IMG/VR virus record: IMGVR_UViG_3300028840_006907
Location: 160,001-224,000 of that record
Strand: one strand, 5' to 3'
Length of the DNA stretch: 64,000 nucleotides
Source of the DNA: a virus
The notes under the pieces were generated by a model that was not told where the DNA came from, made no database searches, and saw only the letters and a program-made list of their open reading frames with translations. Shown piece after piece: positions 1 through 64,000 of the stretch. The stretch's first letter is position 1. Each line of letters starts with the position of its first letter. Made by a program: the position numbers and the translations under genes.

Positions 1-17
1 GTATAAAATATGCTTTA

Positions 18-548
18 TCATCTTTGGTCCATTTCATCATTAAGCCCTAACTTTTCAGAATATTCCTCAAAAAGAAATCTATGTTTATCACTTTTTGATA
101 AATTGTAGTCTTCCCAAATATCCTCTACTATAGATGTACCATAAAAACATATCCCTGCACAATTATTACTATTGTATTCGTTATAAATTTTCATACAATC
201 CTCACTCCACTCTATCAAATGACATCCTGCAGGAGGGGGAGGGAATGTTTCTACGAATTTTTTATAGTATCTGGATATTATTGGTAGTTTATTATATTCT
301 ACAATAATGTAGTCAAAAGTTGAAGCATGAATTAATCTTATCCATCCTGGAATTTTTTCATCTTTTACTGCATCCCATAATCGTTTATGATTTTTTTCAA
401 TTAACCATGTATCAAGATCACCTTTCTTTAAATATTTATTCCATATTGAATTCCATATGTAAGCGAGACCTCCCCAGGCATCCCTATATTCTTGATAGGT
501 CTCTACAAAGCCGTTTAATTCCGCTACTTTTAATTCTGTGTAACTCAT
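18..548 (-). CDS. hypothetical protein
   Basis: 176-aa ORF, no recognisable motif. Confidence 0.3.
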   Translation of the reverse strand: MSYTELKVAELNGFVETYQEYRDAWGGLAYIWNSIWNKYLKKGDLDTWLIEKNHKRLWDAVKDEKIPGWIRLIHASTFDYIIVEYNKLPIISRYYKKFVETFPPPPAGCHLIEWSEDCMKIYNEYNSNNCAGICFYGTSIVEDIWEDYNLSKSDKHRFLFEEYSEKLGLNDEMDQR

Positions 549-799
549 ACTTTTATGCTACCTGGTTCATTTTGTAAATGTCATATTTTAGGATTTTTCC
601 ATTCTTCCAGTTCTCTAATTTTTATTATTTGGTCAAGAGATAAATCTGTATATTCAGAAATACCAAATTTTTTCATATATTTTTTAACGACTTTGCCTCT
701 GGCTTCTAAAATTTTCTCAGTTTCTTCAGCCGCTTCTTTAGAACTAGTTGTATAATGTGTCTCACCGAATGGCGTTTTAATAGGATAATTCATTATTTT

Positions 800-1726
800 T
801 TACCTTTTATGTGTGAGTAATTTTACTTTTAGATTTTTAATATTTTCGTTTTTATTATCACTACTGATGATCTGTGATAATATATCGACAATACCTGGAT
901 TCTCCAGTTCCTGAACCATCATTTTACTTATCATACCATCAATAGAGATACAGCTATTGATTGTCATTTTTTTCATATTCTTGATATTATTCGCGTTGAC
1001 CACTTCAACGATGGTATTTATTTCACGTTTTATCTCTTCTTCAATGGATTCAATAAGGGTACCTATGACAAAGGTGCGCTCATCAGATCTAGGATCATGG
1101 GGATCATCTGCTATTACAAAAACAGCCTTACATTCTTTGACATTTGCTTTATGCAGAATATCCAGATCAGTAGGCATTCCCCTAATGAAAGAAATTTCAG
1201 TTTTAATATCTTCCGGAAGCTCTTCTAATTTTTCAGTTATTAGTACCATTTTACATTTAGAATATTTGGAAGTATTTTTTATTTCGTGAATGAAATATTT
1301 AATTTTCTTTTCATTGGGATATCCACAAAGGATAACATGATTTTTAAAGGCTATATCCATTAAGCCTCTCCTTTTCCTATTAATAAGATCGATTAATATA
1401 CTGGTTATAACACCGATTAAAGAGCCTATAATACCTATCCCAAGTATCATACAGGCATATGAAATGACAAACCGTCCTATAAAGGTTTTTGCATAAAAAT
1501 CCCCGTATCCTACGGTAGTCATTGTTACAATAGCCCACCAGATTGAATCCAGTAAAGAAATGTCTTGAGAGTCCCTTTCAACAAAATAGAAAGTAACTCC
1601 GAAGAATAGATTTAATACGGCAGCCAAACCTATTACGTATATTAAATCTCTTTTAAAGAGACTCCCAAAACGTAAAAATAATCTGAATATATTCATAAAT
1701 TTTATAATAGACCGTGGGAGAAACAA
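800..1726 (-). CDS. potassium channel with cytoplasmic RCK/TrkA-like domain
   Basis: Two hydrophobic helices flanking the K+ selectivity filter TTVGYGD, followed by a Rossmann-like stretch (HVILCGY) typical of RCK domains. Confidence 0.75.
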   Translation of the reverse strand: MFLPRSIIKFMNIFRLFLRFGSLFKRDLIYVIGLAAVLNLFFGVTFYFVERDSQDISLLDSIWWAIVTMTTVGYGDFYAKTFIGRFVISYACMILGIGIIGSLIGVITSILIDLINRKRRGLMDIAFKNHVILCGYPNEKKIKYFIHEIKNTSKYSKCKMVLITEKLEELPEDIKTEISFIRGMPTDLDILHKANVKECKAVFVIADDPHDPRSDERTFVIGTLIESIEEEIKREINTIVEVVNANNIKNMKKMTINSCISIDGMISKMMVQELENPGIVDILSQIISSDNKNENIKNLKVKLLTHKR

Positions 1727-1800
1727 CTTTAACTTTATATTTTTAATATTTAGCTTCGTTTATACGAAGAAGGGTAGATCCCCCACGGCTATGTTATTGA

Positions 1801-2448
1801 TTATAAATCATCATACCCTGGTAGATCTTGGCCTAATGCTTTTTCTGTTTCAGCATCAAGACTACCAGTAGGATCGGCACTTTGTTCAACAAGAGCATCA
1901 GAAGCATCTAACTCAGCTTGCATTTTTGCTTCTCTTTCCTTGAATTTAGCAACTGCTGACATGGAACTATCAGTATTTATTGTAGCAATGGCATCATTGG
2001 ATTTTTTAACTTCTTCCATTGTCTTCATGCGATCTATCGCACGTTTCATCGTGTCCAAATTTCCAGATAATGTAGTTACATTGCTCTCTTGCTTTTTATA
2101 AATGTTTTGATACTGTTCAAGACTCTTTTCCAGTGTCTGTAATTCGTTATCAAGTTCTAATTTAATAGCATATTGTTGTTTAGCCAGATCTTCATGTCCC
2201 GCCGTTTTTAATTTTTTTACTTTATCTATGCGACTAACAATTTCTTCTTTTTTAGTACTCACTTTTCTCTGTAAGCCCATTATTGAAGCTTTAGTATTTG
2301 CTAATCCAACTCTTGCTTTTTGAAAGTCCTCTTGTGCCTCTTCAATGTCTTGTTTAGCAAAAGCAATTCGATTTCCATCTTCAATTTTTTCTTCCACTTC
2401 GTTCATCTTTGCTTTACCAAATTTGAATATTGTTCCAAATAAACCCAT
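1801..2448 (-). CDS. PspA/IM30 (phage-shock protein A, ESCRT-III-like) family protein
   Basis: N-terminus MGLFGTIFKFGKAKMNEVEEKIED matches the PspA/Vipp1 start pattern, then long coiled coil. Start moved to the internal Met (2448), which has a GGAGGA Shine-Dalgarno 8 nt upstream; the track ORF start at 2469 lies inside that SD. Confidence 0.6.
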   Translation of the reverse strand: MGLFGTIFKFGKAKMNEVEEKIEDGNRIAFAKQDIEEAQEDFQKARVGLANTKASIMGLQRKVSTKKEEIVSRIDKVKKLKTAGHEDLAKQQYAIKLELDNELQTLEKSLEQYQNIYKKQESNVTTLSGNLDTMKRAIDRMKTMEEVKKSNDAIATINTDSSMSAVAKFKEREAKMQAELDASDALVEQSADPTGSLDAETEKALGQDLPGYDDL

Positions 2449-2452
2449 TATC

Positions 2453-2857
2453 TTATCCTCCAATTTCACTAATTTTTTTGATATTTTGACTAACTGTTAA
2501 GACCATCGATACAATTGACGCCTGCAATTCGTTAGAATCAAGGTTTGCGATTTCCAAGACATCTTTAAAAATGATTTTACCTTTACTTGTGTCCCATCCG
2601 AACCCACCGTGAACTGCTTCATCAGCATTTAGCTTTAATAGCAACTCACCAAATTCTTGTGATACTCGTTCGGCTGGACAAATATCCATGAGGAAAATTA
2701 TTGTTGTTTCCTCAACGTCAATAATTACTTCGAGCCCGGTATCGGGTTCGGTTACCAAGAAGATATCATCGGTTTTTTGTTCCGTATCGAAATCTCCTAA
2801 TTCTGTCAACATTTCGAAAACTTTAATTCCGTTTTCAATTTCTTTTTGACTTGCCAT
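2453..2857 (-). CDS. hypothetical protein
   Basis: 134-aa acidic ORF immediately upstream of PspA-like gene. Confidence 0.3.
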   Translation of the reverse strand: MASQKEIENGIKVFEMLTELGDFDTEQKTDDIFLVTEPDTGLEVIIDVEETTIIFLMDICPAERVSQEFGELLLKLNADEAVHGGFGWDTSKGKIIFKDVLEIANLDSNELQASIVSMVLTVSQNIKKISEIGG

Positions 2858-2888
2858 GATTTTTTATTCCTTTTTTATTTGTTATTTG

Positions 2889-3455
2889 TTATCTCATTGA
2901 AAGAATACTTACTTCGTGTTCTTTCACTTGACATCCATACCATATTTCTAGATATTCGTCATCATCACTACCTGACCATTCCAGAAATGCTATTGGATTA
3001 TTAATTTCACTATTCGTACCATATTCACAGATATGTAATGGCTCTCCTTCTTCTCCATTAACTTCAATTTCAACACCGAAAATAGGGGAAGATTTTTGAA
3101 TCCATGTTATATCTTCACCATCAAGTGTAATCTCGAAGTCATGTTCAAAATCTTCTCCATCTTCATCAATAATAGCTCCATAATAATCTGAAGCATCACC
3201 TTCCTGATCCAGATAGAATAATAAGATGTCAGTTACATTATCTACTTTCCGGATCATCAGCATATATTTACGTTTATCCGGAGCTATGACGATATAAGCA
3301 GTATAAGTGAAAAGATCACTTGGTTCGTGATAAATACGTACCTCTTCGATTTTGAAATCCACTCCATCACTAGCTTTAAAAGTAGCAATGGTTTGTAAAT
3401 CGGAGAGGGTCATAATATCACCTTCTCTGTGACCTAGTAATTCTTTTATTTCCAT
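2889..3455 (-). CDS. hypothetical acidic protein
   Basis: 188-aa ORF, D/E-rich. Confidence 0.3.
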   Translation of the reverse strand: MEIKELLGHREGDIMTLSDLQTIATFKASDGVDFKIEEVRIYHEPSDLFTYTAYIVIAPDKRKYMLMIRKVDNVTDILLFYLDQEGDASDYYGAIIDEDGEDFEHDFEITLDGEDITWIQKSSPIFGVEIEVNGEEGEPLHICEYGTNSEINNPIAFLEWSGSDDDEYLEIWYGCQVKEHEVSILSMR

Positions 3456-3456
3456 C

Positions 3457-4296
3457 TTAACTACCGCCCTTCATTTTAGTTATAATTACGCCAACTATTA
3501 CAGCGACAACTATAAATCCAATAAAAAGAAGAATGTACAGAACTATTTTTGCATCATTTTCATTTGTAGGTTTTCGATCTACATGTACGACTTGTGGTGT
3601 TTGTACATGTTGTACACGAGGAGTAGTTAAAGCAGTTAAAACGAGGGCATCAACAAGAAAATCATCATCGTCATAGACAACAAAAACCCCTGAGCTATTA
3701 CGATAACCGTATCTGCCATTATAAAAGTCAGTTTCATACCGTTGCCCGTTAATTTCACGGTATCTAGGAACATGATCTGGCATTACGTCAGGTTCTTTAT
3801 CATATGTTTGATTACTTAAAGATTTTCGATAAGCTGTTTCAGCTTCTTTTTTAGATTTAAAAGTTTTTCCTTTTAAAGCCTTGTGTTTTGACAGCTTTTT
3901 ATCAACAGCACTTTTCTGGGAAGCATTAAGTTTAGGAACAGTTGTAGTCTGATTTTTACTAGTTCCATCCTTTCCCTTTATAGTACTTGAACCGGTAGGT
4001 CGTGTTAAAGATGACTTGGTATTAGTACCTGTATTATTTTTTAATTCTGCAGCTTTTTTCTCAGCTTCTAATCGCTTTTTCTTTTCTGCTGCGGTTTCAA
4101 CTTTCTTCTTATCATCTTTTTTCTTTACTTTTGATGTCCCGGTAGGACGGGTAACTTGTTTCTTTTCTTGTTTCTTTTTGCTATCGCCACTCTTGCTACT
4201 ACCGGATTTTGATTTAGATTTTGCAGCATAAACATCATCAATTCCGGCACCAGAAACCAAAAGTGAAAGAAATAGAATTATAAAAATTCTTTTCAT
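3457..4296 (-). CDS. secreted/membrane-anchored lysine-rich low-complexity protein
   Basis: N-terminal signal-peptide-like segment (MKRIFIILFLSLLVSGAG), long K/S/T-rich region, C-terminal hydrophobic helix. Confidence 0.4.
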   Translation of the reverse strand: MKRIFIILFLSLLVSGAGIDDVYAAKSKSKSGSSKSGDSKKKQEKKQVTRPTGTSKVKKKDDKKKVETAAEKKKRLEAEKKAAELKNNTGTNTKSSLTRPTGSSTIKGKDGTSKNQTTTVPKLNASQKSAVDKKLSKHKALKGKTFKSKKEAETAYRKSLSNQTYDKEPDVMPDHVPRYREINGQRYETDFYNGRYGYRNSSGVFVVYDDDDFLVDALVLTALTTPRVQHVQTPQVVHVDRKPTNENDAKIVLYILLFIGFIVVAVIVGVIITKMKGGS

Positions 4297-4313
4297 AATA
4301 ACCTTCCATTTAA

Positions 4314-4338
4314 AAGTGATGGGGGCTAATGAGCCCCC
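4314..4338 (-). terminator. GC-rich hairpin (GGGGGCT/AGCCCCC) followed on the minus strand by a U-rich tract; possible intrinsic terminator or attenuator after the flotillin-like gene
   Basis: Perfect 7-bp GC-rich stem with 4-nt loop in an AT-rich background, just 3' of the stop at 4344. Confidence 0.4.
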
Positions 4339-4343
4339 TTTGC

Positions 4344-6209
4344 TTATGACGCTTCGACTTCTTCTATGAATTCTTGCTCTGCAGGTTCTGGAACTGGTTC
4401 TGTTACCTGTTCTTCGACCTGGGGAGATTCTTTAGGTTTTGTGGAAGTCATCATATTAGACACATTCTTCACTACATTTGGAAGATTATCACCTAATCCT
4501 GCTTCTTTTAATAATTGATCTACAACAGGAGCCTGAGCGCGATATCCAAGAAGTTGATCCAATAAAGATTGAGTAGAAAAACCTCCTGCAGACATTTTTG
4601 ACCCACCGTTACCATTACTATGGCCATTGCTACCGGTCAAACCTGATACGTTGATAACTTTGAAAGCTTCAATTTTTTCAAGGGGTTTTACACTGGATTC
4701 AATTACTGCTGATATGTGTTCAATTATTTGGAGTTTTACACGCATATCAACAATGTCTTTAGAGAGCCTGTTTTCAGCTTCATTGAGTTTTTCCTGACCT
4801 TCAGCTTCGACTTCGTATTTTCTTTCATCGGCATCAGCTTGAATTTTGATAGCCTCAGCTTTGGCTTTGGCTTCAATTTTGATAGCCTCAGCACGATCTT
4901 GAGCTGCTTCTTTTTCAGCCTGTGCAAGAACTTTAATTTTGGCTGCATCTGATCCGGCTACTTCTTCAGCTCTAATAATTGTAATTTCTCTGGCACGATT
5001 AGCAATTTCTTTTTCACGAGCGGTGGTTACTTTTTCCTCTGCAGAAATAGCGAGTGCTCTAGCTTCATTTGCTTCCTGATCAGCCAAAGAGGTTTCTTTA
5101 GATTTATTAGCAACTTCAATATCTCTTTCCTGTTCAGCAAGTTTTATTGCTTTCTGTTTTTCGATGGTAGCTGACTCTACTGCTTGTTCTTTAACAATAG
5201 TAGCTGATTCAATTGCTTGTTCTTTTTCAATATTGGCTTCTTGTAAAGCTTTTTCTTTTATAATATTTGCTTCGGCAATGGCTTGTTCTTTTCTAATATT
5301 CTGTTCTTCAAGAGCTTTGGTAGTTTCGATTGTTTTCTTTTTAACTTCTTTTTCAGATTCTATCCTTGCTTCTTGGGCTATCTTATTTTGTTCAGCATTA
5401 AATTTTTCTTTTGTGGCATTTTCTTCTGCTGTCCTAGTAGCAATTTCACGTTCTTGTTCAAGTCTAGAATACTCTTTTTCTTTATTAATTTTTAAAGTCT
5501 GTTGTTCAGCTTGAAGATTTTTTGTTTCAATTTTTACTAGATTATCTCTTTCAATCTCATTACGTTCTTTTCTACGCTCTTCGATGATTCTAGTTAATGC
5601 TGTCAATCCCTCAGCATCAAAAGCATTATTCTCATTGAAGTGCTCTCTACTGGTTTGATCAAAACCTGTAAGTGACACAGTTTCAAGCTCTAAGCCATTT
5701 TTCTTAAGGTCTTCCAGAACATTGTTTTGGACTTTTTGCACAAAATCAGCACGTTGCTCATGCAGTTCTCTCATTTGCATTTGAGCAGCAACAGCTCTTA
5801 AGGCGTCAACGAATTTACCTTCAATAAGTTCACGTAGTTTCTCTGGGTCAAGAGTGCGGTCACCAAGAGTTTGAGCGGCATTTGCTATGGAATCAGCTTC
5901 TGGTTGTACCCGCATATAAAACTCTACAAGAACGTCAACTCTCATACGATCTTTTGTAATTAATGCGTCCTTTTCATTTCTTCTTACCGGTAATTTTAAA
6001 GTACTAAGTTTTACCCAGGTTATTTGATGAAGTACAGGTAATACTACTGCTCCACCTTCTTTTATAACTTTTTTCTTGCCCATACCAGTACGGACAAAAG
6101 CCATATCAGATGAAGCTTTTACGTACATCCTAGCAATAATTAATCCTATAACAATTAGTGCCACTAGGATTATACCTGCCATAATTAAAATAGGCATAAG
6201 GTTTTCCAT
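4344..6209 (-). CDS. SPFH/band-7 (flotillin-like) protein with long repetitive coiled coil
   Basis: N-terminal TM helix then SPFH-domain-like sequence (VRTGMGKKKVIKEGGAVVLPVLHQ...), long E/K/A-rich coiled coil with internal repeats (EKEQAIESATIVKEQAVESATIEKQKAI). SD AAAGGGA upstream of start. Confidence 0.7.
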   Translation of the reverse strand: MENLMPILIMAGIILVALIVIGLIIARMYVKASSDMAFVRTGMGKKKVIKEGGAVVLPVLHQITWVKLSTLKLPVRRNEKDALITKDRMRVDVLVEFYMRVQPEADSIANAAQTLGDRTLDPEKLRELIEGKFVDALRAVAAQMQMRELHEQRADFVQKVQNNVLEDLKKNGLELETVSLTGFDQTSREHFNENNAFDAEGLTALTRIIEERRKERNEIERDNLVKIETKNLQAEQQTLKINKEKEYSRLEQEREIATRTAEENATKEKFNAEQNKIAQEARIESEKEVKKKTIETTKALEEQNIRKEQAIAEANIIKEKALQEANIEKEQAIESATIVKEQAVESATIEKQKAIKLAEQERDIEVANKSKETSLADQEANEARALAISAEEKVTTAREKEIANRAREITIIRAEEVAGSDAAKIKVLAQAEKEAAQDRAEAIKIEAKAKAEAIKIQADADERKYEVEAEGQEKLNEAENRLSKDIVDMRVKLQIIEHISAVIESSVKPLEKIEAFKVINVSGLTGSNGHSNGNGGSKMSAGGFSTQSLLDQLLGYRAQAPVVDQLLKEAGLGDNLPNVVKNVSNMMTSTKPKESPQVEEQVTEPVPEPAEQEFIEEVEAS

Positions 6210-6244
6210 TTGTTAAATCCCTTTCAGTTGATTTTTTAATTTAA

Positions 6245-6949
6245 TTAAAGTTCATTTTCGATACATCTAAATGTACCGTCTTTCTCCTTTCGAATTATTA
6301 AGACCTCATCACCAGCTTTAAATTCAGCGTCATCTTCTTCGGGTTCCAGGTAAACAAGATGTTGCTGTCCGTGTTTATCTTTAAGCCGTGCTTCAGCTCT
6401 AAGACCTCTTTTTGTACTACCAACAGTAATAGTTGCAAGGGTTCCAATAAATTCATCAGATGAGACCGCAGTGCTCTCATCTTTGAATGCAATATGACTG
6501 CATAATTTTGATATATAACGTGATATCAAAATCGAAAGAACAAAAGAGGCTGGCACAATTATAAACCATGGAAAGTAATGACTAGTATATTTTTTTATAT
6601 AAAATTGACCTATTAGACCTATACCGGAGAATGAAGATAAAAATATGATGAAGTAAACGAGCATCGGTACTTTTCCTTTCACCCAAATAAATAGCTTGGA
6701 TAAAGCAGGAACACTTGCTCCTTCTCCTACATCAGCTTCTACATCTACATCTGCGTCAGCATCTATGTCAATTTCAATTTCAGGTACGTCTATATCTGGT
6801 ACATCTACGTCAGCATCAAAATCTGGAATTAATCCATCTAGGAAACCAGAGATCACTCCGGATGAGAGTACTTCTAATAAAAAAATTAATACTAACAATA
6901 CTAATGCTACTGAAAAGGCCGTATTTTCAGTAGAAAGAAAGAGTTCCAT
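6245..6949 (-). CDS. NfeD-like membrane protein (SPFH partner)
   Basis: Hydrophobic helices, acidic DV/DI repeat, C-terminal short beta-rich domain (GDEVLIIRKEKDGTFRCIE) as in NfeD OB-fold; directly upstream of the SPFH gene. Start set at internal Met with AAGGAAG SD. Confidence 0.5.
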   Translation of the reverse strand: MELFLSTENTAFSVALVLLVLIFLLEVLSSGVISGFLDGLIPDFDADVDVPDIDVPEIEIDIDADADVDVEADVGEGASVPALSKLFIWVKGKVPMLVYFIIFLSSFSGIGLIGQFYIKKYTSHYFPWFIIVPASFVLSILISRYISKLCSHIAFKDESTAVSSDEFIGTLATITVGSTKRGLRAEARLKDKHGQQHLVYLEPEEDDAEFKAGDEVLIIRKEKDGTFRCIENEL

Positions 6950-7076
6950 TTTACTTCCTTCTTTGTAATTTGTAAATCTTATGGTTTTGGTTAATAGTGT
7001 ATTGAGACTTTTATGGTTAAAGGATTGGTTATTGCTATATTGTCCTCCTTTCAATTATTTAATTGAATATATTTAT

Positions 7077-7970
7077 TTAAGCAGCTCTACTCATATTATA
7101 TATGTTACCCATTTTTCTAAATTCTTCTTCGTCAATTTGAATCATGTTAAGGAATGCAATGACGTTATCAGTAGGTGGTATATTAGAATCTTTGATCCGT
7201 ACACAAACTTCCTCAATAATTTTTCCAGCTTTCCATACTCTGGTATGCGACCGGTTTCTATATACCTGATAGATTTTACCACTCTGCCCCTTTACCAGGA
7301 CAAAACCGTATTTGATGTATTTTCTAAATTCAGCTTCAGTGATCTCTTCGCGTAGGGTTTCGATTGCAATCTGTTCATTCTCAGGAATATTGCTTATAGG
7401 ATTGGCTCTTGATCTGATATTTATAGCTAAGTTTCTTCTGAAGTTATCTTTGATTTGCTGTCTCTTGATCTCTTTTTGTATTTCACTATAATTATCATCA
7501 CCTTTAAAGGTGAGAGTAGGCCAACTTATATAACCATCAATATTTGGATATTCTATAATGTACTTTGATGGATCGTAAGTATATTGAGCTGAATCTACAA
7601 CTCTTATTTCAGCCCCACTTGTTGCTGATCTTGTGGTAGGACTGTAATAAATTTCTGTTTTGGTAGCTGTACCTGTCCCTTGATAGACAGCATTGGTAGA
7701 CCCTGTGTCAAATATACAATTTCCAGATATTTTAATGGTAGATCCCGTGCTTCCACTATAGATATAATTAGCTGCTGATCCCGATGTAATATTGATCCTA
7801 GTAGTGTTAGCAGTACTACTTGTTGATACCAAGGCATCATATTCCGAGTATCTATCAGAGGTAATTGTACTGTTAGGGAAATAATCATTATTATTGTTTG
7901 CTCCACTTGGAGGATAATATAGGTATTTATCAGAAAATTCGAAAGTAGCTGGTGTAGCCATTATCAGCAA
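7077..7970 (-). CDS. hypothetical protein, S/T/G-rich N-terminal half
   Basis: 297-aa ORF. Confidence 0.3.
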   Translation of the reverse strand: MLIMATPATFEFSDKYLYYPPSGANNNNDYFPNSTITSDRYSEYDALVSTSSTANTTRINITSGSAANYIYSGSTGSTIKISGNCIFDTGSTNAVYQGTGTATKTEIYYSPTTRSATSGAEIRVVDSAQYTYDPSKYIIEYPNIDGYISWPTLTFKGDDNYSEIQKEIKRQQIKDNFRRNLAINIRSRANPISNIPENEQIAIETLREEITEAEFRKYIKYGFVLVKGQSGKIYQVYRNRSHTRVWKAGKIIEEVCVRIKDSNIPPTDNVIAFLNMIQIDEEEFRKMGNIYNMSRAA

Positions 7971-8338
7971 TCCTTTAAATGATTAATAAGTTTTTGTTTG
8001 ATACTACTACTGTTGTCAAGAAGGAATATGTTAAATTTACCTTGTTTTTTAATTAAACATAGACTGGTCTTAGTATTGCCTTGAATTTCTACCATGCCCT
8101 CTTTCTTTTTGAGTGCGTTAAAAGATTCCTCAACTTCCTTTTTTAAATCTTCCAAATCTAATTCAAATTTTATACTTCTGGAATCATCATGGAAATGGAT
8201 ATCTCCATTATTTACATGTATTCTTAGACCTGAAATTGTATCTTCGTTTGTACCACCCATAGTATTTTAATCCCTGTTTTATGGTCACCGGAGAAAGGTT
8301 GAAGCCCTCTCCGATGGTTCAAATTTATATAACTGCAA

Positions 8339-9160
8339 TTAAGCAGCCATGTTTTTTTGTTCTTCTAATTGATTTATTTTCATAAATATTTGTAAGGCTT
8401 TAGCGACTTCATCTATCCCCCAGAGTTCATAGTCCAGAAATTTAATCATGTCTGTTGGATCAGATCCGAGGATAGCAAAGGAATAAAGAATACCTGGCAT
8501 AATTGTCCCTATATCCCGAATGTAAAATTCCATGTTATTCTGACCATAGAATTCTCTTTTAATATCTGCTTCCATAACCCCTGTATCCATATATTTTGTA
8601 GCGCACCAAGCTACATGGTTGCCGTGTAATATATGTCTCATTTCCTCTGAATTAGCATTCTTTAAAGCAGCCGTTAACATATTTAAGACAGCTTTTTCAG
8701 TGTAGAGCACATCTTTTGAACCAAGAAAAGAGGAAATACTTTTAGCTAAAGACATAGTTGCTGTCTCGTTACTTATTCGGGCCTTTTCCGGTAAATCCTC
8801 AAATTTAACATAATTAGGATTCCACACTTTTTCTATTGGTTCAGCATCCGATTGAATACCTAAAGCTAACATCGCTTCTTTGGACAGATCTCTGACAAAA
8901 ACAGCATTTTTTTCTTTTCCTGTAAATGTGTAATCTCCCATTGGACCTCCTCCATACTCTATTCTGTACGTATCGCCAATTGGAAAAAAACCTCGGAAAG
9001 GATGATCTGGATTTTTTAAAAGTTTGGTTTGTCCTTCATACCATAATTGGTGAGGTAGGCGAGATGGTATGGCCATATTTTTGAGAAGATAGAGATAAAA
9101 GGCACTCCCACTTCCCGGAATACTACTCGCATTTTTTGTAGGATAATATCCCATAATCAC
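8339..9160 (-). CDS. hypothetical protein
   Basis: 273-aa ORF, no motif recognised. Confidence 0.3.
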   Translation of the reverse strand: MIMGYYPTKNASSIPGSGSAFYLYLLKNMAIPSRLPHQLWYEGQTKLLKNPDHPFRGFFPIGDTYRIEYGGGPMGDYTFTGKEKNAVFVRDLSKEAMLALGIQSDAEPIEKVWNPNYVKFEDLPEKARISNETATMSLAKSISSFLGSKDVLYTEKAVLNMLTAALKNANSEEMRHILHGNHVAWCATKYMDTGVMEADIKREFYGQNNMEFYIRDIGTIMPGILYSFAILGSDPTDMIKFLDYELWGIDEVAKALQIFMKINQLEEQKNMAA

Positions 9161-9615
9161 ATACTCCTTTATGATTTAAATGTATGTTTATGTTATTTAT
9201 GACTAACTTTTTCCAAGCATCTCCTCTTCACACTTAGAAAAAAGTTGTTTTCTATTCTTAAAATACAGATTCCACTAGTTTAAAAAAGAATTGTGAACTC
9301 TGTTTTATATATTCAGACCCTTCCCGTAAAACGAAAGGCATTTTCTTCTCAAAATCTTCTAAAATATCTTTAGCTTTCTTTTTATCTTTCCCCATTACAG
9401 TGATCATAATATTATATGAATCACCATCAGGAGTTCTGACTATGCAATCTCTTTGGGATATTAAAACCATTAATGAATCTGAAGGTGTAGCTCCTTTTAC
9501 ACGTAAAGCGTATTTTTTTACTCCTGGAAATCCTAAAGAAAGTTCAAAGAAGTCATTGGAATAACGTTCTATGTGTTCTCTAATATCATCATTAACAGTA
9601 CCGACTTTTACAGCA

Positions 9616-10002
9616 TTATCTTCCATTCTGGCGTTCCTTTACAACTATTAATTTTGCTTCTTCCCAATTTTCCTGAAAGAATTCTCCAATACCTTTAAAA
9701 ATGAAATACAGAGATACTATAAGAGTCCCTATAGAAAGTATTTGCATTCCTAGAAAAGTACTTTGAAATAAGAAATGGTATCTAGGTAAAGAATCTACAG
9801 CCAATGCTATGAAATTATTTGAATAAACTAAATTGCTTGAATGAAGAAATCCGAGAATGATTGAACCTATAATAGTTGCCCCTATTAATACACTTAACAG
9901 AAATAAGGAAACGTATTTATACATTTTTACCGTTGCTTCACCAAAAAATAATTCTGTTATTTCTTGGAATTTCAATCTGAGAAATATTTGGAAGGTTCTC
10001 AT
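9616..10002 (-). CDS. small membrane protein
   Basis: 128-aa ORF with several hydrophobic helices. Confidence 0.3.
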   Translation of the reverse strand: MRTFQIFLRLKFQEITELFFGEATVKMYKYVSLFLLSVLIGATIIGSIILGFLHSSNLVYSNNFIALAVDSLPRYHFLFQSTFLGMQILSIGTLIVSLYFIFKGIGEFFQENWEEAKLIVVKERQNGR

Positions 10003-10885
10003 ATTTTATCCTTTCGCGGTTTTGGGTACCATTAGAATTTCTTCGGCATCAACATCAAATTCAACAATTTTACGGTTTCTTTTACCATCCCTATCTACGC
10101 TATAAGCTTTCCATCCATCTTTTAACAATTGATTGAATCGTTCTTTAGCTTGTTTGGCTTCAATACCATCGTCTTTATCCCATACTATTCTTTCATCACC
10201 TTTTTGATTGAGGATTTTCATTTCATGCTTTTTAGTTACCTTTTTGGCTAGTACAACTATTTCTTCTAATGCTGGGTTAAATCTTTCGATAATAGCCGTT
10301 TTGCTTTCATTGGTAAATTGATAACCTTGTCTTTTATATCTCATAAACATAGTTTTGGCTTGATCGATTTGTTTTAAATGAGTTTTATCCCACATGATGC
10401 GAGTGTCTAAGACGAGTTCCATTATTTACCTCCCTTTTTCTTGGTCTTCTTTGCGATGCCTATTATACTTTTTAGTTTAGCCATCATACTGAATTCTGGC
10501 CTCTCTAGTGAAATGACTATATCACCATCTTTACAGGTAAATATGAGTGTATCATTATCCCCTGAACCAGGAATTTTTTTAACATCATCTTCTTTAAGAG
10601 AATTCAGATCAAGTTCATTGATGGCATCTTCGAAAAGGTCACAATCTTTTTTAAAGAGGAGTTTACCATCAGTGATATGGACAACACCACGTTTGAAAAC
10701 TTTGTAAGTAAGGCCACTTATTTTTCCCTCTTCTACGACATTTTGCTCTCTAGATTTTTTAGAGACTTTTCTCTTCGATTTAAATTCGAGGACATTCTTT
10801 TTTTTATTCATAATCAACCCTCATCAATAATAATTACTTTATGTATTAGCTTCATTACAATTACAATATCTATGTTTATTTATAA

Positions 10886-11299
10886 TCATGCTCTGAGAGA
10901 GAATTTTTCTTTCCATAACCGTCTCATAAATCCGTTAGCTGTCTGTAAATTATCTTCAGTTGTTTCTTCCTGATAATCCCGACATGATGCTAACATGGGC
11001 CGAAGATCATCTACAATAGGACTATTTTGGTTATCGAAAAATCTATCACCAGTAATTTCTCCATTCTCAATTTTCCTATAATGTATATGTCCACAGTTAG
11101 GGCAATGTACACGATGATTCCCATTCAAAGACATATTCATTTTGATATCAAAATATTTCCCACAGCTACTACAATAAAATTCTACCTTTTGACGCATCCC
11201 TTTTACCTTGTCTTGGCCCTTTTTGGTACAGTTTGTTATATATTTTACGAGATTAAGAACCCGTTTCATTAAGTAAATTTTTTTAAATTTTTTAGGCAA
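10886..11299 (-). CDS. zinc-ribbon protein
   Basis: CSSCG...CPNCGH paired CxxC. Confidence 0.3.
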   Translation of the reverse strand: MPKKFKKIYLMKRVLNLVKYITNCTKKGQDKVKGMRQKVEFYCSSCGKYFDIKMNMSLNGNHRVHCPNCGHIHYRKIENGEITGDRFFDNQNSPIVDDLRPMLASCRDYQEETTEDNLQTANGFMRRLWKEKFSLRA

Positions 11300-11711
11300 T
11301 CACTGTATCTTGTTATTTTAAAACCCCTTTCAGAAAATATTTTTTTTCGTTTTTTTATTAGGATCAGGTTTATTCTTATCTCCATATTCATGATCCATGA
11401 CAATATTTTTAATTTCATTCCAATACATATAAAGAGTCCCTTTTCCATCAGGAAATGGTATTCCGATTCTCAATGTCTCTTTTTCATATTCTGAGATTTC
11501 TATATTATATGTTCTATCCGATTGCTCTGATATATGCACTTCTGCAGATCCTGTGCCAATGTTAATTCGAGCTTCTTCATATGACTTTATTTTATTATTC
11601 ATTGTAATTTTCTTCTAATATTGGTTTTATATTATGCTCTGTAATATTTATACATGTGTGCAGATGCAATTATCTCAATTTTTTTTATTTTTTTTATCAG
11701 GCTAAATTTTA

Positions 11712-12353
11712 ATGAAAAATTTGGGCAAAACAATTGATCGATTAATCTCAATTGACCAGGGTCTTGAAAAATCTTTAAAACCCATAAAAAACAAATGGAA
11801 ACGATGGCCTAAAAGAACTATGAACTATTGGGCTGAACTTCTGGAAGTTTTAAATTCGGATGATTTGATGGAGCATCCTGATCGTGATAAAATGAGTCAA
11901 GTTCTTAATGATGCCAAAAAAAGGAAACGTCCTAATTATTCTTTTGAAGTAATATCAATGCATGATAGGATTGTAGGTCCTTTAACAGGTCTTTTAGCTG
12001 ATAAAATAAGACGTTTGGATCTCAGATCAATAAAAATAGGAAGAGACCGTGCTGAGGCTAATATGACGCATAATTTAAAGATGCAGATTGATGTGGCACG
12101 AAGAGAGCAACTTTTAGAAATTGAAACCAAAAAAATATGGGTTGCTTTAAGAGATGAATTTAAATTATGGACAAAGCCTGGTTATTACAATATCAAAGTT
12201 TCAACTGAAAATAATATCCTTTATATGGTGGAACAACTCCCACAACCTCAGTTGGTCGGACCAGGTGTAATAAAGATGAATCCGGATATGTTAAAAAAAT
12301 TTTTTGATTTTATGGGGATGGATCCTCCCCCCGAACTTTTTGGAGGTAAATAG
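11712..12353 (+). CDS. hypothetical protein
   Basis: 213-aa ORF, first gene of a three-gene plus-strand island. Confidence 0.3.
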   Translation: MKNLGKTIDRLISIDQGLEKSLKPIKNKWKRWPKRTMNYWAELLEVLNSDDLMEHPDRDKMSQVLNDAKKRKRPNYSFEVISMHDRIVGPLTGLLADKIRRLDLRSIKIGRDRAEANMTHNLKMQIDVARREQLLEIETKKIWVALRDEFKLWTKPGYYNIKVSTENNILYMVEQLPQPQLVGPGVIKMNPDMLKKFFDFMGMDPPPELFGGK

Positions 12354-12889
12354 TGATCAGAGCATTAAGAGTAGTTGAAGCATATTTAAAAGAAGCCTAT
12401 GATTTCAGCTCAGTCCAGGCTGAATTTCCTGAGAAGATAGCCCAGGAGCTTCGGGATTGGGGGTATAAACATATTCCTGAAGAAGCTCTTTCTGGTGACG
12501 GGTTTGAAGATGATAAACATGTGACTATTAAGTACGGAATCCATATTAATGATTTTACTGAAATAAGAGATCTGTTTAAAGATGAAAAACCGATAGAGAT
12601 GGTCCTTGGTAAAATGACCCTTTTTACTTCAAGTCCTGATTTTGATGTATTGAAAATTGATATTAAATCACCGGCTCTGCATCGATTAAACAAAGCTGTA
12701 TCAAAAAATTTTGAAGTCACAGATACACATCCAGAATACCTACCCCATTGCACAATAGCATATGTGAAGAAAGGTGCTGCAGATCCCTTTAATGGCGATA
12801 CTACATTTGAGGGTCGTAAGGTAATATCAGATTTAATTCTTTTTTCAGGAAAAGATAATCGTCATACGGAATTTAAATTGGTTAAATAA
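12353..12889 (+). CDS. 2H phosphoesterase (LigT/2'-5' RNA ligase / cyclic phosphodiesterase family)
   Basis: Two H-x-T-x motifs (DKHVTIKYG and LPHCTIAYV) at the spacing expected for the 2H fold. Confidence 0.55.
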   Translation: MIRALRVVEAYLKEAYDFSSVQAEFPEKIAQELRDWGYKHIPEEALSGDGFEDDKHVTIKYGIHINDFTEIRDLFKDEKPIEMVLGKMTLFTSSPDFDVLKIDIKSPALHRLNKAVSKNFEVTDTHPEYLPHCTIAYVKKGAADPFNGDTTFEGRKVISDLILFSGKDNRHTEFKLVK

Positions 12890-13681
12890 ATGAAATACGA
12901 TGTGATCATAATAATAGGTGGTGGTATTAATAAAGACGGTGACCTTCCTGAAGAGGCATCATTACGGGTCAAGGAAGGGGTAAAGAAGTATAATGATGGT
13001 ATTGCCCCGAAAATATTGATGTCAGGGCGTTGGGGTAAAGATATAGATTTTACTCCGAAGAAGAAAGAAGCAATAGCTATGAAAGAGATGGCTGTTGATT
13101 TAGGTGTACCATCCAAGGATATTTTAATTGAAACTAGGGCTATGGATACTTTAAGTAATGCTAAAGAATCTAAAAAAATTATTGATAATAGTGATTGGAA
13201 AAATATTCTTGTTGTAACCTTGGATTTTCATAAGGATCGGACTGAAAAAATATTTAGAGATATTTTCGGTGATTCTTATAATATAGATGTCTATGGAGGT
13301 AAGAGTAATTTAGAAGAGTCATTATATAAGAGACATCTGAAAATGGAAGATTTAAAAATGAAAAGATATGAGAGACAGAAAAAGTTTTCTTCTATAATAG
13401 ATACACTTGATCAAATTGCTGATGATATAGAATTACAGGATAAAAGAATTGCTCTGGCAATAGATATTGTCAGTGATCAAATAGAGAAGAGGGCTTTTTT
13501 CAATCAATCCACTTGGTTACCTGGGCGTTGTACAAGAACATATCCAAATAGGAATCAGAAATCTCATAGTAGATATGAGAAAAGAGCTACTTATATATGT
13601 ATTGCTTGTAATTTACGAAGATATTCGGCGAGTGAGTATTGCCCTCGATGCGGTCATTCTATGCAAAAGATCTTCTGCTAG
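12890..13681 (+). CDS. DUF218/YdcF-like domain protein with C-terminal zinc ribbon
   Basis: IIIIGGGINKDG...ILMSGRWG pattern typical of YdcF/ElyC-like domain; C-terminal CIACN...CPRCGH. Confidence 0.4.
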   Translation: MKYDVIIIIGGGINKDGDLPEEASLRVKEGVKKYNDGIAPKILMSGRWGKDIDFTPKKKEAIAMKEMAVDLGVPSKDILIETRAMDTLSNAKESKKIIDNSDWKNILVVTLDFHKDRTEKIFRDIFGDSYNIDVYGGKSNLEESLYKRHLKMEDLKMKRYERQKKFSSIIDTLDQIADDIELQDKRIALAIDIVSDQIEKRAFFNQSTWLPGRCTRTYPNRNQKSHSRYEKRATYICIACNLRRYSASEYCPRCGHSMQKIFC

Positions 13682-13937
13682 GTGTTCTTTTCCTAGCTTC
13701 ATTAATTTTTAGATTTCTACCACCTAATTCTCTGTTATTTAAGTTAGAGATAGCATCATCTGCTTCGCTATCCTTACTCATTTCGACAAAACCAAAACCT
13801 CGTGAACGGCCTGTATCACGATCTTTAATGATTTGAGCTGATACAACTGTACCAAAAGTACTGAAAAGTTCTTTTAATTCATCTTCTGTGGTTTTCCATT
13901 GAAGATTACCAACATAAATTTTCTTGTTTGGCAACAT
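13659..13937 (-). CDS. RRM-type RNA-binding protein
   Basis: RNP-2 (IYVGNL) and RNP-1 (RGFGFVEM) motifs at canonical spacing. Confidence 0.7.
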   Translation of the reverse strand: MLPNKKIYVGNLQWKTTEDELKELFSTFGTVVSAQIIKDRDTGRSRGFGFVEMSKDSEADDAISNLNNRELGGRNLKINEARKRTPSRRSFA

Positions 13938-13982
13938 ATCCTCCGATTAATTTTAAATAAATTTAGTAGGCAGTAATATAAT

Positions 13983-14906
13983 TTAAATGCCTGTTTGTAG
14001 TCTATAACTGATTAAAACTCTTTTTTGTATTGTATTTCCATAAATTCTGTGATCGAAAGCATCTTTCCCTTTTGTCTTTACCCATAAAAAGCCGTCTTTA
14101 TATTTAACTAGTGCGAATTGGCCTTTTAATTTTTTTCCATTAAAATTGAGAATATACTTGGTATCTCCTTCGGAATAAATAAGATCGAAAGTACCTTTAT
14201 CCCAAATTTTAACTTTACCTGCACCATAACCATCTTTTATTTCACCTTCGAATTGGCCATAAGCTATGGGATGATCTTCAGTTTCAATCAGATATACTTT
14301 GTTCTTTCTGGTAGGAATTTCGCGCAGTTTATTAACGAAAGACCTGTATACTGTTCCTGGATCCTTTGATCCTTTACCTGTAGGTTCATTGGTTTGAGGT
14401 CTCTTTTTATCATAGTTTTTAAGGGATCTTTCTAGTGATTTTACGGGGAATTCAAGTCTAACATCCCAATGTTTTCCAGCTTTGTCAGCTTCATGATTAT
14501 GGATAACGAATTTACCTTTATAACCTTGTTTCATTTTTTCCAGGTCATATCCGGCTGTAATAGTTCTGACTATATGAGATTCACCATTTATGCTTCGATT
14601 TATGATTGATGCAATTTTTTTGGATAACTTTTTATATTCTTCTGCGAAGGCATCAAATTTTTGAATAGCTTTTTTGATCTCATATTCTTTTACACCAGAA
14701 AGTGCTATTACAATTTGAGAGTCTTTTCGGTTAATGGTAAAACCGTGTTTACTTGCTATTTTAAAAACTCTTTTAGAAGGTTCATTATTAAAAATAAAAG
14801 CCCAATGATTTTTATACCATCCTAAACTAGCGGGTTTTTCTGGTATTAGGGCTTCAGCAGCATTTATGAGAGGTCCCTCTAAATGTATATGAGCTATTTT
14901 ATCCAT
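13983..14906 (-). CDS. protein with LigD-type 3'-phosphoesterase (LigD_N/PE) domain
   Basis: C-terminal half matches the LigD PE signature: FVIHNHEADKAGKHWDVRLE ... EDHPIAYGQFEGEIKDGYGAGKVKIWDKG. Confidence 0.65.
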   Translation of the reverse strand: MDKIAHIHLEGPLINAAEALIPEKPASLGWYKNHWAFIFNNEPSKRVFKIASKHGFTINRKDSQIVIALSGVKEYEIKKAIQKFDAFAEEYKKLSKKIASIINRSINGESHIVRTITAGYDLEKMKQGYKGKFVIHNHEADKAGKHWDVRLEFPVKSLERSLKNYDKKRPQTNEPTGKGSKDPGTVYRSFVNKLREIPTRKNKVYLIETEDHPIAYGQFEGEIKDGYGAGKVKIWDKGTFDLIYSEGDTKYILNFNGKKLKGQFALVKYKDGFLWVKTKGKDAFDHRIYGNTIQKRVLISYRLQTGI

Positions 14907-15768
14907 AAGTTTCTGTTAATACCGGTTTCTTACCTTTAAGTTTTAACCATTCATATTTCTTTTTGTTGTTTTTTAAATGGTTTAAATATTCTTCTGTAAC
15001 AGTGATTTCTTTAAATTCCCCATCTATAAATTCATTTATTACTTCTCCTACTTTAGGAAGGGGCTCTTCTGAAAGTGGGGTTGAAGGGATTGTTTCTCCT
15101 TTTTGATGTTGTTGCTCTCGTTTTCTTAACCTTTTTATTTTACTTACTTCTGCTGGTGAAAGGGGTTCACCATAAAGGCTTTCTTTTTTAAGATAAGCTG
15201 ATAATACTCTGTGGGCAGCTTCTTTATTTTTTGTATCCTCCATATTAATTGACGCTCCTTCTCTATATTTATTTATAACTTTCATAGCTTTCTTTTTTCG
15301 TTGTCTCCACATATTGAGACATTGAGCCACTGCTTCATCATGGTCTTTTTTCTCAACTTTTAATAATTGGTGCATACAAGCAGACATCCATTCTTTTTCA
15401 TTTTTAAATTTATTTGGATTAGGCATATCAATAACCTTTTTTAAAGATGTTTTTATTTTGATATCTGTAAAAGCTCTTTTAAGAATATCTTCAGTTTCTT
15501 CAATTCCTTCGAGATAGGATTTAAATTCCTCCGGTCTTAGATAGACGAGAAGACGTAGAAATTCCCCGGCATGAACAACTTCTTCTTCTGCGATATCTCT
15601 CAATACATTCTCAACTTTACTATCTTTTATAGAATCAGCCAATTGGGTATATAATTGAACCGCTTCATATTCTGCTGCAATTAAAAATCTAATCGCTCTT
15701 ATAATCTCTTCTTTATCTAAATTTCGGTCATTTCTCAATCCCGAAAAAGGTGTCCCAAAGTCAGGCAT
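14899..15768 (-). CDS. ferritin-like (rubrerythrin/EncFtn-like) domain protein
   Basis: Helix pair with AAEYEAVQLY and EEEVVHAGEF (E...E / ExxH diiron-type motifs); remainder K-rich. Confidence 0.35.
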   Translation of the reverse strand: MPDFGTPFSGLRNDRNLDKEEIIRAIRFLIAAEYEAVQLYTQLADSIKDSKVENVLRDIAEEEVVHAGEFLRLLVYLRPEEFKSYLEGIEETEDILKRAFTDIKIKTSLKKVIDMPNPNKFKNEKEWMSACMHQLLKVEKKDHDEAVAQCLNMWRQRKKKAMKVINKYREGASINMEDTKNKEAAHRVLSAYLKKESLYGEPLSPAEVSKIKRLRKREQQHQKGETIPSTPLSEEPLPKVGEVINEFIDGEFKEITVTEEYLNHLKNNKKKYEWLKLKGKKPVLTETYG

Positions 15769-15782
15769 AATATTATTTCTCC

Positions 15783-16076
15783 TTAAATTATTGGTATTGA
15801 AACCACATTTTGGTGAGGGTGAAAGAAAACTTTATGACCATGAATATCTATTTCTATAATTTTATCTTTTAAAGTAAAACGATAATAATTACGGCCTTTT
15901 TCAACTCCACTCACATTTGTTTTATTTATTACCTGATCAACTTTGTGCTTTTTAATAAATTCTTTTGTGTTTTTTGATAATTTTTTAAATTGATCATTTA
16001 AATTGTCATCATTAAAATCGATGGTAGCTTCATCACTAACAGCTCTTTTATATTCATTCCATGAAATCTTTTCCAT
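15783..16076 (-). CDS. small protein, tandem paralog A
   Basis: N-terminus KISWNEYKRAVSDE resembles neighbour. Confidence 0.3.
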   Translation of the reverse strand: MEKISWNEYKRAVSDEATIDFNDDNLNDQFKKLSKNTKEFIKKHKVDQVINKTNVSGVEKGRNYYRFTLKDKIIEIDIHGHKVFFHPHQNVVSIPII

Positions 16077-16375
16077 TATTCTTCCTCTTTAAAAGCATCT
16101 GGAAAATACACCGATGTTTTATTCGGCGCTGTACCCAAAGAAATGGCTTCTTTGAGTATTATTCTCATATCGTAAGCAGAAATTACATCGTCTTTTTTAA
16201 GGATAACTTCTAAAGAATCTCCATCATATCTAATCATCTTTTCAATGTGGCCTCTTTCTTTTCCCAGATCTTTTTGAAGTTTAACTGGAAGATCCGATGT
16301 CTTTTTAATTTCGATTTCTTCTGAAACTGCCATTTTATAATCATTCCATTTAACTTTTTTCATATTTGATTCCAA
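16076..16375 (-). CDS. small protein, tandem paralog B
   Basis: N-terminus KVKWNDYKMAVSEE resembles neighbour. Confidence 0.3.
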   Translation of the reverse strand: MESNMKKVKWNDYKMAVSEEIEIKKTSDLPVKLQKDLGKERGHIEKMIRYDGDSLEVILKKDDVISAYDMRIILKEAISLGTAPNKTSVYFPDAFKEEE

Positions 16376-16951
16376 TTAAGGTCCTGGTGGTATTGCTGGT
16401 TCTACATCTACATCTCTTTTAGCTTCTTCTTCCTGTCTTTTCTCTTCTGTTAATAGCTCATTTTCAGCCCATACAAAAACTTGAATGCCATCACTAGTCC
16501 AGGATAAATCTTTAAATAATTTTAAGTTTCGATCCATTCTATCAATAATATCAGGATCAATTATATCATTACGACGGATCATTACTTTATATAAAAACAT
16601 ATCACCGTCTTGTTCGTTTTCGAGAATTTGGACTTCATTTTTTTCGATTATATTATTTATACCTAATTTTTTTAAAGTAGGTAAAACCTGGTTGTAAAGA
16701 TACGAAACTTCATAAGGATTTTCTTGAGCTTTAATCAGATAAGCTGTTTCTCTTATTATGTTGGCAAGAAATGTATTTTTTTCAATTTTTTTTAATCTCT
16801 TTTCAATATTTTCCTTTTGTTTAAGAAGCCTTTTTCTCTCAGGAGTATCTACTTCCTTTTCCTTTTTTGTAGGATCATCAGGAATATTTGAAGGATTTGG
16901 GTTATTTGTTTTCCCTGGACTGGTAGTGAAATTTCTCTGTGTTATAGCCAT
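16376..16951 (-). CDS. hypothetical protein
   Basis: 191-aa ORF. Confidence 0.3.
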   Translation of the reverse strand: MAITQRNFTTSPGKTNNPNPSNIPDDPTKKEKEVDTPERKRLLKQKENIEKRLKKIEKNTFLANIIRETAYLIKAQENPYEVSYLYNQVLPTLKKLGINNIIEKNEVQILENEQDGDMFLYKVMIRRNDIIDPDIIDRMDRNLKLFKDLSWTSDGIQVFVWAENELLTEEKRQEEEAKRDVDVEPAIPPGP

Positions 16952-17013
16952 AAAGTGTATAATCCTTATCTAAAGTAAGAATTATACACTTCGTATTAAA
17001 AGATAATTAGCAA

Positions 17014-18534
17014 TTATGAATAGTTTTTTCTCCCTACAATGGTGAAGGAATTCTTTTCTTGATTATAATTTGAGTACATGATAATTAAATTATTCCCCAT
17101 ATCTTTTTTAACTTCATCAAAGAATTGTGGTACTCCACCCATCATCATATGAACGATAAAATATCCTCCAGGTCGTATAAGGCCCTTACAATTTTCATAA
17201 ACAGGTTTATTCTGTGGACTAAATCCATGTGGTCCTAGATAAAGTACAAATGGAAAACTCTCTCTTTTAAATTCGGTTCCAAGATCGTCTATATCTGGTT
17301 TAGCGAATTTATTGGTATCAACTGTAATAACATTATGATGTTTATAATAACCGGAAAAGAAACAAAGTCCTTTATCAGCAGAGAGCATATATTTGTCTAC
17401 TTCGGATAAGTCGGGAGTTATTAACATTTCTTTCATGTAATTAAAATGTTGCCCAGTGAATTTGATTTTTAAATGATCAATTGCCTGTAAAACGTCCTCA
17501 GGTCTCACCTGAGTGAAGCAAGGACTAGGGTGGCCTTTGACACAAGTTCTGAAATCATGCTTGTAGCAGGGGCTACAAACCACACTAGGATCCAATCCTA
17601 TAGCATTTTTAAAGTATCTCATTCTTACTTCACTTGGAAATGGCCCATAAAGTCCCACTAATGGTTTATCTAGTGCCCCAGCTACTTGTACCATGAATGT
17701 GTCAGGAGAGATCACCATATCGAATCTTGTGGCTAATATCATAACTTGTCTAACACTGTAGTTGGTGGCTAAATAGACATTATTATTGCCTCCTTTGAAA
17801 TAACTTCCTATTACGTTATGTTGTGGCATTCCTATTAGCACAATTTTAACTTTGTTCTCTCTTGCAAGTATATCAATGATAACTTTCATTTTTTCTTTAG
17901 GAAAATTACGTAATGGAGCAGAAGTTTCCATTTGGATTCCGATAACATATTCTTCGGATTTAATCCCTATAATTGCAAGTTCTTTTTCAAGCCAATCCAT
18001 TTCTTCTTTTACATAAAAGAGTTGTGGTTTTTTGTCCTCAGGAGGAAGATGGATGCTATCAATACTGAAATAACTAAAAAACATATCTACAGCGTGAGTT
18101 TTCTTTGATTGCTCACTAGAAGATTCTATGATACCTTGGAACATGAGATGGTAATCGACTTCTTCCAATAACTGAGCATCAAAAGGCATATCATAGAGTC
18201 CGTCTATTTCCGGAACGTTTTCAAGTGATTGCTTACATCCTGAAGCTACCCGTATGAAAGAAGTAGGATATTTTTTCTTAAGGTATCGGAGAACTGGACT
18301 AAGAAATAAGATATCACCAATACCACCAGTTCTCCAGCACATTAATTTTTTATTGGTTAAATCCTCACCTTTATATGGTCTGTATATGGTTTCAATAGGA
18401 TAAGACATTCCTATATTTTGAGGAAATAAATTACGGTATTGCCCTTCGATGTCTTCAGCCATAACATAACTATGATTGGCTTCAAGAGTTTTATCAGCAT
18501 GGGTAAATGTTTCAGATATTTCAACTTTTCTCAT
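17014..18534 (-). CDS. glycosyltransferase family 9 (heptosyltransferase-like) with C-terminal extension
   Basis: GGIGDILF motif near N-terminus and C-terminal GT9 block DMVISPDTFMVQVAGALDKPLVGLYGPF...CSPC; about 100 extra C-terminal residues (LIRPGGYFIV) of methyltransferase-like character. Confidence 0.65.
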   Translation of the reverse strand: MRKVEISETFTHADKTLEANHSYVMAEDIEGQYRNLFPQNIGMSYPIETIYRPYKGEDLTNKKLMCWRTGGIGDILFLSPVLRYLKKKYPTSFIRVASGCKQSLENVPEIDGLYDMPFDAQLLEEVDYHLMFQGIIESSSEQSKKTHAVDMFFSYFSIDSIHLPPEDKKPQLFYVKEEMDWLEKELAIIGIKSEEYVIGIQMETSAPLRNFPKEKMKVIIDILARENKVKIVLIGMPQHNVIGSYFKGGNNNVYLATNYSVRQVMILATRFDMVISPDTFMVQVAGALDKPLVGLYGPFPSEVRMRYFKNAIGLDPSVVCSPCYKHDFRTCVKGHPSPCFTQVRPEDVLQAIDHLKIKFTGQHFNYMKEMLITPDLSEVDKYMLSADKGLCFFSGYYKHHNVITVDTNKFAKPDIDDLGTEFKRESFPFVLYLGPHGFSPQNKPVYENCKGLIRPGGYFIVHMMMGGVPQFFDEVKKDMGNNLIIMYSNYNQEKNSFTIVGRKNYS

Positions 18535-18769
18535 TTTTTAACTCCTCCATCATAGAAATTGATTTTCAAGGATCCTTCCATGATCCCGTCTGGGCCTATG
18601 GCTCCTACATCATTTTTAAGAAAAAGAGGCCATCGTTTATCAAATTCTCCGGTAGCAAATATTCCTTTTTCTTCCATCATTTTAATTAGTAAGTTGATAC
18701 GTAAATCAATATTGTAGATATTCATCCGGTATTGATCTAAGATTTGATTTTGTTGAGCTGTTCTTAAAC

Positions 18770-19723
18770 TTAGAAGCTCAGTACTCTCACCTGGCATGGT
18801 GCCTCCTTTTCAAGTTGATATAATTTGTGATATAACAATTTTTCTTTTTCAGAAATTATTGAAGGTATTTTTATTTTAATAATTGCTTTAAAGTCCCCGA
18901 CTTCTTTTTTGTATGTTATTCCTTTGTTTTTGAATTCTATTTTCTGCCCGTATTGTGTCCCAGGAGGGATTTTTATGTTCACAGTTTTTTTGAAAACTTT
19001 AAGATTAAACGAATCTCCAAGTATTGCTTGAATAGGGCTAATGGTTATTTTTCCAATAATATCAAGGCCATTTACATAGTATCTGGGATCTTCTTTAATA
19101 ATTAGACTTACAATTAAATCGCCAGGAGATCCCCCAGGAATACAATTGCCAAGTTTAGGTATTCTTATGATTTCTAAAAGTGGGTTAAGGGTTATTGTAT
19201 GCTGAATTATCTCAGGCTGGAGAGCAGTTCCATTACATATCTTACATTGATCTCCTTCAGGAATTCTTCCCATACCTTTGCAATATGTACATTTCTTTTT
19301 AGATCCTAGTATCAGTGATAATCCCTGTAAGCCAGTGCCATTACAGTATACACATTTTTTTAATAGCCTCTCTGCTGAACCTGTGCCCGAGCAATCTTTG
19401 CATGGCCCTTTTCTTTTAATTACAATTAATTTATTTATACTTTGAATTAGGTCCATTCTGGTCACGTTTATAGAGACTTTTAAATTGCTTCCTTGTTTGA
19501 AACTTCTTTTCTTTACGAATTGGTTGTCATATTTTTTTCTTTTATTCTCATCTTTTAAAACTTCATAGGCATCTGTGGCTTCTCTGAATTTTTCTTCAGC
19601 AATTTTATCATCAGGGTTTTTGTCAGGATGATACTTTATAGCCAACTTTCGATAAGCGACTTTAATCTCTATATCTGTAGCATCTTCTGGTATATTTAAG
19701 ATCTTATAATAGTTCTTATTCAT
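18770..19723 (-). CDS. dnaJ: DnaJ/Hsp40-type co-chaperone
   Basis: J domain with HPD motif (KYHPDKNP) and four CxxCxGxG zinc-finger repeats. Confidence 0.85.
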   Translation of the reverse strand: MNKNYYKILNIPEDATDIEIKVAYRKLAIKYHPDKNPDDKIAEEKFREATDAYEVLKDENKRKKYDNQFVKKRSFKQGSNLKVSINVTRMDLIQSINKLIVIKRKGPCKDCSGTGSAERLLKKCVYCNGTGLQGLSLILGSKKKCTYCKGMGRIPEGDQCKICNGTALQPEIIQHTITLNPLLEIIRIPKLGNCIPGGSPGDLIVSLIIKEDPRYYVNGLDIIGKITISPIQAILGDSFNLKVFKKTVNIKIPPGTQYGQKIEFKNKGITYKKEVGDFKAIIKIKIPSIISEKEKLLYHKLYQLEKEAPCQVRVLSF

Positions 19724-19819
19724 TTCAAAAAATAGAAAAAAGTTTCAAAAGATTATTAATGGGTTTAATAATTATACGATATCTGGAAGTGATCGCGATA
19801 AGTAAAAAATTTTTTATTT

Positions 19820-20230
19820 TTAGGTGTAGGTATAAAAGAAGCGAAAATTAGGTTCATCAATTCCGGATCTGGTAGTGACTTGTGAGTCTATCCATAGATA
19901 ATAGGACGAAGTGGTATCCCAATTAACTGAGACTCCGTTTGGAGAGGATGCCGTAGCATCAGGGACTTCTGTAAAGTGAGTAGATAATTTGTTACTCCCT
20001 GATTCTATCGAGGATTCGAAAGCTGAGGAGATATAATACCCAAATTCAGTATCTTTCCATGTCCCTTTGTTTTCAAGATAAACTTTGAAATCTGTTATAT
20101 TTTCATTGGAGAAGGCTCTTAAAACAATAGGTTTAACTGAGTGTTGATTTTGGATAATATCACCAAAATTTAAAGCACTGACTTGTTCAATGAGATCACC
20201 AGTAATATAATCATATGTTTCGAAATACAT
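19820..20230 (-). CDS. hypothetical protein
   Basis: 136-aa ORF. Confidence 0.3.
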   Translation of the reverse strand: MYFETYDYITGDLIEQVSALNFGDIIQNQHSVKPIVLRAFSNENITDFKVYLENKGTWKDTEFGYYISSAFESSIESGSNKLSTHFTEVPDATASSPNGVSVNWDTTSSYYLWIDSQVTTRSGIDEPNFRFFYTYT

Positions 20231-20254
20231 ACTAGTGAACGGAATATTAAAAGA

Positions 20255-20299
20255 TAATCAAAAAAGGTAAAGGCTGAAGAGAGGCCAATCTCTTCAGCC
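20255..20299 (-). terminator. Rho-independent terminator (minus strand)
   Basis: Perfect 12-bp stem (aggctgaagaga / tctcttcagcct, loop ggccaa) followed on the minus strand by UUACCUUUUUUG; lies downstream of the 20364..20561 gene. Confidence 0.6.
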
Positions 20300-20564
20300 T
20301 TTGGCTCATATAGTTTAAAGGAAAACAAATAGAAAATATTTAAAAAGAAAGGAATCGTGCCCTTTAATTTTTGACTGTTTTATAACGAAGGTTTCCTTCG
20401 GGATCACAAAACGAAGTGTAAACTTTTCCACCACCGATGCCGAGGAGAACTGTGATAAAGATATTAGACCAGATATTTAAATGACTGAAACAAAAGAGTA
20501 ATATCATAAGGACAGTTAATATTGAAAATATGATTGTTGCTACAGTTTTATTGGTTTTCATTGG

Positions 20565-20966
20565 TTACCTCTTTCTCAAAGATGAAAAAATGGATTTTAA
20601 ACGAGCATCAGAAAGTAACTCTTCTTGTAAACGTTTCTGACAAGCTGTACATTTTTCTATATGTCCTGCAATAATTTCTTTTTGAATATTATTAAGATTG
20701 TCTATCCAATTATAATTGCTATCATTAATATCTTCTGTAAAAACATAGGCATTAATATGACCTTTTGGATCAAAAATTTCATGACGTAATAGGAACTCAT
20801 TACCACATTTATCACACTTACTAAGTTCATCCCAATGTTTCGGTTCGCTCCATCTCTTTTCTAAATAGGTTATATTATTAACGTCTGTAAGATTAGTACC
20901 ACATTTTTTGCAGTTAGTTTTTTTATCATCTAATTTAATAATCTGAATGCCTGTTGGTTTTTTCAT
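20565..20966 (-). CDS. zinc-ribbon protein
   Basis: Three CxxC pairs (CKKCG, CDKCG, CTACQ). Confidence 0.3.
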   Translation of the reverse strand: MKKPTGIQIIKLDDKKTNCKKCGTNLTDVNNITYLEKRWSEPKHWDELSKCDKCGNEFLLRHEIFDPKGHINAYVFTEDINDSNYNWIDNLNNIQKEIIAGHIEKCTACQKRLQEELLSDARLKSIFSSLRKR

Positions 20967-20969
20967 TTT

Positions 20970-21518
20970 TTATTTTGCCTTTTCTCTGTATATCTTTGCT
21001 CTCTCTTTATTTTTTTCTCTACATTTTTTGCAAAGGGTGGTACTCCCATCTGCTATAGGATATTTACCACATCGACCACATAGACCTAATTGGTAACGGC
21101 GACGGTATGATTGAGAAATACATTTTTTGCAAGAAGTTTGTCCAGGAAGTCTTGGATTGGTTTCACAATACCCGCATAAACCTTTTTTAAGGAATTTATT
21201 TCTTCTCCTTCTTTTATATTCTTTAGCAAACATTTTACAAGTTGAACAAGCTTTGATGAATTTTCCTTTATTTTTTTCCATATCTTCTTTAGAAAGCTTA
21301 TTTCCACAAATAAAACATTGGCTTTTGTATGCTTTTCTTGTAATTCTGGTAATATTATATATTTGTGTAACTGTGACACCAAATATTTTAGCCACTATTT
21401 CAGCAGGGATTTTATCTTTGTTTCTGAAGGTGTAAACCTGTCTTTTTTCTTCAGTAGTCCACTCATAATTTTTCTTTTCTTTTACACCATCTAAATACCA
21501 AGAAGGTCTCTCAGCCAT
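20970..21518 (-). CDS. Cys-rich basic protein, possible DNA-binding
   Basis: Multiple CxxC pairs, K/R-rich. Confidence 0.3.
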   Translation of the reverse strand: MAERPSWYLDGVKEKKNYEWTTEEKRQVYTFRNKDKIPAEIVAKIFGVTVTQIYNITRITRKAYKSQCFICGNKLSKEDMEKNKGKFIKACSTCKMFAKEYKRRRRNKFLKKGLCGYCETNPRLPGQTSCKKCISQSYRRRYQLGLCGRCGKYPIADGSTTLCKKCREKNKERAKIYREKAK

Positions 21519-22012
21519 TACATACCTCTTCTGTTAAACGTGTTTTTGAAGAGTACCAAATTTGTTCATCTATGCTGTATAATACACATGTGATGGTACC
21601 GTTCATTGGAGGTTTCTTCTCAGTAGAAGGGAAGGGAATTTTTATTTCATTTCTATCAATTTTCCCTACTACAACATATTTTTCTGGGCTTATATCAATT
21701 ATTCTTTCTATTTTAATCTGAAATGTTTTCTCTTTTATATTGTTTGCTTCATGATGTATCCTTTTACAATCAACTAAAAATTCTTCAGCTATTGAGATAA
21801 ATATCTTTTGTTTTTCTATGGGTAGGTTGAAAAACTCTTTCATTAAAAGGGTCTTGAACCATCTTTTATATTTATCAAATCGTTTTTCAATTTTGTTTAT
21901 GTTCATGCTGACTCCTTATAAATATTATACCAGTCTACAAAGGGAAAACTACCAACTTTTATTTAGGTTTTTTATAACCTAAATAGATATAAGGAGTTAT
22001 GACTAAAGAAAA

Positions 22013-22312
22013 TTAGTGTGGAATTCCCACAAGTTTCTTAGTTTTCTTTATTTTTGGGACAACTAATTTAAATTTATGTGGTTTTTTTGGTTTTCCAGGT
22101 TTAGTATGTTTTATTTTTTTAAACCAAGTTGGTTTATATCTCATGAACATTTTTCTATGTTTAAGAACACTTCCATGGGTTCGCATGTATCTACGTCTCT
22201 GTACTCGGATCTTACTTCGATTCTTTCTATAATATAAACGGGCTTTAAGTCTTTGAGAAGGACTTCTGCGAGTAGGAGGTTTAATTCTGAGTTTTACTGC
22301 GATTTTTTCCAT
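22013..22312 (-). CDS. highly basic small protein (possible DNA-condensing/internal protein)
   Basis: 99 aa, more than one third K/R/H. Confidence 0.3.
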   Translation of the reverse strand: MEKIAVKLRIKPPTRRSPSQRLKARLYYRKNRSKIRVQRRRYMRTHGSVLKHRKMFMRYKPTWFKKIKHTKPGKPKKPHKFKLVVPKIKKTKKLVGIPH

Positions 22313-23010
22313 AATATTAATGCTCGATTCCTTTTTCCATCTCTTCGAGTAAATCGTAATAGTTAGGTATCTCTGCTAAATGATCAAGAGCTATTTTAAG
22401 AGCTATTTTTTTATGAATCGTTTCTTGAAAAGAACTGTCTTTTTTGATGTGCTCTTTTTCTACTTTTATCCCTTTTTTTAGTTGTTTCTTATCTACATCT
22501 TTTTCTGTTATTTTTTTTTCTGTAGCTAAACCATTCGACATAAAAGATACAAATGCTGAGGCTAATTTATAGATCTCTTTTTCGAAGTCATGTATATCAT
22601 AATTATTTTTTTCTGCAAAAGAATGCACTTGAGAGTCACTAGGATTAGGATTCTCTTTTAAAAATGAGAAGACATCTTCTTCTATATTTTTGGCTATTTT
22701 TCTGGTGCACAATAAGGCTGCTACTCTTAATATAGATGAGATATTTATTTGTGACATATTTATACTCCTTATTAGTTTTTAGAAGTAAGTAGAAATAAAT
22801 AGATTATTACAAATTCTTTTTAAGAGTTTTTTGATATGATTATATATAATTTGATTGAAAGAACTATCTTTTCTTTCCCACAATCACACTTACATTTCAA
22901 ATATATATGACGGTTTTTATCTCTTTTCTCAATTTTTAATACAGTTAATCTGCCAAATTTTTTATTGATTAAATTATCAGGTTTACCTATCATAATCGTT
23001 GGAAGGGTTT

Positions 23011-23538
23011 TTATAGATCGTGCATCTTTTTAAATTTATAAAGTCGGTATTCTGCAGATTTTTTTAATTTTTTTTCAATTTGTTCATATTCATTCAATAA
23101 TTCCTGAACTTTATTTGTAGTGAGATGGCCTCGGGCTATTTTCTTTTCAATCTCTTTCATTCTCTTCAAAGGTCGAGTTACTTTTCTGTACATATTATTT
23201 TGACCTTGCAGAGCAGATTGATTTTTTAACTTATGACAATTTTTACAATAGTATTTTTGTACTCTTGTAGCTAATTCGATGGGAGGGAGAAATAGTTTGC
23301 TACATCTTTTCTTACATTTAGGGCATTTAAAAAACCATCTATATCCTCCCAGATAATTCTCCATAGCTTCATATTCAAAAACCTGATCATTTACTGTGAA
23401 TTTATTTAATTCTTTTAAAGTTAAGTCATAGAATTCTTCCTGTGTGGATTCAGGATAGTCTCTATTAATAATCTTTTTTATAGTTTTTTGTAGAGTATTT
23501 ATGTCTACTGAACTACAATTTTCCACTGTGATTTGCAT
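23011..23538 (-). CDS. zinc-ribbon protein
   Basis: CPKCKK...CKNCHK. Confidence 0.3.
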   Translation of the reverse strand: MQITVENCSSVDINTLQKTIKKIINRDYPESTQEEFYDLTLKELNKFTVNDQVFEYEAMENYLGGYRWFFKCPKCKKRCSKLFLPPIELATRVQKYYCKNCHKLKNQSALQGQNNMYRKVTRPLKRMKEIEKKIARGHLTTNKVQELLNEYEQIEKKLKKSAEYRLYKFKKMHDL

Positions 23539-23693
23539 TTATAACTGTCCTTCTAGAGTAAAAAAGTGTTTAATATAGATAAAATATCAAAAGATTATTA
23601 AAGATGACTTATAGTATATATAAAATAAATTGTTGAATATGGTTTTTAATTGGGTATAAATCATATTCTTAATGCTTTTTATATAATTTTACT

Positions 23694-23996
23694 TTATCCA
23701 GAAGTTTTTTTGTTATCGAATATATGTTGAGCTTCCTTTGAAAATTTGAAAAAAGGAGCTTGATATGATGGTATATCTACTGTTTCTCCTGTACGAGGGT
23801 TTCTTCCTATACGTTTGTTTCTTCTTTTCACACTAAAAGCTCCAAAGCCTCTGATTTCAATTCTGTTTTCCCTTGATAGATTTTCTAATACCTGATCAAG
23901 AAACAGTTCGACGACGGATTTTACGTCATTTACCGGTCTACCAAGTTTTTGTGCTATTTGGTTGCATATATCTAATTTTGTGGTATTTTTACTCAT
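23694..23996 (-). CDS. HU/IHF family DNA-binding protein
   Basis: Signature RGFGAFSVKRRNKRIGRNPRTGETVDIP (beta-arm of bacterial histone-like proteins). Confidence 0.85.
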   Translation of the reverse strand: MSKNTTKLDICNQIAQKLGRPVNDVKSVVELFLDQVLENLSRENRIEIRGFGAFSVKRRNKRIGRNPRTGETVDIPSYQAPFFKFSKEAQHIFDNKKTSG

Positions 23997-24510
23997 GCTA
24001 AACTCTCCTTAAAGACCTTTTATTTTTTTGGTTTAAATAAATTTATGTGGTAAAAGAATTTCCATAACCAACCGATGAATGGGATATCTGTTACAGGTTT
24101 TTCTAAAACCCATTCTAGAGCACAGATATCAGGATATTCTTTTTCTTTATATTTTTTGTCATTTAATCTCTCTTCGAATAATTGTTGAAGATCTTTTTTT
24201 GTATACCTATATACGAAAGCATTACAATTTTGACAATGGTGTATCTCTTGGCATATATCCAATAGATGGGGTTCAATCTTAGCATTTTCAGGATTTGGTG
24301 GTGGCCATATAAATCTTCCTTTTGGTAGATTTGATTCTGGCTGGTGAAGAAAACAAAGATTTATTACGGTAGATATTTTACCCTTTTTTAGATAATAAGG
24401 GTAATTATATCTACAATTCTCAGGTACTCTTTTAAGAAATTTCTTATAAAGTTTTACTAGATGGTAATATTTTACCTCTCTTAATTTTTTCCAAATTTTT
24501 CCAGTACTTT

Positions 24511-25179
24511 TCATTTTGGTTCCCAATTAAGTCCAAAAACCTTTACTTTAGGTTTTTTGTAAAAGAAATTTTCATCTATGAAATAGATTTTGTCCGCATA
24601 CGACTCTAAAGAAGAGTTGTAGCATTTTTTAAAGCTCCATATTTCTATCTGTTTATTTTTACTCTTTAAATACCGGCATAGATCAGTGAAATTCCCGTCT
24701 CCAGACATTAATATCCATTTAGAGTAATGGTTTATTTTATCCAAACAATCAATCACTATTTCTACATCATTATATGATTCTTTGTATATGGGTATATTAT
24801 ATGTCTGTTCATTCTGGACTGGTTTATTATATCCTGTTGTGGGTCGATTCTGCCTTTTAATTCTTACATTTTGTTTTTTTGCCTTCATAGACTTATTGTA
24901 AACGGGTTCATTCTGGACTAACCGGTTATGCCCTATTAAGGTCCGGTTTTGTTTTTTTGCCCTTATAGTGTATCCTATGGAAGTCAGTTTGGATTCAAAT
25001 CTGCTACTATCAAAATCATTTCCTCTGAACATATAAATACTTGCACCAATAAGAAATTCGGTTTCTCGACTATTAAAATATTCCCACACTTTTTCAAAAT
25101 CGATCTTTTCTTCTTTGTTTTTCATTTCATAAAAGAGATTTTGAAGATCTATTTGTAGGAATGTCGTAAAATTTTTCAT
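24511..25179 (-). CDS. NYN/PIN-like domain protein (tentative)
   Basis: LQIDLQNLFY near N-terminus and WILMSGDGNFTDL block resemble NYN/LabA motifs. Confidence 0.35.
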   Translation of the reverse strand: MKNFTTFLQIDLQNLFYEMKNKEEKIDFEKVWEYFNSRETEFLIGASIYMFRGNDFDSSRFESKLTSIGYTIRAKKQNRTLIGHNRLVQNEPVYNKSMKAKKQNVRIKRQNRPTTGYNKPVQNEQTYNIPIYKESYNDVEIVIDCLDKINHYSKWILMSGDGNFTDLCRYLKSKNKQIEIWSFKKCYNSSLESYADKIYFIDENFFYKKPKVKVFGLNWEPK

Positions 25180-25781
25180 TTAATTTTCTCCATGATAAGA
25201 CCGTTTTTTGATTCCTTCACTTTATATACTCGGTCTGCATCGTGTTTAAATTCTTTTTGATGGGTTACAAGAAGTATATCTATACCTATCTTTTTTGAGA
25301 GTTCACTTATTAATTTTGCTGTGTTAGAAATGTAAAGTTCTCCGACTGGTGCAAAGGTCTCATCTAAAAGCATCAATCGTGCGAGATCTTTTTTTAGTAC
25401 ACTGAGAATACGCATAAGAAAACTTTCTATAACAGCTACACTTCCTCCAAAAGATTTGAAATCACCTTCAATATCTCCATCTAAAGTTTTTAATTCAATA
25501 TTTATTTTTCCTGCTTTTTCTTTTTTGTCAGGTAAAAAAGTTAAATTCTGATCATCAAAGACACTTTTAAGACCGTAAGTGATAAGAGCTGCCATTCGGG
25601 TTATTTCATTTTTAACCATAATATCTAAAAGATGTTTTAATACCACACTAGCTTTTGAATCCCTTTCGATGTTTATCTTAAGGGATTCAATAGTATCTTT
25701 TAGTGACTGCTCTTGATTTAATAACGCCTTATAGAACCCATCAATCTGATCTGTTTGTCGTTGTAAAGCAGTAATATCCAT
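25176..25781 (-). CDS. ABC-type ATPase C-terminal lobe (Rad50/SbcC-like signature, Walker B, H-loop)
   Basis: SFGGS (signature-like), LMLLDETF (Walker B), ILLVTHQ (H-loop) in 201 aa; no Walker A. Confidence 0.5.
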   Translation of the reverse strand: MDITALQRQTDQIDGFYKALLNQEQSLKDTIESLKINIERDSKASVVLKHLLDIMVKNEITRMAALITYGLKSVFDDQNLTFLPDKKEKAGKINIELKTLDGDIEGDFKSFGGSVAVIESFLMRILSVLKKDLARLMLLDETFAPVGELYISNTAKLISELSKKIGIDILLVTHQKEFKHDADRVYKVKESKNGLIMEKIK

Positions 25782-25783
25782 TT

Positions 25784-26938
25784 TTATACTTTCCTAGCTA
25801 GTGTTAATAAAGCTATCGCAGTAAAAGGTATTGTGATTGGATCTTTGTCTTTCTCTTCTATGATAATACTAGCTTCACTATAGATAGTGCATTTTCTCGC
25901 TTTTAAATAGAAATTGACATTTTTTGCCTGAAAGAGACTTAAAATGTTTTTAAATTTAGCACATTCTATAAGGAAATCAAGTTTATTATTTCCTGAAATT
26001 CTTTTACATTCCATATTTTCATATGAAGGTCGATCAGTCAAGGTTTTCATTTTAAGTATTTGATCTTCTCCGTAAGAAGAATCGATGGCTATATCTTCCC
26101 ATGAAGAAAGAGCTAAACGATTCAACTTTTTTGAGAAATCTGAACAGTTCACATTAAAACCGTCTGTGTCTGGGACTTCAGTGGTAATTGGTAATTTCGG
26201 TTTTCCCACAATTGATTGTCTAAAACCGAAATAATTAAGGTCGTCTTCTGAAGAAAATGTAATGTATTTTTCAGAAGATTTAATAGTGACTTCAGAAGAT
26301 TTTGTTTTATCAACAAAATTGATAATTGATGGAAGCATTGCTCTTCTTAAAGCCAGTTCCGGGATACTATTGAAATCATCACTCTTGAAAGCCCCTATTT
26401 TAGTATTACCATCTGATCCGTATAATGTACCTTCTTCAATAAACAGATTGGAGAACTTTTTATCCTTATCATCCTTAGGAAGAAAACCCTGGATAAATTT
26501 TACTCCTTTAAGAAAAACAACTGAATTGATTTTGCCCCTTAATTCTTGATTGGTTAAATCAAAATTAAGAAATTTTTCAGGTTCGAAAGAAGCAAAAGAA
26601 ATGTAAGCTTTTTTGTTATCAGATGCATACACATTCAGAGTTTTCTTTTCAGGGTCGTAGGAAAAAGAGATCTCTTCTGAATCTGAATTGTTAATAAGTA
26701 AAAGTATTCTTTTTGGATCTGCTGTAAATTCTGTTATATCCCCTTCAACAGATTTTAAAGGAAAATGAGATTGAGCAATTTTATCTTCGTCTGTGGCATA
26801 CAAAGAAACGTTTTCATTACTTTCATTAATTCTGAATAAAGTATGGCTACGGATGGTATTAGCCACATCACCCGTTGCCAGGGAGACTACTGATAGAGCA
26901 GTTTTTAATTCTTTAGTTGGAGCTGAAAAATTTATCAT
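25784..26938 (-). CDS. DNA polymerase sliding clamp (beta-clamp-like)
   Basis: 384 aa; N-terminal pattern (LYATDEDKIAQSHFPL ... FEPEKFLNF) and overall length match DnaN-type clamps. Confidence 0.6.
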   Translation of the reverse strand: MINFSAPTKELKTALSVVSLATGDVANTIRSHTLFRINESNENVSLYATDEDKIAQSHFPLKSVEGDITEFTADPKRILLLINNSDSEEISFSYDPEKKTLNVYASDNKKAYISFASFEPEKFLNFDLTNQELRGKINSVVFLKGVKFIQGFLPKDDKDKKFSNLFIEEGTLYGSDGNTKIGAFKSDDFNSIPELALRRAMLPSIINFVDKTKSSEVTIKSSEKYITFSSEDDLNYFGFRQSIVGKPKLPITTEVPDTDGFNVNCSDFSKKLNRLALSSWEDIAIDSSYGEDQILKMKTLTDRPSYENMECKRISGNNKLDFLIECAKFKNILSLFQAKNVNFYLKARKCTIYSEASIIIEEKDKDPITIPFTAIALLTLARKV

Positions 26939-26941
26939 TTT

Positions 26942-27202
26942 TTATACCTCTATTAAGTTAAGTTTTTGTTTAGTTTCTTCTACTTCTTTTTCCAGATCTG
27001 TCAATAATTTCTGTAATTCATTTTCTTTCTCTTCTCTGATACTGGATAATTTTTTCGGATCATAACCTTTCTTTTTTATCTCCTTGAGGAGCTTTTCAAG
27101 ATTAATTTTTTCATTATTAAATCTCTCCTCCAGGCGGATTTTCTGATTAGAGATAGTATTCACATCTTCTTTGATTTTTTGATATCTTTCTGTTTCATTC
27201 AT
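26942..27202 (-). CDS. small coiled-coil protein
   Basis: 86 aa, heptad-like K/E-rich. Confidence 0.3.
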   Translation of the reverse strand: MNETERYQKIKEDVNTISNQKIRLEERFNNEKINLEKLLKEIKKKGYDPKKLSSIREEKENELQKLLTDLEKEVEETKQKLNLIEV

Positions 27203-27217
27203 AACATTTACCTCATT

Positions 27218-28060
27218 TTAATCGAGACCGAATTCGATAACTTCACCATCGCTCTCTAGGTTTTCTATTTTAGAAGGTTTTGCCCGAGAAGCCTTATCTT
27301 TAAGACCCTCAAGACATTCGTTTGCATAGTTACAATATTTACAGGATTTGGAACTAGGTGTAGGAAGATATTTCTCTGTATTAACAATCTCTTTAATATC
27401 CAAAGATAGATTTGCTCTGAATTCGTTTAATAATTCCTGATCAATTGCTACAGGAATAAGAGTGTTAAAACGGTAATAGAAAAATCCTAGTTCCATTGGT
27501 AATCTTTTAAATTGGAAATAGTAAAGTAAAGCATAAAATAGGAGTTGATTATTATCAATATTTTTACCTATTTTAGTAGTCCCTTTTCCATCAAAGATAG
27601 ATTCTTCTGTTGTTTTTATAGGATTTTTATGTATAAAATCTAACCTTCCTTTTAAAATTAGAGAATTTTTTAATGTTACTTCTATCTGTATTTCTGACCG
27701 TGTATTAAGAAAATAATTTCTATTCGTTGATTCCATGATATGGCATACATCAGAATAAGCTGATGCTAGGATCTCCTCTTTAGACTCTTTACAGAAAAAT
27801 GCAGTCCAGTCAACGAGGCTATTTCTTAAAATCATTTTGTATAAAGTAATTAGTTTTTCTCTTATTTCTGAAGAAGTCAAGATAGGGTTGGTTTTACACC
27901 AAATATTACAATATAATTCAAAGAATTTTTCTACCAGTCTTCCATACAAAGTGAAATACTCATTAATAGGTACAGTAGGAGGATCTTCCTTTACATATTG
28001 TTTATAGAATTTTTTAGGGCATTCTTTAAATGCCTTCCAGGATTTAAAGGTTATGTTCAT
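27218..28060 (-). CDS. PD-(D/E)XK nuclease with Cys cluster (Cas4/RecB-nuclease-like)
   Basis: GRLDFI ... DGKGT ... QLLFYALLYY core and N-terminal Cys plus C-terminal CKYCNYANEC, as in Fe-S-containing Cas4/AddB nuclease domains. Confidence 0.55.
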   Translation of the reverse strand: MNITFKSWKAFKECPKKFYKQYVKEDPPTVPINEYFTLYGRLVEKFFELYCNIWCKTNPILTSSEIREKLITLYKMILRNSLVDWTAFFCKESKEEILASAYSDVCHIMESTNRNYFLNTRSEIQIEVTLKNSLILKGRLDFIHKNPIKTTEESIFDGKGTTKIGKNIDNNQLLFYALLYYFQFKRLPMELGFFYYRFNTLIPVAIDQELLNEFRANLSLDIKEIVNTEKYLPTPSSKSCKYCNYANECLEGLKDKASRAKPSKIENLESDGEVIEFGLD

Positions 28061-29031
28061 TTAGAAGCCTCCTGGATAAAATAAAGCACTCTTTTCCGGA
28101 CAGCTTCAACCATATCCATTTTGTCTATCATATCATCAATTGTTTGGGATTTATCAGATGAATCAACTACAGCTTCAGTAGCTAATTTTTCCACAAATAA
28201 TTTTATTTCTTCTTTTTCCTGTTGTTCCTGTTTTTTCTTTTCAAGATCAAAAACCTCACTTGCAGGTTGAATTCTTAATCTTATAGGACGTACTAAATAC
28301 GATGGCTCACCGTTTTCTACCTGGATTTTTATGAAACCTATCTGAGGGTGATGGTCTATATCATCTTCTGATATAGCCCCGCGACTCATTGAGCCTATAT
28401 TTATAAAATATTTCCCGTTCTGTTTATAGATACCCTGGTCTATGTGATAATGCCCTATAACGAAAATGTCAGATGGGAGTTCACCTATCTCATCATACCC
28501 ATAAATTTTATTCTTAAAAAGCATAGTACTTTTTAAACCAGCATAAATGTGGAGAGCACATATCTGTGTAATACAATCACCTTTATCAGGTAGATTTAAA
28601 TTTGATAAATCAATATCTTCTGTAAATGGAATTCCTACAAGAGATATTTTCACATTATCCTTTTCAATTATCTCATGACGAAGTTGAATAAGGGTACCAT
28701 CAGCAAATAACACTCCCAGCGGTTGTTCAGAGATACTTTCCAATCGATCTGCTGAAAGATCATGATTTCCTTCTATCATATAGATGGGACAGGAAAATTT
28801 TTGAAATATTTTTATGAGTTCCCTGTTTAAGTTGTGGCTGTTTTTTGCCGGATTCTTAAGATTAAAAAGATCCCCTGCTATAATAGCAGCATCAGCATTT
28901 AATTTTCTACATGCCATGCCCATTTGGTCTATTTTATCAAGCATGGTTTTTTTAAAATCATCTGTCCTTGATCTGGGACCGTTATCACTAATATGGATAT
29001 CATTCGCTGTTATAATTGTAAATTCAGTCAT
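28057..29031 (-). CDS. sbcD: Mre11/SbcD-type calcineurin-like phosphoesterase nuclease
   Basis: Motifs ANDIHIS, GDLFN, EGNHD, GHYH. Confidence 0.8.
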   Translation of the reverse strand: MTEFTIITANDIHISDNGPRSRTDDFKKTMLDKIDQMGMACRKLNADAAIIAGDLFNLKNPAKNSHNLNRELIKIFQKFSCPIYMIEGNHDLSADRLESISEQPLGVLFADGTLIQLRHEIIEKDNVKISLVGIPFTEDIDLSNLNLPDKGDCITQICALHIYAGLKSTMLFKNKIYGYDEIGELPSDIFVIGHYHIDQGIYKQNGKYFINIGSMSRGAISEDDIDHHPQIGFIKIQVENGEPSYLVRPIRLRIQPASEVFDLEKKKQEQQEKEEIKLFVEKLATEAVVDSSDKSQTIDDMIDKMDMVEAVRKRVLYFIQEASK

Positions 29032-30329
29032 AATGGCCTCTCACATAAAGGGCATACTTTAATTTCGTTCTTTTCTTTTTGTGCTTTTTCAAGCTCAGAG
29101 GTAGTTTTCTTTAAATCATCCCTTGTGGTTTTCAGGGATTTAACTAGTGCAAGAAATTCAATTTCTATGCTTTGCATATTTGTTAAATCTTTTAGCTTTA
29201 ATGAAACCTTATTTATAGCTTTTTGGATTTGATCGAAATTTAGAGATTGTAAAACATTCTTTTGTTTTCGTATGTTTTCAGAAGTAGTGATTAAAGAATC
29301 ATCCCATTTTTTAAGGGATAATACTTCATTTAGAGATAATTCTGTATCTTCAATTTTAGGTATCTTTATTTTTGATATACTTTTTAATTTGTTAACTATT
29401 GACGTTAATACTTTATACTTTTCACTCTTTTCTTGAATCCATTCAAATTCATCTAATATTTCTTTACCTTTGGTTTCATTAGGAATACTTATTTCGGGAA
29501 TGCTTTTTAATTTTTCTATGACCTCTATTGATTTTTTATATTTGCTATCTGTTTCTTGAAGCCATGGTAATTCAGATATAACTTTTTTACATTTAGAACT
29601 ATCAGGTATCTCGATATCTTTTATGGATTTAAGACGTTGTAATATGTCAGTGAGGGATTTTAACTGTCCTTCTAAATATCTGATGGTATGGATTTCTTCT
29701 TGAAGTTCTTTTGCCTTTTTATCTTTTTCAGCAAGTAATTTTACTGTTTCTTTTATTGTTTTGAAATCCTTATATTTCTCAAGATCAATTTGAAGTGCTT
29801 TGAGATCAGCTTCCCTGGTTTTTAATAACGATTTATCAGCTTTAATTGCTTTTTGGCATAAACTATCTGCAGTACTGAGAGTATCGATTTGATATAGATT
29901 TGCTAAAACCTCTGTGACGACAGGACCAGGTTTATTGATAAGAAAAAGAGGATCGAATTGAGATGCTATTAATGGTGATATCTTTTGATCCCCTATTACC
30001 ATTTTTCGAAATCCTGCCTTTGTTATAGGTTCGGGAATAGTTCCTTTTAATTTTGTAAACGGTTCATCATAACCTTTGATTTTATAAGAAGCTGTACTTT
30101 TTGTTTTTTCCCATTCAAAATTAAGGTCTTTATAATCGACAATGACTCTAGCTTTTTTCTTACCTTTCTTTATGAAACCACTTCCGGTCTGGTTATTTAA
30201 AGCTGCATCAATTGCTCTTATAATAGCACTTTTCCCAATATTGTTCTTACCAATAACAACAGTGAATCCTTCAATATCGAAATCAACTTTATTTATACTC
30301 TGGAAATTTTCAATTGATATTTTAGTCAT
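29028..30329 (-). CDS. sbcC: Rad50/SbcC-like ATPase N-terminal lobe plus coiled coil ending in a CxxC hook
   Basis: Walker A GKNNIGKS after FTVVIGKN, long coiled coil, protein terminates ...KVCPLCERPL. Confidence 0.6.
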   Translation of the reverse strand: MTKISIENFQSINKVDFDIEGFTVVIGKNNIGKSAIIRAIDAALNNQTGSGFIKKGKKKARVIVDYKDLNFEWEKTKSTASYKIKGYDEPFTKLKGTIPEPITKAGFRKMVIGDQKISPLIASQFDPLFLINKPGPVVTEVLANLYQIDTLSTADSLCQKAIKADKSLLKTREADLKALQIDLEKYKDFKTIKETVKLLAEKDKKAKELQEEIHTIRYLEGQLKSLTDILQRLKSIKDIEIPDSSKCKKVISELPWLQETDSKYKKSIEVIEKLKSIPEISIPNETKGKEILDEFEWIQEKSEKYKVLTSIVNKLKSISKIKIPKIEDTELSLNEVLSLKKWDDSLITTSENIRKQKNVLQSLNFDQIQKAINKVSLKLKDLTNMQSIEIEFLALVKSLKTTRDDLKKTTSELEKAQKEKNEIKVCPLCERPL

Positions 30330-31538
30330 TTATTTTCTCTTTTTCTTTTCTTTTTCTTTTTTAACAAAACTATCTGCTACATTTTCCATTAAAGAATCAA
30401 AATCATCACCTTCATTTTCTGTATTCTGATATATTTCTTGAATCTCATTATCCTGATTGATTGTGAGACAGTCCTGAACTTTTTTAAATGCATCCATATC
30501 AGTATTAAGTTTTTTCCATAACTGCTCTTTTCCCTGTACTTTGAAAATGAGTTCCTTATTTAATGTAAAGCTATAAAAGGAACCTCCTTTAACAATGACT
30601 TTTGAATTAATTGCCAATTCCATAATAGATTTGATATTATCGAAGCCAATTCCAAAACGAATGTAAACTGGAGCAGATTTGTAAGGTTTATCGATTTTAT
30701 TTTTTACAACAGAAGCTTTAATAGTTACATTGGTAGGTTCCTTATCTTTTTTACCTGTTAATTTACTTGTAACATCAATTTTTTCTACAATACTTCTTTT
30801 TAGTGATATTCGAACAGATGAATAAAATTTCAATGCCCTACCACCACTAGATTCTTCATCTGGACCTGTCTCATATTTGCTCTTTTTAATAACAGTTCTT
30901 AACTGATTGGTAAAAAGAAGATTTGTATTACTGGCTTTAAGAAATTTGGTAATATAATTCAAAAATACAGACATTAATTGTGCTTGCAATCCAATACGAG
31001 CTGATTCATCAATATCTCCTTGAAGAAATTCTTTTGGAATCATGGCAGAGACACTATCAACAGCAATGATATAAGGTTTCATCATAAGCATATCGAATAT
31101 TTGTCTGGCTCCTTGCTGAAAATAATTTGGTTGAACTAGTATAAATTTATCCGGACTGAGGTCTACCCCTATTTTCTGGGCATAGTCAGGATGGAATGTT
31201 TGTTCAAAATCAACTAGGATACCAACACTACCTAATTCTTGAGCACATTTAATAGCACTTAAAACAAAGGTTGTTTTACCAGAAGATTCATCACCAAATA
31301 TTTCAACGATATGACCTCGGGGAAGTCCTCCCGGTTTACCTGTCATAGTACCGTCCCCGATAAGTGAATCGATTATCCAAGAACCGGTAGGGACGAAATC
31401 AATAGCTTGTCTATTTTTTAAATTGACAATAGTATGTGCATCTTCTTTATTTACTTTTCTTAGATACTCTTGAGCGCTTAGTGGCTTCTTGGCCTTTTTC
31501 AAATATTCTTCCGCTGTGAAGGCTTTCTTTTCCGCCAT
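30330..31538 (-). CDS. recA: RecA-family recombinase
   Basis: Walker A GDESSGKTT and conserved RecA core with extended C-terminus. Confidence 0.9.
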   Translation of the reverse strand: MAEKKAFTAEEYLKKAKKPLSAQEYLRKVNKEDAHTIVNLKNRQAIDFVPTGSWIIDSLIGDGTMTGKPGGLPRGHIVEIFGDESSGKTTFVLSAIKCAQELGSVGILVDFEQTFHPDYAQKIGVDLSPDKFILVQPNYFQQGARQIFDMLMMKPYIIAVDSVSAMIPKEFLQGDIDESARIGLQAQLMSVFLNYITKFLKASNTNLLFTNQLRTVIKKSKYETGPDEESSGGRALKFYSSVRISLKRSIVEKIDVTSKLTGKKDKEPTNVTIKASVVKNKIDKPYKSAPVYIRFGIGFDNIKSIMELAINSKVIVKGGSFYSFTLNKELIFKVQGKEQLWKKLNTDMDAFKKVQDCLTINQDNEIQEIYQNTENEGDDFDSLMENVADSFVKKEKEKKKRK

Positions 31539-32214
31539 TTGTAATTTCCTCCCTTATATTTATAGAATTTCTTTTCTGTTTTCTGTAATCAAAAAATTGA
31601 TCATTTTCCCGATATATTATTCCTGTATATTCGGTCAGACCTTTTTTGGCACCTCTTTTATATTTATGTTTACCACAGAAAAGTTTTTGTTCATATTCTG
31701 TTAATTCATCATCTTTGTATTTGTGTAAGAAGTACCATTGATAAAATTTTAATCCTATTTTTCCTACGAAATAAGCATCAGCTACATGTTCGGAGAATCT
31801 TCTCCCCATTAAACCAAGTTCTTTTTTGGCTTGGTGTGTGATATGATGTTTTGTTATTTCTTCCATTTTTACTTTAGGTAAAGCGTATCTTTTTAAGGTA
31901 TTTGGTTGAACATAGATTACAAAGATCTGTTCATCAAGAAAAGCTTCATGAATATGCTGGTTTAAAGCGAAGAGTAATTCAGTGTTATAATCTTGTAAAT
32001 ACGGTGCTTCCATTGAAACAAATTTCACTTTCCACGTTCTTAATAGCAATCGTAGCCTTTCTCTTTGGGTAATTAACCGTTGTACCAATAGCCCGTCAAT
32101 AGGTCTAGTTTGAAAAACACCTGCTTCCAGGACAGATCTTTTTCCTGTTTTATTTTCATCGAAAACAACCCAGCCTAAATGAGTTATTGATGGGTCTAAT
32201 GATACTATGGCCAT
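31447..32214 (-). CDS. RuvC-like (RNase H fold) Holliday-junction resolvase, tentative
   Basis: MAIVSLDPSITHLGWVVFD resembles the RuvC start with catalytic Asp; start set at Met with GAGAGG SD; 3' end overlaps recA start by about 90 nt. Confidence 0.4.
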   Translation of the reverse strand: MAIVSLDPSITHLGWVVFDENKTGKRSVLEAGVFQTRPIDGLLVQRLITQRERLRLLLRTWKVKFVSMEAPYLQDYNTELLFALNQHIHEAFLDEQIFVIYVQPNTLKRYALPKVKMEEITKHHITHQAKKELGLMGRRFSEHVADAYFVGKIGLKFYQWYFLHKYKDDELTEYEQKLFCGKHKYKRGAKKGLTEYTGIIYRENDQFFDYRKQKRNSINIREEITNGGKESLHSGRIFEKGQEATKRSRVSKKSK

Positions 32215-32269
32215 ATAAATAAACCTCTCTGTGCCAATGTGAATTGGCACAGGGTGTTTTAAAAGATTA

Positions 32270-32899
32270 TTAAACCTGATCCAGTACGTTATCCAGATCT
32301 AATTTTTGAGTTGGATCACTACCCACAGTACTGGAAATACCAAGGAGGTCATTAATGTCTTCTTGTGATAGATTAGAAGCAATAGACTTTTTAATGAAAT
32401 CCCATATGGGTTTCGCTTCATCAAGAATAGCCTGTTTAATATTATCTTTTGCTGTCCAAATAGATTCACTGCAAGGAGTAATATCTAGGTGTTGGTACTC
32501 TTCATTTGAACAGGATACTTTGATGTCGTGGGTTGCCAAAGGAAATTCTCCGTTAACTGTTTTTAATTTCAAATAGGTTTGTTCACTGAAAAGCCATGGG
32601 TACAATTCATACCCAAATGGCTTTTTGAGATTTCCCATTTTGTCGGTGTTATATTTCACGATAACAGCACCAACTCTCCATTTTGCAGGCCCTAATATCT
32701 CACAACATTTTCCTTTTTTACAAAGGAAGAATCTGTCTTTAAAATGAATTTTAGATCCTGCAAACATTGCTTTAGGATCCATATAAACTATGGCCGAACG
32801 GTGGACTTCACCTTTTTTGCCTTTGTATTTTTCATACATCCCACCTTTGATGTCCTCATTTTCAAATCCAAAGGTTTCAATTTGGTCACTCATTACCAA
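32270..32899 (-). CDS. hypothetical protein
   Basis: 209-aa ORF. Confidence 0.3.
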   Translation of the reverse strand: MVMSDQIETFGFENEDIKGGMYEKYKGKKGEVHRSAIVYMDPKAMFAGSKIHFKDRFFLCKKGKCCEILGPAKWRVGAVIVKYNTDKMGNLKKPFGYELYPWLFSEQTYLKLKTVNGEFPLATHDIKVSCSNEEYQHLDITPCSESIWTAKDNIKQAILDEAKPIWDFIKKSIASNLSQEDINDLLGISSTVGSDPTQKLDLDNVLDQV

Positions 32900-32920
32900 T
32901 CTCCTTTTACTCTTTAAAAT

Positions 32921-33907
32921 TTATGAATAGTTGTTTAGTAAATCATCAATATCGATTCCACTATCGTCGTCAATTTTAATTTTTGGATGGTCTTCTTTTT
33001 GGTTAACGACTTCATTTTTTAGATTTTTTGAAATTTTTTCAGTTTCTTTCTCATCTCCTTTTTGTGAGTCTATTTTACCTCCTTTTTTTTCAATATCTAT
33101 AACCTCATCTAGGTCAACTCCATTTTCTGTATCAGTCATTACACCTTTTTCTATTTCAAAAACTTTTTCTTTATCAATAGACCATTCTTCAACAGGAAGA
33201 TCTTCATCTTCAGTATTTTCATCAGGGCTGATATCGGGTACTGGATCAATTAAATTCTCATCTAAGCTCTCATCTTTTTTCTCTTCTTTTTCTTCAGAAA
33301 AGATATCTTCTACATTGACTGGAATGGAAGGATCTGCTATATCATCTGTTGATTCCTCGGCTAAAGCTTCTTTAAAAGAATCAGAATTTGCCATACTTCT
33401 ACCCATCTCTTCCATTAGACCTTTAGCTGCAGCACTTGTAGCATGACCACTTCCAAGTTTTACCTGTGCTTCCAATACTCTTAATTGCAATCTTATATCT
33501 GCATTAGCCCTAGTTAAATTTCTGATTTTCAAGGTGATTGCTTTCAAAAGATTATTAAGGTCGTTTAATTCATTTTGGTAGTTTTGGACTTTTTCACGAT
33601 CTGATCTTAAAAGAAGATTTGCTTGTGCCTCTCTATCCTTGATATTAGGTAGACTTTTAATAGGTTCTTGGGTTAAGAGAGTATCTTTTTTTAATTCAAA
33701 TTCAGCCGTAGAATTATTGAGAGCTTTCTGCATCACTGATAACTCTTTTTGTACTCGGATACTGAAATGCTCTACTTCCTCGATGTAAGCATGACATTCA
33801 CCGATCTTTTGATTAATCTCCGTAGGGTCGGGGATAGCACTGACGTCTATGTTGAATTTTATCTCAAGCAGACGGTCAAAAATTTTACCTTTATATTTCT
33901 CATCCAT
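32921..33907 (-). CDS. acidic coiled-coil protein
   Basis: 328 aa, D/E-rich C-terminus, coiled-coil N-terminus. Confidence 0.3.
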   Translation of the reverse strand: MDEKYKGKIFDRLLEIKFNIDVSAIPDPTEINQKIGECHAYIEEVEHFSIRVQKELSVMQKALNNSTAEFELKKDTLLTQEPIKSLPNIKDREAQANLLLRSDREKVQNYQNELNDLNNLLKAITLKIRNLTRANADIRLQLRVLEAQVKLGSGHATSAAAKGLMEEMGRSMANSDSFKEALAEESTDDIADPSIPVNVEDIFSEEKEEKKDESLDENLIDPVPDISPDENTEDEDLPVEEWSIDKEKVFEIEKGVMTDTENGVDLDEVIDIEKKGGKIDSQKGDEKETEKISKNLKNEVVNQKEDHPKIKIDDDSGIDIDDLLNNYS

Positions 33908-33948
33908 TTTATGTAGTGCTCCTCTTGGATTTTAAAAGATTATTAATG

Positions 33949-34338
33949 TTATTTTTCTCCTAATTGAATCATCTCTAAAGGAATCGAATCATCTTTTAGA
34001 GAATTTACAAATTCTACTGTTTTCACATCCGTAACTTTTCCAAAGAAATACACAGATTTTATACCTACGGAAACTACTAGAATCATTTCATCGAGGTAAG
34101 GAAAATAAGTAGAGAAAAGGATAAAATTTGACATATCAGCATCTTTAGCACCAAATACAGCATCATGGATAGCCGAAACTTCCCATTTCTTATTTTTAAT
34201 TACCTTTTTATTAAATCCGTAAGACTGAATTTGTCTCCCATCCACTAAAACGGCACCTCTTTTGGGTTCACATATGGAGAGGACACTGGCTCCCCATGCG
34301 ATGTTGGCAAAGAATCTTTTCTCTTTTTTTGTAAGCAT
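33949..34338 (-). CDS. hypothetical protein
   Basis: 129-aa ORF overlapping 3' end of the helicase gene frame. Confidence 0.25.
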   Translation of the reverse strand: MLTKKEKRFFANIAWGASVLSICEPKRGAVLVDGRQIQSYGFNKKVIKNKKWEVSAIHDAVFGAKDADMSNFILFSTYFPYLDEMILVVSVGIKSVYFFGKVTDVKTVEFVNSLKDDSIPLEMIQLGEK

Positions 34339-36524
34339 ATTTTTATGCGTTCTCCTAAATTTGTGTTTCTTCTGTGTACACTCGAATTATTTATGGCTTT
34401 TTCTATAGCAGAACCATGACCTATTACAATTACTTTTGTTTTGGCTCTGGTTATAGCTGTGTACAATAAATTTCGTTGTAGCATATTTCTACCAAATTGA
34501 TTTATGAAAGGAAGTATTATAAAGGGATATTCCTGCCCTTGTGCTCGATGAACGGTGAGAGAATAGGCAAGTCTGACTTTTTCTAGAGCCTCATCAACTC
34601 CAATATCTACGGTTTTTTCAATTAAATCAATGGTGAATTTACCACCTCCAACATGAATAACTTTTCCTACCTCACCATTAAATACAGCTAGTTCATAATC
34701 ATTTTTGATAATTATAACCCTATCTCCCCGTCGAATAATAAATTTACCTACAGTACACTCTGTTTCAGGTCCAGCAGGATTTAATACAGCTTGAAGGCCG
34801 TCATTTAATTCATTTACACTTAACGGCCCTTCGTTACGGGGAGTAATGATTTGAAATAATCTACGTTCGTCTTTAAATTTTTGAGCGATTCTTATTATAA
34901 AATTTTGAATTTTTTCTACATTGTTTTCTCTTATGAAAAAAACATCTGCTTTCGGATCAGGTTTGAATAAACTCAAATCAGTATCACCACTCTTAATTCG
35001 GTGTGCTACTTTGATGATATCGGATGCCTCATCTTGACGGAATATCTGTTCCAGTTTTATAATAGGGATTTGACCACAGTGTATAAGTTCTCTTAAAACA
35101 TTTCCAGCACCGACTGAAGGTAATTGATTATTATCTCCAACGAGGATAAGATGTACACGATTTCTTAGAGCTGATAGAAGTCTATAAAAAACTTCCTGAT
35201 CGATCATTGAACTTTCATCTAGAATTACAACATCTGTTTCATATTTATTATGCTCACCGAATAACCAATCATCACCTCGGAATCCCAACCGTCTATGTAT
35301 CGTATACGCCCTGTAATTAATTGTAGTCTCCATTTTCTTAGCTGAAATACCTGTAGGGGCCATACAGGTCAGGTCTAGTTTTAGGCGCTTTATGAGGCTT
35401 ACAACGGCCTTTAACACTGTAGTTTTTCCCGCACCGGGAAGTCCTGTAATAACAAAAACTTTTTTCTCTACAAAATAATAAAGTGCTTTCCTTTGCTCCT
35501 CACTTAATGTAAAGCCGTTTTCGTGTTCAAATTGAGTGATGTGTTCATCAACCGATTTTCGATTCAGAAAAATAAGATCTGATTCTTTTTTAATAATTTT
35601 ACATATTTTTGATGCTGACAAGACTTCAGACATATAACATGATTTTGAGTATAATGATCCTAAATCTTTTACAATTTTCTGATCATCAATAAGATGTTTA
35701 ATATGAATTAAAATATCTGTTACGGTTATGGTTTTCTTATCTATAAAGGTTGTGTTTGTCTCTCGACTGAATCTGTTGATAAGATCTACTGTGTCTTCAA
35801 TGGTAAGAAAAAGATGACCATTGGCAGGACAAAGGACATTTAATGAGTATAATATAAATGCTACTAATCTTGTTGGATCATTTTCTGGAATCCCTAATTG
35901 CCGTGCTATAAAATCAGCAGTACTAAAACCGAATCCTTCTATTTCTGTAAGAAGATACGGATTTTCTCTGATTCTTTCTTCAGCTTCGAGTCCACCTCCA
36001 AAATATCTGAGGATTTTTTTAACTCTTCTTTCTCTAATGCCAAGTGAATTTAAAAAGGCTCTTAAACTATAATCTTGACGCTCTTTCTTCCAGCGATTTC
36101 GGTTAGTTACCCAGGCTTCTGCCAGACTTTCAGCGGAAATTTTACCTATACCTTCAACTTCAATTAAACGAGCTGGTTCAGTATCGAGAACAGTGATAGT
36201 CTCACTGCCAAAATGTTTAACAATTGCCTGAGCCCTTTCGGGTCCTATATTAGGGGATATTGCACCTATAAATAATTCAATACTTTTTATTTCTTCAACA
36301 TTATGGGAAATCGTGAATGAAGTAACTTTGAAATTAGTTCCATACTTATGATGCTTTTTATAATCACCATGGAAATTAGCGACAGTACCACTAACTACTT
36401 CAGGGCCGAATTCACCGATAACAGTAATAACTGGTCCAGATGGTATCCTGACCTTCATTACTTTGAATCCGGATTCTTCATTTTGGAAGATAATTCTTTT
36501 TACTGTACCTTTAACTGTTTCCAA
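34245..36524 (-). CDS. recD: RecD-like (RecD2-type) superfamily 1 DNA helicase
   Basis: Walker A GLPGAGKTT, motif VILDESSMI, C-terminal SLTVHRAQGQEY ... YTAITRAK. Confidence 0.85.
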   Translation of the reverse strand: METVKGTVKRIIFQNEESGFKVMKVRIPSGPVITVIGEFGPEVVSGTVANFHGDYKKHHKYGTNFKVTSFTISHNVEEIKSIELFIGAISPNIGPERAQAIVKHFGSETITVLDTEPARLIEVEGIGKISAESLAEAWVTNRNRWKKERQDYSLRAFLNSLGIRERRVKKILRYFGGGLEAEERIRENPYLLTEIEGFGFSTADFIARQLGIPENDPTRLVAFILYSLNVLCPANGHLFLTIEDTVDLINRFSRETNTTFIDKKTITVTDILIHIKHLIDDQKIVKDLGSLYSKSCYMSEVLSASKICKIIKKESDLIFLNRKSVDEHITQFEHENGFTLSEEQRKALYYFVEKKVFVITGLPGAGKTTVLKAVVSLIKRLKLDLTCMAPTGISAKKMETTINYRAYTIHRRLGFRGDDWLFGEHNKYETDVVILDESSMIDQEVFYRLLSALRNRVHLILVGDNNQLPSVGAGNVLRELIHCGQIPIIKLEQIFRQDEASDIIKVAHRIKSGDTDLSLFKPDPKADVFFIRENNVEKIQNFIIRIAQKFKDERRLFQIITPRNEGPLSVNELNDGLQAVLNPAGPETECTVGKFIIRRGDRVIIIKNDYELAVFNGEVGKVIHVGGGKFTIDLIEKTVDIGVDEALEKVRLAYSLTVHRAQGQEYPFIILPFINQFGRNMLQRNLLYTAITRAKTKVIVIGHGSAIEKAINNSSVHRRNTNLGERIKICLQKKRKDSLPTSHGEPVSSPYVNPKEVPF

Positions 36525-36526
36525 GC

Positions 36527-38488
36527 CTACTCTTCTTCGTCAAATAGTGAATAACTTTCGTATTTTATTTTTTTGTTCTCAACTTTAGTTGTTTCTGGTT
36601 CCGGTTTAGGAGTATCTCCAGTTATACCTAACATCTCAAGGAAAATTTTTTCATTAATTACCTGAACTCCGTATTTCTCAGCTTTCTGGGATTTGTTTGA
36701 ACCTTTATCTTCATTACAAACCAAATATGATAAATTTTTAACAACGGAATTCTTATTAGTACCACCATTTTCTTTCACTAATCCTTGGTAATGCCCACGT
36801 GGATGTTCCATTGATCCGGTAAAACAAAAAGACAGTCCGTCCAGAATACCTTTTTTCTCTTCTTCAACAGTAATGACTTTAAGTAATTCTGTGATCTCAG
36901 ATTTATATTTGATTAATCCCATGACTACATTATTTGCTGAAATGTCAGAAAATCCTTTTAAGGCTTTTATATCATCCACACTTTTTTCCATTAAATTCTC
37001 TATTGTACCAAATGCCTTTATTAATTCTTCTGAGGTTCCTTCAGATATCCCAGGGATTCCTAGAGCAGATAAAAACACAACAGGGGTAAGAGTATATGTT
37101 TTATCAATATTATTCATGACTTTTTGAGCAGATTTTTTACCCCATTTTTCAATTACAGCTATATCCTCTTCTTGAAGTCTGTATATATCGAAAATTTTAT
37201 TCAGTTTCCCAGCTTCACTTAATTTGTCAGCTAAGCTTTCACCAAATTCCTCTATTTTAGTAACTTTGATCCAATTTAAAATTCGGTAGAATATTTTTTT
37301 GGGACAATCATCATTTTCACATATGAGTTTGATACCATCATTAAGAAGCTTAGAATTACAGCTAGGGCACTCTGTTGGGATCTCAATAGGGTTACCCATA
37401 TGAGTAAGAACTTTGGTTATCTTTGGGATTATATCCCCGGCTTTAACTACCATTACAACATCACTACGACCTATACCAAGTCTCTTTATTTCGGCAATAT
37501 TATGCAAGGTTGCTTTTTTAACTTCTGACCCATCGATTATTACTGGTTCCAAGTGAGCCAGAGGTGTAACTACTCCTGTTCTCCCTACTTCCCATGTTTC
37601 TTCATTGAATATTGTAGCTGCACCAGGGGGTTCGAATTTCCAGGCTATTTGGGCTTTAGGTCTGTTTCTGGTAACACCCATTTTTTTCTGAACTTGGTAA
37701 GAGTTCACTTTTATGACAGCACCATCAATATCGAAAGGAAGTTTTTCTCGTTCTACAGCTATTTTTTCGAAAGCATCTACGATTTCCTCTTTTTTACCCA
37801 CTACAGTGAAAGGAATGTTAAACCCAAGTTCATCAAGTCGTTTTATTTTATCCTGTTCATCAAGAGGTTCTGTTAAATCATATGCCATTAAGAATAGGTA
37901 TTTACTGAATTTTCCATCCAGTCTTCTACTAATACCAGAAGCAGCATTTCGTGGATTACTATATTTATCATTTTCAGATAAAACTGTATTGATTTCTTTG
38001 AAATGAGTTTTACTTAATAATATTTCAGCTCTAACAGATCCGGTAAAGTCAGGCATTTCAGATCTTAATACTTTCATATGATCTACATTCTCTTTTATAT
38101 TTTCCCCAGTAGTACCATCACCTCTGGTAATAGCTTTGACCAGTTTCGATTCTTCGTGATCAAGAGAGAGGCTTAATCCATCTAATTTATACTGTAAGAT
38201 ATAAACAGTATCAGGTTTGAATTTCGATGCCCACTTGATAAATTCTTCTTTACTATGTACTTTTTCAAGGCTACCCATGAATATACCATGTTTAGCTTTT
38301 TCCCAATGGGAGGATGGCTCATGACCTACCTTTTCAAAGTAAGGGTGATTAGGAGCCTGTTTTTTAACAAGTGCTCTTAAAGTATCATACTCTTCATCAG
38401 TCATAATTGGATGACCAGAAGATTCATAGGCTTTATCTGCAGCAATAAGTTTATTTATGCTTAATTGTATATCTATCTGTTTTCCCAT
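36527..38488 (-). CDS. ligA: NAD-dependent DNA ligase
   Basis: Adenylation motif KLDGLS, OB and zinc-finger (CPSC...C) regions, C-terminal BRCT-like tail; 653 aa. Confidence 0.9.
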   Translation of the reverse strand: MGKQIDIQLSINKLIAADKAYESSGHPIMTDEEYDTLRALVKKQAPNHPYFEKVGHEPSSHWEKAKHGIFMGSLEKVHSKEEFIKWASKFKPDTVYILQYKLDGLSLSLDHEESKLVKAITRGDGTTGENIKENVDHMKVLRSEMPDFTGSVRAEILLSKTHFKEINTVLSENDKYSNPRNAASGISRRLDGKFSKYLFLMAYDLTEPLDEQDKIKRLDELGFNIPFTVVGKKEEIVDAFEKIAVEREKLPFDIDGAVIKVNSYQVQKKMGVTRNRPKAQIAWKFEPPGAATIFNEETWEVGRTGVVTPLAHLEPVIIDGSEVKKATLHNIAEIKRLGIGRSDVVMVVKAGDIIPKITKVLTHMGNPIEIPTECPSCNSKLLNDGIKLICENDDCPKKIFYRILNWIKVTKIEEFGESLADKLSEAGKLNKIFDIYRLQEEDIAVIEKWGKKSAQKVMNNIDKTYTLTPVVFLSALGIPGISEGTSEELIKAFGTIENLMEKSVDDIKALKGFSDISANNVVMGLIKYKSEITELLKVITVEEEKKGILDGLSFCFTGSMEHPRGHYQGLVKENGGTNKNSVVKNLSYLVCNEDKGSNKSQKAEKYGVQVINEKIFLEMLGITGDTPKPEPETTKVENKKIKYESYSLFDEEE

Positions 38489-38805
38489 TATTCTCCCTCG
38501 TCGTTATCGGTGTCATCATCATCTATATCAATTAAGATGTAACTGAATTGATCAAGTGTTTGTAAAGAGTGCCCAATTAATTTTGTTATATAATCTAAAA
38601 GTTTTTCCTTTAAAGGATCTTCCGATTTAAGAATGGTATAAGAATCTAGTGATTTACCAAATACATCGGATATAGATTTCAGTTTAAACTTCACAGCATC
38701 TAAAACCTGAAGTAAAGAATCGTTGTTCTGTTGGTCACTATTAAGTTTTTCCATATACTCCTTAAATTTATCATCCCCATATTCAGGGTCATTATTATTA
38801 CTCAT
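38488..38805 (-). CDS. small acidic protein
   Basis: 105 aa, ends in DDDDTDNDEGE. Confidence 0.3.
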   Translation of the reverse strand: MSNNNDPEYGDDKFKEYMEKLNSDQQNNDSLLQVLDAVKFKLKSISDVFGKSLDSYTILKSEDPLKEKLLDYITKLIGHSLQTLDQFSYILIDIDDDDTDNDEGE

Positions 38806-39086
38806 TTTTGTCTATTCCTTTAAAATTGATAGAAGCTATCCTATATAATGATATGGAACTAACAAGGGTTTTCGATAAGTAAAAAATAAAAAAAGTTTTT
38901 AAGTCTAATGGTTTGAGTAAGTTACAAGAGGTAATTTTAGGTTTAAAAAAACCATGTTTTTTGATAAGAATATATAATATAGAGTATAAATAATCCTGTT
39001 TTTATGATTTACTAAAAAAGTAATTAATATAAATAGCTATATGAATATGTATATATGAATATAGTTATTTATTTTTTCCTGAATAA

Positions 39087-39149
39087 GGAAAAGTAAAATA
39101 AAAAAGAACAGAAAAATAGTAGTAGAAGAAGAGAGGAATGAGGATTAAA
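39087..39149. repeat. 63-bp direct repeat, copy 1
   Basis: Identical to 40188..40250. Confidence 0.9.
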
Positions 39150-39395
39150 AAAGATATAGATGATATAAAAAGAACCAATATAATGAATTTAATAGTAAAA
39201 ATAAAAATTTAAGTCACCAATATAATGAATAAACTTATGAACAAAGTAAAAATATAACCTATAAAATCTTCAAAAAAAGTTAAATCATAACCTTATTTAT
39301 TCGAACCAGTTATAACAAAAAAAATAAAACCTTAAAAATTTTACTTATCACTTTACCTTTCTAACTTTGTATAAATAGTAGGAGGTAAATTTGAA

Positions 39396-39770
39396 ATGAA
39401 CACAATTTTTATCACAGGTTTGGATAAAATCTCTATTAAAAGATTCATCCAATTTATTCTAAAATACTTAAATGATTACCAAGTTGGTACACTTCATTAC
39501 TTAATGAGTGAAGAGAGCATAAACTATTACATCGAAGATTTTTCAAATAAATTTCAAAAAAGGATCTTCTCTTACTTCTTAAGGAAATCAGGAGATTCTA
39601 TACCCAATCTTCCTACTTCAATAACTGATAGTGCTGATCTTATCATATGGTTTGATTTATACAGTACTAAACCAATAGTTAAACAGAGTAAGACAGAACC
39701 GCATATTCTTAAAGGGGCTCTTATGGATTGGGCAAGACACATAGAGAAATTAGAGAAAGGGGGATTGTAG
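39396..39770 (+). CDS. hypothetical protein
   Basis: 124-aa ORF with AGGAGG SD; lies between the 63-bp repeats. Confidence 0.35.
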   Translation: MNTIFITGLDKISIKRFIQFILKYLNDYQVGTLHYLMSEESINYYIEDFSNKFQKRIFSYFLRKSGDSIPNLPTSITDSADLIIWFDLYSTKPIVKQSKTEPHILKGALMDWARHIEKLEKGGL

Positions 39771-40160
39771 AAAGCCAGTTTGAGGAGGATATTAGGGCTC
39801 AACCCTGTTTGAGGACCACCGGGGCACACGAGGCCGTTGTAACGATGTAAGTCGGTAGTGCCGTGTCATTTAGGAGTTCGATCCAGGGGGATAGATCGTG
39901 CCATGACTCCTGTCAGTATACCGTCATAGGTAAAACCGAGTTACTCAAGATATATTATACCGGTCTGAAGGGTTCATCAAACATGAGAAGTTTACATGGG
40001 TACAAGCCGTTTCTAAGAGTACCTCAAAATTGAATTTTAGCTGTTTTAGGAAACAAAGCCTTACTATGCATGTAGTAAGCGAAATGTCGCAGGCTCGTGC
40101 CTCGCTAGTGACCCAGCGGGGATGGTGAAGACAGAAAGGTGCATTAAAATTGAGTAATAG
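39771..40160. ncRNA. candidate structured RNA of unknown class (GC-rich, hairpin-rich non-coding segment)
   Basis: Local GC well above flanks, several perfect short hairpins (e.g. cttacta-tgcatg-tagtaag), no convincing ORF. Confidence 0.3.
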
Positions 40161-40187
40161 ATGTATCAATAAATAAAAAAATCAATA

Positions 40188-40250
40188 GGAAAAGTAAAAT
40201 AAAAAAGAACAGAAAAATAGTAGTAGAAGAAGAGAGGAATGAGGATTAAA
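40188..40250. repeat. 63-bp direct repeat, copy 2
   Basis: Identical to 39087..39149, spacing 1101 bp. Confidence 0.9.
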
Positions 40251-40376
40251 TAGTGAATTAAATCAATGAGTTACAGTGAGTGCTACTGTGTAATTTAAAG
40301 CGGATTTAAATTTAAAATTAGTACTAAAAAATACAGTATAGTCTAAAAATAAAGGACTATTTATTAGGAATAAATT

Positions 40377-40559
40377 ATGTGTAATGGTTTATCTATTAAG
40401 GAAGATTTACCTAAAGTTGATATCCATGTTGAGTGTGACTGTGGAGAAGAATTAGACATCGATTTACATGGATGGAGTCTGTCTGTGTACGGTGGACTAG
40501 TATTTAAATGCCCTTCCTGTGAGTCAGAAATAAAGACCTATATGGTAGAGAGTGTGTGA
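40377..40559 (+). CDS. small zinc-ribbon protein
   Basis: CDCG...CPSC. Confidence 0.3.
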   Translation: MCNGLSIKEDLPKVDIHVECDCGEELDIDLHGWSLSVYGGLVFKCPSCESEIKTYMVESV

Positions 40560-41367
40560 TACAGTTATGTGGAAACAAGATATAATACATGAGTTATTTA
40601 AAGAGACGATTAAAGTTAAAGGTGTTTTATACAAAATGGATATAGGAGAAGCTTATCCTCATGTCAAAGAGGGTCTCCCTATTTTAAAAGAATTCCTTCC
40701 AAAAACTGATTGTTATTACATGGGTACTCTTGATCTTACTGTGAAACTTATGGGTCAGTTTGAGAAGAATGCAGAACAAATGAAGTCAAATTATGATTAT
40801 GAAAACATACATTTTCCAAAGAAATATACTTTATGGGAATACTCTCTTCCTAAAGGAGGAAGGCATGGTATCAAAAAAGAGGCTCTGTATGTTTTAGATG
40901 AAGATAATAAAATATTCATTTGGCCGTTAATTTTTAGTCCAGAATTTAAAATATGGATTCCAGGTATGTATTGGGTATTTCTTTTTAAGAATCCTGCAGG
41001 TACGATGAAATTAGTGGGTCCAAATGATTTAAAAGAAGAAGAGATAGAGGATTTTGAAGAGACAGGACGGCGAGTTGTGTCTTATGTTCTAACCTTTTTG
41101 AAGATATTATCTTGTAAAAATGTAAAACAAGAAACCGTGACTTCTTATTTAACAAAACAGAAAAGGTACGGTAATAGACCTCTTTACCCTTATAAAATGG
41201 TGAGAGTTAAATCTATTAAATCGTATGAAGAGGATCCTGATTCTTCTGATTATGAAAACATTAGCTTCTGTCGTGGGCATTTTAAACAATATTTCCCAGA
41301 TAAACCGTTATTAGGAAAGTATACAGGTCTTTATTGGTGGGATCCTCATTTGCGGGAGGATGAGTAA
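40552..41367 (+). CDS. hypothetical protein
   Basis: 271-aa ORF. Confidence 0.3.
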   Translation: MCDTVMWKQDIIHELFKETIKVKGVLYKMDIGEAYPHVKEGLPILKEFLPKTDCYYMGTLDLTVKLMGQFEKNAEQMKSNYDYENIHFPKKYTLWEYSLPKGGRHGIKKEALYVLDEDNKIFIWPLIFSPEFKIWIPGMYWVFLFKNPAGTMKLVGPNDLKEEEIEDFEETGRRVVSYVLTFLKILSCKNVKQETVTSYLTKQKRYGNRPLYPYKMVRVKSIKSYEEDPDSSDYENISFCRGHFKQYFPDKPLLGKYTGLYWWDPHLREDE

Positions 41368-41372
41368 AGAAA

Positions 41373-42332
41373 ATGAAGTTACCTCAAGTAATTGGTCATG
41401 AAGAATTGAAAATCAGATTGATACCTCGTTTAGAAAAACATCCTGCAGGAGTCTTTCTCTTCTGTGGTCCAGCCAGTGTGGGGAAACGTACAACTGCTTT
41501 TGAAGTGGGTAAATCCATCTTATGCAAAAATAAATCAGAAAAGTGTAAGTGCGATTCATGTAAGAGATTTAATGAAGGTCATCCGGACTTTTTGTGTATT
41601 GGTACTGAAAGTAGAATAAAGGTAGCTGATGTTAATTCTATTATAGATTTTTGTACCACTGCTCCATTTTTATCAAATAGTAAAATTATTGTTATTGATA
41701 ATGCCCATGAAATAACTCTTGAGGCAGCTAACCGGTTATTGAAATTATTGGAAGAACCTCCTTTAAATTTTTCCTTTTTCTTAATTACGTCAAATCCGGA
41801 AGCAATAATACCTACTATTGTTTCCAGGTGTATTAGGTATGAATTTGGAAATTTATCCCGAGAGGAACTGACTATAATTATAAAGAAGAAATTGGGATTC
41901 AGTCCTAAAAAGGCTGAAACTCTGGGATGGCTTGCAGCAGGTTCTTCATTAGATATATTCGATAAGGCTGGAGAGTATTTAAAATATCGAAACATGGCTC
42001 TTGAATTGGTTTCGAATATGAAAAAAAGATATCTGGTAGATTCTATTGATTATATCGATAAGATCGAAAAAGGTGATTTATCTCTTTTTAATGATATGAT
42101 TGTTTTAGTATTAACAGATTTAATATTATTAAAAAATAATATTTCAGAGATTGCAAATATAGATAAGAAAGACAATCTTGTTAAAATAGCTGAGATTTAT
42201 AATGACCGAGCATTGATAGGAATTGTTGGGTTATTCAGTCAAGTAAAAAGATACTTGTATTTGAATATAAATCTGAATCTCTATTTAAAAAATGCTGTGA
42301 TAAAAACATATCCATTATTTAAGGCGGATTAA
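41373..42332 (+). CDS. holB: clamp-loader AAA+ subunit (DNA polymerase III delta-prime/HolB-like)
   Basis: GVFLFCGPASVGKRT, zinc module CKCDSCKRF, IIVIDNAHEITLEAANRLLKLLEEPP. Confidence 0.75.
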   Translation: MKLPQVIGHEELKIRLIPRLEKHPAGVFLFCGPASVGKRTTAFEVGKSILCKNKSEKCKCDSCKRFNEGHPDFLCIGTESRIKVADVNSIIDFCTTAPFLSNSKIIVIDNAHEITLEAANRLLKLLEEPPLNFSFFLITSNPEAIIPTIVSRCIRYEFGNLSREELTIIIKKKLGFSPKKAETLGWLAAGSSLDIFDKAGEYLKYRNMALELVSNMKKRYLVDSIDYIDKIEKGDLSLFNDMIVLVLTDLILLKNNISEIANIDKKDNLVKIAEIYNDRALIGIVGLFSQVKRYLYLNINLNLYLKNAVIKTYPLFKAD

Positions 42333-43297
42333 TGAAATATAGGGAAGCTTTAACTTCATTACGTTTTAAGAAGAATACAAAATTTGCTCTAGTTGGTAAA
42401 GAGAGTTATTTGAAAGAATATTTCATTAAAATAGCAAATAAAATCTATAATACTTATACAATAAAAACATTTTTCCCTGAGGACCAGTCAGAAGCTCTCA
42501 GTCTATTGAGATGCGATTCTTTATTTGAAGATAATTTTTTAGTTTTAAATAATTTTGATAAAATGAAGATTGACATTTTTCAGGATACTTTAAATACCTA
42601 TGATGGAGTAGTGGTTATTACTCTCTCAGAAAAAGCTAATATAAAATCGAGAGCTATCACAAAAATTTTTAGTGATTTAACTGTAGTTGAGTGTTCTAAA
42701 CTGCGTGAATACGGCAACGATTATCCTTTATGGATAAGAGGATTGATAACAGAAGCAGGTTTTAGTGCAGGTGATAATATTGACCAATTGCTTTTTTCTA
42801 GAGTTGGGCCGAATATGCATGTCCTTGCTCGGGAACTGGAAAAATTGTTTTTATTAAAATCAGAGGAAAAAGTGATTACTTCAGAGGATGTGAAAAAAGT
42901 CGTTGCAATATCAGCAGTAAGTACTGCATTTGAATTGTTTGAACATCTTTTAAGAAGGAATGTTAATAAAGCGTTGGCTTGTTTTTCCTCTTATTCGAGA
43001 AATAGTGATAATTTTTTCGAGATTGTGTCATTTATAGGTTCTTATCTTGAAAAGATGTATCGGATGATTCTTTTACGGGAGAGAAAATTTGATGTTAATG
43101 ATGTAGCTGATATAGTAGGTATACCTAAATTTCTTGTAAAAATGAAATATTTGCCGTGGGCCTTATCTTTTGGGAAAAATGGTCTCGCTAAAAAAATAGA
43201 TGCTATCTGTAATTTAAACATTCAGTTAAGGTTATTTAGGGGAAATAAAAAAATTCTCTTTGAGAGATTTATTTATAGTTTTTCAAAAGATTATTAA
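42332..43297 (+). CDS. clamp-loader delta (HolA)-like subunit, tentative
   Basis: N-terminal pattern and position immediately after HolB-like gene with 1-nt overlap. Confidence 0.4.
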   Translation: MKYREALTSLRFKKNTKFALVGKESYLKEYFIKIANKIYNTYTIKTFFPEDQSEALSLLRCDSLFEDNFLVLNNFDKMKIDIFQDTLNTYDGVVVITLSEKANIKSRAITKIFSDLTVVECSKLREYGNDYPLWIRGLITEAGFSAGDNIDQLLFSRVGPNMHVLARELEKLFLLKSEEKVITSEDVKKVVAISAVSTAFELFEHLLRRNVNKALACFSSYSRNSDNFFEIVSFIGSYLEKMYRMILLRERKFDVNDVADIVGIPKFLVKMKYLPWALSFGKNGLAKKIDAICNLNIQLRLFRGNKKILFERFIYSFSKDY

Positions 43298-43305
43298 TTT
43301 GTTGT

Positions 43306-43983
43306 TTGCATTTTTTTAAACACGTTGTAAGATTATATATGGTTTTAAATGATGTTGAAGGTGCGGTCCATCTCATTCATGAGCATGGTGAAAGATTCGA
43401 AGGTTGGTATTTTTCTAAAAATATTTTAGAGAAAAAAGACCTTACACTTAAATATAAAAAGATCCAGTTAACGTACAATTTTAATGTACTGGATTATAAT
43501 TTTCGTTTTGTTATGCCTTCCAGGATAGAGTTCATTGGGGGCCTAATTTCTTATTCAAATGGGGAACGGGAATTAGGGATATTTAGGTTTCCGCGTGATG
43601 CTGATGGTAAGTTTATAGCTCCTATATCTTTGGATAATAAAGAGATAAATGATTACATGAATTTATCAAAGGATGCAATAGATAAATTACTATCTTTAAA
43701 AGAACCTTTAATTTTTGAAGCCTTTAGAATACCTCAATATGGGTTTGAGTTGTTTGACCTAACTCCTGAAATTATTGAGGATATAAGAAAAGACACTGAT
43801 GATGAGTTTGTGGAGTATGTAAAGAGTGTTCCCGACCGCGTCATTAAAGAGAAAACAGCCGAAATCATAAATAAAATTAACTCTGGGATTAATTATCTTT
43901 TAATACTCAGAAATGTCTTGAATCGTCAATGGAAAGACCTAAATGAGGTATCCTTGGCGACAGATGGAATAATACATATATAA
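43306..43983 (+). CDS. hypothetical protein
   Basis: 225-aa ORF. Confidence 0.3.
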   Translation: MHFFKHVVRLYMVLNDVEGAVHLIHEHGERFEGWYFSKNILEKKDLTLKYKKIQLTYNFNVLDYNFRFVMPSRIEFIGGLISYSNGERELGIFRFPRDADGKFIAPISLDNKEINDYMNLSKDAIDKLLSLKEPLIFEAFRIPQYGFELFDLTPEIIEDIRKDTDDEFVEYVKSVPDRVIKEKTAEIINKINSGINYLLILRNVLNRQWKDLNEVSLATDGIIHI

Positions 43984-44002
43984 GTATAGGAAATCAAATA
44001 AG

Positions 44003-47000
44003 ATGGAGATCGAGATGCTATCACCTTTTGGGAAAATTGTCTGGGAAGATCGATACGCGCTGAAGGATGAATATGGGAAATTAATTGAAAAAAATATTTT
44101 AGAAACATTTCGTAGAGTTGCTACAGCTATTGCTTCTAAGGAAAAAGACTCTAAGTTTTGGGGTGACAAATTTTATAAGATTATGGCAGACCAATCTTTC
44201 TGTCCAGCCGGTAGAGTCCTAGCCCATTCAGGTACACATTATTCTCAACTTCTCAATTGTTTTGTTCTCCCATTCCAGGATGACAGTCTGGAAGAGATTA
44301 TGAACACTGGTAAAAACATGGCTATTGTTCAAAAATATGGTGGGGGCTGTATTGGAGGTGAGAGTAATATTCTTACTAATAAAGGTGTTGTACCATTAAA
44401 AGAAATTGTTGAAGGAAATGATAAAGATCTTAAAGTACTATCTTTTAATTCTGATAATAATGAGATGGAATACTGTGATATTTTAGAAAGACATACAAAT
44501 AATTTATCTGGGGATCGTGTATTCGAAATTGAGTTCGATAATACAAAAGGCGGTGTTGCATCAAGAATAAGAGCTAGCGATTGGCATCCCTTTTTTGTTT
44601 TTGATGGAGTAAAGATAATCCAAGTACGTGCTGATGAGTTAAAACCTGGGATGGCTGTAATAGGCTCAACTGATTTAGGGGTAAATTTAAAGTATGATTC
44701 TATGGGTTGGTTATTAGGTTATATTGCTGGTGACGGTTCGATTGATACTAATAATGGGGAAGATGTACGTGTTAGGGTAGTAGATGACAGTGAAGAGTGT
44801 GTTAAACGTGCAGCAGGAATATTTAATACATCTTATAAACCTTCTAGTGATAAACGTTATAAAGTAAAAATGTGGGCTTGTGAGGTTTATGGAGATGAAG
44901 CTGGGATGGTAAAGGATGAGTTTGGGGGGTATCAAACTAGTGGTACAAAACATGTCCCGAATTCTATCTGGGAAAGTTCTCCTGAAAGAAGACTTTCTTT
45001 TTTAGTTGGGCATATTGATGCAGATGGCTGGTTTAATAAAGAGAAAAAAAGATTTGAAGTTTTTACTGTTAGTAATGAATTGGCAAAAGAATTAATAGCC
45101 TTAGCTGGTGGTCTTGGTATTCGGGCTTCACTACGTTTTAGAAAATCACGTAAAGAAAATGAGCAAGATGGTTGGGAAGTTAGGTATAGTAGCTCTCAAT
45201 TTTCGATTGATTTAATTGTTAATATTAGTGCAAAACATAACCCACTCAATGCTGGATGGGTTATGGGTACTATAAATTTATCTCATGAATGGAAAGATCA
45301 TTTAAAAAGCGTAGGTATTAATGTTTATACAAATAAAGCATGGAGAAAGTCAATTGAAATTGATGGTGTAAAAAGATCATTAGTTTATTGGTTACAGCAT
45401 GGTAAAGCTTCAAGAGAAACTGCTGCTTCTATTCTTAGAGTGTGTGGTGAAGAAAAGATAGCAAGTGCTGTTTTATCTAGCCAAATAGTACTCTCTTCAA
45501 AGGCTACAGGAATTTCAGAAACATTATATGATCTCACTATTGCAAAAAATCAAACATATATGGCATCAGACCCAACTACAGGGGCTTATGTTGTTGTGCA
45601 TAATACAGGATTTAATTTCAGTAGGCTCAGACCATCAGGTTCATATATAAAAGGTGTCAATGGTCGTAGTAGTGGACCCATCGGATTTATTAGCATGATG
45701 TCAACTATCTCAGAAATAATTGAACAAGGCGGGACCCGCAGGGGCGCGTCAATAGGGCTTCTTGAGGCATGGCACCCTGATTTATGGGAGTTTGTTTCTT
45801 ATAAAACTGAACATAATTGGGAATGTCTTCGAGAATTTATTGATGTGAATGATTACGATAAATGGGAATCATTTAAATATGAAAATTTATATAAATGGCA
45901 AATGTTCAATGTCTCTGTAGGAATTACTGATGATTTCTTAGAATCTGTTAAAAACAATAAGGAATGGGTATTTAATTGGAAAGGGGAAGAGTGGGAACTT
46001 TATACCGTTATTTTTAAGAAATATATAAGTGAAGGTAATTACAAAGAATTAACATTTGAAGTTACAGCTAACAATGATCCTACTGCTATATGGAAAGTAA
46101 GAAAGAAAATACCTTATCCTACTGGTAGTGATATATTTGAAGTTACATCAAAAAGAAAAGTAAAAGCTTCCGAGATCTGGGATAGACTGTGTTATAATGC
46201 CTGGGCTGATGGATGTCCGGGCATTATCAATTTAAGTACTGCTCGTAGGATGCATAATTTAGAATATGCCTTCCCTATAGAAGCTACTAATCCTTGTTTT
46301 ACTGGAGATTGTAAATTGGATACTATCAATGGTCCTATGACTTTTGAAAGTCTTGAGGATAAAGAAATTGATCTTAAAACTCCATATGGTTCTATTGAAA
46401 AAGGTAGAATTTGGAAAACAGGGGTAAAATCTACTATCAGATTAAAATTTAATGATGGTAGTTCAATAACGGTTACTCCCGATCAACTATTTTTGTGTCA
46501 TAAAGGAAAAGAGATACGGGCTAAGGATTGTTTAAATAAATGTTTAAATACTTCGGATATACCGTTAAGTGTAGTTTCAATAGAGGATAATGGTGAACAA
46601 GAGGTCTATGATTTTTCAATCCCATGTAATTGGGGTATAGTTAATGGAATAGTGGCTCATAATTGTGGGGAGCAACCTTTAGGGGGATTTAGTTCTTGCA
46701 ATTTGTCAAGCATACTCCTTCCTAATTTTGTTATAGAGGATACCAAATCAGTTGATTGGGATAAACTTAAAGAGGTTGTTCATACTGCTGTCAGATTTTC
46801 GGATAATGTTGTAGATAATTGTGAATTTCCGATTCCGGAAATTAAAGATAAAGCATATCAGGAAAGACGTGTCGGACTAGGTACTATGGGAGTTCATGAC
46901 ATGTTAATCAAAATGGGACTAGATTATGATAGTGATGTGGGTCGTGATGCTGTGGAAGAGGTATTAAGATTTATTCGGGATGAAGCTTATAAAGCATCAA

Positions 47001-48085
47001 TTAAAATTGCGGAAGAGAAGGGGTCTTTTCCAGCCTTTAAAAAGAAAGAAATTTTAAAGAGTGGGTTTATAAAAACACTTCCACCAGAGATCGTAAAATT
47101 GATTGGGAAAAATGGTATTAGAAATAGTGCCCTTTTATCCCAGGCACCCACAGGATCGATCTCAGCGTTAAATAACGTTTCATCTGGGTGTGAACCATGG
47201 TATTCATTATCCTTCCAAAGAAACACTCGTTTGGGTTCCTATGAAGATGGTTGTCCAACTTATATTGAATGGAAGAAAAATAACCCCGAAGCTCCCATAC
47301 CATCCTATTTTAAAACAGCTCCAGAAATAAGCCCTACAGATCACGTAAAAATGCTTATTCTTTTTAGTAAATACATTGATTCAGCGGTGAGTAAGACAGT
47401 TAATCTCCCAAATCATACAACAGTAGATACAGTTAAAGAGACATTTATTTATGCTATGGAAAATGGTGTAAAAGGTCTGACTGTTTTTCGGGATGGTTCT
47501 AAAGAAGGTGTTTTAGTAAATAAACAAAACAAGAAAAAAATTGAAGAAATAATTCCATATACAGATAAAGAAGATTGTTATGAAAATGTAATGTCTCCTA
47601 AAAAGCGGGGAGATAAAACAACTGGTTCAACATATCGTATTCATATGCAAAGTCATAATTTATATGTTACAGTTAATCGAAATAGAGATGGTGATTTAGT
47701 AGAGCTTTTTACTACAGTTGGAGAGAGTAAAAAACCTAATGCACATCATACTAGTGGTGTTGAAGATTCCTGGGCAGAGGGTCTTGGTAAAATAATTAGT
47801 CTAGCTCTGCGTGCAGGAGTGAAACCTAGTTCAATAATTCGGAATTTAAAAAATATTCCATCAGATAAACCAGTATTTGTTACTATCGGTGATAATGAAA
47901 ATTCTGAGCATATACCTTCTCCACCTCATGCTATTGCTAGGGTAATAGAAGATGAGATGAGTAATGGTGAAGAAGAAATTAATATTCAAGGAGGTTATTG
48001 CTCAGAATGTGGCTCAACAAATACTAAAAAGAAGAGTCCCACTTGTTACGAGTGTTTTGACTGTGGCTACGTAGCTTGTGGTTAA
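44003..48085 (+). CDS. nrdJ: class II (adenosylcobalamin-type) ribonucleotide reductase interrupted by two inteins
   Basis: Extein motifs QKYGGG|TGFNFSRLRPSG, GGTRRGA, TNP|CGEQPLGG; C-terminal Cys cluster; 1360 aa before splicing, about 818 aa after. Confidence 0.85.
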   Translation: MEIEMLSPFGKIVWEDRYALKDEYGKLIEKNILETFRRVATAIASKEKDSKFWGDKFYKIMADQSFCPAGRVLAHSGTHYSQLLNCFVLPFQDDSLEEIMNTGKNMAIVQKYGGGCIGGESNILTNKGVVPLKEIVEGNDKDLKVLSFNSDNNEMEYCDILERHTNNLSGDRVFEIEFDNTKGGVASRIRASDWHPFFVFDGVKIIQVRADELKPGMAVIGSTDLGVNLKYDSMGWLLGYIAGDGSIDTNNGEDVRVRVVDDSEECVKRAAGIFNTSYKPSSDKRYKVKMWACEVYGDEAGMVKDEFGGYQTSGTKHVPNSIWESSPERRLSFLVGHIDADGWFNKEKKRFEVFTVSNELAKELIALAGGLGIRASLRFRKSRKENEQDGWEVRYSSSQFSIDLIVNISAKHNPLNAGWVMGTINLSHEWKDHLKSVGINVYTNKAWRKSIEIDGVKRSLVYWLQHGKASRETAASILRVCGEEKIASAVLSSQIVLSSKATGISETLYDLTIAKNQTYMASDPTTGAYVVVHNTGFNFSRLRPSGSYIKGVNGRSSGPIGFISMMSTISEIIEQGGTRRGASIGLLEAWHPDLWEFVSYKTEHNWECLREFIDVNDYDKWESFKYENLYKWQMFNVSVGITDDFLESVKNNKEWVFNWKGEEWELYTVIFKKYISEGNYKELTFEVTANNDPTAIWKVRKKIPYPTGSDIFEVTSKRKVKASEIWDRLCYNAWADGCPGIINLSTARRMHNLEYAFPIEATNPCFTGDCKLDTINGPMTFESLEDKEIDLKTPYGSIEKGRIWKTGVKSTIRLKFNDGSSITVTPDQLFLCHKGKEIRAKDCLNKCLNTSDIPLSVVSIEDNGEQEVYDFSIPCNWGIVNGIVAHNCGEQPLGGFSSCNLSSILLPNFVIEDTKSVDWDKLKEVVHTAVRFSDNVVDNCEFPIPEIKDKAYQERRVGLGTMGVHDMLIKMGLDYDSDVGRDAVEEVLRFIRDEAYKASIKIAEEKGSFPAFKKKEILKSGFIKTLPPEIVKLIGKNGIRNSALLSQAPTGSISALNNVSSGCEPWYSLSFQRNTRLGSYEDGCPTYIEWKKNNPEAPIPSYFKTAPEISPTDHVKMLILFSKYIDSAVSKTVNLPNHTTVDTVKETFIYAMENGVKGLTVFRDGSKEGVLVNKQNKKKIEEIIPYTDKEDCYENVMSPKKRGDKTTGSTYRIHMQSHNLYVTVNRNRDGDLVELFTTVGESKKPNAHHTSGVEDSWAEGLGKIISLALRAGVKPSSIIRNLKNIPSDKPVFVTIGDNENSEHIPSPPHAIARVIEDEMSNGEEEINIQGGYCSECGSTNTKKKSPTCYECFDCGYVACG
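44348..45604 (+). mobile_element. intein 1 (419 aa) with LAGLIDADG homing-endonuclease domain
   Basis: Starts with Cys after QKYGGG, ends VVHN before Thr; two LAGLIDADG motifs (LGYIAGDGSID, LVGHIDADGWF). Confidence 0.8.
46295..46663 (+). mobile_element. intein 2 (123-aa mini-intein, no endonuclease domain)
   Basis: Inserted between TNP and CGEQ of the active-site motif; starts CFTGD, ends VAHN before Cys. Confidence 0.75.
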
Positions 48086-48123
48086 TATATAAACAAAAGG
48101 TAATTTTTAAAGGAGATCGATCT

Positions 48124-48429
48124 ATGATTACAGAGATCCAAGGTAATTGTATTTCAAAAGAAGGTAATGTAATAGTGGATTTTTATACAAGTACATGTAG
48201 TCCTTGTAAAGCTTTGAACCCTATTTTAGAGGAAATTTCTGAAATTGAAGGGTTAGTAGTTCAAAAAGTTGATGTTACGAAGAATCCTGAATTATCTCAA
48301 CAATTTGGGGTGATGAGTGTCCCTACTGTGGTATTCATGAAAAATAATCAAGTGAAGAATACGGTACGGGGTTTAAAATCCAAAAATGATTTGCTATCGA
48401 TGGCAAGGAAATGCTTTAGTGGACGATGA
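48124..48429 (+). CDS. thioredoxin-like protein
   Basis: CSPC redox motif in thioredoxin-fold context; AAGGAG SD before the internal Met; adjacent to RNR. Confidence 0.65.
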   Translation: MITEIQGNCISKEGNVIVDFYTSTCSPCKALNPILEEISEIEGLVVQKVDVTKNPELSQQFGVMSVPTVVFMKNNQVKNTVRGLKSKNDLLSMARKCFSGR

Positions 48430-48928
48430 AAAGTATAAAATAGAATTAGATCTGGATAGGAATAGAATAAAATCTGTATTATTGGAAACATATAAAACTT
48501 GTATGAATGTACTTGAAGTTGATTTCAATATAACTGCAGATGAATTTGTCTCAAAAGTAAATAAATTTCTTGAGAGTAATCGGGTGGCATCGGTGCCTAT
48601 TTCTTTGAATTTACCATCTAAGAAATACCCTGAATTGAAGATAGATGTAAATTTTCAAAAAAAGAGTGTCATTGCCAGGATGCTTAATAAAAAGAAACGT
48701 ATACTTTTAAATAGGTATCTAACTAAATTATGAAAGAAAAAATAAAAGTTACAGGTAAAGTTAAGTCAACCTCTGATCCATTTTTAATGGATAGAACAAG
48801 TTATCATTTAATTACAGTTGAAACTGACCGAGGTTTATTTAGCCTGCCTGTTGAGAGACCAGATTCATATAAACTTTTTGAAGAGGTAGAAATTTCTGTA
48901 GTTATTAAAAGTAAAGATAAAAAATAAT

Positions 48929-49414
48929 ATGTCTATTAATCCTTTGTTTTTAAAATTTCTAAATCGTGAAGCTCCTGTACTTGAAATGTTGAGTTCATTT
49001 TCACGGTCTAAAGATCCTTATACTTCTGAGGCTGCTAATGAATTAATGGAAAATCCTCCTGACTTGGAGGAGTTCCGGAAAGAATTTATCGATGCTGTAA
49101 GAGATATTATTAAAGAAGGACCAGGTAAGGAATTTTCTGCTTTTGTTGACCATTATATGGCACCTTCTTTAGAAGAGGATGTAAAAACTGTTAAGGGTCA
49201 ACGGGGTGAAAACATACATCGTACAGCTAGAGTAAAAGACAAAAATGAACCTTGGGTGCAAGCTTTAATTTGTTATAATCTCTGTCTTTATATCAGAGCT
49301 TTTGGTTTAGAAGCTTTAAAAACATGTAAGGTTTGCGGTAGATTTTTTGCTCATAAGGGAAAATGGGCCGTATACTGCAGTGACGTATGTAAATCAAATA
49401 AAAATAAGAAATAG
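48929..49414 (+). CDS. hypothetical protein with C-terminal zinc ribbon
   Basis: CKVCGRFF...CSDVC. Confidence 0.3.
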   Translation: MSINPLFLKFLNREAPVLEMLSSFSRSKDPYTSEAANELMENPPDLEEFRKEFIDAVRDIIKEGPGKEFSAFVDHYMAPSLEEDVKTVKGQRGENIHRTARVKDKNEPWVQALICYNLCLYIRAFGLEALKTCKVCGRFFAHKGKWAVYCSDVCKSNKNKK

Positions 49415-49421
49415 AGATAAT

Positions 49422-50177
49422 ATGATAAAGATTGGTGCTGTTTATTGCGTCTATGATGCCTCTACATTTTTATATGAGTCTGTTCATAGAATTTATCCTT
49501 TAATGGATAAAATTGTTTTCATTATAAATACAAAACCATGGTATGGTGAACCTGTACAAGATGAACCTTTTAATACCTATAAAAAGATTCTGTCTATAGA
49601 AGATCCTCAGAATAAATCTCTCATTTTAACAGGTACTTGGAATAATGAAGCTTCTCAAAGAAATGATGGCTTAAAATTATTAAAAGGTCTTGATATTGAT
49701 TGGTGTCTTATAGTAGATGATGATGAACTTTATAATCGCTCTGAATTGCTCTCTATTATAGGTATGCTTCAGAATGCTGAGCATGCTGCTTATTTAATTT
49801 ACCATCAAATTTATTGGAAAAACAGAAATACTATTATTGAAGGTAAATTTGGTTCTTTTCCTACTTTTACTAGAACTAATGGAACTGTGCATTTTAATGA
49901 GGATAGAATGATACTTGTTAGTGAACCTCATACTTGGTTTACAATATCTTCAAATAATATAATGTGTCATCATATGTCTTATATACGTTCAGATTCTGAA
50001 ATGTTGAGAAAAATCAAAAATTTTTCTCATGCTGATGGAGTACCTGAAAATTGGTATAAGGAAAAATGGTTGAATTGGAATAAGGATACAGTTAATTTAC
50101 ATCCTTCACCTAATAATGCTTTTAAGAGAGCAATCTCAGTTTCAGAATCAAAATATAATCTTGATCCAATTTTTTAG
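49422..50177 (+). CDS. GT-A fold glycosyltransferase-like protein, tentative
   Basis: DxD-like LIVDDDE after a Rossmann-like N-terminus. Confidence 0.3.
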   Translation: MIKIGAVYCVYDASTFLYESVHRIYPLMDKIVFIINTKPWYGEPVQDEPFNTYKKILSIEDPQNKSLILTGTWNNEASQRNDGLKLLKGLDIDWCLIVDDDELYNRSELLSIIGMLQNAEHAAYLIYHQIYWKNRNTIIEGKFGSFPTFTRTNGTVHFNEDRMILVSEPHTWFTISSNNIMCHHMSYIRSDSEMLRKIKNFSHADGVPENWYKEKWLNWNKDTVNLHPSPNNAFKRAISVSESKYNLDPIF

Positions 50178-50212
50178 TTATCGAAAACTCTCCTTCGTGT
50201 CGTATAATAAGT

Positions 50213-50812
50213 ATGGGAAAAACAGAAAGATTAAAAAAACTTGAAGAAATTGCAGAGAAGTGTTATAACTGTGAATTAGGTAAAACACGTAATAGGTTAG
50301 TCTTTGGTGAAGGTAGTGCTAACTCAACTTTTATGATAATAGGTGAAGGTCCTGGGGAAACAGAGGATAAAGAAGGTCGTCCTTTTGTGGGGAGATCAGG
50401 TCAATTATTACGAAAGATGTTAACAGCCATTGATCTTAATCCTGAAAAAGACGTTTTTATTGCTAACATAGTAAAATGTCGCCCTCCGAAAAATCGGGAT
50501 CCTAAAAAGAATGAAATTACAACATGTATAAAATTTTTGAGAAAACAGATAGAGATTATTGAACCGAAATTAATAATTCTTTTAGGTAAGTCTGCAGTAA
50601 AAGGCATTTGCCCTGATTTAGCGAAAGAGAGTGTTGAAAGATTACGTATTATATCAAAAAATCTCGGTATGTTAATTTACAATGATATTCCAGTTGTTGT
50701 TACTTATCATCCTAGTGCTTTACTAAGAACTCAATGGAGAAGAGTAGGTGCCAAGGAAGATTTTGAATTTCTTCAGAATGTTTATAAGGAATTCAAGAAT
50801 GATGAGCGATAA
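50213..50812 (+). CDS. uracil-DNA glycosylase, family 4
   Basis: GEGPGETEDKEGRPFVGRSGQLL and Cys-containing N-terminus (CYNCELG), HPSALL near C-terminus. Confidence 0.85.
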   Translation: MGKTERLKKLEEIAEKCYNCELGKTRNRLVFGEGSANSTFMIIGEGPGETEDKEGRPFVGRSGQLLRKMLTAIDLNPEKDVFIANIVKCRPPKNRDPKKNEITTCIKFLRKQIEIIEPKLIILLGKSAVKGICPDLAKESVERLRIISKNLGMLIYNDIPVVVTYHPSALLRTQWRRVGAKEDFEFLQNVYKEFKNDER

Positions 50813-51413
50813 AAATAGGAGTTTTTGGGAAAAAATGCATAAAGATAATAGTAGATTGTGGTTAACCGATTCTGATCCGAATTATGTCTATGAGTTACAC
50901 AGTTTGACAAAAGATTTAATTAGATCTAAATATAATATTCTGGAAGTTGGTGTCGGCACAGGTAGATCTATTATTCGGTTAAGTGACATGCATTCTGTCT
51001 ATGCCGTAGATATAGCGGAAGAGGCATTAAAGAAGGTTAGGTTATTTGCTACTACTATTCAGGTTTATGATGAAGAGAATTGGCCTAAAGATAAAATTGA
51101 TATAGCTCTTTGTCATTTAGTATTTCAACACTGTAATGATAATAATTTCAGGTATTTAATTAGGCAAATATTAGAGAGTTTAACTCCTAAAGGTTATTTT
51201 ACTTTTCAAAGTGCTGATGCAGAGAAAAAGAATTTAAATAAAAATTATAAAAAATATGTAAAAGAGAACCACATGTATTTTAGGTCAAAAGATGATGTGA
51301 CAAGAACCGTTGAAAAGATGGGGGGAAGAGTTTTATCTATTTCTGATGATATTGTTCATATCAATGAATGTTATATAGTTTGGAATATTTTCAGAGTAAA
51401 AAGGTCCTTTTAA
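50799..51413 (+). CDS. SAM-dependent methyltransferase
   Basis: Motif I ILEVGVGTGRS, acidic residue after beta-2 (AVDIAEE). Confidence 0.55.
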   Translation: MMSDKNRSFWEKMHKDNSRLWLTDSDPNYVYELHSLTKDLIRSKYNILEVGVGTGRSIIRLSDMHSVYAVDIAEEALKKVRLFATTIQVYDEENWPKDKIDIALCHLVFQHCNDNNFRYLIRQILESLTPKGYFTFQSADAEKKNLNKNYKKYVKENHMYFRSKDDVTRTVEKMGGRVLSISDDIVHINECYIVWNIFRVKRSF

Positions 51414-51417
51414 ATAA

Positions 51418-52098
51418 ATGGTAATTCTTGAATCCGGTGTTGGTTATAGAATACAAGAGAATTATGTATTTGATAACGAGGTGATTCAATTTGGAGCTGC
51501 TAGAAGTGGCACTACCTTAATGTGGAATATACTAGCACGATTATTTAGAAAAGTTTGGAAATCTCATCAATATATACCAAAATCGATGGTTGAGAAAGAT
51601 ACGAAAGTATTTATAACAATAAGACATCCAAGAGATATGGTCCTGTCTTTAATGAGGGTGGAAGAAGATATTGATGATTTATCTTCAATTACTAAAGAAA
51701 AATTAGAAGCTTATATAACATGGATTGAGAGTTATCAGAAATTTTATGAAACTTTTTATAATGAATACGATCATTTTGATTTCAGGTTTGAGAATTATAA
51801 TATTAATACAGTATTTAATGTAATTGAAAATAATTATGGGGAGATACCTGAAAATCTTAAAGAAAAAATTAAAAAAGATGTAAGTAAAGAACAGGTATTA
51901 AAGGATGTATCTCATAAAGGAAAAAGGCAATTAATAAAAAATGGTTATAGTGCTTATTTTCTTAATAGGAATAGTAAACATATATCAGATAAAGAACCAG
52001 ATGAATATTTTAATATGTTATCTTTAAATTTACAGAAGAAATTAAATAAAAGTCTTGGCGAGTTTAAAATTTTTCTAGGATATAGTGCAGGAATTTAA
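51418..52098 (+). CDS. sulfotransferase family protein
   Basis: 5'-PSB-like loop GAARSGTTLMWN and 3'-PB-like ITIRHPRDMVLS. Confidence 0.5.
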   Translation: MVILESGVGYRIQENYVFDNEVIQFGAARSGTTLMWNILARLFRKVWKSHQYIPKSMVEKDTKVFITIRHPRDMVLSLMRVEEDIDDLSSITKEKLEAYITWIESYQKFYETFYNEYDHFDFRFENYNINTVFNVIENNYGEIPENLKEKIKKDVSKEQVLKDVSHKGKRQLIKNGYSAYFLNRNSKHISDKEPDEYFNMLSLNLQKKLNKSLGEFKIFLGYSAGI

Positions 52099-52141
52099 AA
52101 GAAAGATAGTTCTTTTATAAAACTAATAATCTTTCAATATT

Positions 52142-52663
52142 TTGGCTATATGTATGGATGTATTGCTAGTAATGAATCCTCAAAATAGCTTTCTTTCTGA
52201 GACCGGAAGCGTTTATATGGGAGAAAGAGCTGAGGTTTTAAAAATCCGGTTAATTGATTATTTTTCAAGATTTACTAAAAAGATAATATTTTTCCGAGAG
52301 AAACACGCTCTAGAAGATGAATTTTTTGTAACAGATAAAACTCATTCAATTACAAATACAGAAGATTTTTTAATTTGTGATTCATTGAAGAAGTTTGCTA
52401 ATACTATAATAGACAAAACAAGGTACAATGCCTTTTTTCGGACTCCGCTTGAAGAGACATTAATGCGATTAAAGGCAAAACATATAGGTATTGTAGGAAT
52501 TGAAACACATTCTTCAGTTCTGTTTACTGCTGAAGAATTACGAAATAGATTATATGAAGTAACAGTAATAGAGCCATGTGTGATGTCAAGAGATGATTAT
52601 TTACATGGTTATGCTATTACATTAATGTGTCATCTTTTAGGAGTGAGGATAGCCAATGGATAA
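52142..52663 (+). CDS. isochorismatase-like hydrolase family protein
   Basis: VLLVMNPQNSF and KTRYNAFF...IGIVGIETHSSV pattern; the usual catalytic Cys position appears to be Ser. Confidence 0.45.
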   Translation: MAICMDVLLVMNPQNSFLSETGSVYMGERAEVLKIRLIDYFSRFTKKIIFFREKHALEDEFFVTDKTHSITNTEDFLICDSLKKFANTIIDKTRYNAFFRTPLEETLMRLKAKHIGIVGIETHSSVLFTAEELRNRLYEVTVIEPCVMSRDDYLHGYAITLMCHLLGVRIANG

Positions 52664-52997
52664 AACAACTTATTTTAAGCTTGAGTGTCCAAGATGTCAT
52701 TCCCCAGCTCGTGCCAAAGTGAACAAGAAAGTGTATAAATTTTTAATCTATCGATGCCCTTTTTGTGATAGTAATGTTGTTTATTATGAAGACACTGTAG
52801 ATATTTTGTCTGATGAATTTATGAAAACATTGATGAAAGATAAACATCTTACTTTTTGTGGCGATGCTGTATTTCCAAAAGTCTCTCCATCAAACGAAAG
52901 TATTATAAAGGAAGAAATCACACTTGATCGAATTAGAGATTTTGTGATTACTCTTAATACAGAAAAGGATTTTCAGACATTCCTTAAAAAAATTTAA
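52656..52997 (+). CDS. zinc-ribbon protein
   Basis: CPRCH...CPFCD. Confidence 0.3.
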   Translation: MDKTTYFKLECPRCHSPARAKVNKKVYKFLIYRCPFCDSNVVYYEDTVDILSDEFMKTLMKDKHLTFCGDAVFPKVSPSNESIIKEEITLDRIRDFVITLNTEKDFQTFLKKI

Positions 52998-53040
52998 TTT
53001 TTCTTCTGAACATTTCTCTGTCTCACTTCGTATAATATGT

Positions 53041-53451
53041 ATGGAAGAAAACATTAAAGCTGGCGATTTGTTGTTTTTAACTGAGTCTTTTCATAAATAT
53101 ATTAGTAAAAAGTTCCCAGACTCAAAAATTATTCTGACAAATAGGATAGCAAAGTTAGAAGAAATTATTGATTGGGAAAGTGTTAAAGGTAAATCTATAA
53201 AAGCAGCTCGGTTAAAAAGCGGTAAGTGGAAAAACCTACCCATTGAAGAGAATAAGTACATAGTCTCTATCTATTACCATGATTTAACTGGTCGAAAGGG
53301 CCAAAAGGGTGTTGCTGAACGGGCTGTGCCTATGTTTCGGTATCACCCCAAGTCTGGTAAACCCTTCTTTGTTAAAATCCCTGATTGGATATATAAAGAA
53401 ATAAATAAGAAATGTGAACATTTTCGTGTGGAATTGGAGGAAGAAGAATGA
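53041..53451 (+). CDS. hypothetical protein
   Basis: 136-aa ORF. Confidence 0.3.
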   Translation: MEENIKAGDLLFLTESFHKYISKKFPDSKIILTNRIAKLEEIIDWESVKGKSIKAARLKSGKWKNLPIEENKYIVSIYYHDLTGRKGQKGVAERAVPMFRYHPKSGKPFFVKIPDWIYKEINKKCEHFRVELEEEE

Positions 53452-53804
53452 ATGGTAGTACCTCAGATAAATTCCTTTATGCTGTAAGAAATAAAAAGGG
53501 CTTATGGTTTAAGAACGGTAGAAGATATGAAGACGATAATTGGGTGGAAGATTTTCAGAAAGCTCGTATTTATAGCAGAATAGGAGATGCTCGAAGGACT
53601 ATTACTTGCTTTATGGATGATGATGACATTGCTAATGTCGTTGTATTTAAAGTAACTGAAGTTAGAAGTATTGATGATACGGAACGTCAAGAAGTACGCA
53701 TCGATAGGGAAGAGAAGAAAGAAAAAAGAAAACAATTAAAAAAAGCCAAAATAAAAATGGAAGAAGCTCAACGAGAATACCAAAAACAATTAAGTGGGGT
53801 CTAA
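53448..53804 (+). CDS. hypothetical protein
   Basis: 118-aa ORF. Confidence 0.3.
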   Translation: MNGSTSDKFLYAVRNKKGLWFKNGRRYEDDNWVEDFQKARIYSRIGDARRTITCFMDDDDIANVVVFKVTEVRSIDDTERQEVRIDREEKKEKRKQLKKAKIKMEEAQREYQKQLSGV

Positions 53805-54348
53805 AGTGAGGATAGTTACTACTTCATGCACTAAGGGTAGGTCAACTGCCATCACTATAGAAGCTGATAAAGAAGAAGATTTAACTGTTCTTAAGGGAAT
53901 GTTAAATTCTCATGTATGGGTTCGTATGAATAAATATAATGAACTCGAATCAGCCCCAGCCCATCGGGATCCTCCACTAGTATATGATGATAGAATTGAT
54001 CCTATATGGGATGGTAAACCTGCTATGACCAAAAAACTTCGTGATTTTGAAAAAGAAGATAACTTGGGAAAAGATCGTTCTATTTATGTGCAGTCTATTG
54101 AAGGTTATGATGGTGATAGAGATACAAAGGCTCAGAAATTAACATTTAATGGATTTGTATCTTTGCGAAGTAGAAAAGGTATGAGAGATGGTAAGTGCTG
54201 GGAAATATGGTATTTACCAGGACCCTGGGCAGCAGAAGGAGAATTAAGAGGGAAAAATATTGAATATATAATAGATTGGTTATGTAGGGAAATAAGACCG
54301 GGAACTATTGAACTTGGTGGTCGCCGTTATGGATTGGTTTTGGATTAA
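53794..54348 (+). CDS. hypothetical protein
   Basis: 184-aa ORF. Confidence 0.3.
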   Translation: MGSKVRIVTTSCTKGRSTAITIEADKEEDLTVLKGMLNSHVWVRMNKYNELESAPAHRDPPLVYDDRIDPIWDGKPAMTKKLRDFEKEDNLGKDRSIYVQSIEGYDGDRDTKAQKLTFNGFVSLRSRKGMRDGKCWEIWYLPGPWAAEGELRGKNIEYIIDWLCREIRPGTIELGGRRYGLVLD

Positions 54349-54350
54349 TT

Positions 54351-55034
54351 ATGTTTCTTGATATTTTAATAAAAAATCTTCATAGATCGATACATCGTTA
54401 TCCTGAGGTAATACGTTATTTACATTCTCGGTATGTTACAGATGAAGATATAAAAAAATATGAGATAGGTTATAATAAAATAGTATCTATACCTGAAGAT
54501 CCTGGTACTGATAGACAGAGAATGATGGAAGAGTGTTATAAAGGGAGAAAATTAGAAGGGAAGATTATTTTTCCAATAAAGGATAATATGGGTAATATTG
54601 TGGGTTTGACAAGTAGATCCATTGAGAATAAGGAATTTAAAATATTCGTTACTGAAATTGCCCGGTATACTGGATTTTTCTTTGGGTTACCAGAAGCTTT
54701 ACCGTTTGCTTATAAAGAAAATAGAATTTATGTAGTTGAGGGTCAGTTCGATTTCTTTGCTCTTGTTAAAGTTTTTCCGAATACTGTAGCAACATTGACA
54801 TCATATTTATCAGAAGCTCAGTATAATTTTTTACGCTTTTTTTGTGACACAATTGTTACTGTTTTTGATCATGATGAAGCCGGGATACGTGGTCGGGAAA
54901 ACGCAGAGAATTTTAAAGGAGTTATTCAGATGGATTTAGGTGTTCATAAAGATCCTGCGAGATGTTTAGAAAAACGTTCTTTTCAAGATTTTAAAAAATA
55001 TGTTTTACGTAAATCTCCTGCAAATATTTCATAG
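54351..55034 (+). CDS. TOPRIM-domain protein (DnaG-primase-like core, no zinc finger)
   Basis: IYVVEGQFD and DHDEAG acidic motifs. Confidence 0.45.
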   Translation: MFLDILIKNLHRSIHRYPEVIRYLHSRYVTDEDIKKYEIGYNKIVSIPEDPGTDRQRMMEECYKGRKLEGKIIFPIKDNMGNIVGLTSRSIENKEFKIFVTEIARYTGFFFGLPEALPFAYKENRIYVVEGQFDFFALVKVFPNTVATLTSYLSEAQYNFLRFFCDTIVTVFDHDEAGIRGRENAENFKGVIQMDLGVHKDPARCLEKRSFQDFKKYVLRKSPANIS

Positions 55035-55076
55035 AACTATATATAGGAGAACTATTTGTGAAGAGGATGTATATCT

Positions 55077-55454
55077 ATGAGTGAAAAGAGCCCTTTTAAA
55101 AAGACTCGATTGGAAGAATATAGAGAGAAATTGTATAAAAAGATTACTTGGATTATTTATATAGTAAGGTGTGCTGATGATACTTATTTCGGAGGAATGA
55201 CAAGAAATTTAAAAGAAGATTTAGAGTTAATTAATGTTCATAGAAGGGGAAAATATTTCAGTAAGAATCCAGAAAGGTTACCAGTAGAGCTTGTTTACCA
55301 TGAATATGTTCCTTTTAAAGAAGCTATGGCTAAATTCAATTATTTGAAAAAGATGAATAAAAGATTGAAGTTAAAGTTGATTAGAACTAAAGTATGGCCA
55401 TATGGTGGGGCTTGGAAGGAATTTGCTGAAAATAATCCTGAATATTTAGTGTAG
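55077..55454 (+). CDS. GIY-YIG nuclease superfamily protein
   Basis: WIIYIVRCADDTYFGGMTRNLKEDLELINVHRRG. Confidence 0.5.
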   Translation: MSEKSPFKKTRLEEYREKLYKKITWIIYIVRCADDTYFGGMTRNLKEDLELINVHRRGKYFSKNPERLPVELVYHEYVPFKEAMAKFNYLKKMNKRLKLKLIRTKVWPYGGAWKEFAENNPEYLV

Positions 55455-55574
55455 GAAGTTGTTGACAAGTATTCGCCTTATATTTATTATTTAAAATAAG
55501 TTTAATTTAAGTAATAAATAATGTATAATGAGTATTTATCTACGGATAAGTCAAAAATGTAAGGGAGAACTCAA

Positions 55575-56954
55575 ATTAAACTAGCTATAAAATACAGACC
55601 ATTGACATTTGATGACGTGGTAGGCCAAGAAGGGACTGTTCTAGTCTTAAAAAAAGCTGTAAGCAATGATAATTATGGTTCAGCCTATCTATTCTCTGGG
55701 CCTTCAGGTGTTGGGAAAACTACAATAGGTAGAATCTTTTCAAATACGATCCTTTGTGAATCACCTATAAATAATAGCCCATGTCTTAAATGTGAATCTT
55801 GTTTATTATTTAGAAAAGAGCAACATTTTAGTTATAGAGAATTAGATTCTGCCTCTTTTGGTGGTAAAGAAGATATGGTAAAATTACGTGATGATGCCTC
55901 TTCTCTGGGAGTATCAAAGAAAAAGATCATTCTTCTTGATGAGAGCCATGATATCAGTAAAGCTGGTCAGGATTCCTTATTAAAACAAATAGAACAGTGT
56001 CCTGAGCATTTAATTTATTTGTTCTGTACGACTGATCCTGATAAAATGAATGAAACTTTACGAAACAGATGTACTCCATTTCATTTTACCCGTATAGAAC
56101 CACCTCTTATAAAACAAAGATTAAAAGTAATTTGTGAAAAAGAAGGCTTTACATATCAGGAAGAAGTATTGGATATTATATCGGAGAGATCTGAAGGTCA
56201 CGTACGCAATGCCATAAATCTATTGGAGTTAGTCGCTTATCTTGGTGAAATTACTATTGAGAATTTAGACAAGATCTCCAAAGATTTTGAAGAAGATATC
56301 TTTACTATTTTATCTAATTTAGGTATTGATCTTAATAAAGTTATCAGTACTTATAGAAAGATTTCTTCCTATTTATCGGTATTTGAATTCTATAACTCAT
56401 TTCTATCTTTAGTAAATGATTCGGTAAAATTATTATACGGCTATGAAGATTTTCTTGAAAAAAGAAAAAAATTATTAATGAAATTGAAAACCATTCATGG
56501 TCAGAGTCTCCCTGAGTTCCTGAATTACCTTATTACACGGGATAAATATGTGGAAAAGGTTGGAATTGAGAGTGATTTGTTAATTTTACATTACAAATAT
56601 AGTGCTGATAGTTTTGTACCTCGGATACAACAAAAACCCTTAAAAAACCCACAAATAACTAATCCTAAAAATAAAGATGAAGAACTTAAACCTCCGTCTT
56701 TCACTGTGGATGAACTCACAAAAATGGGCGTTGAAAAACGTAGTGAGTTTCTTCGTAATCAGCGAAAAAATCATAAATTGGAGGATAAGGAAGAATCATT
56801 AGTTGTGCCAGCAGAATGGCCCTTACCAAAAGAAGAGAGACCGGGGAATACTGACAATGGGGAGGTTGAGTTAACACCTCACGAATTCTCTTTGAGATTG
56901 GTAGGAGGACGAGGTGGCAAAAAGCAACAAATGGCTGATTCTCGAACTGAATGA
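55575..56954 (+). CDS. dnaX: DNA polymerase III tau/gamma-like clamp-loader ATPase
   Basis: KYRPLTFDDVVGQE, Walker A GPSGVGKTT, zinc module CLKCESC, sensor motifs; start placed at in-frame ATT 7 nt after GGGAG SD, as the conserved N-terminus precedes the first TTG (55602). Confidence 0.8.
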   Translation: MKLAIKYRPLTFDDVVGQEGTVLVLKKAVSNDNYGSAYLFSGPSGVGKTTIGRIFSNTILCESPINNSPCLKCESCLLFRKEQHFSYRELDSASFGGKEDMVKLRDDASSLGVSKKKIILLDESHDISKAGQDSLLKQIEQCPEHLIYLFCTTDPDKMNETLRNRCTPFHFTRIEPPLIKQRLKVICEKEGFTYQEEVLDIISERSEGHVRNAINLLELVAYLGEITIENLDKISKDFEEDIFTILSNLGIDLNKVISTYRKISSYLSVFEFYNSFLSLVNDSVKLLYGYEDFLEKRKKLLMKLKTIHGQSLPEFLNYLITRDKYVEKVGIESDLLILHYKYSADSFVPRIQQKPLKNPQITNPKNKDEELKPPSFTVDELTKMGVEKRSEFLRNQRKNHKLEDKEESLVVPAEWPLPKEERPGNTDNGEVELTPHEFSLRLVGGRGGKKQQMADSRTE

Positions 56955-57426
56955 AATCGAGGATATTAATTATCATGAAATAGAATCGACAATTATCAAC
57001 ATTTTTGGAGATAAGGTTGATTATTTCATACCAATCCATCATGAGCGGATGGGTTCGTATATTAGCACAAGTGTTTTAATTGATGGCTATGTTTTTGTAA
57101 GAGATTGTTTAGAAGTTCGTGAAAATTTGAACAATCTACAAGAAACAAGAGTTTTTTCAGGAGCTTTGTTTCTTTCAGGTAAATACCAAACAGTGAATTC
57201 GGATGAAATAGGATCATTAAAGAAAAAATTAAAGAATTCATTAAAAAGAAAATTCATTGTTGGTATGAGAGTGATAGTACTTGATGGAGTTTTTAAAAAT
57301 TTGAAAGGTGAAGTGATTAGTATAGAAGATAGTGGGAAAAAAGTTATGATTAAGATTAAGCGCTTGACCCGTGAAATTATAGCACCCATACCTTCGACAC
57401 TTTTGGAGTATTATAAAGACAATTAA
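56914..57426 (+). CDS. NusG/Spt5-like protein with KOW motif, tentative
   Basis: C-terminal FIVGMRVIVLDGVFKNLKGEVISIED resembles a KOW element. Confidence 0.4.
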   Translation: MAKSNKWLILELNEIEDINYHEIESTIINIFGDKVDYFIPIHHERMGSYISTSVLIDGYVFVRDCLEVRENLNNLQETRVFSGALFLSGKYQTVNSDEIGSLKKKLKNSLKRKFIVGMRVIVLDGVFKNLKGEVISIEDSGKKVMIKIKRLTREIIAPIPSTLLEYYKDN

Positions 57427-57458
57427 TAATCTTTTGAAACTTTTCTTGAGATAGAGAT

Positions 57459-58373
57459 ATGGATAATTTAATAGTAGATGGTTTTGGTATAGTTTATAAG
57501 TCACATTATGCTTTTAATACCCTATTAACTTCTACAGGGATATTATCTGGAAGTGTTTATGGTTTTTTGATTAGTATGAGAACTATTAAAAATAGTTATC
57601 CTCATTGTCATCTGACGATTGCTTGGGATAATGATGCTACAAGAAGAAAAGAAGCCTTTAGCAGTTATAAAAGTAATCGTAAAAAAATAGGTCTCTTTGA
57701 ACAAATAGAAGATCTCAAAGAAATTTTTTCAAATTTAAATGTCTCTCAGGCCGAATATGCGGGAGAAGAAGCTGATGATGTTATAGCATCTCTGACAAAG
57801 AAATACACTGAAAATTTAGTCTATATTTACAGTTCAGATAAAGATATGTTTCAATTGGTTGAAAATGGGAAAGTTATTGCCATAAGACCTAAAAAAGGCA
57901 AAAATCCTGAGAGATATTATGATGAAGAGAAAGTCAAAGAAGAATTTGAGGTCAGTCCGAAAAATTTTGCTTGTTTTCAATGTTTTCGAGGGGATTCTGT
58001 CGATGGCATCCCAGGAGTCCCACGTGTGAAATCTTCTTTACTTGCTTACCTTTCAGAAAAATACGAAACTCCAGAAAGAATCTACCAACATCTCGATGAA
58101 GAAAAATTAACTCCTTATCAAAGAAAAGCTCTTTTAGAATTTAAGGAACAAATAACAGTTAATATGCAGTTAGTGACATTACGTACAGATTTAGTATTAA
58201 ATGTGATTGATGGTGAACCTAAACCTTCTGCATTATTACCTTTTTTAGATAAGTATGAAATACGTTCAATTAACCCAGATACATATGCAAGAGTCTTTGC
58301 AGATATCCCTTCTTTTAATGCAAGAAAAGCTCCTAGTTTTGAGAGCTATTCTTTATTTGATGATGAGGAGTAA
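57459..58373 (+). CDS. 5'-3' exonuclease / flap endonuclease (Pol I N-terminal-type)
   Basis: LIVDGFGIVYKSHYAF and acidic clusters (EADDVIASL, SSDKDMFQL, H3TH region). Confidence 0.8.
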   Translation: MDNLIVDGFGIVYKSHYAFNTLLTSTGILSGSVYGFLISMRTIKNSYPHCHLTIAWDNDATRRKEAFSSYKSNRKKIGLFEQIEDLKEIFSNLNVSQAEYAGEEADDVIASLTKKYTENLVYIYSSDKDMFQLVENGKVIAIRPKKGKNPERYYDEEKVKEEFEVSPKNFACFQCFRGDSVDGIPGVPRVKSSLLAYLSEKYETPERIYQHLDEEKLTPYQRKALLEFKEQITVNMQLVTLRTDLVLNVIDGEPKPSALLPFLDKYEIRSINPDTYARVFADIPSFNARKAPSFESYSLFDDEE

Positions 58374-58377
58374 AGTT

Positions 58378-59016
58378 ATGAAAAATAGTTCTTTTTTAAG
58401 ACGGATGGATTGTGTTGAGATGGATGCTCGTTTTTCTAATGAGAATGCCATTAAATACAGTGAACTGAAAAGTTCTTTAATAACTTACGAAGAAATCAGA
58501 CCTTTTTTATATCGTTTACCTCCTCGGGAAATAGATCTCATAGAGCTTTATTATAATGAACGTAAAAATCAAAAGGATATTGCAAAGATATTCGGTGTTA
58601 CTCAAGGAGCTATTTCTAGCCGGTTGACTCGGGCAAAGAAACGATTGAGATTTTTAAAGGATCTTCCTAAAATTAGTGACGAGGAAATTGATGGTTGTTT
58701 GTGTAAATATTTTGACCGATTAGAGTTAGAGATAATTAAATTTATGATGTTGACTACTTGTCAGAGTAAAACAGCTCAATTGATAAATAAAAAGTTCAAT
58801 CTTGTTGATGCAAAGAAAAAAATGACACAGGTCAAAGTCCGTCACAGATTCGAAAAATGTTTATGCAGATTAAAAGAAGAGATGAAAAAAGATCCTGAGA
58901 TAAAGAAGTACCATAAGTTGCTCGAATATATAAAGAAGAACCTTTATAAATTGCATGAAGTGAAGTTACCTCATTTTGATCGGGGTACTCATGCGGTTTT
59001 TTCAATTATTGTGTAA
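58378..59016 (+). CDS. sigma-70 region 4-like HTH protein (possible phage sigma factor or regulator)
   Basis: IDLIELYYNERKNQKDIAKIFGVTQGAISSRLTRAKKRLR; start set at ATG after GGAG SD. Confidence 0.5.
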   Translation: MKNSSFLRRMDCVEMDARFSNENAIKYSELKSSLITYEEIRPFLYRLPPREIDLIELYYNERKNQKDIAKIFGVTQGAISSRLTRAKKRLRFLKDLPKISDEEIDGCLCKYFDRLELEIIKFMMLTTCQSKTAQLINKKFNLVDAKKKMTQVKVRHRFEKCLCRLKEEMKKDPEIKKYHKLLEYIKKNLYKLHEVKLPHFDRGTHAVFSIIV

Positions 59017-59168
59017 AAAATAAAAATTTTACTTGCTCTTTCTGGTTTTTTAATTTATTTACTTTAAATGACCGAGCATGCAGGTCTAAGCGCATGTGTG
59101 GGTGGGCCGCCAATCGAGATGCCCAAAATAAGTAACTGTTACAGGTTACTATGAAAAAGGAGACATTT

Positions 59169-60128
59169 ATGTCTAACGAATTAACTCCCCGTATTGAAAA
59201 AGCATCCGAACTCCTGGGTGTAGAAACCAATTCCCTTACAAAACATCTTGATGAAAATGGAATTTCCAATGATTCCACTGGTGTGACCGTTTTGGGAGCA
59301 AAAACTACTACGATTGATGATCTTGTAGAAATTCTTGGTAGTCTTGAAACTAAAGCTCCTAAACTTAAAATCAAGACTGCTGCAGGTTTTCTGAAGAATG
59401 GTTTAGAAGAAAAGCCGGAGCCTACCCCTGAACTTGTTCCTTCCTCTCCAAGTTTTTCTATTGCACGAGAGCTAAAAATGGCTCGTCCTATTGAGCAATG
59501 GTCTGATGATGATCTTCTAGCCAGATATATCAAGGATCGTGAAGTAGATGTCGAATTAGAGCTTCATAAACGGGCTAAACAGGATCGTTTTATTGTTTTA
59601 GAACCGTCTGATAAAGGTTATGAGCCGGGTAAGGAAGTAATAGATTTTGTTAAGAGTATAGAACTTCTTAAAAGTGCTCGTAAAGGTAAAATGAAAAATC
59701 CTTCAACACTCCCCGTGATTGGTGGAGTCAGACCTGTTTATTTTATCACTGAGTTCAATATTAATGATCGAATGACTGAATTATGCCCTATCTGTGGACA
59801 GGGTTTATATAACAGTTATTGTGATCGTTGCATCATTGATTTTACTGGGATTGATGATGATTCTCGTGCTTATATGAATCTTGTAGCAAAGATGGAAACA
59901 TTTAATACCAGTAGTGCGAGTGATCGTAAGGCTCTATTTGCTAGCGCTAAAAACGGTATCACTGGTTTGAAATCAGAATGGCCAGCTTTGGCACAGACAT
60001 TCGATGAACTTAAAGCTACACAGCAATTACCTCAGATTAGGGTAATTACATCACGTCCTTCGAAACAGGGTAAAGAAGATCCTTTTTTCCAAGATGGTAA
60101 TCGTTCCGTTGGAAATAAGAAATTTTAA
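59169..60128 (+). CDS. hypothetical protein with zinc ribbon
   Basis: CPICGQG...CDRC; AAGGAG SD; gene GC noticeably above window average. Confidence 0.35.
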   Translation: MSNELTPRIEKASELLGVETNSLTKHLDENGISNDSTGVTVLGAKTTTIDDLVEILGSLETKAPKLKIKTAAGFLKNGLEEKPEPTPELVPSSPSFSIARELKMARPIEQWSDDDLLARYIKDREVDVELELHKRAKQDRFIVLEPSDKGYEPGKEVIDFVKSIELLKSARKGKMKNPSTLPVIGGVRPVYFITEFNINDRMTELCPICGQGLYNSYCDRCIIDFTGIDDDSRAYMNLVAKMETFNTSSASDRKALFASAKNGITGLKSEWPALAQTFDELKATQQLPQIRVITSRPSKQGKEDPFFQDGNRSVGNKKF

Positions 60129-60192
60129 TTAATTGGTTTTAACACATAGTCCTCTTATGAGGACTATGAAAATAGATAGGGAGAATAAAAAT

Positions 60193-61332
60193 ATGTCTAT
60201 AAATAGGCTCACAATGGAATATAAGGGTTTTAAAGCCCAGATCATGGAAGCTAGGCGTCTTACAGGTAAGGGTGTGCATGGGCTACCTCAAGGAACACCT
60301 ATTCCTGTTTATTATTCTGATGAATTTCTGAAATTACCTGAAAATTGGATGAGGGGTCCTGGTGTCTTCGTTATTCCGGTGAGACCTGAGAAAGGTCTCT
60401 GGTTTAATTGGCGGGATAATGATGAACTAAATACTGCGGTTATTCCAACCGTTAAAGGGGCTAATCCGATTACAGGTCTTCAAACTTCTGGTTTTCATCT
60501 GGAGCAATATGATACAAAATGCCCAAAACATGGCTGTGATTTTCTAGCAGATCGATTTTGCCAAAAATGTAATCATAAATGGGAGAATCGTAATTATTGC
60601 AGTATGAGTCCTTTGTGGTGGGATGGGTTCAGAGCTGATGACGGTACCGTACGTCAGTTTTTCTTTACTGAGGATTCTATGAGAGATGTAGCAACAGCTC
60701 TTATTGGGAAAGAACAGACTGTTCCGGCTTTTGGTTTTGCTTTTTATTCAACTAAAGTAAAACGTGAGATTAAAAGAGTAGAGAGAAGATCTGGTTATGA
60801 ACAACAGATTTTATTCAATAATGCCACTCTTGATTCGCTTGATTTCCCTGTAATGAAAGAATTTAGTTCTAAGAAATCTTTTAATCCTTCTAAAACTATT
60901 GGTTCTTTTAATAAGGGTCATACCGATACTTCTTATAGTACTGAAAGTAGTTTTTTAGGTAGTCCTGAGCTATGTGGAGCTACACTAGGATCTACGACAG
61001 GTGGAGATGATAATTCAAAATATAAGAAAAGTGCTTCTCATAGAGGTATTTTAAGACAAAAACTTGAAATCCAACATGATCCTGACACAAGAGGTGTTGA
61101 TATTCCTGAGCAGAAACCAGTAATTAAAGATGTTTCAATAGGTGCTGGAGCTAAGATTCGACAAAAGTTAAATGATGATAATTACTCTTTGGAGAATTGG
61201 AATGATTCTCCTGATGCAGTAATGACTATATATTTTGTGTTCCATGATAAGTTCGAAGAAATTAAAGCTGGTGGAATGCGAGATTTAAGTGGAAAATCTG
61301 AGGGTATGTTAAATGGCATTCCAGTAGGTTAA
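60193..61332 (+). CDS. hypothetical Cys-containing protein
   Basis: CPKHGC...CQKCNH; GGGAG SD. Confidence 0.35.
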   Translation: MSINRLTMEYKGFKAQIMEARRLTGKGVHGLPQGTPIPVYYSDEFLKLPENWMRGPGVFVIPVRPEKGLWFNWRDNDELNTAVIPTVKGANPITGLQTSGFHLEQYDTKCPKHGCDFLADRFCQKCNHKWENRNYCSMSPLWWDGFRADDGTVRQFFFTEDSMRDVATALIGKEQTVPAFGFAFYSTKVKREIKRVERRSGYEQQILFNNATLDSLDFPVMKEFSSKKSFNPSKTIGSFNKGHTDTSYSTESSFLGSPELCGATLGSTTGGDDNSKYKKSASHRGILRQKLEIQHDPDTRGVDIPEQKPVIKDVSIGAGAKIRQKLNDDNYSLENWNDSPDAVMTIYFVFHDKFEEIKAGGMRDLSGKSEGMLNGIPVG

Positions 61333-61452
61333 AATAATAAATATAAATAACAAATAAGATATTCCTCGGATCTTACCGGGGTTGGCCCACAGTGTGAACG
61401 GATCTAAATTTATCTAGGTTATATCCCTTACATTAGCGGGGTTATTTAAAGG

Positions 61453-61489
61453 GAATTTGATCAGTAGGTCAAATTCTCTTTTTTTATTT
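61453..61489 (+). terminator. possible intrinsic terminator
   Basis: 8-bp stem gaatttga/tcaaattc followed by tctttttttattt. Confidence 0.4.
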
Positions 61490-61570
61490 AATTCTCCTTT
61501 TTTTTCCTTCCTAAATGGCTGTAATAATGTATTAATATGAAAGCCCTAACATAATAATAATGTTCTGTAT

Positions 61571-62155
61571 ATGTTAGGGGGCAATCTCTTGAATAATAAG
61601 CATTCCGACTATGTTTTCCACGAACCCGGTGGAAGTTCACTTCCTGGTTCACCTGATGCGAATCCCTATGTCTTTTACCCACCGGATGAGATTCGACGAT
61701 TATTAGAATCAGAGAAAGATCCTGATGAATTGGCTAAAATGAAGAGTGCCTTACGACAATGGGAACGGATTTATGTCTATCCTGGTTACCCATATAGGTT
61801 GGCAAAAGCATTAAGATTTATAGCAGCCAAGCTTCAGAAGATAGCTGAACGAACTCCAGTCCCACAGAACAAACCTTATTACAATGATAGTCAAGTTCCA
61901 GAAGGTTTTGAAGAGATTATGGATTCTCTTCGCAGTCCTCACGATAACCAGAATCAGATCTGGGATGATTATCACAGACAAGGCGAACGACCTAAAGTTG
62001 ATATAGATACAGGAAAAGGTGACTTTCTATCTCCATCGGAACCACCTATTGGTGATACCGTAAAGGAAAGAGGAGATGGTCCAGATCCGGAAGGAATGGA
62101 GATTCCTCAACCGGGTACTGGTGGTGATCCTGATTCATGGTTTCAAGGAATTTAA
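61571..62155 (+). CDS. hypothetical protein
   Basis: 194-aa ORF. Confidence 0.3.
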   Translation: MLGGNLLNNKHSDYVFHEPGGSSLPGSPDANPYVFYPPDEIRRLLESEKDPDELAKMKSALRQWERIYVYPGYPYRLAKALRFIAAKLQKIAERTPVPQNKPYYNDSQVPEGFEEIMDSLRSPHDNQNQIWDDYHRQGERPKVDIDTGKGDFLSPSEPPIGDTVKERGDGPDPEGMEIPQPGTGGDPDSWFQGI

Positions 62156-62168
62156 TGGGAGGATATAT

Positions 62169-62459
62169 ATGGATGATATTTATAAAGAGCTAATTAAAAA
62201 TGTAGGTTCTTTAAAAAATGCTGATGAAGTTGATGTATGCGGTATGGACGATTTTATTGAGCCTAAGAAAGCCGAATCTCGATTACCTGACAAGGTAAAA
62301 GTGGCCTCACTAGGTGACCTTTCAGAATTTTTCCGAATTGCTAACAACACTTTAGTCCATAAAGCTGAAAAGGATTTATGGCGTATCAGTGAAGATGAGA
62401 ATGGTTGTGTCATTGAGAGACTTTTTAATCCTGATACTAAAGAACCTATTAGAGTATAA
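62169..62459 (+). CDS. hypothetical protein
   Basis: GGGAGGA SD then ATG; 96 aa. Confidence 0.3.
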   Translation: MDDIYKELIKNVGSLKNADEVDVCGMDDFIEPKKAESRLPDKVKVASLGDLSEFFRIANNTLVHKAEKDLWRISEDENGCVIERLFNPDTKEPIRV

Positions 62460-62468
62460 AGGAGTCAA

Positions 62469-63014
62469 GTGATGAGAAAACGGCTTACTGATGATGCGGG
62501 AAGATTTAAATCGGCTGGTATGAGAAGAGAAATACCAGAGGATTTTAAATATAACCCTAAGAAGTTGAAACATTTAAAACACATTCTTCATAATGTTACG
62601 ATAGCTCTAGGCACTTTAACATCCTCTTTAAATGAGTTTTCTAAATTAAAGGGGCCTGAAGTAAGTCCCGATGGACTTCTTGGAGGAATAGGTTATATCA
62701 TTCCCTTAAAAGACATAAAAGAGACCATTAATTCTACGATTCGCGGTTTAAGTGATGTAGCAGATTGTCTAGCTGATGAGTTGACAAATCCTAAATGGAA
62801 TTCGAAAGAAGACAAAGAGGTAAAAGAACTCATCAAGGAAAAAGAGGAAGTTCAGGAAAAAGTTGATGAAGAGGTAAATCCTGAGGATCTGGTAACCGTT
62901 GAAGAGTTAGAAGAAGATATAGATAAAAAAGAAACAGTTGATAAACAGGCTAATACCACTGTTTTGGAATCGGCTGTTAAAAATTCCCTCGTAAAATTTT
63001 TTGAAACAGCATAA
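62469..63014 (+). CDS. hypothetical acidic protein
   Basis: 181-aa ORF. Confidence 0.3.
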   Translation: MMRKRLTDDAGRFKSAGMRREIPEDFKYNPKKLKHLKHILHNVTIALGTLTSSLNEFSKLKGPEVSPDGLLGGIGYIIPLKDIKETINSTIRGLSDVADCLADELTNPKWNSKEDKEVKELIKEKEEVQEKVDEEVNPEDLVTVEELEEDIDKKETVDKQANTTVLESAVKNSLVKFFETA

Positions 63015-63026
63015 AGGAGATCTAAT

Positions 63027-64000
63027 ATGTTAGGTGAACTTAATCAAGATATAATGGGTTGTGAAATTGGAACAAACCCAAAGTATCCTCCGATTAATAA
63101 TCTCGATTACTTAACGGTGGATACAAGAACTTATGATAATTATCCTTCTGATAATAATCCAGTACGGATACAGCCTAAACTCGCTGATTTATGGAATCAC
63201 AATAAAAACAATTGTGGTATAAATTTGATCCCCAATCAGACGGTTCAGTCTTTGGGTTTAAGAAGTGCCGATGAAAATATGAGTGAAGCAGTAGCTAATT
63301 TTTGCTGTGAGACCAAAAAAGCAATGATGATGGGTTACACAGGGAAAGAATTAGCAAAATATCTTCGTGCACGTTTTGATAAAGAAACTATTGAAGCCGC
63401 GAAAGAGGAAATGGTTAAACTTTCTGAAGAGCAAGGTTTAATGGGAAATGTTTATATTGATGCATCCGCTTTTATTTCTGCAAAAGAAGCCGAGCAATTT
63501 TTAACAATGCATCGAAATCGTCTTGCCCAGGACATTGTTATAGAAGGAGCTACCGTAGATCCGAATGTAGTGGCTTATTTGGCTAATAAGTTTCATAAAA
63601 ATGTAGTTGAAAAAATTTCATATGATGAAAAACTTTACAGAAAATATAAAGCTTATCTCGTGGATGCAAATAAAATTCCTGTTGATTTTGTAATAGATTC
63701 TAAAGAATCTCTTAGATCGGCTTTTTTATCTGAACCTGTAGAAGAAGTTGTAAAGAAAGCTAAAGCTGAAAAATCGGAACCTTTATCTAAGGAAAAAGTT
63801 GCAGAAGAATTAGTAAATAGAGGTGATAAGAATGATACAGCTCATAAACTTGCAACTGCTGATATTACTTTTCGTGAAGTTCGTCCTATCATAGAATTTA
63901 CCAGAGAACAACTCTCAAAAGGAAAAACAGGAAATAATTTAAAGGAGATATTACGTGGAAAGTATGCTTCAGTAGATTTGAACAAAGCAGCCAAATATAT
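63027..64000 (+). CDS. hypothetical protein, 3'-truncated by window end
   Basis: AAAGGAG SD then ATG, open frame to end of window; not in the supplied track because no stop is reached. Confidence 0.4.
   Translation, partial: MLGELNQDIMGCEIGTNPKYPPINNLDYLTVDTRTYDNYPSDNNPVRIQPKLADLWNHNKNNCGINLIPNQTVQSLGLRSADENMSEAVANFCCETKKAMMMGYTGKELAKYLRARFDKETIEAAKEEMVKLSEEQGLMGNVYIDASAFISAKEAEQFLTMHRNRLAQDIVIEGATVDPNVVAYLANKFHKNVVEKISYDEKLYRKYKAYLVDANKIPVDFVIDSKESLRSAFLSEPVEEVVKKAKAEKSEPLSKEKVAEELVNRGDKNDTAHKLATADITFREVRPIIEFTREQLSKGKTGNNLKEILRGKYASVDLNKAAKY

Follow-up and report, generated by a model that had tools for sequence, protein, structure and literature searches.

A large structured RNA, probably of a new class, encoded next to replication genes in an uncultured huge phage

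What does the stretch at 39771-40160 of this phage DNA encode, if it does not encode a protein? The window, as the whole 64,000-nt (64-kb) stretch analysed is called here, has a mean G+C content of 0.328 (sd 0.035, 390-nt windows), whereas that of 39771-40160 is 0.456. Only 5 of 6361 windows of 390 nt have a G+C content of at least 0.456, every one of them overlapping this locus, which is the most GC-rich part of the window. The original prediction had described a GC island without a convincing reading frame, and both descriptions hold. Every frame of the island is broken by stop codons, with TAG, TGA and TAA all present. Mechanically called ORFs of 56-85 aa overlap the island, and in one relative a 116-aa minus-strand gene was called over it. 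However, the mechanical ORFs had no Pfam or PHROG match, and stop-free lengths across the island range from 20 to 126 codons depending on lineage, which indicates that these ORFs are not conserved. The variable columns of the alignment fall by position modulo 3 as 72/67/71 in the island versus 70/53/107 in the adjoining gene, ORF124; codon periodicity is visible in ORF124 and absent from the substitutions in the island. A decayed gene was thus rejected because the overlapping ORFs have no family match and are not conserved among lineages, and read-through or stop recoding of ORF124 into the island was rejected because TAG, TGA and TAA all occur in frame and codon periodicity is absent.

The structure of the island is visible through comparison with relatives and not in the lone sequence. 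Single-sequence folding energies were not significantly better than those of dinucleotide shuffles (z = +0.22 for the plus strand and -1.36 for the minus strand), a counterweight to the RNA reading, and the impression of hairpin density gained by eye in the original prediction was not borne out. A search with the ORF124 protein identified 7 close homologues, a profile search identified 26 homologues (33-100% identity, 107-133 aa), and an exhaustive search identified 105 clusters at 50% identity, nearly all of them stand-alone proteins. The ORF124 protein is encoded on a 388,651-bp JGI metagenome contig, an identical protein is encoded on a 469,617-bp contig, and the source is an uncultured huge phage or phage-like element. 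The encoding contigs were compared for twelve lineages of related uncultured huge phages. In all twelve, a homologue of the RNA lies directly 3' of an ORF124-family gene (119-133 aa) on the same strand, and a stretch without genes and with elevated G+C lies behind the ORF124 homologue in every lineage. No relative of ORF124 or of the locus DNA was identified in INPHARED phages, in which the neighbouring DNA polymerase III delta' subunit had matches of 31% identity or less only. No relative of ORF124, ORF271 or delta' was identified in IMG/VR viral contigs, and none of ORF124 in GTDB genomes (185,579 bacterial and archaeal species representatives). DNA pattern scans for homologues of the RNA identified none in viral contigs and no further locus in metagenome contigs, and a pattern of the most conserved block had three chance matches in bacterial genomes, one inside a coding region. 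Within the window the RNA is present as a single copy (nhmmer).

The mean pairwise nucleotide identity is higher in the RNA (0.754) than in the adjacent ORF124 coding sequence (0.704), and the island alignment consists of invariant blocks separated by length-variable sites. RNAalifold applied to seven distinct close relatives predicted 78 pairs in 14 helices, and 32 of the 78 pairs had compensatory double changes. A slid control, in which the 3' partners were moved by 1-3 columns, was used for comparison. In the full structure, which came from the same alignment of seven sequences and is hence favoured in this control, 96.5% of cells were standard pairs versus 37-43% in the slid controls, and there were 32 compensatory pairs versus 2-5; none of 500 column shuffles reached the observed values. 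Because the structure was derived from the alignment being tested, the universal helices were retested on distant lineages. This core alignment contained 11 lineages, with an artificial GAAA loop standing in for the variable interior of the 5' domain. The core helices P0, H1, H2, H9, H11 and H12 were 86% paired versus 37-45% when slid, compensatory changes were present in 20 of 34 pairs, and no shuffle of 500 was as good. For example, all eight pairs of H1 covary across the 11 lineages, and H2 is 100% paired in these lineages with three of its four pairs covarying (variants UCAG/CUGA, UCGG/CCGA, UUAG/CUAA, UUGG/CCAA and GUAA/UUAC). In addition, P0 shows GU, AU, GC and UG at one pair, H12 has four compensatory pairs, and the CCCU/AGGG pairing of H3 changes from C-G to U-A in three lineages. 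The G.U pairs frequent on the plus strand would be C.A on the other strand, so the RNA is read from the plus strand, in the same direction as ORF124. The conserved element is about 400 nt long with a core of about 370 nt, and 39771-40168 is, with high confidence, the gene for a new structured RNA. The original prediction had proposed a large structured RNA and covariation across homologous loci as a check on it; the consensus structure supports that reading, and the predicted boundaries nearly match those of the conserved element (Table 1).

In the proposed fold, P0 would join the two ends of the RNA, and between them would follow the 5' domain enclosed by H1 and H2, the 3' domain of four hairpins and a single-stranded tail. 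The internal loop between H1 and H2, AGGAUA/GAGUA, resembles loop-E-type motifs. The interior of the 5' domain is 196-239 nt in close relatives, 123 nt in L015, 112 nt in L020 and 85 nt in L018, a range that indicates modular sub-domains. L015, L018 and L020 are natural deletions and therefore define a minimal core. The four inverted repeats named in the original prediction are all present in the sequence, but only cttacta/tagtaag (40060-40079, in H10) is conserved in relatives. The aggg/ccct hairpin gives way in the consensus to pairing of CCCU at 39803-39806 with AGGG at 39885-39888, while cgatc/gatcg nested in aggagt/actcct and aggc/gcct are missing from relatives. A candidate pseudoknot between UCACCG (39816-39821 region) and CGGUGA of the tail is compatible in most close relatives; no compensatory change was identified in it, and the tail is kept in L015, which has no partner for it. 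A search of the window for a trans target of the conserved tail returned one chance match with 3 mismatches. The purine motif precedes P0 by 8-25 nt and falls either within the final codons of the ORF or within the spacer after its stop, and the C-terminal residues encoded over it are not conserved.

Table 1. Features of the RNA gene, its partner gene and their surroundings. Positions are those of the window; for the repeats of other lineages the length is given.
Feature	Position or length	Strand	Remarks
Structured RNA gene	39771-40168	+	core closed by P0 (39774-40140); conservation in close relatives to ~40168
P0, closing helix	39774-76 / 40138-40	+	GCC with GGU; covariation
5' domain	39779-40028	+	enclosed by H1 and H2
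H1	39779-85 / 40022-28	+	covariation
H2	39792-95 / 40013-16	+	covariation
Internal loop between H1 and H2	39786-91 / 40017-21	+	AGGAUA opposite GAGUA; invariant
Sub-domain inside H2, H3/H4 and H5	39803-39888	+
Sub-domain inside H2, H6-H8	39898-40003	+
H3	39803-06 / 39885-88	+	consensus structure
H4	39814-20 / 39873-78	+	consensus structure
H5, variable hairpin	39823-62	+	consensus structure
H6	39898-916 / 39965-40003	+	consensus structure
H7	39919-32	+	conserved GUCRUA loop; consensus structure
H8	39935-41 / 39959-64	+	consensus structure
3' domain	40040-40140	+	four hairpins; consensus structure and covariation
H9	40040-57	+
H10	40058-79	+	cttacta/tagtaag
H11	40079-90	+	GCGA-AAUG-UCGC
H12	40100-21	+
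Single-stranded tail	40122-37	+	AUGGUGAAGACAGAAA; conserved, purine-rich
Purine motif	39755-39764	+	GAAAGGGGGA; consensus GAAAGGRGG; all lineages
ORF124	39396-39770	+	124 aa; stop codon directly abuts RNA
Direct repeat, left copy	39086-39149	+	perfect, 64 nt
Direct repeat, right copy	40187-40250	+	perfect, 64 nt; starts ~20 nt after RNA
Direct repeat, L003	64 nt		98% identity
Direct repeat, L015	49 nt		98% identity
Direct repeat, L016	50 nt		100% identity
Direct repeat, L019	44 nt		98% identity
Direct repeat, L020	67 nt		87% identity
Direct repeat, L011	at least 30 nt		100% identity; contig closes on itself after 1036 nt
AT-rich divergent intergenic region	38806-39395	.	590 nt; GC 0.205; includes window minimum of 0.18
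Two copies of ACCAATATAATGAAT	39174-88, 39216-30	+	resemble promoter -10 element
Twin hairpins after right repeat	40271-40312	+	TTACAGTG..CTACTGTAA and AATTTAAA-GCGGA-TTTAAATT

The RNA was compared with known families by several methods. The window had no Rfam match at gathering scores. With permissive filters and a limit of E≤10, two noise matches only were obtained for the 801 nt that surround the island, and nothing relevant was identified at this limit in ten homologous loci (49.6 kb). ARAGORN identified no tRNA or tmRNA gene in the 64-kb window. The short, conserved and purine-rich strings GUAGAGGAUAUC on the 5' side and GACAGAAAGGU on the 3' side resemble CR-I and CR-V of RNase P RNA, which also shares a similar size and an end-closing helix. 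However, no RNase P model matched, the CR-I-like AGGAUA lies in the internal loop of nested H1 and H2 and not in a P4 pseudoknot, and the partner protein, with a predicted P-loop fold, does not resemble RnpA. A tmRNA was rejected on the ARAGORN result and because relatives do not share the GTTCGATCC string at 39877-39885. Group I and group II introns were rejected because there was no Rfam match, the ORF124 homologues all stop directly before the RNA and nothing coding follows it; the DNA beyond the RNA is AT-rich and non-coding, without coding periodicity. GOLLD, ROOL, HEARO/omega RNA, OLE and raiA had no covariance-model match, no IscB/TnpB-type gene was identified near the RNA, and the model of RNAI, the ColE1 antisense regulator, did not match at the island. 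Thus, no family described in Rfam 15, Pfam, PHROGs or the PDB includes the RNA or ORF124, in keeping with the earlier suggestion of a possibly undescribed class, and no counterpart of the ORF124-RNA module architecture was identified in the literature searched.

The AlphaFold2 model of ORF124, built from an alignment of 26 sequences (pLDDT 89.7, pTM 0.84), is a three-layer alpha/beta domain, and the predicted fold resembles the P-loop cores of RecA, DnaB, Twinkle and SF3 helicases. Foldseek identified nothing significant for this model in the PDB, and a viral structure library gave marginal matches to SF3 helicase/Rep cores. The position of the Walker A motif (GxxxxGK[ST]) reads xSPDKIS in the ORF124 family, so NTP hydrolysis by ORF124 is doubtful. 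Judged by the model, ORF124 would be a P-loop-fold protein without a functional-looking Walker A motif. The family is mildly basic, with a median pI of 8.8. No promoter-like or terminator-like site was identified between the ORF124 stop codon and the RNA. Most likely, the ORF124 transcript carries the RNA as its 3' part; the ends and stability of the RNA are likewise predictions from the sequence. A ribonucleoprotein would be the simplest reading because RNA and gene occur together in 12 of 12 lineages, share a strand and abut directly without a promoter-like or terminator-like site. The RNA thus probably works with the ORF124 protein.

The surroundings of the RNA, on which the original prediction was silent, include ORF124 directly upstream, the 64-nt flanking direct repeats and the point at which the replication genes diverge. 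Near-identical direct repeats of 44-67 nt flank the module in at least 7 of 10 assessable lineages, and the repeat sequence differs from lineage to lineage. No flanking repeat was identified in L018 or within the short contigs of L008 and L009. The repeats of L003 are resolved by reads because the assembly used k=141. Across lineages the right repeat starts 6-46 nt after the RNA, and the unit of ORF124 and RNA measures 0.83-1.16 kb between repeat starts. The repeats of the window are its most purine-rich 80-nt stretches (0.82-0.85). The 64-nt repeat occurs in exactly two copies in 64 kb, contains no inverted repeat and has no promoter or terminator match inside. Guiding of the RNA to the repeats was rejected, as the longest shared or complementary words were no longer than in shuffles. 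The repeats are identical within a genome and divergent between genomes, and therefore evolve in concert. Gene conversion, repeated excision and integration, or selection for identity could each produce this concerted evolution.

The module is located among genes of DNA replication. In the window, RecA, an SbcCD-like nuclease/ATPase, a RecD2-like helicase and LigA are encoded to its left and clamp-loader subunits and ribonucleotide reductase (RNR) to its right, where a co-oriented operon of ORF60, ORF271, delta', delta and RNR lies downstream of the RNA. In relatives with long enough contigs the gene order on the left, on the minus strand, is RecD2-like helicase, (SLT), NAD-dependent ligase and a small acidic ORF; on the right, on the plus strand, it is ORF124, the island, DNA polymerase III delta', delta, a 214-aa ORF and RNR. 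Genes in the window are directed leftward over 1-38,805, except for one small island, and rightward from 39,396. The cumulative GC-skew minimum is at about 38,800, at this switch of gene strand. GC skew of the kind expected for bidirectional replication has been described in about 30% of huge phage genomes (PMC7162821). In our window the skew turns just where the genes change orientation; it is suggestive and is not independent evidence for an origin. The lowest-GC DNA of the window, in the divergent intergenic region, is directly beside the RNA as its highest-GC stretch. The ACCAATATAATGAAT copies lie between the left repeat and ORF124, and a related TATAATGAACT is in the same place in relatives. 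The twin hairpins, present as one copy in the window, keep their position in the window, L003, L008, L009 and L010, and the second stem has compensatory changes. In addition, iteron-like tandem repeats are located upstream in L003 and L004, and 7 of 10 lineages have a purine- or A-rich tract after the RNA, which L015, L018 and L020 lack.

The explanation that we prefer, tentatively and with slightly less than even confidence, is a new structured RNA gene that acts with ORF124, probably in starting or controlling phage DNA replication. ORF124 and the RNA would be transcribed together and their products would assemble as a ribonucleoprotein. The module would act at or near a replication origin, where the RNA could be an origin transcript or primer of the R-loop type; alternatively, the ribonucleoprotein could license or regulate the initiation of replication. 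Taken by itself, a role in replication initiation or control, suggested by the position of the locus, is possible but somewhat doubtful. A further-reaching form of this explanation, which we consider unlikely, is that ORF124 and the RNA, possibly catalytic, are a self-contained RNA-protein origin cassette that loops out or amplifies as a mini-circle. The repeats would then be held identical by recombination, and the RNA and its P-loop-fold partner would prime or license replication. If this is true, both the type of viral origin and the class of large RNA would be without a described counterpart.

Other explanations of the locus were considered. The island may not be a free RNA but a cis-acting mRNA element that affects mRNA stability, processing, termination or antitermination, or translation; it would then be either the long 3' UTR of the ORF124 mRNA or the leader of the replication operon downstream. 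The RNA begins where ORF124 stops, no promoter-like or terminator-like site separates the two, a purine motif like a Shine-Dalgarno (SD) sequence precedes it, and the conserved twin hairpins and a long co-oriented operon follow it. However, about 370 nt, 14 helices and invariant loops far exceed the needs of known stabilisers and antiterminators, and the loops of the RNA are kept across ORF124 proteins of only 33-66% identity. In addition, the next genes are set apart from the RNA by a repeat, an A-rich spacer and separate promoter-like sequences, and no riboswitch or leader family matched; the chance that the RNA is such an element is small but real. An excisable or mobile mini-element, or an integrated mini-replicon, recombining at the flanking repeats is improbable. 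Repeats of 44-67 nt that are near-identical in at least seven lineages and yet lineage-specific indicate ongoing recombination, the phage encodes RecA, and cassettes flanked by PeSLs form mini-circles in T4-type phages (PMC2839356). Also, the Logan contig L011 is a cycle of 1036 nt and L002 is exactly the inter-repeat segment plus k-1 overlaps, but a simple repeat-flanked segment equally predicts such closed or short graph contigs. The same position, the conserved synteny and a divergence in step with the neighbouring genes point instead to vertical inheritance; the unit encodes no recombinase, no empty site or second copy was found, and the repeats do not have the promoter plus stem-loop of PeSLs.

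The RNA could also be a large ribozyme of a new kind, processing itself or acting in trans, with ORF124 as protein cofactor, a reading compatible with the others; it has the typical size, multi-domain architecture and modular peripheral insertions, as well as invariant unpaired junction nucleotides (AGGAUA/GAGUA, the CGCAU region and the GGUGAAGACAGAAAGG tail). It has no likeness to any Rfam ribozyme family, however, and no substrate can be inferred, so that we regard catalysis as quite improbable. An RNA for host takeover or anti-defence, which would act early in infection as a decoy or sponge for a host protein or defence system, is similarly improbable. Such a decoy would be in keeping with an RNA that is phage-specific, being missing from the 185,579 bacterial and archaeal species representatives, and that lies in a probable early or replication gene region, and large phage-associated RNAs such as GOLLD and ROOL do exist. 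On the other hand, no mimicry of any known RNA (tRNA, CRISPR repeat, 6S) was identified, and nothing in a decoy role predicts that the RNA is tied strictly to a single phage protein and the replication locus. That the RNA is a diverged representative of a known family (RNase P RNA, tmRNA, group I/II intron, GOLLD, ROOL or HEARO) is very improbable. The likeness of GUAGAGGAUAUC and GACAGAAAGGU to CR-I and CR-V speaks for it; the searches at E≤10 in the window and ten loci and the ARAGORN result speak against it, as do the nested position of the CR-I-like strand and the conserved ORF124 stop with no exon downstream. Equally improbable is that there is no RNA at all and that the island is a decayed protein gene or a DNA-level element. 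The overlapping ORFs and the minus-strand gene called in one relative could be read in this way, but the ORFs are not conserved and have no family match, codon periodicity is absent, and an RNA is indicated by compensatory changes through which Watson-Crick and G.U pairing is maintained on one strand.

Several known systems share properties with the module. GOLLD and ROOL are also phage-encoded RNAs of several hundred nucleotides with multiple domains, supported by covariation and present as conserved non-coding islands. However, their models do not match, the RNA described here is smaller (~370-400 nt), and it is linked to one small protein gene and a replication locus rather than to tRNA clusters. 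GOLLD and ROOL are reported to form oligomeric cages (bioRxiv 10.1101/2024.12.08.627333). The phi29 pRNA is likewise a structured RNA encoded by a phage, and it functions only with phage proteins, including a P-loop ATPase. The RNA described here differs in that it has no Rfam pRNA match, is twice as long, is found in a replication context rather than a packaging context and accompanies a protein, ORF124, without a canonical Walker A. ColE1 RNA II and the T4 origin R-loop transcripts are examples of RNA-primed or RNA-dependent origins. These have in common with our locus a non-coding transcript, here predicted, of several hundred nucleotides at or next to an AT-rich, origin-like region amid replication functions, and an RNA:DNA hybrid could be stabilised by the purine tract present after the RNA in 7 of 10 lineages. 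In contrast, no homology to them and no antisense regulator were detected here, a scan limited to sigma-70-type sites having identified no promoter-like minus-strand site within the RNA, and known primer RNAs need a far less elaborate and less conserved fold. RNA-based origins have also been described in mycobacteriophage prophages (PMC7157519). In T4-type phages, PeSL cassettes consist of small gene modules bracketed by short, near-identical direct repeats, which can recombine to give mini-circles (PMC2839356, PMC4122927). PeSLs have a sigma-70-type promoter and a terminator stem-loop, are present many times per genome and flank variable ORFans, whereas the repeats described here are present exactly twice, have no stem-loop or promoter match and flank one conserved syntenic module.

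The locus is a strong candidate for a new class of large structured RNA. The ribosome, RNase P, introns, tmRNA, OLE and ROOL/GOLLD are such classes. To our knowledge, large and highly structured non-coding RNAs are rare, and almost every class that is understood has revealed new biochemistry. The RNA described here is tractable, with a dedicated partner protein, a fixed place amid the replication genes of huge phages and natural minimal versions in L015, L018 and L020. The flanking repeats, lineage-specific and yet identical within a genome, are a separate puzzle of concerted evolution in phages. If the RNA does not act at an origin, the module would still be a candidate for a new RNA-protein complex to characterise. 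If it does, it would show how giant phages with bacterial-type replisomes start their replication.

The module made up of ORF124, a 124-aa gene, and the structured RNA gene directly 3' of it is flanked by near-identical direct repeats in most lineages of the related huge phages. The repeats are 44-67 nt long (at least 30 nt in L011) and their sequence is not the same from one lineage to another. Because the two copies are near-identical at each locus but lineage-specific in sequence, the comparison indicates concerted evolution of the flanking repeats. In the window, these two repeats have the highest purine content of the entire 64 kb. No flanking repeats were found at the locus of L018, which carries the most divergent RNA homologue. 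In this RNA, the interior of the 5' domain is only 85 nt and an additional GC-rich hairpin lies upstream of H1, the helix that encloses that domain.

Features in and around the ORF124 and RNA module (nt)
Feature	Sequence	First copy or region	Second copy or region
Direct repeats	Window	39086-39149	40187-40250
Direct repeats	L003	258-321	1416-1479
Direct repeats	L015	5865-5913	6712-6760
Direct repeats	L016	156-205	1088-1137
Direct repeats	L019	624-667	1536-1579
Direct repeats	L020	31-97	865-931
Direct repeats	L011	1-30	1037-1066
ACCAATATAATGAAT	Window	39174-39188	39216-39230
Iteron-like repeats	L003	2-207	330-404
Iteron-like repeats	L004	1-132	
Purine motif GAAAGGRGG	Window	39755-39764	
RNA homologue	L018	5400-5480	5480-5740
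Twin hairpins	Window	40271-40312	
Twin hairpins	L003	~1495-1535	
Twin hairpins	L008	~1195-1236	
Twin hairpins	L009	~1133-1174	
Twin hairpins	L010	~908-949	

A purine motif, GAAAGGRGG, is kept in all lineages 8-25 nt upstream of the RNA, and is located within the last ORF124 codons in some lineages and in a spacer in others. Since the residues it encodes are not conserved, the constraint on this motif is at the nucleotide level. Between the left repeat and ORF124, ACCAATATAATGAAT occurs twice in the window, with the copies 42 nt apart; it contains TATAAT, which resembles a promoter -10 element, and relatives have a similar TATAATGAACT at the equivalent position. In one lineage (L003 and L004), iteron-like tandem repeats precede the left repeat, with units of 27-55 nt in about five copies and of 44 nt in two to three copies. 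No array equivalent to these was found in the window.

Several other features of the window were observed. An intein that carries a LAGLIDADG/Hom_end homing endonuclease domain splits the ribonucleotide reductase large subunit (44003-48085), and L015 has two intein matches. This phage-like genome also encodes a 621-aa flotillin/SPFH (Band 7) protein (4344-6209, - strand). Three + strand genes (11712-13681), where GC skew is locally positive, form an island in the otherwise all - strand block 1-38,805. The second-highest GC bin (61601-62000, 0.425) is probably coding, because it lies within a 194-aa ORF (61571-62155).

Directly past the right repeat and ahead of the next genes are conserved twin hairpins. 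The first is TTACAGTG..CTACTGTAA, and the second has a stem of 8 bp that is AT-rich and shows compensatory changes. Possible roles for the twin hairpins are those of an operator, of a processing site or of an atypical terminator.

Follow-up and report, generated by a model that had tools for sequence, protein, structure and literature searches.

The window, a stretch of viral DNA of 64,000 nucleotides (IMGVR_UViG_3300028840_006907:160001-224000), contains a gene whose product is, by homology, a class II (adenosylcobalamin-type) ribonucleotide reductase (RNR), NrdJ. The frame of 4083 nt is translated without interruption through two inteins (Table 1). The start at 44003 was preferred over the JGI call at 44015 because the closest relatives have MxIxM N-termini. 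With the inteins still in place, the precursor matched the NCBIfam model TIGR02504 (NrdJ_Z) with 504.6 bits (cut-off 399.95), and the Pfam model Ribonuc_red_lgC with an E-value of 3.9e-101. Removal of both inteins leaves 818 aa that align continuously over both junctions with the NrdJ of Thermotoga maritima (1xje, 3.2e-85). The spliced sequence has equivalents of C134, N320, C322, E324 and C333 of the T. maritima enzyme, and the Cys at the +1 position of the second intein is the thiyl-radical Cys, aligned to C322. A sequence-only reading of the window had proposed a class II frame, the catalytic thiyl-radical Cys as the +1 residue and the recovery of textbook motifs once both inteins are removed; the profile scores and the alignment bear out all three. 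A protein identical to the window NrdJ (P0001) is encoded on two metagenomic contigs, 388,651 and 469,617 bp long. The thioredoxin encoded directly downstream is likely the reductant for the RNR.

Table 1. Features of the nrdJ locus, in positions of the window
Feature	Position	Strand	Evidence
nrdJ precursor ORF, 1360 aa plus stop, two inteins inside	44003..48085	+	Pfam, TIGR02504
N-extein, aa 1-115, ends QKYGGG; Ribonuc_red_lgN	44003..44347	+	
Redox Cys of the N-extein, in LNCFVLP	44252-44272	+	
Intein 1, 419 aa (aa 116-534), full length with LAGLIDADG homing endonuclease	44348..45604	+	Pfam, PI-PfuI, family alignment
Intein 1 block A, CIGGESNILT	44348-44377	+	
Intein 1 block B, RASDWHPFFV	44570-44599	+	
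Intein 1 LAGLIDADG motif, LLGYIAGDGS	44711-44740	+	
Intein 1 LAGLIDADG motif, FLVGHIDADGW	44999-45031	+	
Intein 1 block F, LYDLTIAKNQTYMA	45524-45565	+	
Intein 1 block G, VVVHN, then +1 Thr	45605-45607 (+1 Thr)	+	
Middle extein, aa 535-764, TGFNFSRLRP to EATNP	45605..46294	+	
Intein 2, 123-aa mini-intein (aa 765-887), no endonuclease	46295..46663	+	AlphaFold, Foldseek, alignments
Mini-intein block A, CFTGDCKLDT	46295-46324	+	
Mini-intein block B, ITVTPDQLFL	46466-46495	+	
Mini-intein block B Gln codon CAA, His expected	46484-46486	+	
Mini-intein block F, VYDFSIPCNWGIV	46604-46642	+	
C-extein, aa 888-1360; rest of barrel, TSCPD domain, C-terminal Cys-rich ribbon	46664..48082 (ribbon 47999-48079)	+	
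Thiyl-radical Cys codon, first of C-extein, in CGEQPLGG	46664-46666	+	T. maritima alignment
Redox partner Cys of the C-extein, in SSCNLSS	46691-46711	+	
Thioredoxin gene, 101 aa, TCSPC motif, directly downstream of nrdJ	48124..48429	+	Pfam Thioredoxin, translation

From the translation, the junctions of intein 1 read QKYGGG/CIGGES...YVVVHN/TGFNFSRLRP. The boundaries proposed earlier for this intein of 419 aa are exact, and the two LAGLIDADG motifs claimed for it were located. Intein 1 scored 41.6 bits alone and 55.7 bits within the precursor with the Pfam model Intein_splicing (PF14890, cut-off 35.8), and 25.1 alone and 37.2 within the precursor with TIGR01445 (cut-off 24.5). Its endonuclease was recognized by LAGLIDADG_3 (PF14528, 47.0 against a cut-off of 22.5) and Hom_end (PF05204, 36.6 against 21.1); the Pfam E-values in the precursor were 6.6e-15 for Intein_splicing, 5.9e-11 for LAGLIDADG_3 and 9.8e-8 for Hom_end, values far better than chance would give. 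The intein is homologous to PI-PfuI (PDB 1dq3, E 7e-17) and has the splice residues of a class 1 intein, namely C116, SDWH (aa 192-195), H533-N534 and T535. The initial Cys, the S..WH motif, the terminal His-Asn, the +1 Thr and both motif Asp residues are invariant over 16 full-length members of the family, and the window copy keeps all of them. The +1 residue is Thr in 15 of 15 alleles that carry an intein at this site, and Val, Ile, Cys or Ser are also seen at this position in alleles without it; the residue therefore varies only where the intein is missing, which fits Thr being required for splicing alone. The splicing domain is 56–69% identical to mini-inteins of 154–229 aa at the same site, which differ in their deletion end points, and this combination is, as read from the alignments, the signature of a homing cycle. 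In addition, intein 1 is 45–54% identical to inteins whose exteins share only 39–41% identity, including that of a Chloroflexi MAG, and the excess of intein over extein identity points to horizontal transfer.

The second intein was likewise bounded exactly by the earlier reading, between TNP and CGEQ, and its junctions are translated as EATNP/CFTGDC...GIVAHN/CGEQ. Block G ends in AHN, and C765, H886-N887, C888 and the Asp of VYD in block F are all present. With 123 aa it is among the shortest members of its site group. The AlphaFold model (pLDDT 94.8, pTM 0.86) is all beta-strand and without an endonuclease domain; the P0017 relative carries a LAGLIDADG insert of 190 aa at the expected position. 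A Foldseek search of the PDB with this model returned inteins or related Hint domains in all 50 of the matches listed (E to 2.4e-8, TM-score to 0.91), with the gp41-1, Npu and Ssp DnaB and Npu DnaE inteins at the top (TM-score 0.8–0.9). The Hint fold of the mini-intein is thus confirmed by its predicted structure. Scored alone, the mini-intein falls just below the curated cut-offs of PF14890 (29.6 against 35.8) and TIGR01445 (24.3 against 24.5). Blocks A, B, F and G, the absence of which would have argued against inteins, are found in both segments, and the one deviation is a Gln in block B of the mini-intein.

The gene was compared with a set of 67 NrdJ alleles with at least 57% extein identity, the window's own allele included, the 66 relatives being 57–81% identical. 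Intein-free relatives, a comparison suggested by the earlier reading, exist: 23 alleles of the set carry no intein and are seamless at both junctions. The remaining alleles carry one to four inteins each, which belong to eight families, occupy five fixed sites and are scattered in patches over the extein tree. At the site of intein 1 (site a, GGG/TGF), the intein is absent in 52 of the 67 alleles, and K.GGG.G is read straight through. At the site of the mini-intein (site c, TNP/CGEQ), 43 alleles have no intein of any kind, every one of them seamless at NPC[GA]E[QV]. The four closest alleles (P0005, P0006, P0013 and P0015) have 78–81% extein identity; three of them (P0005, P0006 and P0015) share the site-a family of intein 1, and two (P0005 and P0013) share the Gln-type family at site c. 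P0015 carries four inteins, one at each of the sites a to d, and the distant alleles P0079 and P0087-P0089 have inteins at both site a and site c. The GC content is 34.4% in intein 1, 31.7% in the mini-intein and 35.9% in the extein, and the composition of both inteins matches that of the gene.

Both inteins were most likely inherited along with the gene, because both families are common to the closest alleles. The two inteins are unrelated, however, so the lineage of the gene was invaded twice, independently. This part of the earlier claim of repeated invasion stands; its placement in this particular replicon was an over-reading. The view that both inteins are recent, independent arrivals and that the replicon is an invasion hotspot could draw on the presence of two unrelated families within one gene, on the intact appearance of the intein 1 endonuclease and on the rapid turnover in the clade, where sister alleles differ in intein content. 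It is nonetheless improbable in view of the families held in common with the closest alleles, the matching GC content and the lack of any other intein in the 64-kb window. This search covered every six-frame ORF of at least 40 aa in the window and used an HMM of the splicing domain, derived from 25 mini-inteins, together with phmmer queries of 66 full-length inteins; no intein was found besides those in the RNR ORF. A match to a clamp-loader ORF (E = 0.0065) was treated as noise. In a megablast comparison with INPHARED phages, 20 kb of the window gave no match, and no relative could be confirmed by scanning IMG/VR and the GTDB representative genomes for patterns. The clamp-loader protein had only distant tblastn matches, including one in an uncultured phage of 485 kb. 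The replicon resembles a huge phage and may be one; the clade of alleles looks like a huge-phage gene pool.

The mini-intein has TPDQ in block B, with Gln where a near-universal His is expected. In residue alignments to 4o1r, 1mi8 and 7qil, this Gln falls on the block B His of Npu DnaB (TGNH), Ssp DnaB (TANH, H73) and DnaE (TKDH). The same Gln occurs in P0005, P0013 and P0017. Four core members of the mini-intein family are 45–64% identical, and even the closest pair, at 64%, is so diverged that synonymous sites would be saturated. Gln64 is invariant among the four, and so are Cys1 and the +1 Cys, the Thr of block B, the Asp of block F and the terminal His-Asn. A profile search of 1.84 billion representative proteins placed about 130 of 152 matches to the mini-intein at NP/C.E. 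Block B could be read in 160 of the profile matches, and it is TxxH in 153 and TxxQ in seven (about 5%); the latter are the window copy and six others, every one at the RNR radical-Cys site, and three of them lie beyond the four core members, in other RNRs. The TxxQ state has apparently arisen more than once. No residue of inteins is said to be more highly conserved than the block B His, on which many inteins depend, and natural inteins that lack it and still splice exist, for which a compensating mechanism is presumed (PMC6333167). We give about an even chance to the proposal that the mini-intein and the other TxxQ inteins at this site have replaced His by Gln and still splice. Activation might perhaps be aided by the fixed Pro at position -1 or by Cys6, which is invariant in the four core members. 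A role of Pro as compensator is speculation, proline being unmentioned in the paper on block B compensation. A disulfide switch between Cys1 and Cys6 was set aside, as these residues are five positions apart close to the N-terminus.

The presumed splicing competence of the mini-intein rests on conservation. On a contrary reading, the mini-intein, through its change of His to Gln, or intein 1 has stopped splicing, and the gene encodes a non-functional, decaying reductase. The mini-intein, being without an endonuclease, would be maintained by host need alone, and the second LAGLIDADG motif of the full-length relative P0017 has decayed. Such a loss is nevertheless very unlikely. The 4083-nt frame is intact, every catalytic residue of the exteins is preserved, the splice residues and Gln64 have stayed invariant in four members of such low identity, three further TxxQ inteins occupy the same site in other RNRs, and splicing natural inteins without the His are known (PMC6333167). 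Another idea would make both segments domains native to the RNR of this lineage. Its sole hint is the slightly sub-threshold profile scores of the mini-intein, and it is rejected with a probability close to nil. Neither segment is present in 23 close alleles, which are seamless at the junctions, and both segments begin with Cys and end in His-Asn before a Thr or Cys. The mini-intein has a confirmed Hint fold, PI-PfuI is a homologue of intein 1, and one of the two insertions would interrupt the catalytic N-P-C-G-E loop.

The gene very probably encodes a class II RNR precursor with two canonical class 1 inteins at long-known RNR sites, which would be excised after translation and most likely descended together with the gene. 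The analysis shows how the gene is built, what it is homologous to, the Hint fold, the uninterrupted junctions of intein-free alleles and the patchiness of intein distribution; that the inteins splice, that the endonuclease is active and in which order events occurred is inferred. In each intein, excision would begin with an N-S acyl shift at Cys1, followed by transesterification onto the +1 residue, which is Thr for intein 1 and the future thiyl-radical Cys for intein 2. The terminal Asn would then cyclise, and an acyl shift would restore the peptide bond. GGG would in this way be joined to TGF and TNP to CGEQ, giving an enzyme of 818 aa with the full catalytic set, which would be inactive until the second splice. 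With its apparently intact LAGLIDADG endonuclease, intein 1 would presumably be capable of homing into alleles without an intein; intein 2, having presumably lost its endonuclease, would spread by inheritance or co-conversion only. These events would take place in a clade in which inteins appear to be constantly gained, degraded and lost.

RNR inteins, including those at the radical-Cys site and several in one gene, have been documented since the 1990s. The B12-dependent RNR of Pyrococcus and Thermococcus resembles the window gene in carrying a large LAGLIDADG intein after GGG (RIR1-1, or PI-PfuI) and a second intein further on (RIR1-2). Among solved structures PI-PfuI matches intein 1 best, yet the two are distant kin, and the exteins are about 40–45% identical. 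Residues 55-658 of the window protein align in one stretch, extein-intein-extein, to the intein-containing NCBIfam model NF006207, in which the site of intein 1 appears to be the same, and the mini-intein maps weakly (E 0.012) to the presumed start of the second intein. Going by the model alignment, the Pyrococcus insertion sites may be strictly identical to those of the window. The second intein differs from that of the Pyrococcus and Thermococcus RNR in being a mini-intein of 123 aa without an endonuclease. RIR1 of Trichodesmium erythraeum reportedly contains four inteins; like the window gene, it has several non-allelic inteins at conserved catalytic motifs of one RNR gene, whereas there are two inteins in the window gene, in which introns were not seen.

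Dassa et al. (2009) have described RNR inteins directly N-terminal to the thiyl-radical Cys, at NP/C[GAS]E (PMC2677866). The window mini-intein shares this insertion point and the use of the catalytic Cys as +1 nucleophile; it differs, together with the six other TxxQ inteins, in the block B Gln. Inteins of the Tko CDC21-1 type also lack the block B His naturally (PMC6333167), although they differ in host protein, replacing residue and lineage, the window copy having Gln and, at -1, Pro rather than Leu. The NrdJ-1 split intein (PDB 8ubs) is likewise located in NrdJ beside the radical Cys and is a close structural match to the mini-intein model, but it is split and inserted one residue further C-terminal (PC/S), whereas the window intein is contiguous and lies before the Cys. 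In a survey of bacterial inteins, 211 were located in RNR (PMC4760082). According to the literature, RNR ranks second among bacterial proteins in its richness in inteins, and the commonest RNR intein site is the one before the radical Cys. Both inteins are new members of known intein alleles and represent ordinary biology for RNR. The configuration is common in RNR genes, so it carries little weight as a discovery and has modest uses only. The correct annotation of the locus is a single spliced NrdJ of 818 aa, neither a 1360-aa oddity nor a fragmented gene. With 67 alleles, eight families, five sites and zero to four inteins per gene, the clade is a dense natural record of the homing cycle. 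The sole unusual detail of this RNR is a small intein without the normally conserved His, a minor departure from the rule that intein chemistry keeps most strictly. If the Gln-type inteins do splice, they would activate the N-terminal scissile bond in an alternative way, and the window would hold a natural His-less intein of 123 aa of possible use in studies of mechanism and in engineering.

The nrdJ reading frame is uninterrupted over 1360 codons, and removal of both inteins from its translation leaves a protein of 818 aa. The sequence-only reading had placed two inteins in a class II RNR, and translation of the ORF has shown the boundaries that it proposed to be exact. The start at 44003 is favoured over the metagenome gene call at 44015; the closest relatives open MEIGML or MGIDML. 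With the inteins still in place, TIGR02504, the NCBIfam equivalog of adenosylcobalamin-dependent RNR, scored 504.6 bits (cut-off 399.95), and Pfam detected the all-alpha domain (E 2.7e-16), the barrel domain (E 3.9e-101) and a TSCPD domain at the C-terminus. The spliced sequence aligned to Thermotoga maritima NrdJ (1xje, E 3.2e-85) without a break across either junction, with kygggtgfnfsrlrp over kvgggvgsnfselrp of 1xje at the first and ieatnpcgeqplggfsscnlssi over instnpcgeiglsdyeacnlgsi at the second. The class II assignment and the restoration of its motifs on intein removal are thus both borne out. Counting along the chain, the Cys following TNP is T. maritima C322, the thiyl-radical residue, as had been claimed for the +1 residue of the mini-intein; the spliced protein also has counterparts of N320, E324 and the C134/C333 pair. 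A thioredoxin gene lies directly downstream, and together with the NrdJ C-terminus (TSCPD, Cys-rich ribbon) it looks like an enzyme/reductant module.

Features of the nrdJ locus and of the surrounding window (slashes mark splice junctions)
Feature	Position	Strand	Remarks
K+ channel	800-1726		cell-like gene
Flotillin/SPFH	4344-6209		cell-like gene
LigD phosphoesterase	13983-14906		cell-like gene
GT9 glycosyltransferase	17014-18534		cell-like gene
DnaJ	18770-19723		cell-like gene
64-nt direct repeat	39086-39149 and 40187-40250		copies 1101 nt apart
nrdJ precursor ORF	44003-48085	+	
Intein 1, site a	44348-45604	+	aa 116-534, 419 aa; QKYGGG/CIGGES...YVVVHN/TGFNFSRLRP
Intein 2, site c	46295-46663	+	aa 765-887, 123 aa; EATNP/CFTGDC...GIVAHN/CGEQ
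Intein 2 opening motif	46295-46312		contains Cys6
Intein 2 block B	46466-46495		Gln codon CAA at 46484-46486
Cys-rich ribbon	47999-48079		NrdJ C-terminus, which also carries the TSCPD domain
Thioredoxin gene	48124-48429		TCSPC active site

A search of 5.8 billion proteins has recovered a protein identical to that of the window (P0001) on contigs of 388,651 and 469,617 bp (metagenome JGI 3300017963), as well as 66 further alleles with extein identities of 57-81%. Mapping of large insertions onto the spliced sequence placed those of the clade at five sites and no others. The comparison with intein-free relatives that had been suggested along with the two-intein claim was possible with 23 alleles; the others carry 1-4 inteins, and the junction is seamless in every allele that lacks the intein concerned. 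The +1 residue is Thr in all 15 alleles with a site-a intein, whereas Val, Ile, Cys or Ser also occur there in alleles without one, as expected if Thr is needed solely as the splicing nucleophile. Clustering yielded eight intein families, three at site c, two at b and one each at a, d and e. Of the three that compete at c, the radical-Cys site, one has Gln or Asn as its last residue (...YINNLQ or ...FTNGKN) and shows Hint-type Pfam matches (PF07591, PF01079). On a neighbour-joining extein tree the distribution of inteins is patchy and even sister alleles are unlike, as with P0003, occupied at sites a and c, and P0032, which has no intein. The subclade of the window has five members with 78-81% identity.

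Intein sites in the clade and their occupancy in the five members of the window's subclade
Site	Spliced position	Junction	P0001 (window)	P0005	P0013	P0006	P0015
a	115	GGG/TG	full	mini	none	mini	mini
b	158	EQGG/[ST]RRGA	none	none	full	mini	mini
c	345	NP/CGE	mini, Gln type	mini, Gln type	mini, Gln type	mini, another family	full, another family
d	509	APTG/[ST]	none	none	none	none	full
e	589	SK/T					

The excised intein 1 matched the Pfam intein splicing domain (41.6, cut-off 35.8), LAGLIDADG_3 (47.0, cut-off 22.5) and Hom_end (36.6, cut-off 21.1). The best relative of known structure is PI-PfuI, the RNR intein endonuclease of Pyrococcus furiosus (1dq3, E 7e-17); its block B, SPWHPFFV, aligns with SDWHPFFV of intein 1, and block F and the two LAGLIDADG motifs align too. 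Among 16 full-length members of the family, Cys1, block B S..WH, the Asp of each LAGLIDADG motif, the block F core LxDL (LYDL except for LFDL in one member) and the terminal His-Asn are invariant, and all are kept in the window copy. Residues 55-658 of the window protein align in a single stretch to the intein-containing model NF006207, which suggests that the insertion site is that of Thermococcales RNRs. Intein 1 shares 45-54% identity with inteins whose host exteins reach only 39-41%, including one from a Chloroflexi MAG, which argues for horizontal transfer between RNR lineages. The site-a mini-inteins range from 154 to 229 aa and differ in their deletion end points, so that the endonuclease must have been lost on several occasions.

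The sequence-only reading had also concluded that this replicon was invaded repeatedly. Since its two inteins are unrelated, the gene does have two invasions in its ancestry. Against recent entry into this replicon, however, both families occur in the nearest alleles, the GC contents of intein 1 (34.4%) and intein 2 (31.7%) match those of the extein (35.9%) and the window (32.8%), and scanning the six frames of the 64 kb with profiles turned up no further intein. Inheritance with the gene accounts for the data no less well than a recent invasion of this genome would. RNRs with more than one intein are known in Pyrococcus and Trichodesmium. Among bacterial proteins, RNR ranks second in number of inteins, 211 having been counted in one survey (PMC4760082); the position immediately before the thiyl-radical Cys has been described as the RNR site most often occupied by an intein (PMC2677866), and inteins and introns in phage RNRs have been documented (PMC3653736). 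The two-intein finding is correct and, given these precedents, ordinary: it adds new members to intein alleles already known, in a host gene that is itself a known one.

The window also encodes a sliding clamp, clamp-loader subunits, NAD-dependent ligase, RecD-like helicase, UvsX-like recombinase and flap endonuclease, and its phage-like replication and recombination genes are mixed with cell-like ones. The 64 kb encode no tRNA, and no structural gene was seen. This gene content is like that of huge phages and would suit one of about 470 kb; as no match was found in the INPHARED phage collection, IMG/VR or GTDB representative genomes, such a phage is taken as likely but unproven. Genes lie on the minus strand over 1-38500 and on the plus strand over 40550-64000, and both orientation and GC skew change sign at about 38.5-40.5 kb. 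This ORF-poor divergent region holds a perfect, purine-rich 64-nt direct repeat; it may indicate an origin, promoter leaders that have been duplicated or the termini of a small cassette.

Intein 2 scored just under the curated cut-offs of the sequence profiles (PF14890, 29.6 against 35.8; TIGR01445, 24.3 against 24.5), and its fold was therefore examined. The AlphaFold model, built from a nine-sequence alignment, is all-beta (pLDDT 94.8, pTM 0.86), and all 50 matches listed by Foldseek against the PDB are inteins or related Hint domains, led by gp41-1, Npu DnaB, Ssp DnaB and Npu DnaE (E down to 2.4e-8, TM-score up to 0.91). Intein 2 also carries Cys1, the block F Asp, His-Asn and the +1 Cys and, by its predicted fold, is a genuine mini-intein. 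The 314-aa intein of a relative, P0017 (aa 347-660), has a LAGLIDADG domain precisely where intein 2 has none, which indicates that the mini form is a deletion derivative. P0017 holds the only full-length intein among the four core Gln-type members; its second LAGLIDADG motif, LRGLYSANGS, has Asn in place of the catalytic acidic residue, and the endonuclease is thus probably decaying.

Block B of intein 2 reads TPDQ as against TxxH. In HMMER alignments to solved inteins, the Gln falls on the block B His of three (Npu DnaB, TGNH; Ssp DnaB, TANH, His73; DnaE intein, TKDH). This His has been described as the single most conserved intein residue, the natural inteins that lack it being "a very small subset" for which the Tko CDC21-1 group is named (PMC6333167). 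The inteins of P0005, P0013 and P0017 share 45-64% identity with the window copy and likewise have TP[DNE]Q; together with the window copy, they alone lack the His among 125 inteins excised from RNR homologues. A profile from the four Gln-type inteins gave 515 matches among 1.84 billion representative proteins; in the best 150 of these plus the four seeds, 153 domains had TxxH as block B and 7 had TxxQ, all 7 located at NP/CGE in RNRs. A rough distance tree does not place the three extra TxxQ inteins as closest neighbours of the core four, so that the change from His to Gln may have arisen more than once. The core four open CF[TS]G[DE]C with an invariant Cys6, and other inteins at the same RNR site have Thr at position 6; Cys6 might conceivably take part in redox control or make up for the absent His. 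The Gln-for-His variant of block B is the only feature here that a specialist might wish to test.

Follow-up and report, generated by a model that had tools for sequence, protein, structure and literature searches.

The alpha- and beta-glucosyltransferases of phage T4 adopt a GT-B fold and depend on a pathway to 5-hmC; for thymidine hypermodification (clusters of 5-hmdU kinase and aGPT-Pplase), a dUMP hydroxymethylase is required together with a P-loop DNA kinase and a pyrophosphorylase. Nucleotide modification systems based on glycosyltransferases and sulfotransferases are predicted in phages according to a passage of PMC10829341 that cites Iyer et al. 2013. In giant viruses, genes ma457 to ma468 of Moumouvirus australiensis form a glycosylation cluster of predicted function with a sulfotransferase, glycosyltransferases and an APS kinase, and Tupanvirus clusters include sugar methyltransferases (PMC10117803). 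Sulfotransferases have already been noted in marine phages as well as in giant viruses, and PMC10580990 openly states that what they do in phages is unknown.

The locus compared here with these systems lies in the window, that is, the whole 64-kb stretch of DNA analyzed (64,000 nucleotides), which is part of a huge-phage contig of 389 to 470 kb. Five tightly packed genes, all on the + strand, occupy positions 49422 to 52663 and encode a GT-A-fold glycosyltransferase-like protein (251 aa, 49422 to 50177), a family-4 uracil-DNA glycosylase (UDG; 199 aa, 50213 to 50812), a class-I SAM-dependent methyltransferase (204 aa, 50799 to 51413, in an ORF open from the GTG at 50748), a compact PAPS-type sulfotransferase-fold protein (226 aa, 51418 to 52098) and an isochorismatase-fold protein (169 aa, 52154 to 52663). 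Successive genes are separated by 35 bp, by an overlap of 14 bp, by 4 bp and by 55 bp. An earlier note on this DNA had described these five ORFs as contiguous and assigned their domains, and both descriptions were correct. It had also placed them directly downstream of RNR and thioredoxin; three small ORFs intervene, however, and both genes are approximately 1 kb away on the upstream side. Along the backbone, pol III delta'/delta is followed by an intein-containing RNR, thioredoxin, the three small genes, a variable slot, the isochorismatase-fold gene, a Zn-ribbon gene (113 aa, 52656 to 52997, + strand), a 136-aa gene and a DnaG-like primase. The last of the small genes encodes a conserved 161-aa protein (48929 to 49414, + strand) with a Cys-rich C-terminal tail and weak Zn-finger-like Pfam and PHROG matches; it bounds the slot on the left and is found directly 5' of it in all close relatives (54 to 77% identity). 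A promoter and terminator scan of the region gave the same result as shuffled sequences, and no terminator-like site was found inside the gene run. GC content and codon usage, computed per gene, gave no sign of a foreign origin of the inserted genes; the sulfotransferase gene has the lowest GC content (26.7%) and an ordinary codon usage. Searches against 50,697 GenBank phage records returned no match, either for the region by blastn or for the glycosyltransferase, methyltransferase and sulfotransferase by tblastn.

The comparison of about 20 distinct related loci revealed that the stretch between the 161-aa gene and the isochorismatase-fold gene is a plasticity slot within a huge-phage replication module, with at least nine different contents. 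The glycosyltransferase gene is followed immediately by the isochorismatase-fold gene in L004/L019, L011 and L020/L022. Elsewhere, the two are separated by a methyltransferase gene (L012), a UDG gene (L028, L029), a HAD-like gene and a UDG gene (L007/L027), a HAD-like gene and a 42-aa UDG remnant (L023/L024), or a HAD-like gene, alone in L030 and with an additional 80-aa ORF in L021. In L017, the glycosyltransferase gene is followed by a UDG gene and a methyltransferase truncated to a 66-aa ORF. Finally, the glycosyltransferase gene is missing from L079 and L080, where the 161-aa gene (54% and 39% identity, respectively) directly precedes the isochorismatase-fold gene. UDG is thus present in the slot of L007, L017, L028 and L029, decayed in L023 and absent from L004, L011, L012, L020, L021 and L030. 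The combination of glycosyltransferase, UDG, methyltransferase and sulfotransferase occurs only in the window phage, which carries the fullest version of the slot. The sulfotransferase is absent from every slot relative and is a lineage-specific acquisition.

The earlier note called the locus a modification-enzyme island; the adjacency is real, but across the related loci the genes do not stay together or adjacent, as the glycosyltransferase, UDG, methyltransferase and sulfotransferase vary independently and the isochorismatase-fold gene belongs to a separate primase block. The practical value of the comparison is that proximity to RNR reflects a swap-prone slot and is not evidence of nucleotide chemistry. 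Likewise, since the methyltransferase and sulfotransferase are independent of each other in the relatives, a shared substrate is not required.

The UDG is an ordinary repair gene. It matches TIGR00758 with 179 bits (cut-off 125.3) and PF03167 (E 3e-36), carries the Fe-S cysteines C17, C20, C89 and C105 (CxxC...C...C) and the GEGPG and HPS motifs, and differs in nothing notable from family-4 UDGs; in this phage clade it is optional. The methyltransferase matches Methyltransf_25, 23, 31 and 11 (E 1e-9 to 1e-11), Methyltransf_12 and, weakly, a BioC-like family, all of them of small-molecule type. It matches none of the DNA-methyltransferase families N6_Mtase, N6_N4_Mtase and DNA_methylase, and its sequence contains neither a PP dipeptide (motif IV, (D/N/S)PP(Y/F/W)) nor a PCQ/ENV motif. 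The lone slot methyltransferase of L012 is 66% identical to it.

The glycosyltransferase-like protein is a frequent but optional slot occupant and is widely conserved among huge phages. It has a GT-A Rossmann-like fold with a DxD motif (D99-D100-D101-E102) invariant in all 37 family sequences, and among solved structures it is closest to peptide and teichoic-acid glycosyltransferases. Its own match to PF00535 (GT2) stays under the cut-off (16.2 versus 23.3 bits), and 20 of the 37 family members match this profile weakly (best 8e-5). No member of the family matches the T4-type DNA glycosyltransferase profiles PF09198 and PF11440, and neither T4 glucosyltransferase is among the fold matches listed. 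Its distant relatives (at most 44% identity) adjoin no conserved partner gene, and phmmer searches with the glycosyltransferase, methyltransferase and sulfotransferase against PDB sequences found nothing useful.

The sulfotransferase-fold protein alone scores below the Pfam gathering thresholds (PF13469, 20.9 bits, cut-off 27; PF00685, 19.3 bits, cut-off 22), and its single-sequence AlphaFold model has a pLDDT of 34, so its assignment rests on sequence profiles. Within its family, 30 of 38 members match PF00685 (best 4e-14), and the family profile matches retinol dehydratase (1fmj), SULT1C3 (2reo) and SULT1A1 in the PDB (E 1e-13 to 1e-10). In the 38-sequence alignment, the 5'-PSB loop R29-S-G-T-T33 has invariant R29, G31 and T33; K48 and H50 of K48-x-H50, aligned to the KTH of solved sulfotransferases, are conserved in at least 90%; R69...S77, aligned to the 3'-PB motif RDPRDvavS, is invariant; and E125 and H188 are also conserved. 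The C-terminal 3'-phosphate motif, G-x-P-G-x-W-K in most relatives, has diverged in the window protein (KEPDEYF) and in P0002 (KDSYFYL), with H188 conserved upstream. Together, the motifs and family-profile matches identify a PAPS-type sulfotransferase-fold protein for which sulfuryl transfer is predicted. The family is compact (about 210 to 230 aa) and comes mostly from viral-fraction metagenomes. The earlier note considered sulfotransferases rare in phage-like genomes; this holds for the present family, which has zero tblastn matches in the GenBank phage records, no PHROG and only 46 representative clusters among 1.84 billion, but not in general, given the marine phages and giant viruses mentioned above.

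The sole close homologue of the sulfotransferase (46% identical) lies in an unrelated context without methyltransferase, UDG or isochorismatase neighbors and without an adjacent glycosyltransferase, a GT1 and a weak GT2_3 being 4.5 to 9 kb away. Among the five distant relatives with readable context, three adjoin glycosyltransferases, some of them also methyltransferases and sugar-nucleotide enzymes, with the limit that several neighbor annotations are sub-threshold. P0053 lies within a cluster of an NTP-transferase, epimerases/dehydratases, Methyltransf_21, GT2, Methyltransf_23, a split transketolase and a further GT2; P0060 is a sulfotransferase-GT2 fusion adjoining a GDP-mannose-dehydratase-like gene; and P0054 is flanked by weak GT25-like, Methyltransf_23-like and DUF7796 genes. 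The remaining two (L002, L078) have no adjacent glycosyltransferase. The glycosyltransferase and methyltransferase of the window were also considered as orthologues of the GT2 and methyltransferase neighbors of these relatives and rejected, since BLASTP similarity was at motif level only; hhalign of the glycosyltransferase family against the DUF7796 neighbor was negative.

Our preferred explanation, held with somewhat better than even confidence, is a plasticity slot that combines UDG repair with tailoring of a glycan or small molecule by the glycosyltransferase, methyltransferase and sulfotransferase. UDG would remove uracil from replicating phage DNA, and the glycosyltransferase would use a nucleotide-sugar donor to glycosylate an acceptor other than DNA (a protein of the phage or host, a glycan of the envelope or a small molecule). 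Presumably co-transcribed with it, the methyltransferase and sulfotransferase would tailor what it makes, or a related compound, with SAM and with PAPS made by the host. Such a set would parallel the sets of glycosyltransferase, methyltransferase and sulfotransferase found at the sulfotransferase relatives and in giant-virus glycosylation clusters. This explanation is favored by the DxD-bearing GT-A fold close to peptide and teichoic-acid glycosyltransferases, by the small-molecule type of the methyltransferase and by the sugar clusters around the sulfotransferase relatives. Against it stand the lack of PAPS-synthesis or sugar-nucleotide genes in the window, the two of five sulfotransferase relatives without an adjacent glycosyltransferase, the diverged C-terminal GxxGxWK-like motif of the window protein, and the position of the genes among early/replication genes, as for the T4 DNA glucosyltransferases. 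Modification of glycans or a small molecule was the second alternative of the earlier note and is better supported than its first, hypermodification.

It is possible, though clearly less probable, that the slot collects unrelated passengers, in which case the three transferases would act on different targets (e.g., sulfation of a host small molecule or protein tyrosine, or methylation of a metabolite) with no shared pathway. The uncoupled distribution of UDG, methyltransferase, HAD-like gene, glycosyltransferase and sulfotransferase among the relatives, the decay remnants, the methyltransferase without sulfotransferase in L012 and the closest sulfotransferase homologue without glycosyltransferase or methyltransferase neighbors are all consistent with independent accessory genes. 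Furthermore, the PSB loop of the sulfotransferase (ARSGTTLM) has an Arg replacing the Lys of cytosolic SULTs, as in tyrosylprotein sulfotransferases, and there is a weak PDB match to TPST1 (E 0.08). Against this reading, three further contigs, unrelated to the window, again have a glycosyltransferase beside a sulfotransferase of this family, accompanied in two cases by a methyltransferase and once as a gene fusion, and in the window the genes share one strand and are tightly packed with no terminator-like site between them.

The isochorismatase-fold protein forms the right border of the slot and is the first gene of a conserved block with the Zn-ribbon gene, the 136-aa gene and the primase. 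It matches PF00857 with 75.8 bits (cut-off 27), and its family profile aligns over the full length with cysteine hydrolases and nicotinamidases of the PDB (6kua, 3o94; E 7e-15). The Asp-Lys-Cys catalytic triad was not found in it: in the profile alignment, N8 is at the Asp position and S121 at the Cys position. Of 121 sequences, 94 have N and 17 have C at the Asp site, with D absent among the tabulated residues; the Lys is kept in 113, the Cys site is S in 117, and E117-T-H119 is near-invariant within a G-x-E-T-H-T-S motif. The family has more than 155 homologues, on contigs of up to 512 kb, and is syntenic with the primase in more than 150 huge-phage lineages; tblastn against GenBank phages gave two remote Staphylococcus-phage matches only. 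In the relatives, the Zn-ribbon gene, which in the window overlaps the stop codon of the isochorismatase-fold gene by 8 nt, always follows it directly and has weak Lar-like restriction-alleviation matches (phrog_6422, E 1.5e-4; TIGR03655, E 0.008, below the cut-off). The protein would stand outside the transferase chemistry and may work with the downstream conserved genes through a non-canonical active site. This family, in which an Asn-Lys-Ser set replaces the Asp-Lys-Cys triad inside an invariant E-T-H-T-S motif, is the stronger lead for follow-up: it has a rewired active site, and in more than 150 huge-phage lineages the family is conserved to the same degree as the adjoining replisome genes.

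The nicotinamidases and cysteine hydrolases closest to this protein also bear on an improbable reading, a counter-defense module whose enzymes would modify or destroy host immune signals or NAD-related metabolites, the isochorismatase-fold protein being nicotinamidase-like and the transferases capping nucleotides. An Acb1-like 2H phosphoesterase encoded elsewhere in the window, the Lar-like matches of the Zn-ribbon gene and a partial PADLOC match of the methyltransferase to the methyltransferase domain of mad2 fit this idea. However, nicotinamidase chemistry depends on an Asp and a Cys that the isochorismatase-fold protein lacks, the mad2 match covers the generic methyltransferase core only, the glycosyltransferase, sulfotransferase and isochorismatase-fold protein match no PADLOC or anti-defense family, and the genes are not co-inherited.

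Nucleotide or DNA hypermodification, the first alternative of the earlier note, is very improbable. In this reading, the glycosyltransferase would act on a dNMP or on a modified base of the phage DNA, and the methyltransferase and sulfotransferase would methylate or sulfate either the sugar or the base, so that the DNA resists restriction; the isochorismatase-fold protein and UDG would assist in making precursors or in repair. The location in a replication and nucleotide-metabolism module, the wide conservation of the glycosyltransferase in huge phages and the systems predicted in phages, as cited in our opening, are compatible with it. Nevertheless, proximity to RNR was its only basis, and a Pfam scan of the about 60 ORFs in the window found no ThyA-like or other base hydroxymethylase, no DpdA/TGT, no DNA kinase (5-hmdU kinase) and no pyrophosphorylase (aGPT-Pplase). 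The five genes are not co-inherited, the glycosyltransferase has a GT-A fold without a DNA-glycosyltransferase family match, the methyltransferase is not of DNA-methyltransferase type and the sulfotransferase relatives sit in sugar clusters. In addition, CAGCTG (0 observed versus 11.4 expected) and GAGCTC (0 versus 7.1) are avoided, which suggests that the DNA is exposed to restriction enzymes, and sulfation of DNA is not known in biology. The most far-reaching version, in which the conserved GT-A enzyme adds to phage DNA or a nucleotide precursor a sugar that is then O-methylated and O-sulfated in the window lineage as the first sulfated DNA modification, is the least credible of all; in a less radical variant, a glycan of the virion or of the host envelope would be sulfated, which would be a first for a phage-encoded enzyme.

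Compared with known systems, the isochorismatase-fold protein retains the fold, the conserved Lys and the cis-peptide region of PF00857 hydrolases and nicotinamidases, but has Asn (or Cys) for Asp, Ser for Cys and the new G-x-E-T-H-T-S motif. The glycosyltransferase shares the GT-A (GT2-like) fold of the peptide S-glycosyltransferases SunS and ThuS, the prophage wall-teichoic-acid GlcNAc transferase TarP and SpsA at 9 to 16% identity, but differs in a distinct conserved C-terminal half (CHH, SHA and several invariant Trp) and in having no TPR or oligomerization domains. As in T4 and the thymidine-hypermodification clusters, phage transferases lie among early/nucleotide-metabolism genes; the fold is GT-A rather than GT-B, and neither 5-hmC nor thymidine-hypermodification enzymes were found in the window. 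With cytosolic PAPS sulfotransferases (PF00685/PF13469; 2reo, 1fmj), the sulfotransferase shares the R-S-G-T-T, K-x-H, R...S 3'-PB and YE motifs, but it lacks the substrate-binding insertion of approximately 60 residues between the PSB loop and the catalytic His, and its GxxGxxK-like C-terminal motif has diverged. In comparison with the Moumouvirus cluster, where a predicted PAPS-type sulfotransferase likewise lies beside glycosyltransferases in a viral genome, the host here is bacterial, the genes occupy a slot in a replication module rather than a dedicated glycosylation cluster, no APS kinase/ATP sulfurylase or sugar-nucleotide pathway is nearby, and the sulfotransferase is shorter. If the glycosyltransferase, methyltransferase and sulfotransferase do act together, the locus would yield a compact, expressible sulfotransferase family and would represent in a bacteriophage what the predicted glycan-tailoring clusters are in giant viruses.

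The region at 49422-52663 is a mosaic accessory slot rather than a pathway island. Five closely spaced ORFs run along the plus strand here, in the phage replication module and about 1 kb downstream of the RNR and thioredoxin genes: a GT-A-fold glycosyltransferase (49422-50177), a family-4 UDG (50213-50812), a SAM methyltransferase (50799-51413), a compact putative sulfotransferase (51418-52098) and an isochorismatase-fold protein (52154-52663). We fetched loci around homologues of the first and last of these genes and mapped every window gene onto them. In the conserved backbone, thioredoxin and genes of 115, 65 and 161 aa (the last at 48929-49414) precede the slot, and the isochorismatase-fold gene, a 113-aa Zn-ribbon gene and a 136-aa gene follow it, with the primase farther on. 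The slot is empty in two related loci (L079, L080), where the isochorismatase-fold gene comes directly after the 161-aa gene. It holds the glycosyltransferase alone in L004/L019, L011 and L020/L022, the glycosyltransferase and a methyltransferase 66% identical to that of the window in L012, and the glycosyltransferase and UDG in L028 and L029. Another gene that can occupy the slot in relatives encodes a small HAD-like protein of 111-128 aa bearing a DxDGT motif (L007 6770-7126; L023 8752-9087; L030 8758-9105; L021 8221-8607), accompanying the glycosyltransferase and UDG in L007/L027, the glycosyltransferase and a 42-aa C-terminal UDG remnant in L023/L024, and the glycosyltransferase, with or without an extra 80-aa ORF, in L030 and L021. 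L017 carries the glycosyltransferase, UDG and a truncated methyltransferase ORF, and only the window combines glycosyltransferase, UDG, methyltransferase and sulfotransferase.

The UDG remnant in L023 shows directly that genes decay within the slot. Furthermore, the divergence of the slot genes (UDG, 64-65% identity; methyltransferase, 66%) is similar to that of the flanking genes, which fits UDG and methyltransferase being old residents that would have been lost repeatedly. The earlier note had seen here a modification-enzyme island; its five genes are confirmed and its interpretation is supported in part, the island itself dissolving because slot contents differ among relatives and the methyltransferase and sulfotransferase were inherited independently of each other.

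The source of the window is a huge phage. Identical protein sequences are present on metagenomic contigs of 388,651 and 469,617 bp (JGI 3300017963 and others), and the replisome and repair genes across the 64 kb form a bacterial-style set. The window encodes pol III delta', delta and tau-like proteins, RNR with two inteins, thioredoxin, a DnaG-like primase, a 5'-3' exonuclease, LigA, RecD2, RecA, SbcCD-like and Cas4-like proteins, a sigma-70 region-4 protein and numerous orphan ORFs, and no tRNA genes. Intein(s) bearing homing-endonuclease domains split the RNR large subunit (44003-48085, 1360 aa), and the intein load varies among relatives (1116, 1240, 1273 and >2078 aa, the last adding an HNH domain). 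At ~38500-40500 the GC skew changes sign and the genes diverge, minus-strand to the left and plus-strand to the right, so the replication origin probably lies there. Other window genes include a membrane-stress/scaffold cluster unusual for a phage (800-7054, minus strand), with a K+ channel with an RCK domain (800-1726), PspA/IM30 (1801-2469), flotillin (4344-6209) and a YqiJ/NfeD-like protein (6245-7054). At 18770-19723 and 13983-15768 (minus strand) the phage encodes a full DnaJ comprising J, Zn-finger and C-terminal domains, together with a rubrerythrin-like protein and a protein that has a LigD 3'-phosphoesterase domain. A 2H phosphoesterase (12353-12889, plus strand; PF23474, anti-CBASS Acb1, E 1e-4; 2_5_RNA_ligase2, E 2e-7) may be a cyclic-nucleotide-degrading counter-defence gene.

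By itself, the putative sulfotransferase falls below threshold for sulfotransferase families. An exhaustive search of representative sequences recovered 46 relatives. Across an alignment of 38 sequences, the 5'-PSB loop R-S-G-T-T, the K-x-H motif of the catalytic histidine, the R...S 3'-PB motif and the YE motif show little or no variation. These motifs, the PF00685 matches of 30 of the 38 members and the match of the family profile to solved sulfotransferases (E 1e-13 to 1e-10, with 5'-PSB, K-x-H, R...S and YE motifs aligned) identify, at the sequence level, a compact sulfotransferase-fold protein. The sulfotransferase-like call in the earlier note thus stands, since the refuting outcome it named for this protein, a confident match to some unrelated P-loop family, did not arise; it is a real sulfotransferase, and an uncommon one among phages. 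Viral-fraction TARA samples (<0.22 um) and contigs of ~100 kb are the source of many family members. No counterpart occurs in any relative of the glycosyltransferase/isochorismatase-fold locus examined, and its only close homologue (46%) lies on another phage-like contig, without methyltransferase, UDG or isochorismatase neighbours or an adjacent glycosyltransferase (a GT1 and a weak GT2_3 gene lie 4.5-9 kb away); the sulfotransferase is thus a lineage-specific acquisition.

The isochorismatase-fold protein, a clear PF00857 member, is outside the variable slot set. More than 155 homologues (P0098-P0217; 55-91% identity) occur on contigs of up to 512 kb, and its synteny with the primase block runs across huge phages. 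Alignment with solved cysteine hydrolases and nicotinamidases shows Asn where these have the catalytic Asp, and Ser in place of their nucleophilic Cys. Of 121 family members, 94 have N and 17 have C at the Asp site, with D absent from the tabulated residues; 117 have S at the Cys site, the Lys is kept, and Glu117-Thr-His119 is virtually invariant, forming part of a G-x-E-T-H-T-S motif. Such conservation marks not a decayed enzyme but a strongly constrained, apparently rewired fold member linked to the primase block, possibly with a Ser/His/Glu active site. The Zn-ribbon gene (52656-52997) overlaps its stop codon by 8 nt and follows it in every relative; its product shows weak Lar-like restriction-alleviation matches (phrog_6422, E 1.5e-4; TIGR03655, below cut-off).

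That the slot enzymes hypermodify DNA, a possibility the earlier note had raised from their proximity to nucleotide metabolism, is very improbable. Location is the sole argument for it, and location is common to every gene passing through the slot, and no ThyA-like hydroxymethylase, DpdA, DNA kinase or pyrophosphorylase was found among the ~60 window ORFs scanned. The glycosyltransferase (251 aa) is GT-A, unlike the T4 DNA glucosyltransferases: it matches Pfam GT2 at E = 0.01 only, has >50 homologues (42-77% identity) and an invariant D99-D100-D101-E102, and its confident AlphaFold model from 37 homologues (pLDDT 90) adopts a GT-A fold that viral GT17/Fringe-like models match at TM ~0.7. Distant family members (L013/L015, IMG/VR contigs of 356 and 155 kb; P0044-P0052) have 420-470 aa with a C-terminal extension and form paralogue pairs ~1.8 kb apart, in contexts outside the replication module. 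The methyltransferase is class I, of Methyltransf_11/23/25 type and not of DNA type, with no DNA-methyltransferase family match and a sequence lacking a motif IV that contains PP; among named proteins it is closest, though always weakly, to BioC-like and other small-molecule methyltransferases. Two 6-bp palindromes never occur in the window, CAGCTG against 11.4 expected and GAGCTC against 7.1 expected, and AGGCCT and CCTAGG are likewise absent. As weak evidence from 64 kb, this suggests DNA still dodging restriction enzymes.

Tailoring of a glycan or similar product is the most likely role inferred for the transferases, and the most economical reading. The glycosyltransferase would glycosylate a non-DNA acceptor, and the methyltransferase and sulfotransferase, acquired beside it and probably co-transcribed with it because no terminator-like site interrupts the run, would tailor its product or a similar one using SAM and host PAPS; the UDG, whose score exceeds the curated NCBIfam cut-off, would serve ordinary uracil repair. 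The window encodes a second glycosyltransferase, 506 aa long and carrying a GT9 heptosyltransferase-like domain (17014-18534, minus strand; PF01075, E 1e-12), and the glycan-related capacity of the phage therefore exceeds the slot.

The informative evidence for glycan tailoring is the neighbourhood of the sulfotransferase's relatives. One full-length relative (P0053, 32% identity) sits within a sugar cluster with an NTP-transferase, three epimerase/dehydratase genes, Methyltransf_21, GT2, Methyltransf_23, a split transketolase and a second GT2. Another (P0060) is a natural fusion of the sulfotransferase-type domain to a GT2 domain, adjoined by a GDP-mannose-dehydratase-like gene, and a third (P0054) is flanked by weakly matching GT25-like, Methyltransf_23-like and DUF7796 genes; an adjacent glycosyltransferase is absent at two other such loci (L002, L078). 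The function of marine phage sulfotransferases "remains unclear" (PMC10580990). In a Moumouvirus glycosylation cluster, a sulfotransferase accompanies glycosyltransferases and APS kinase, with predicted sulfation of fibril sugars (PMC10117803), and the sulfotransferase of the window fits this predicted kind of viral glycan tailoring.
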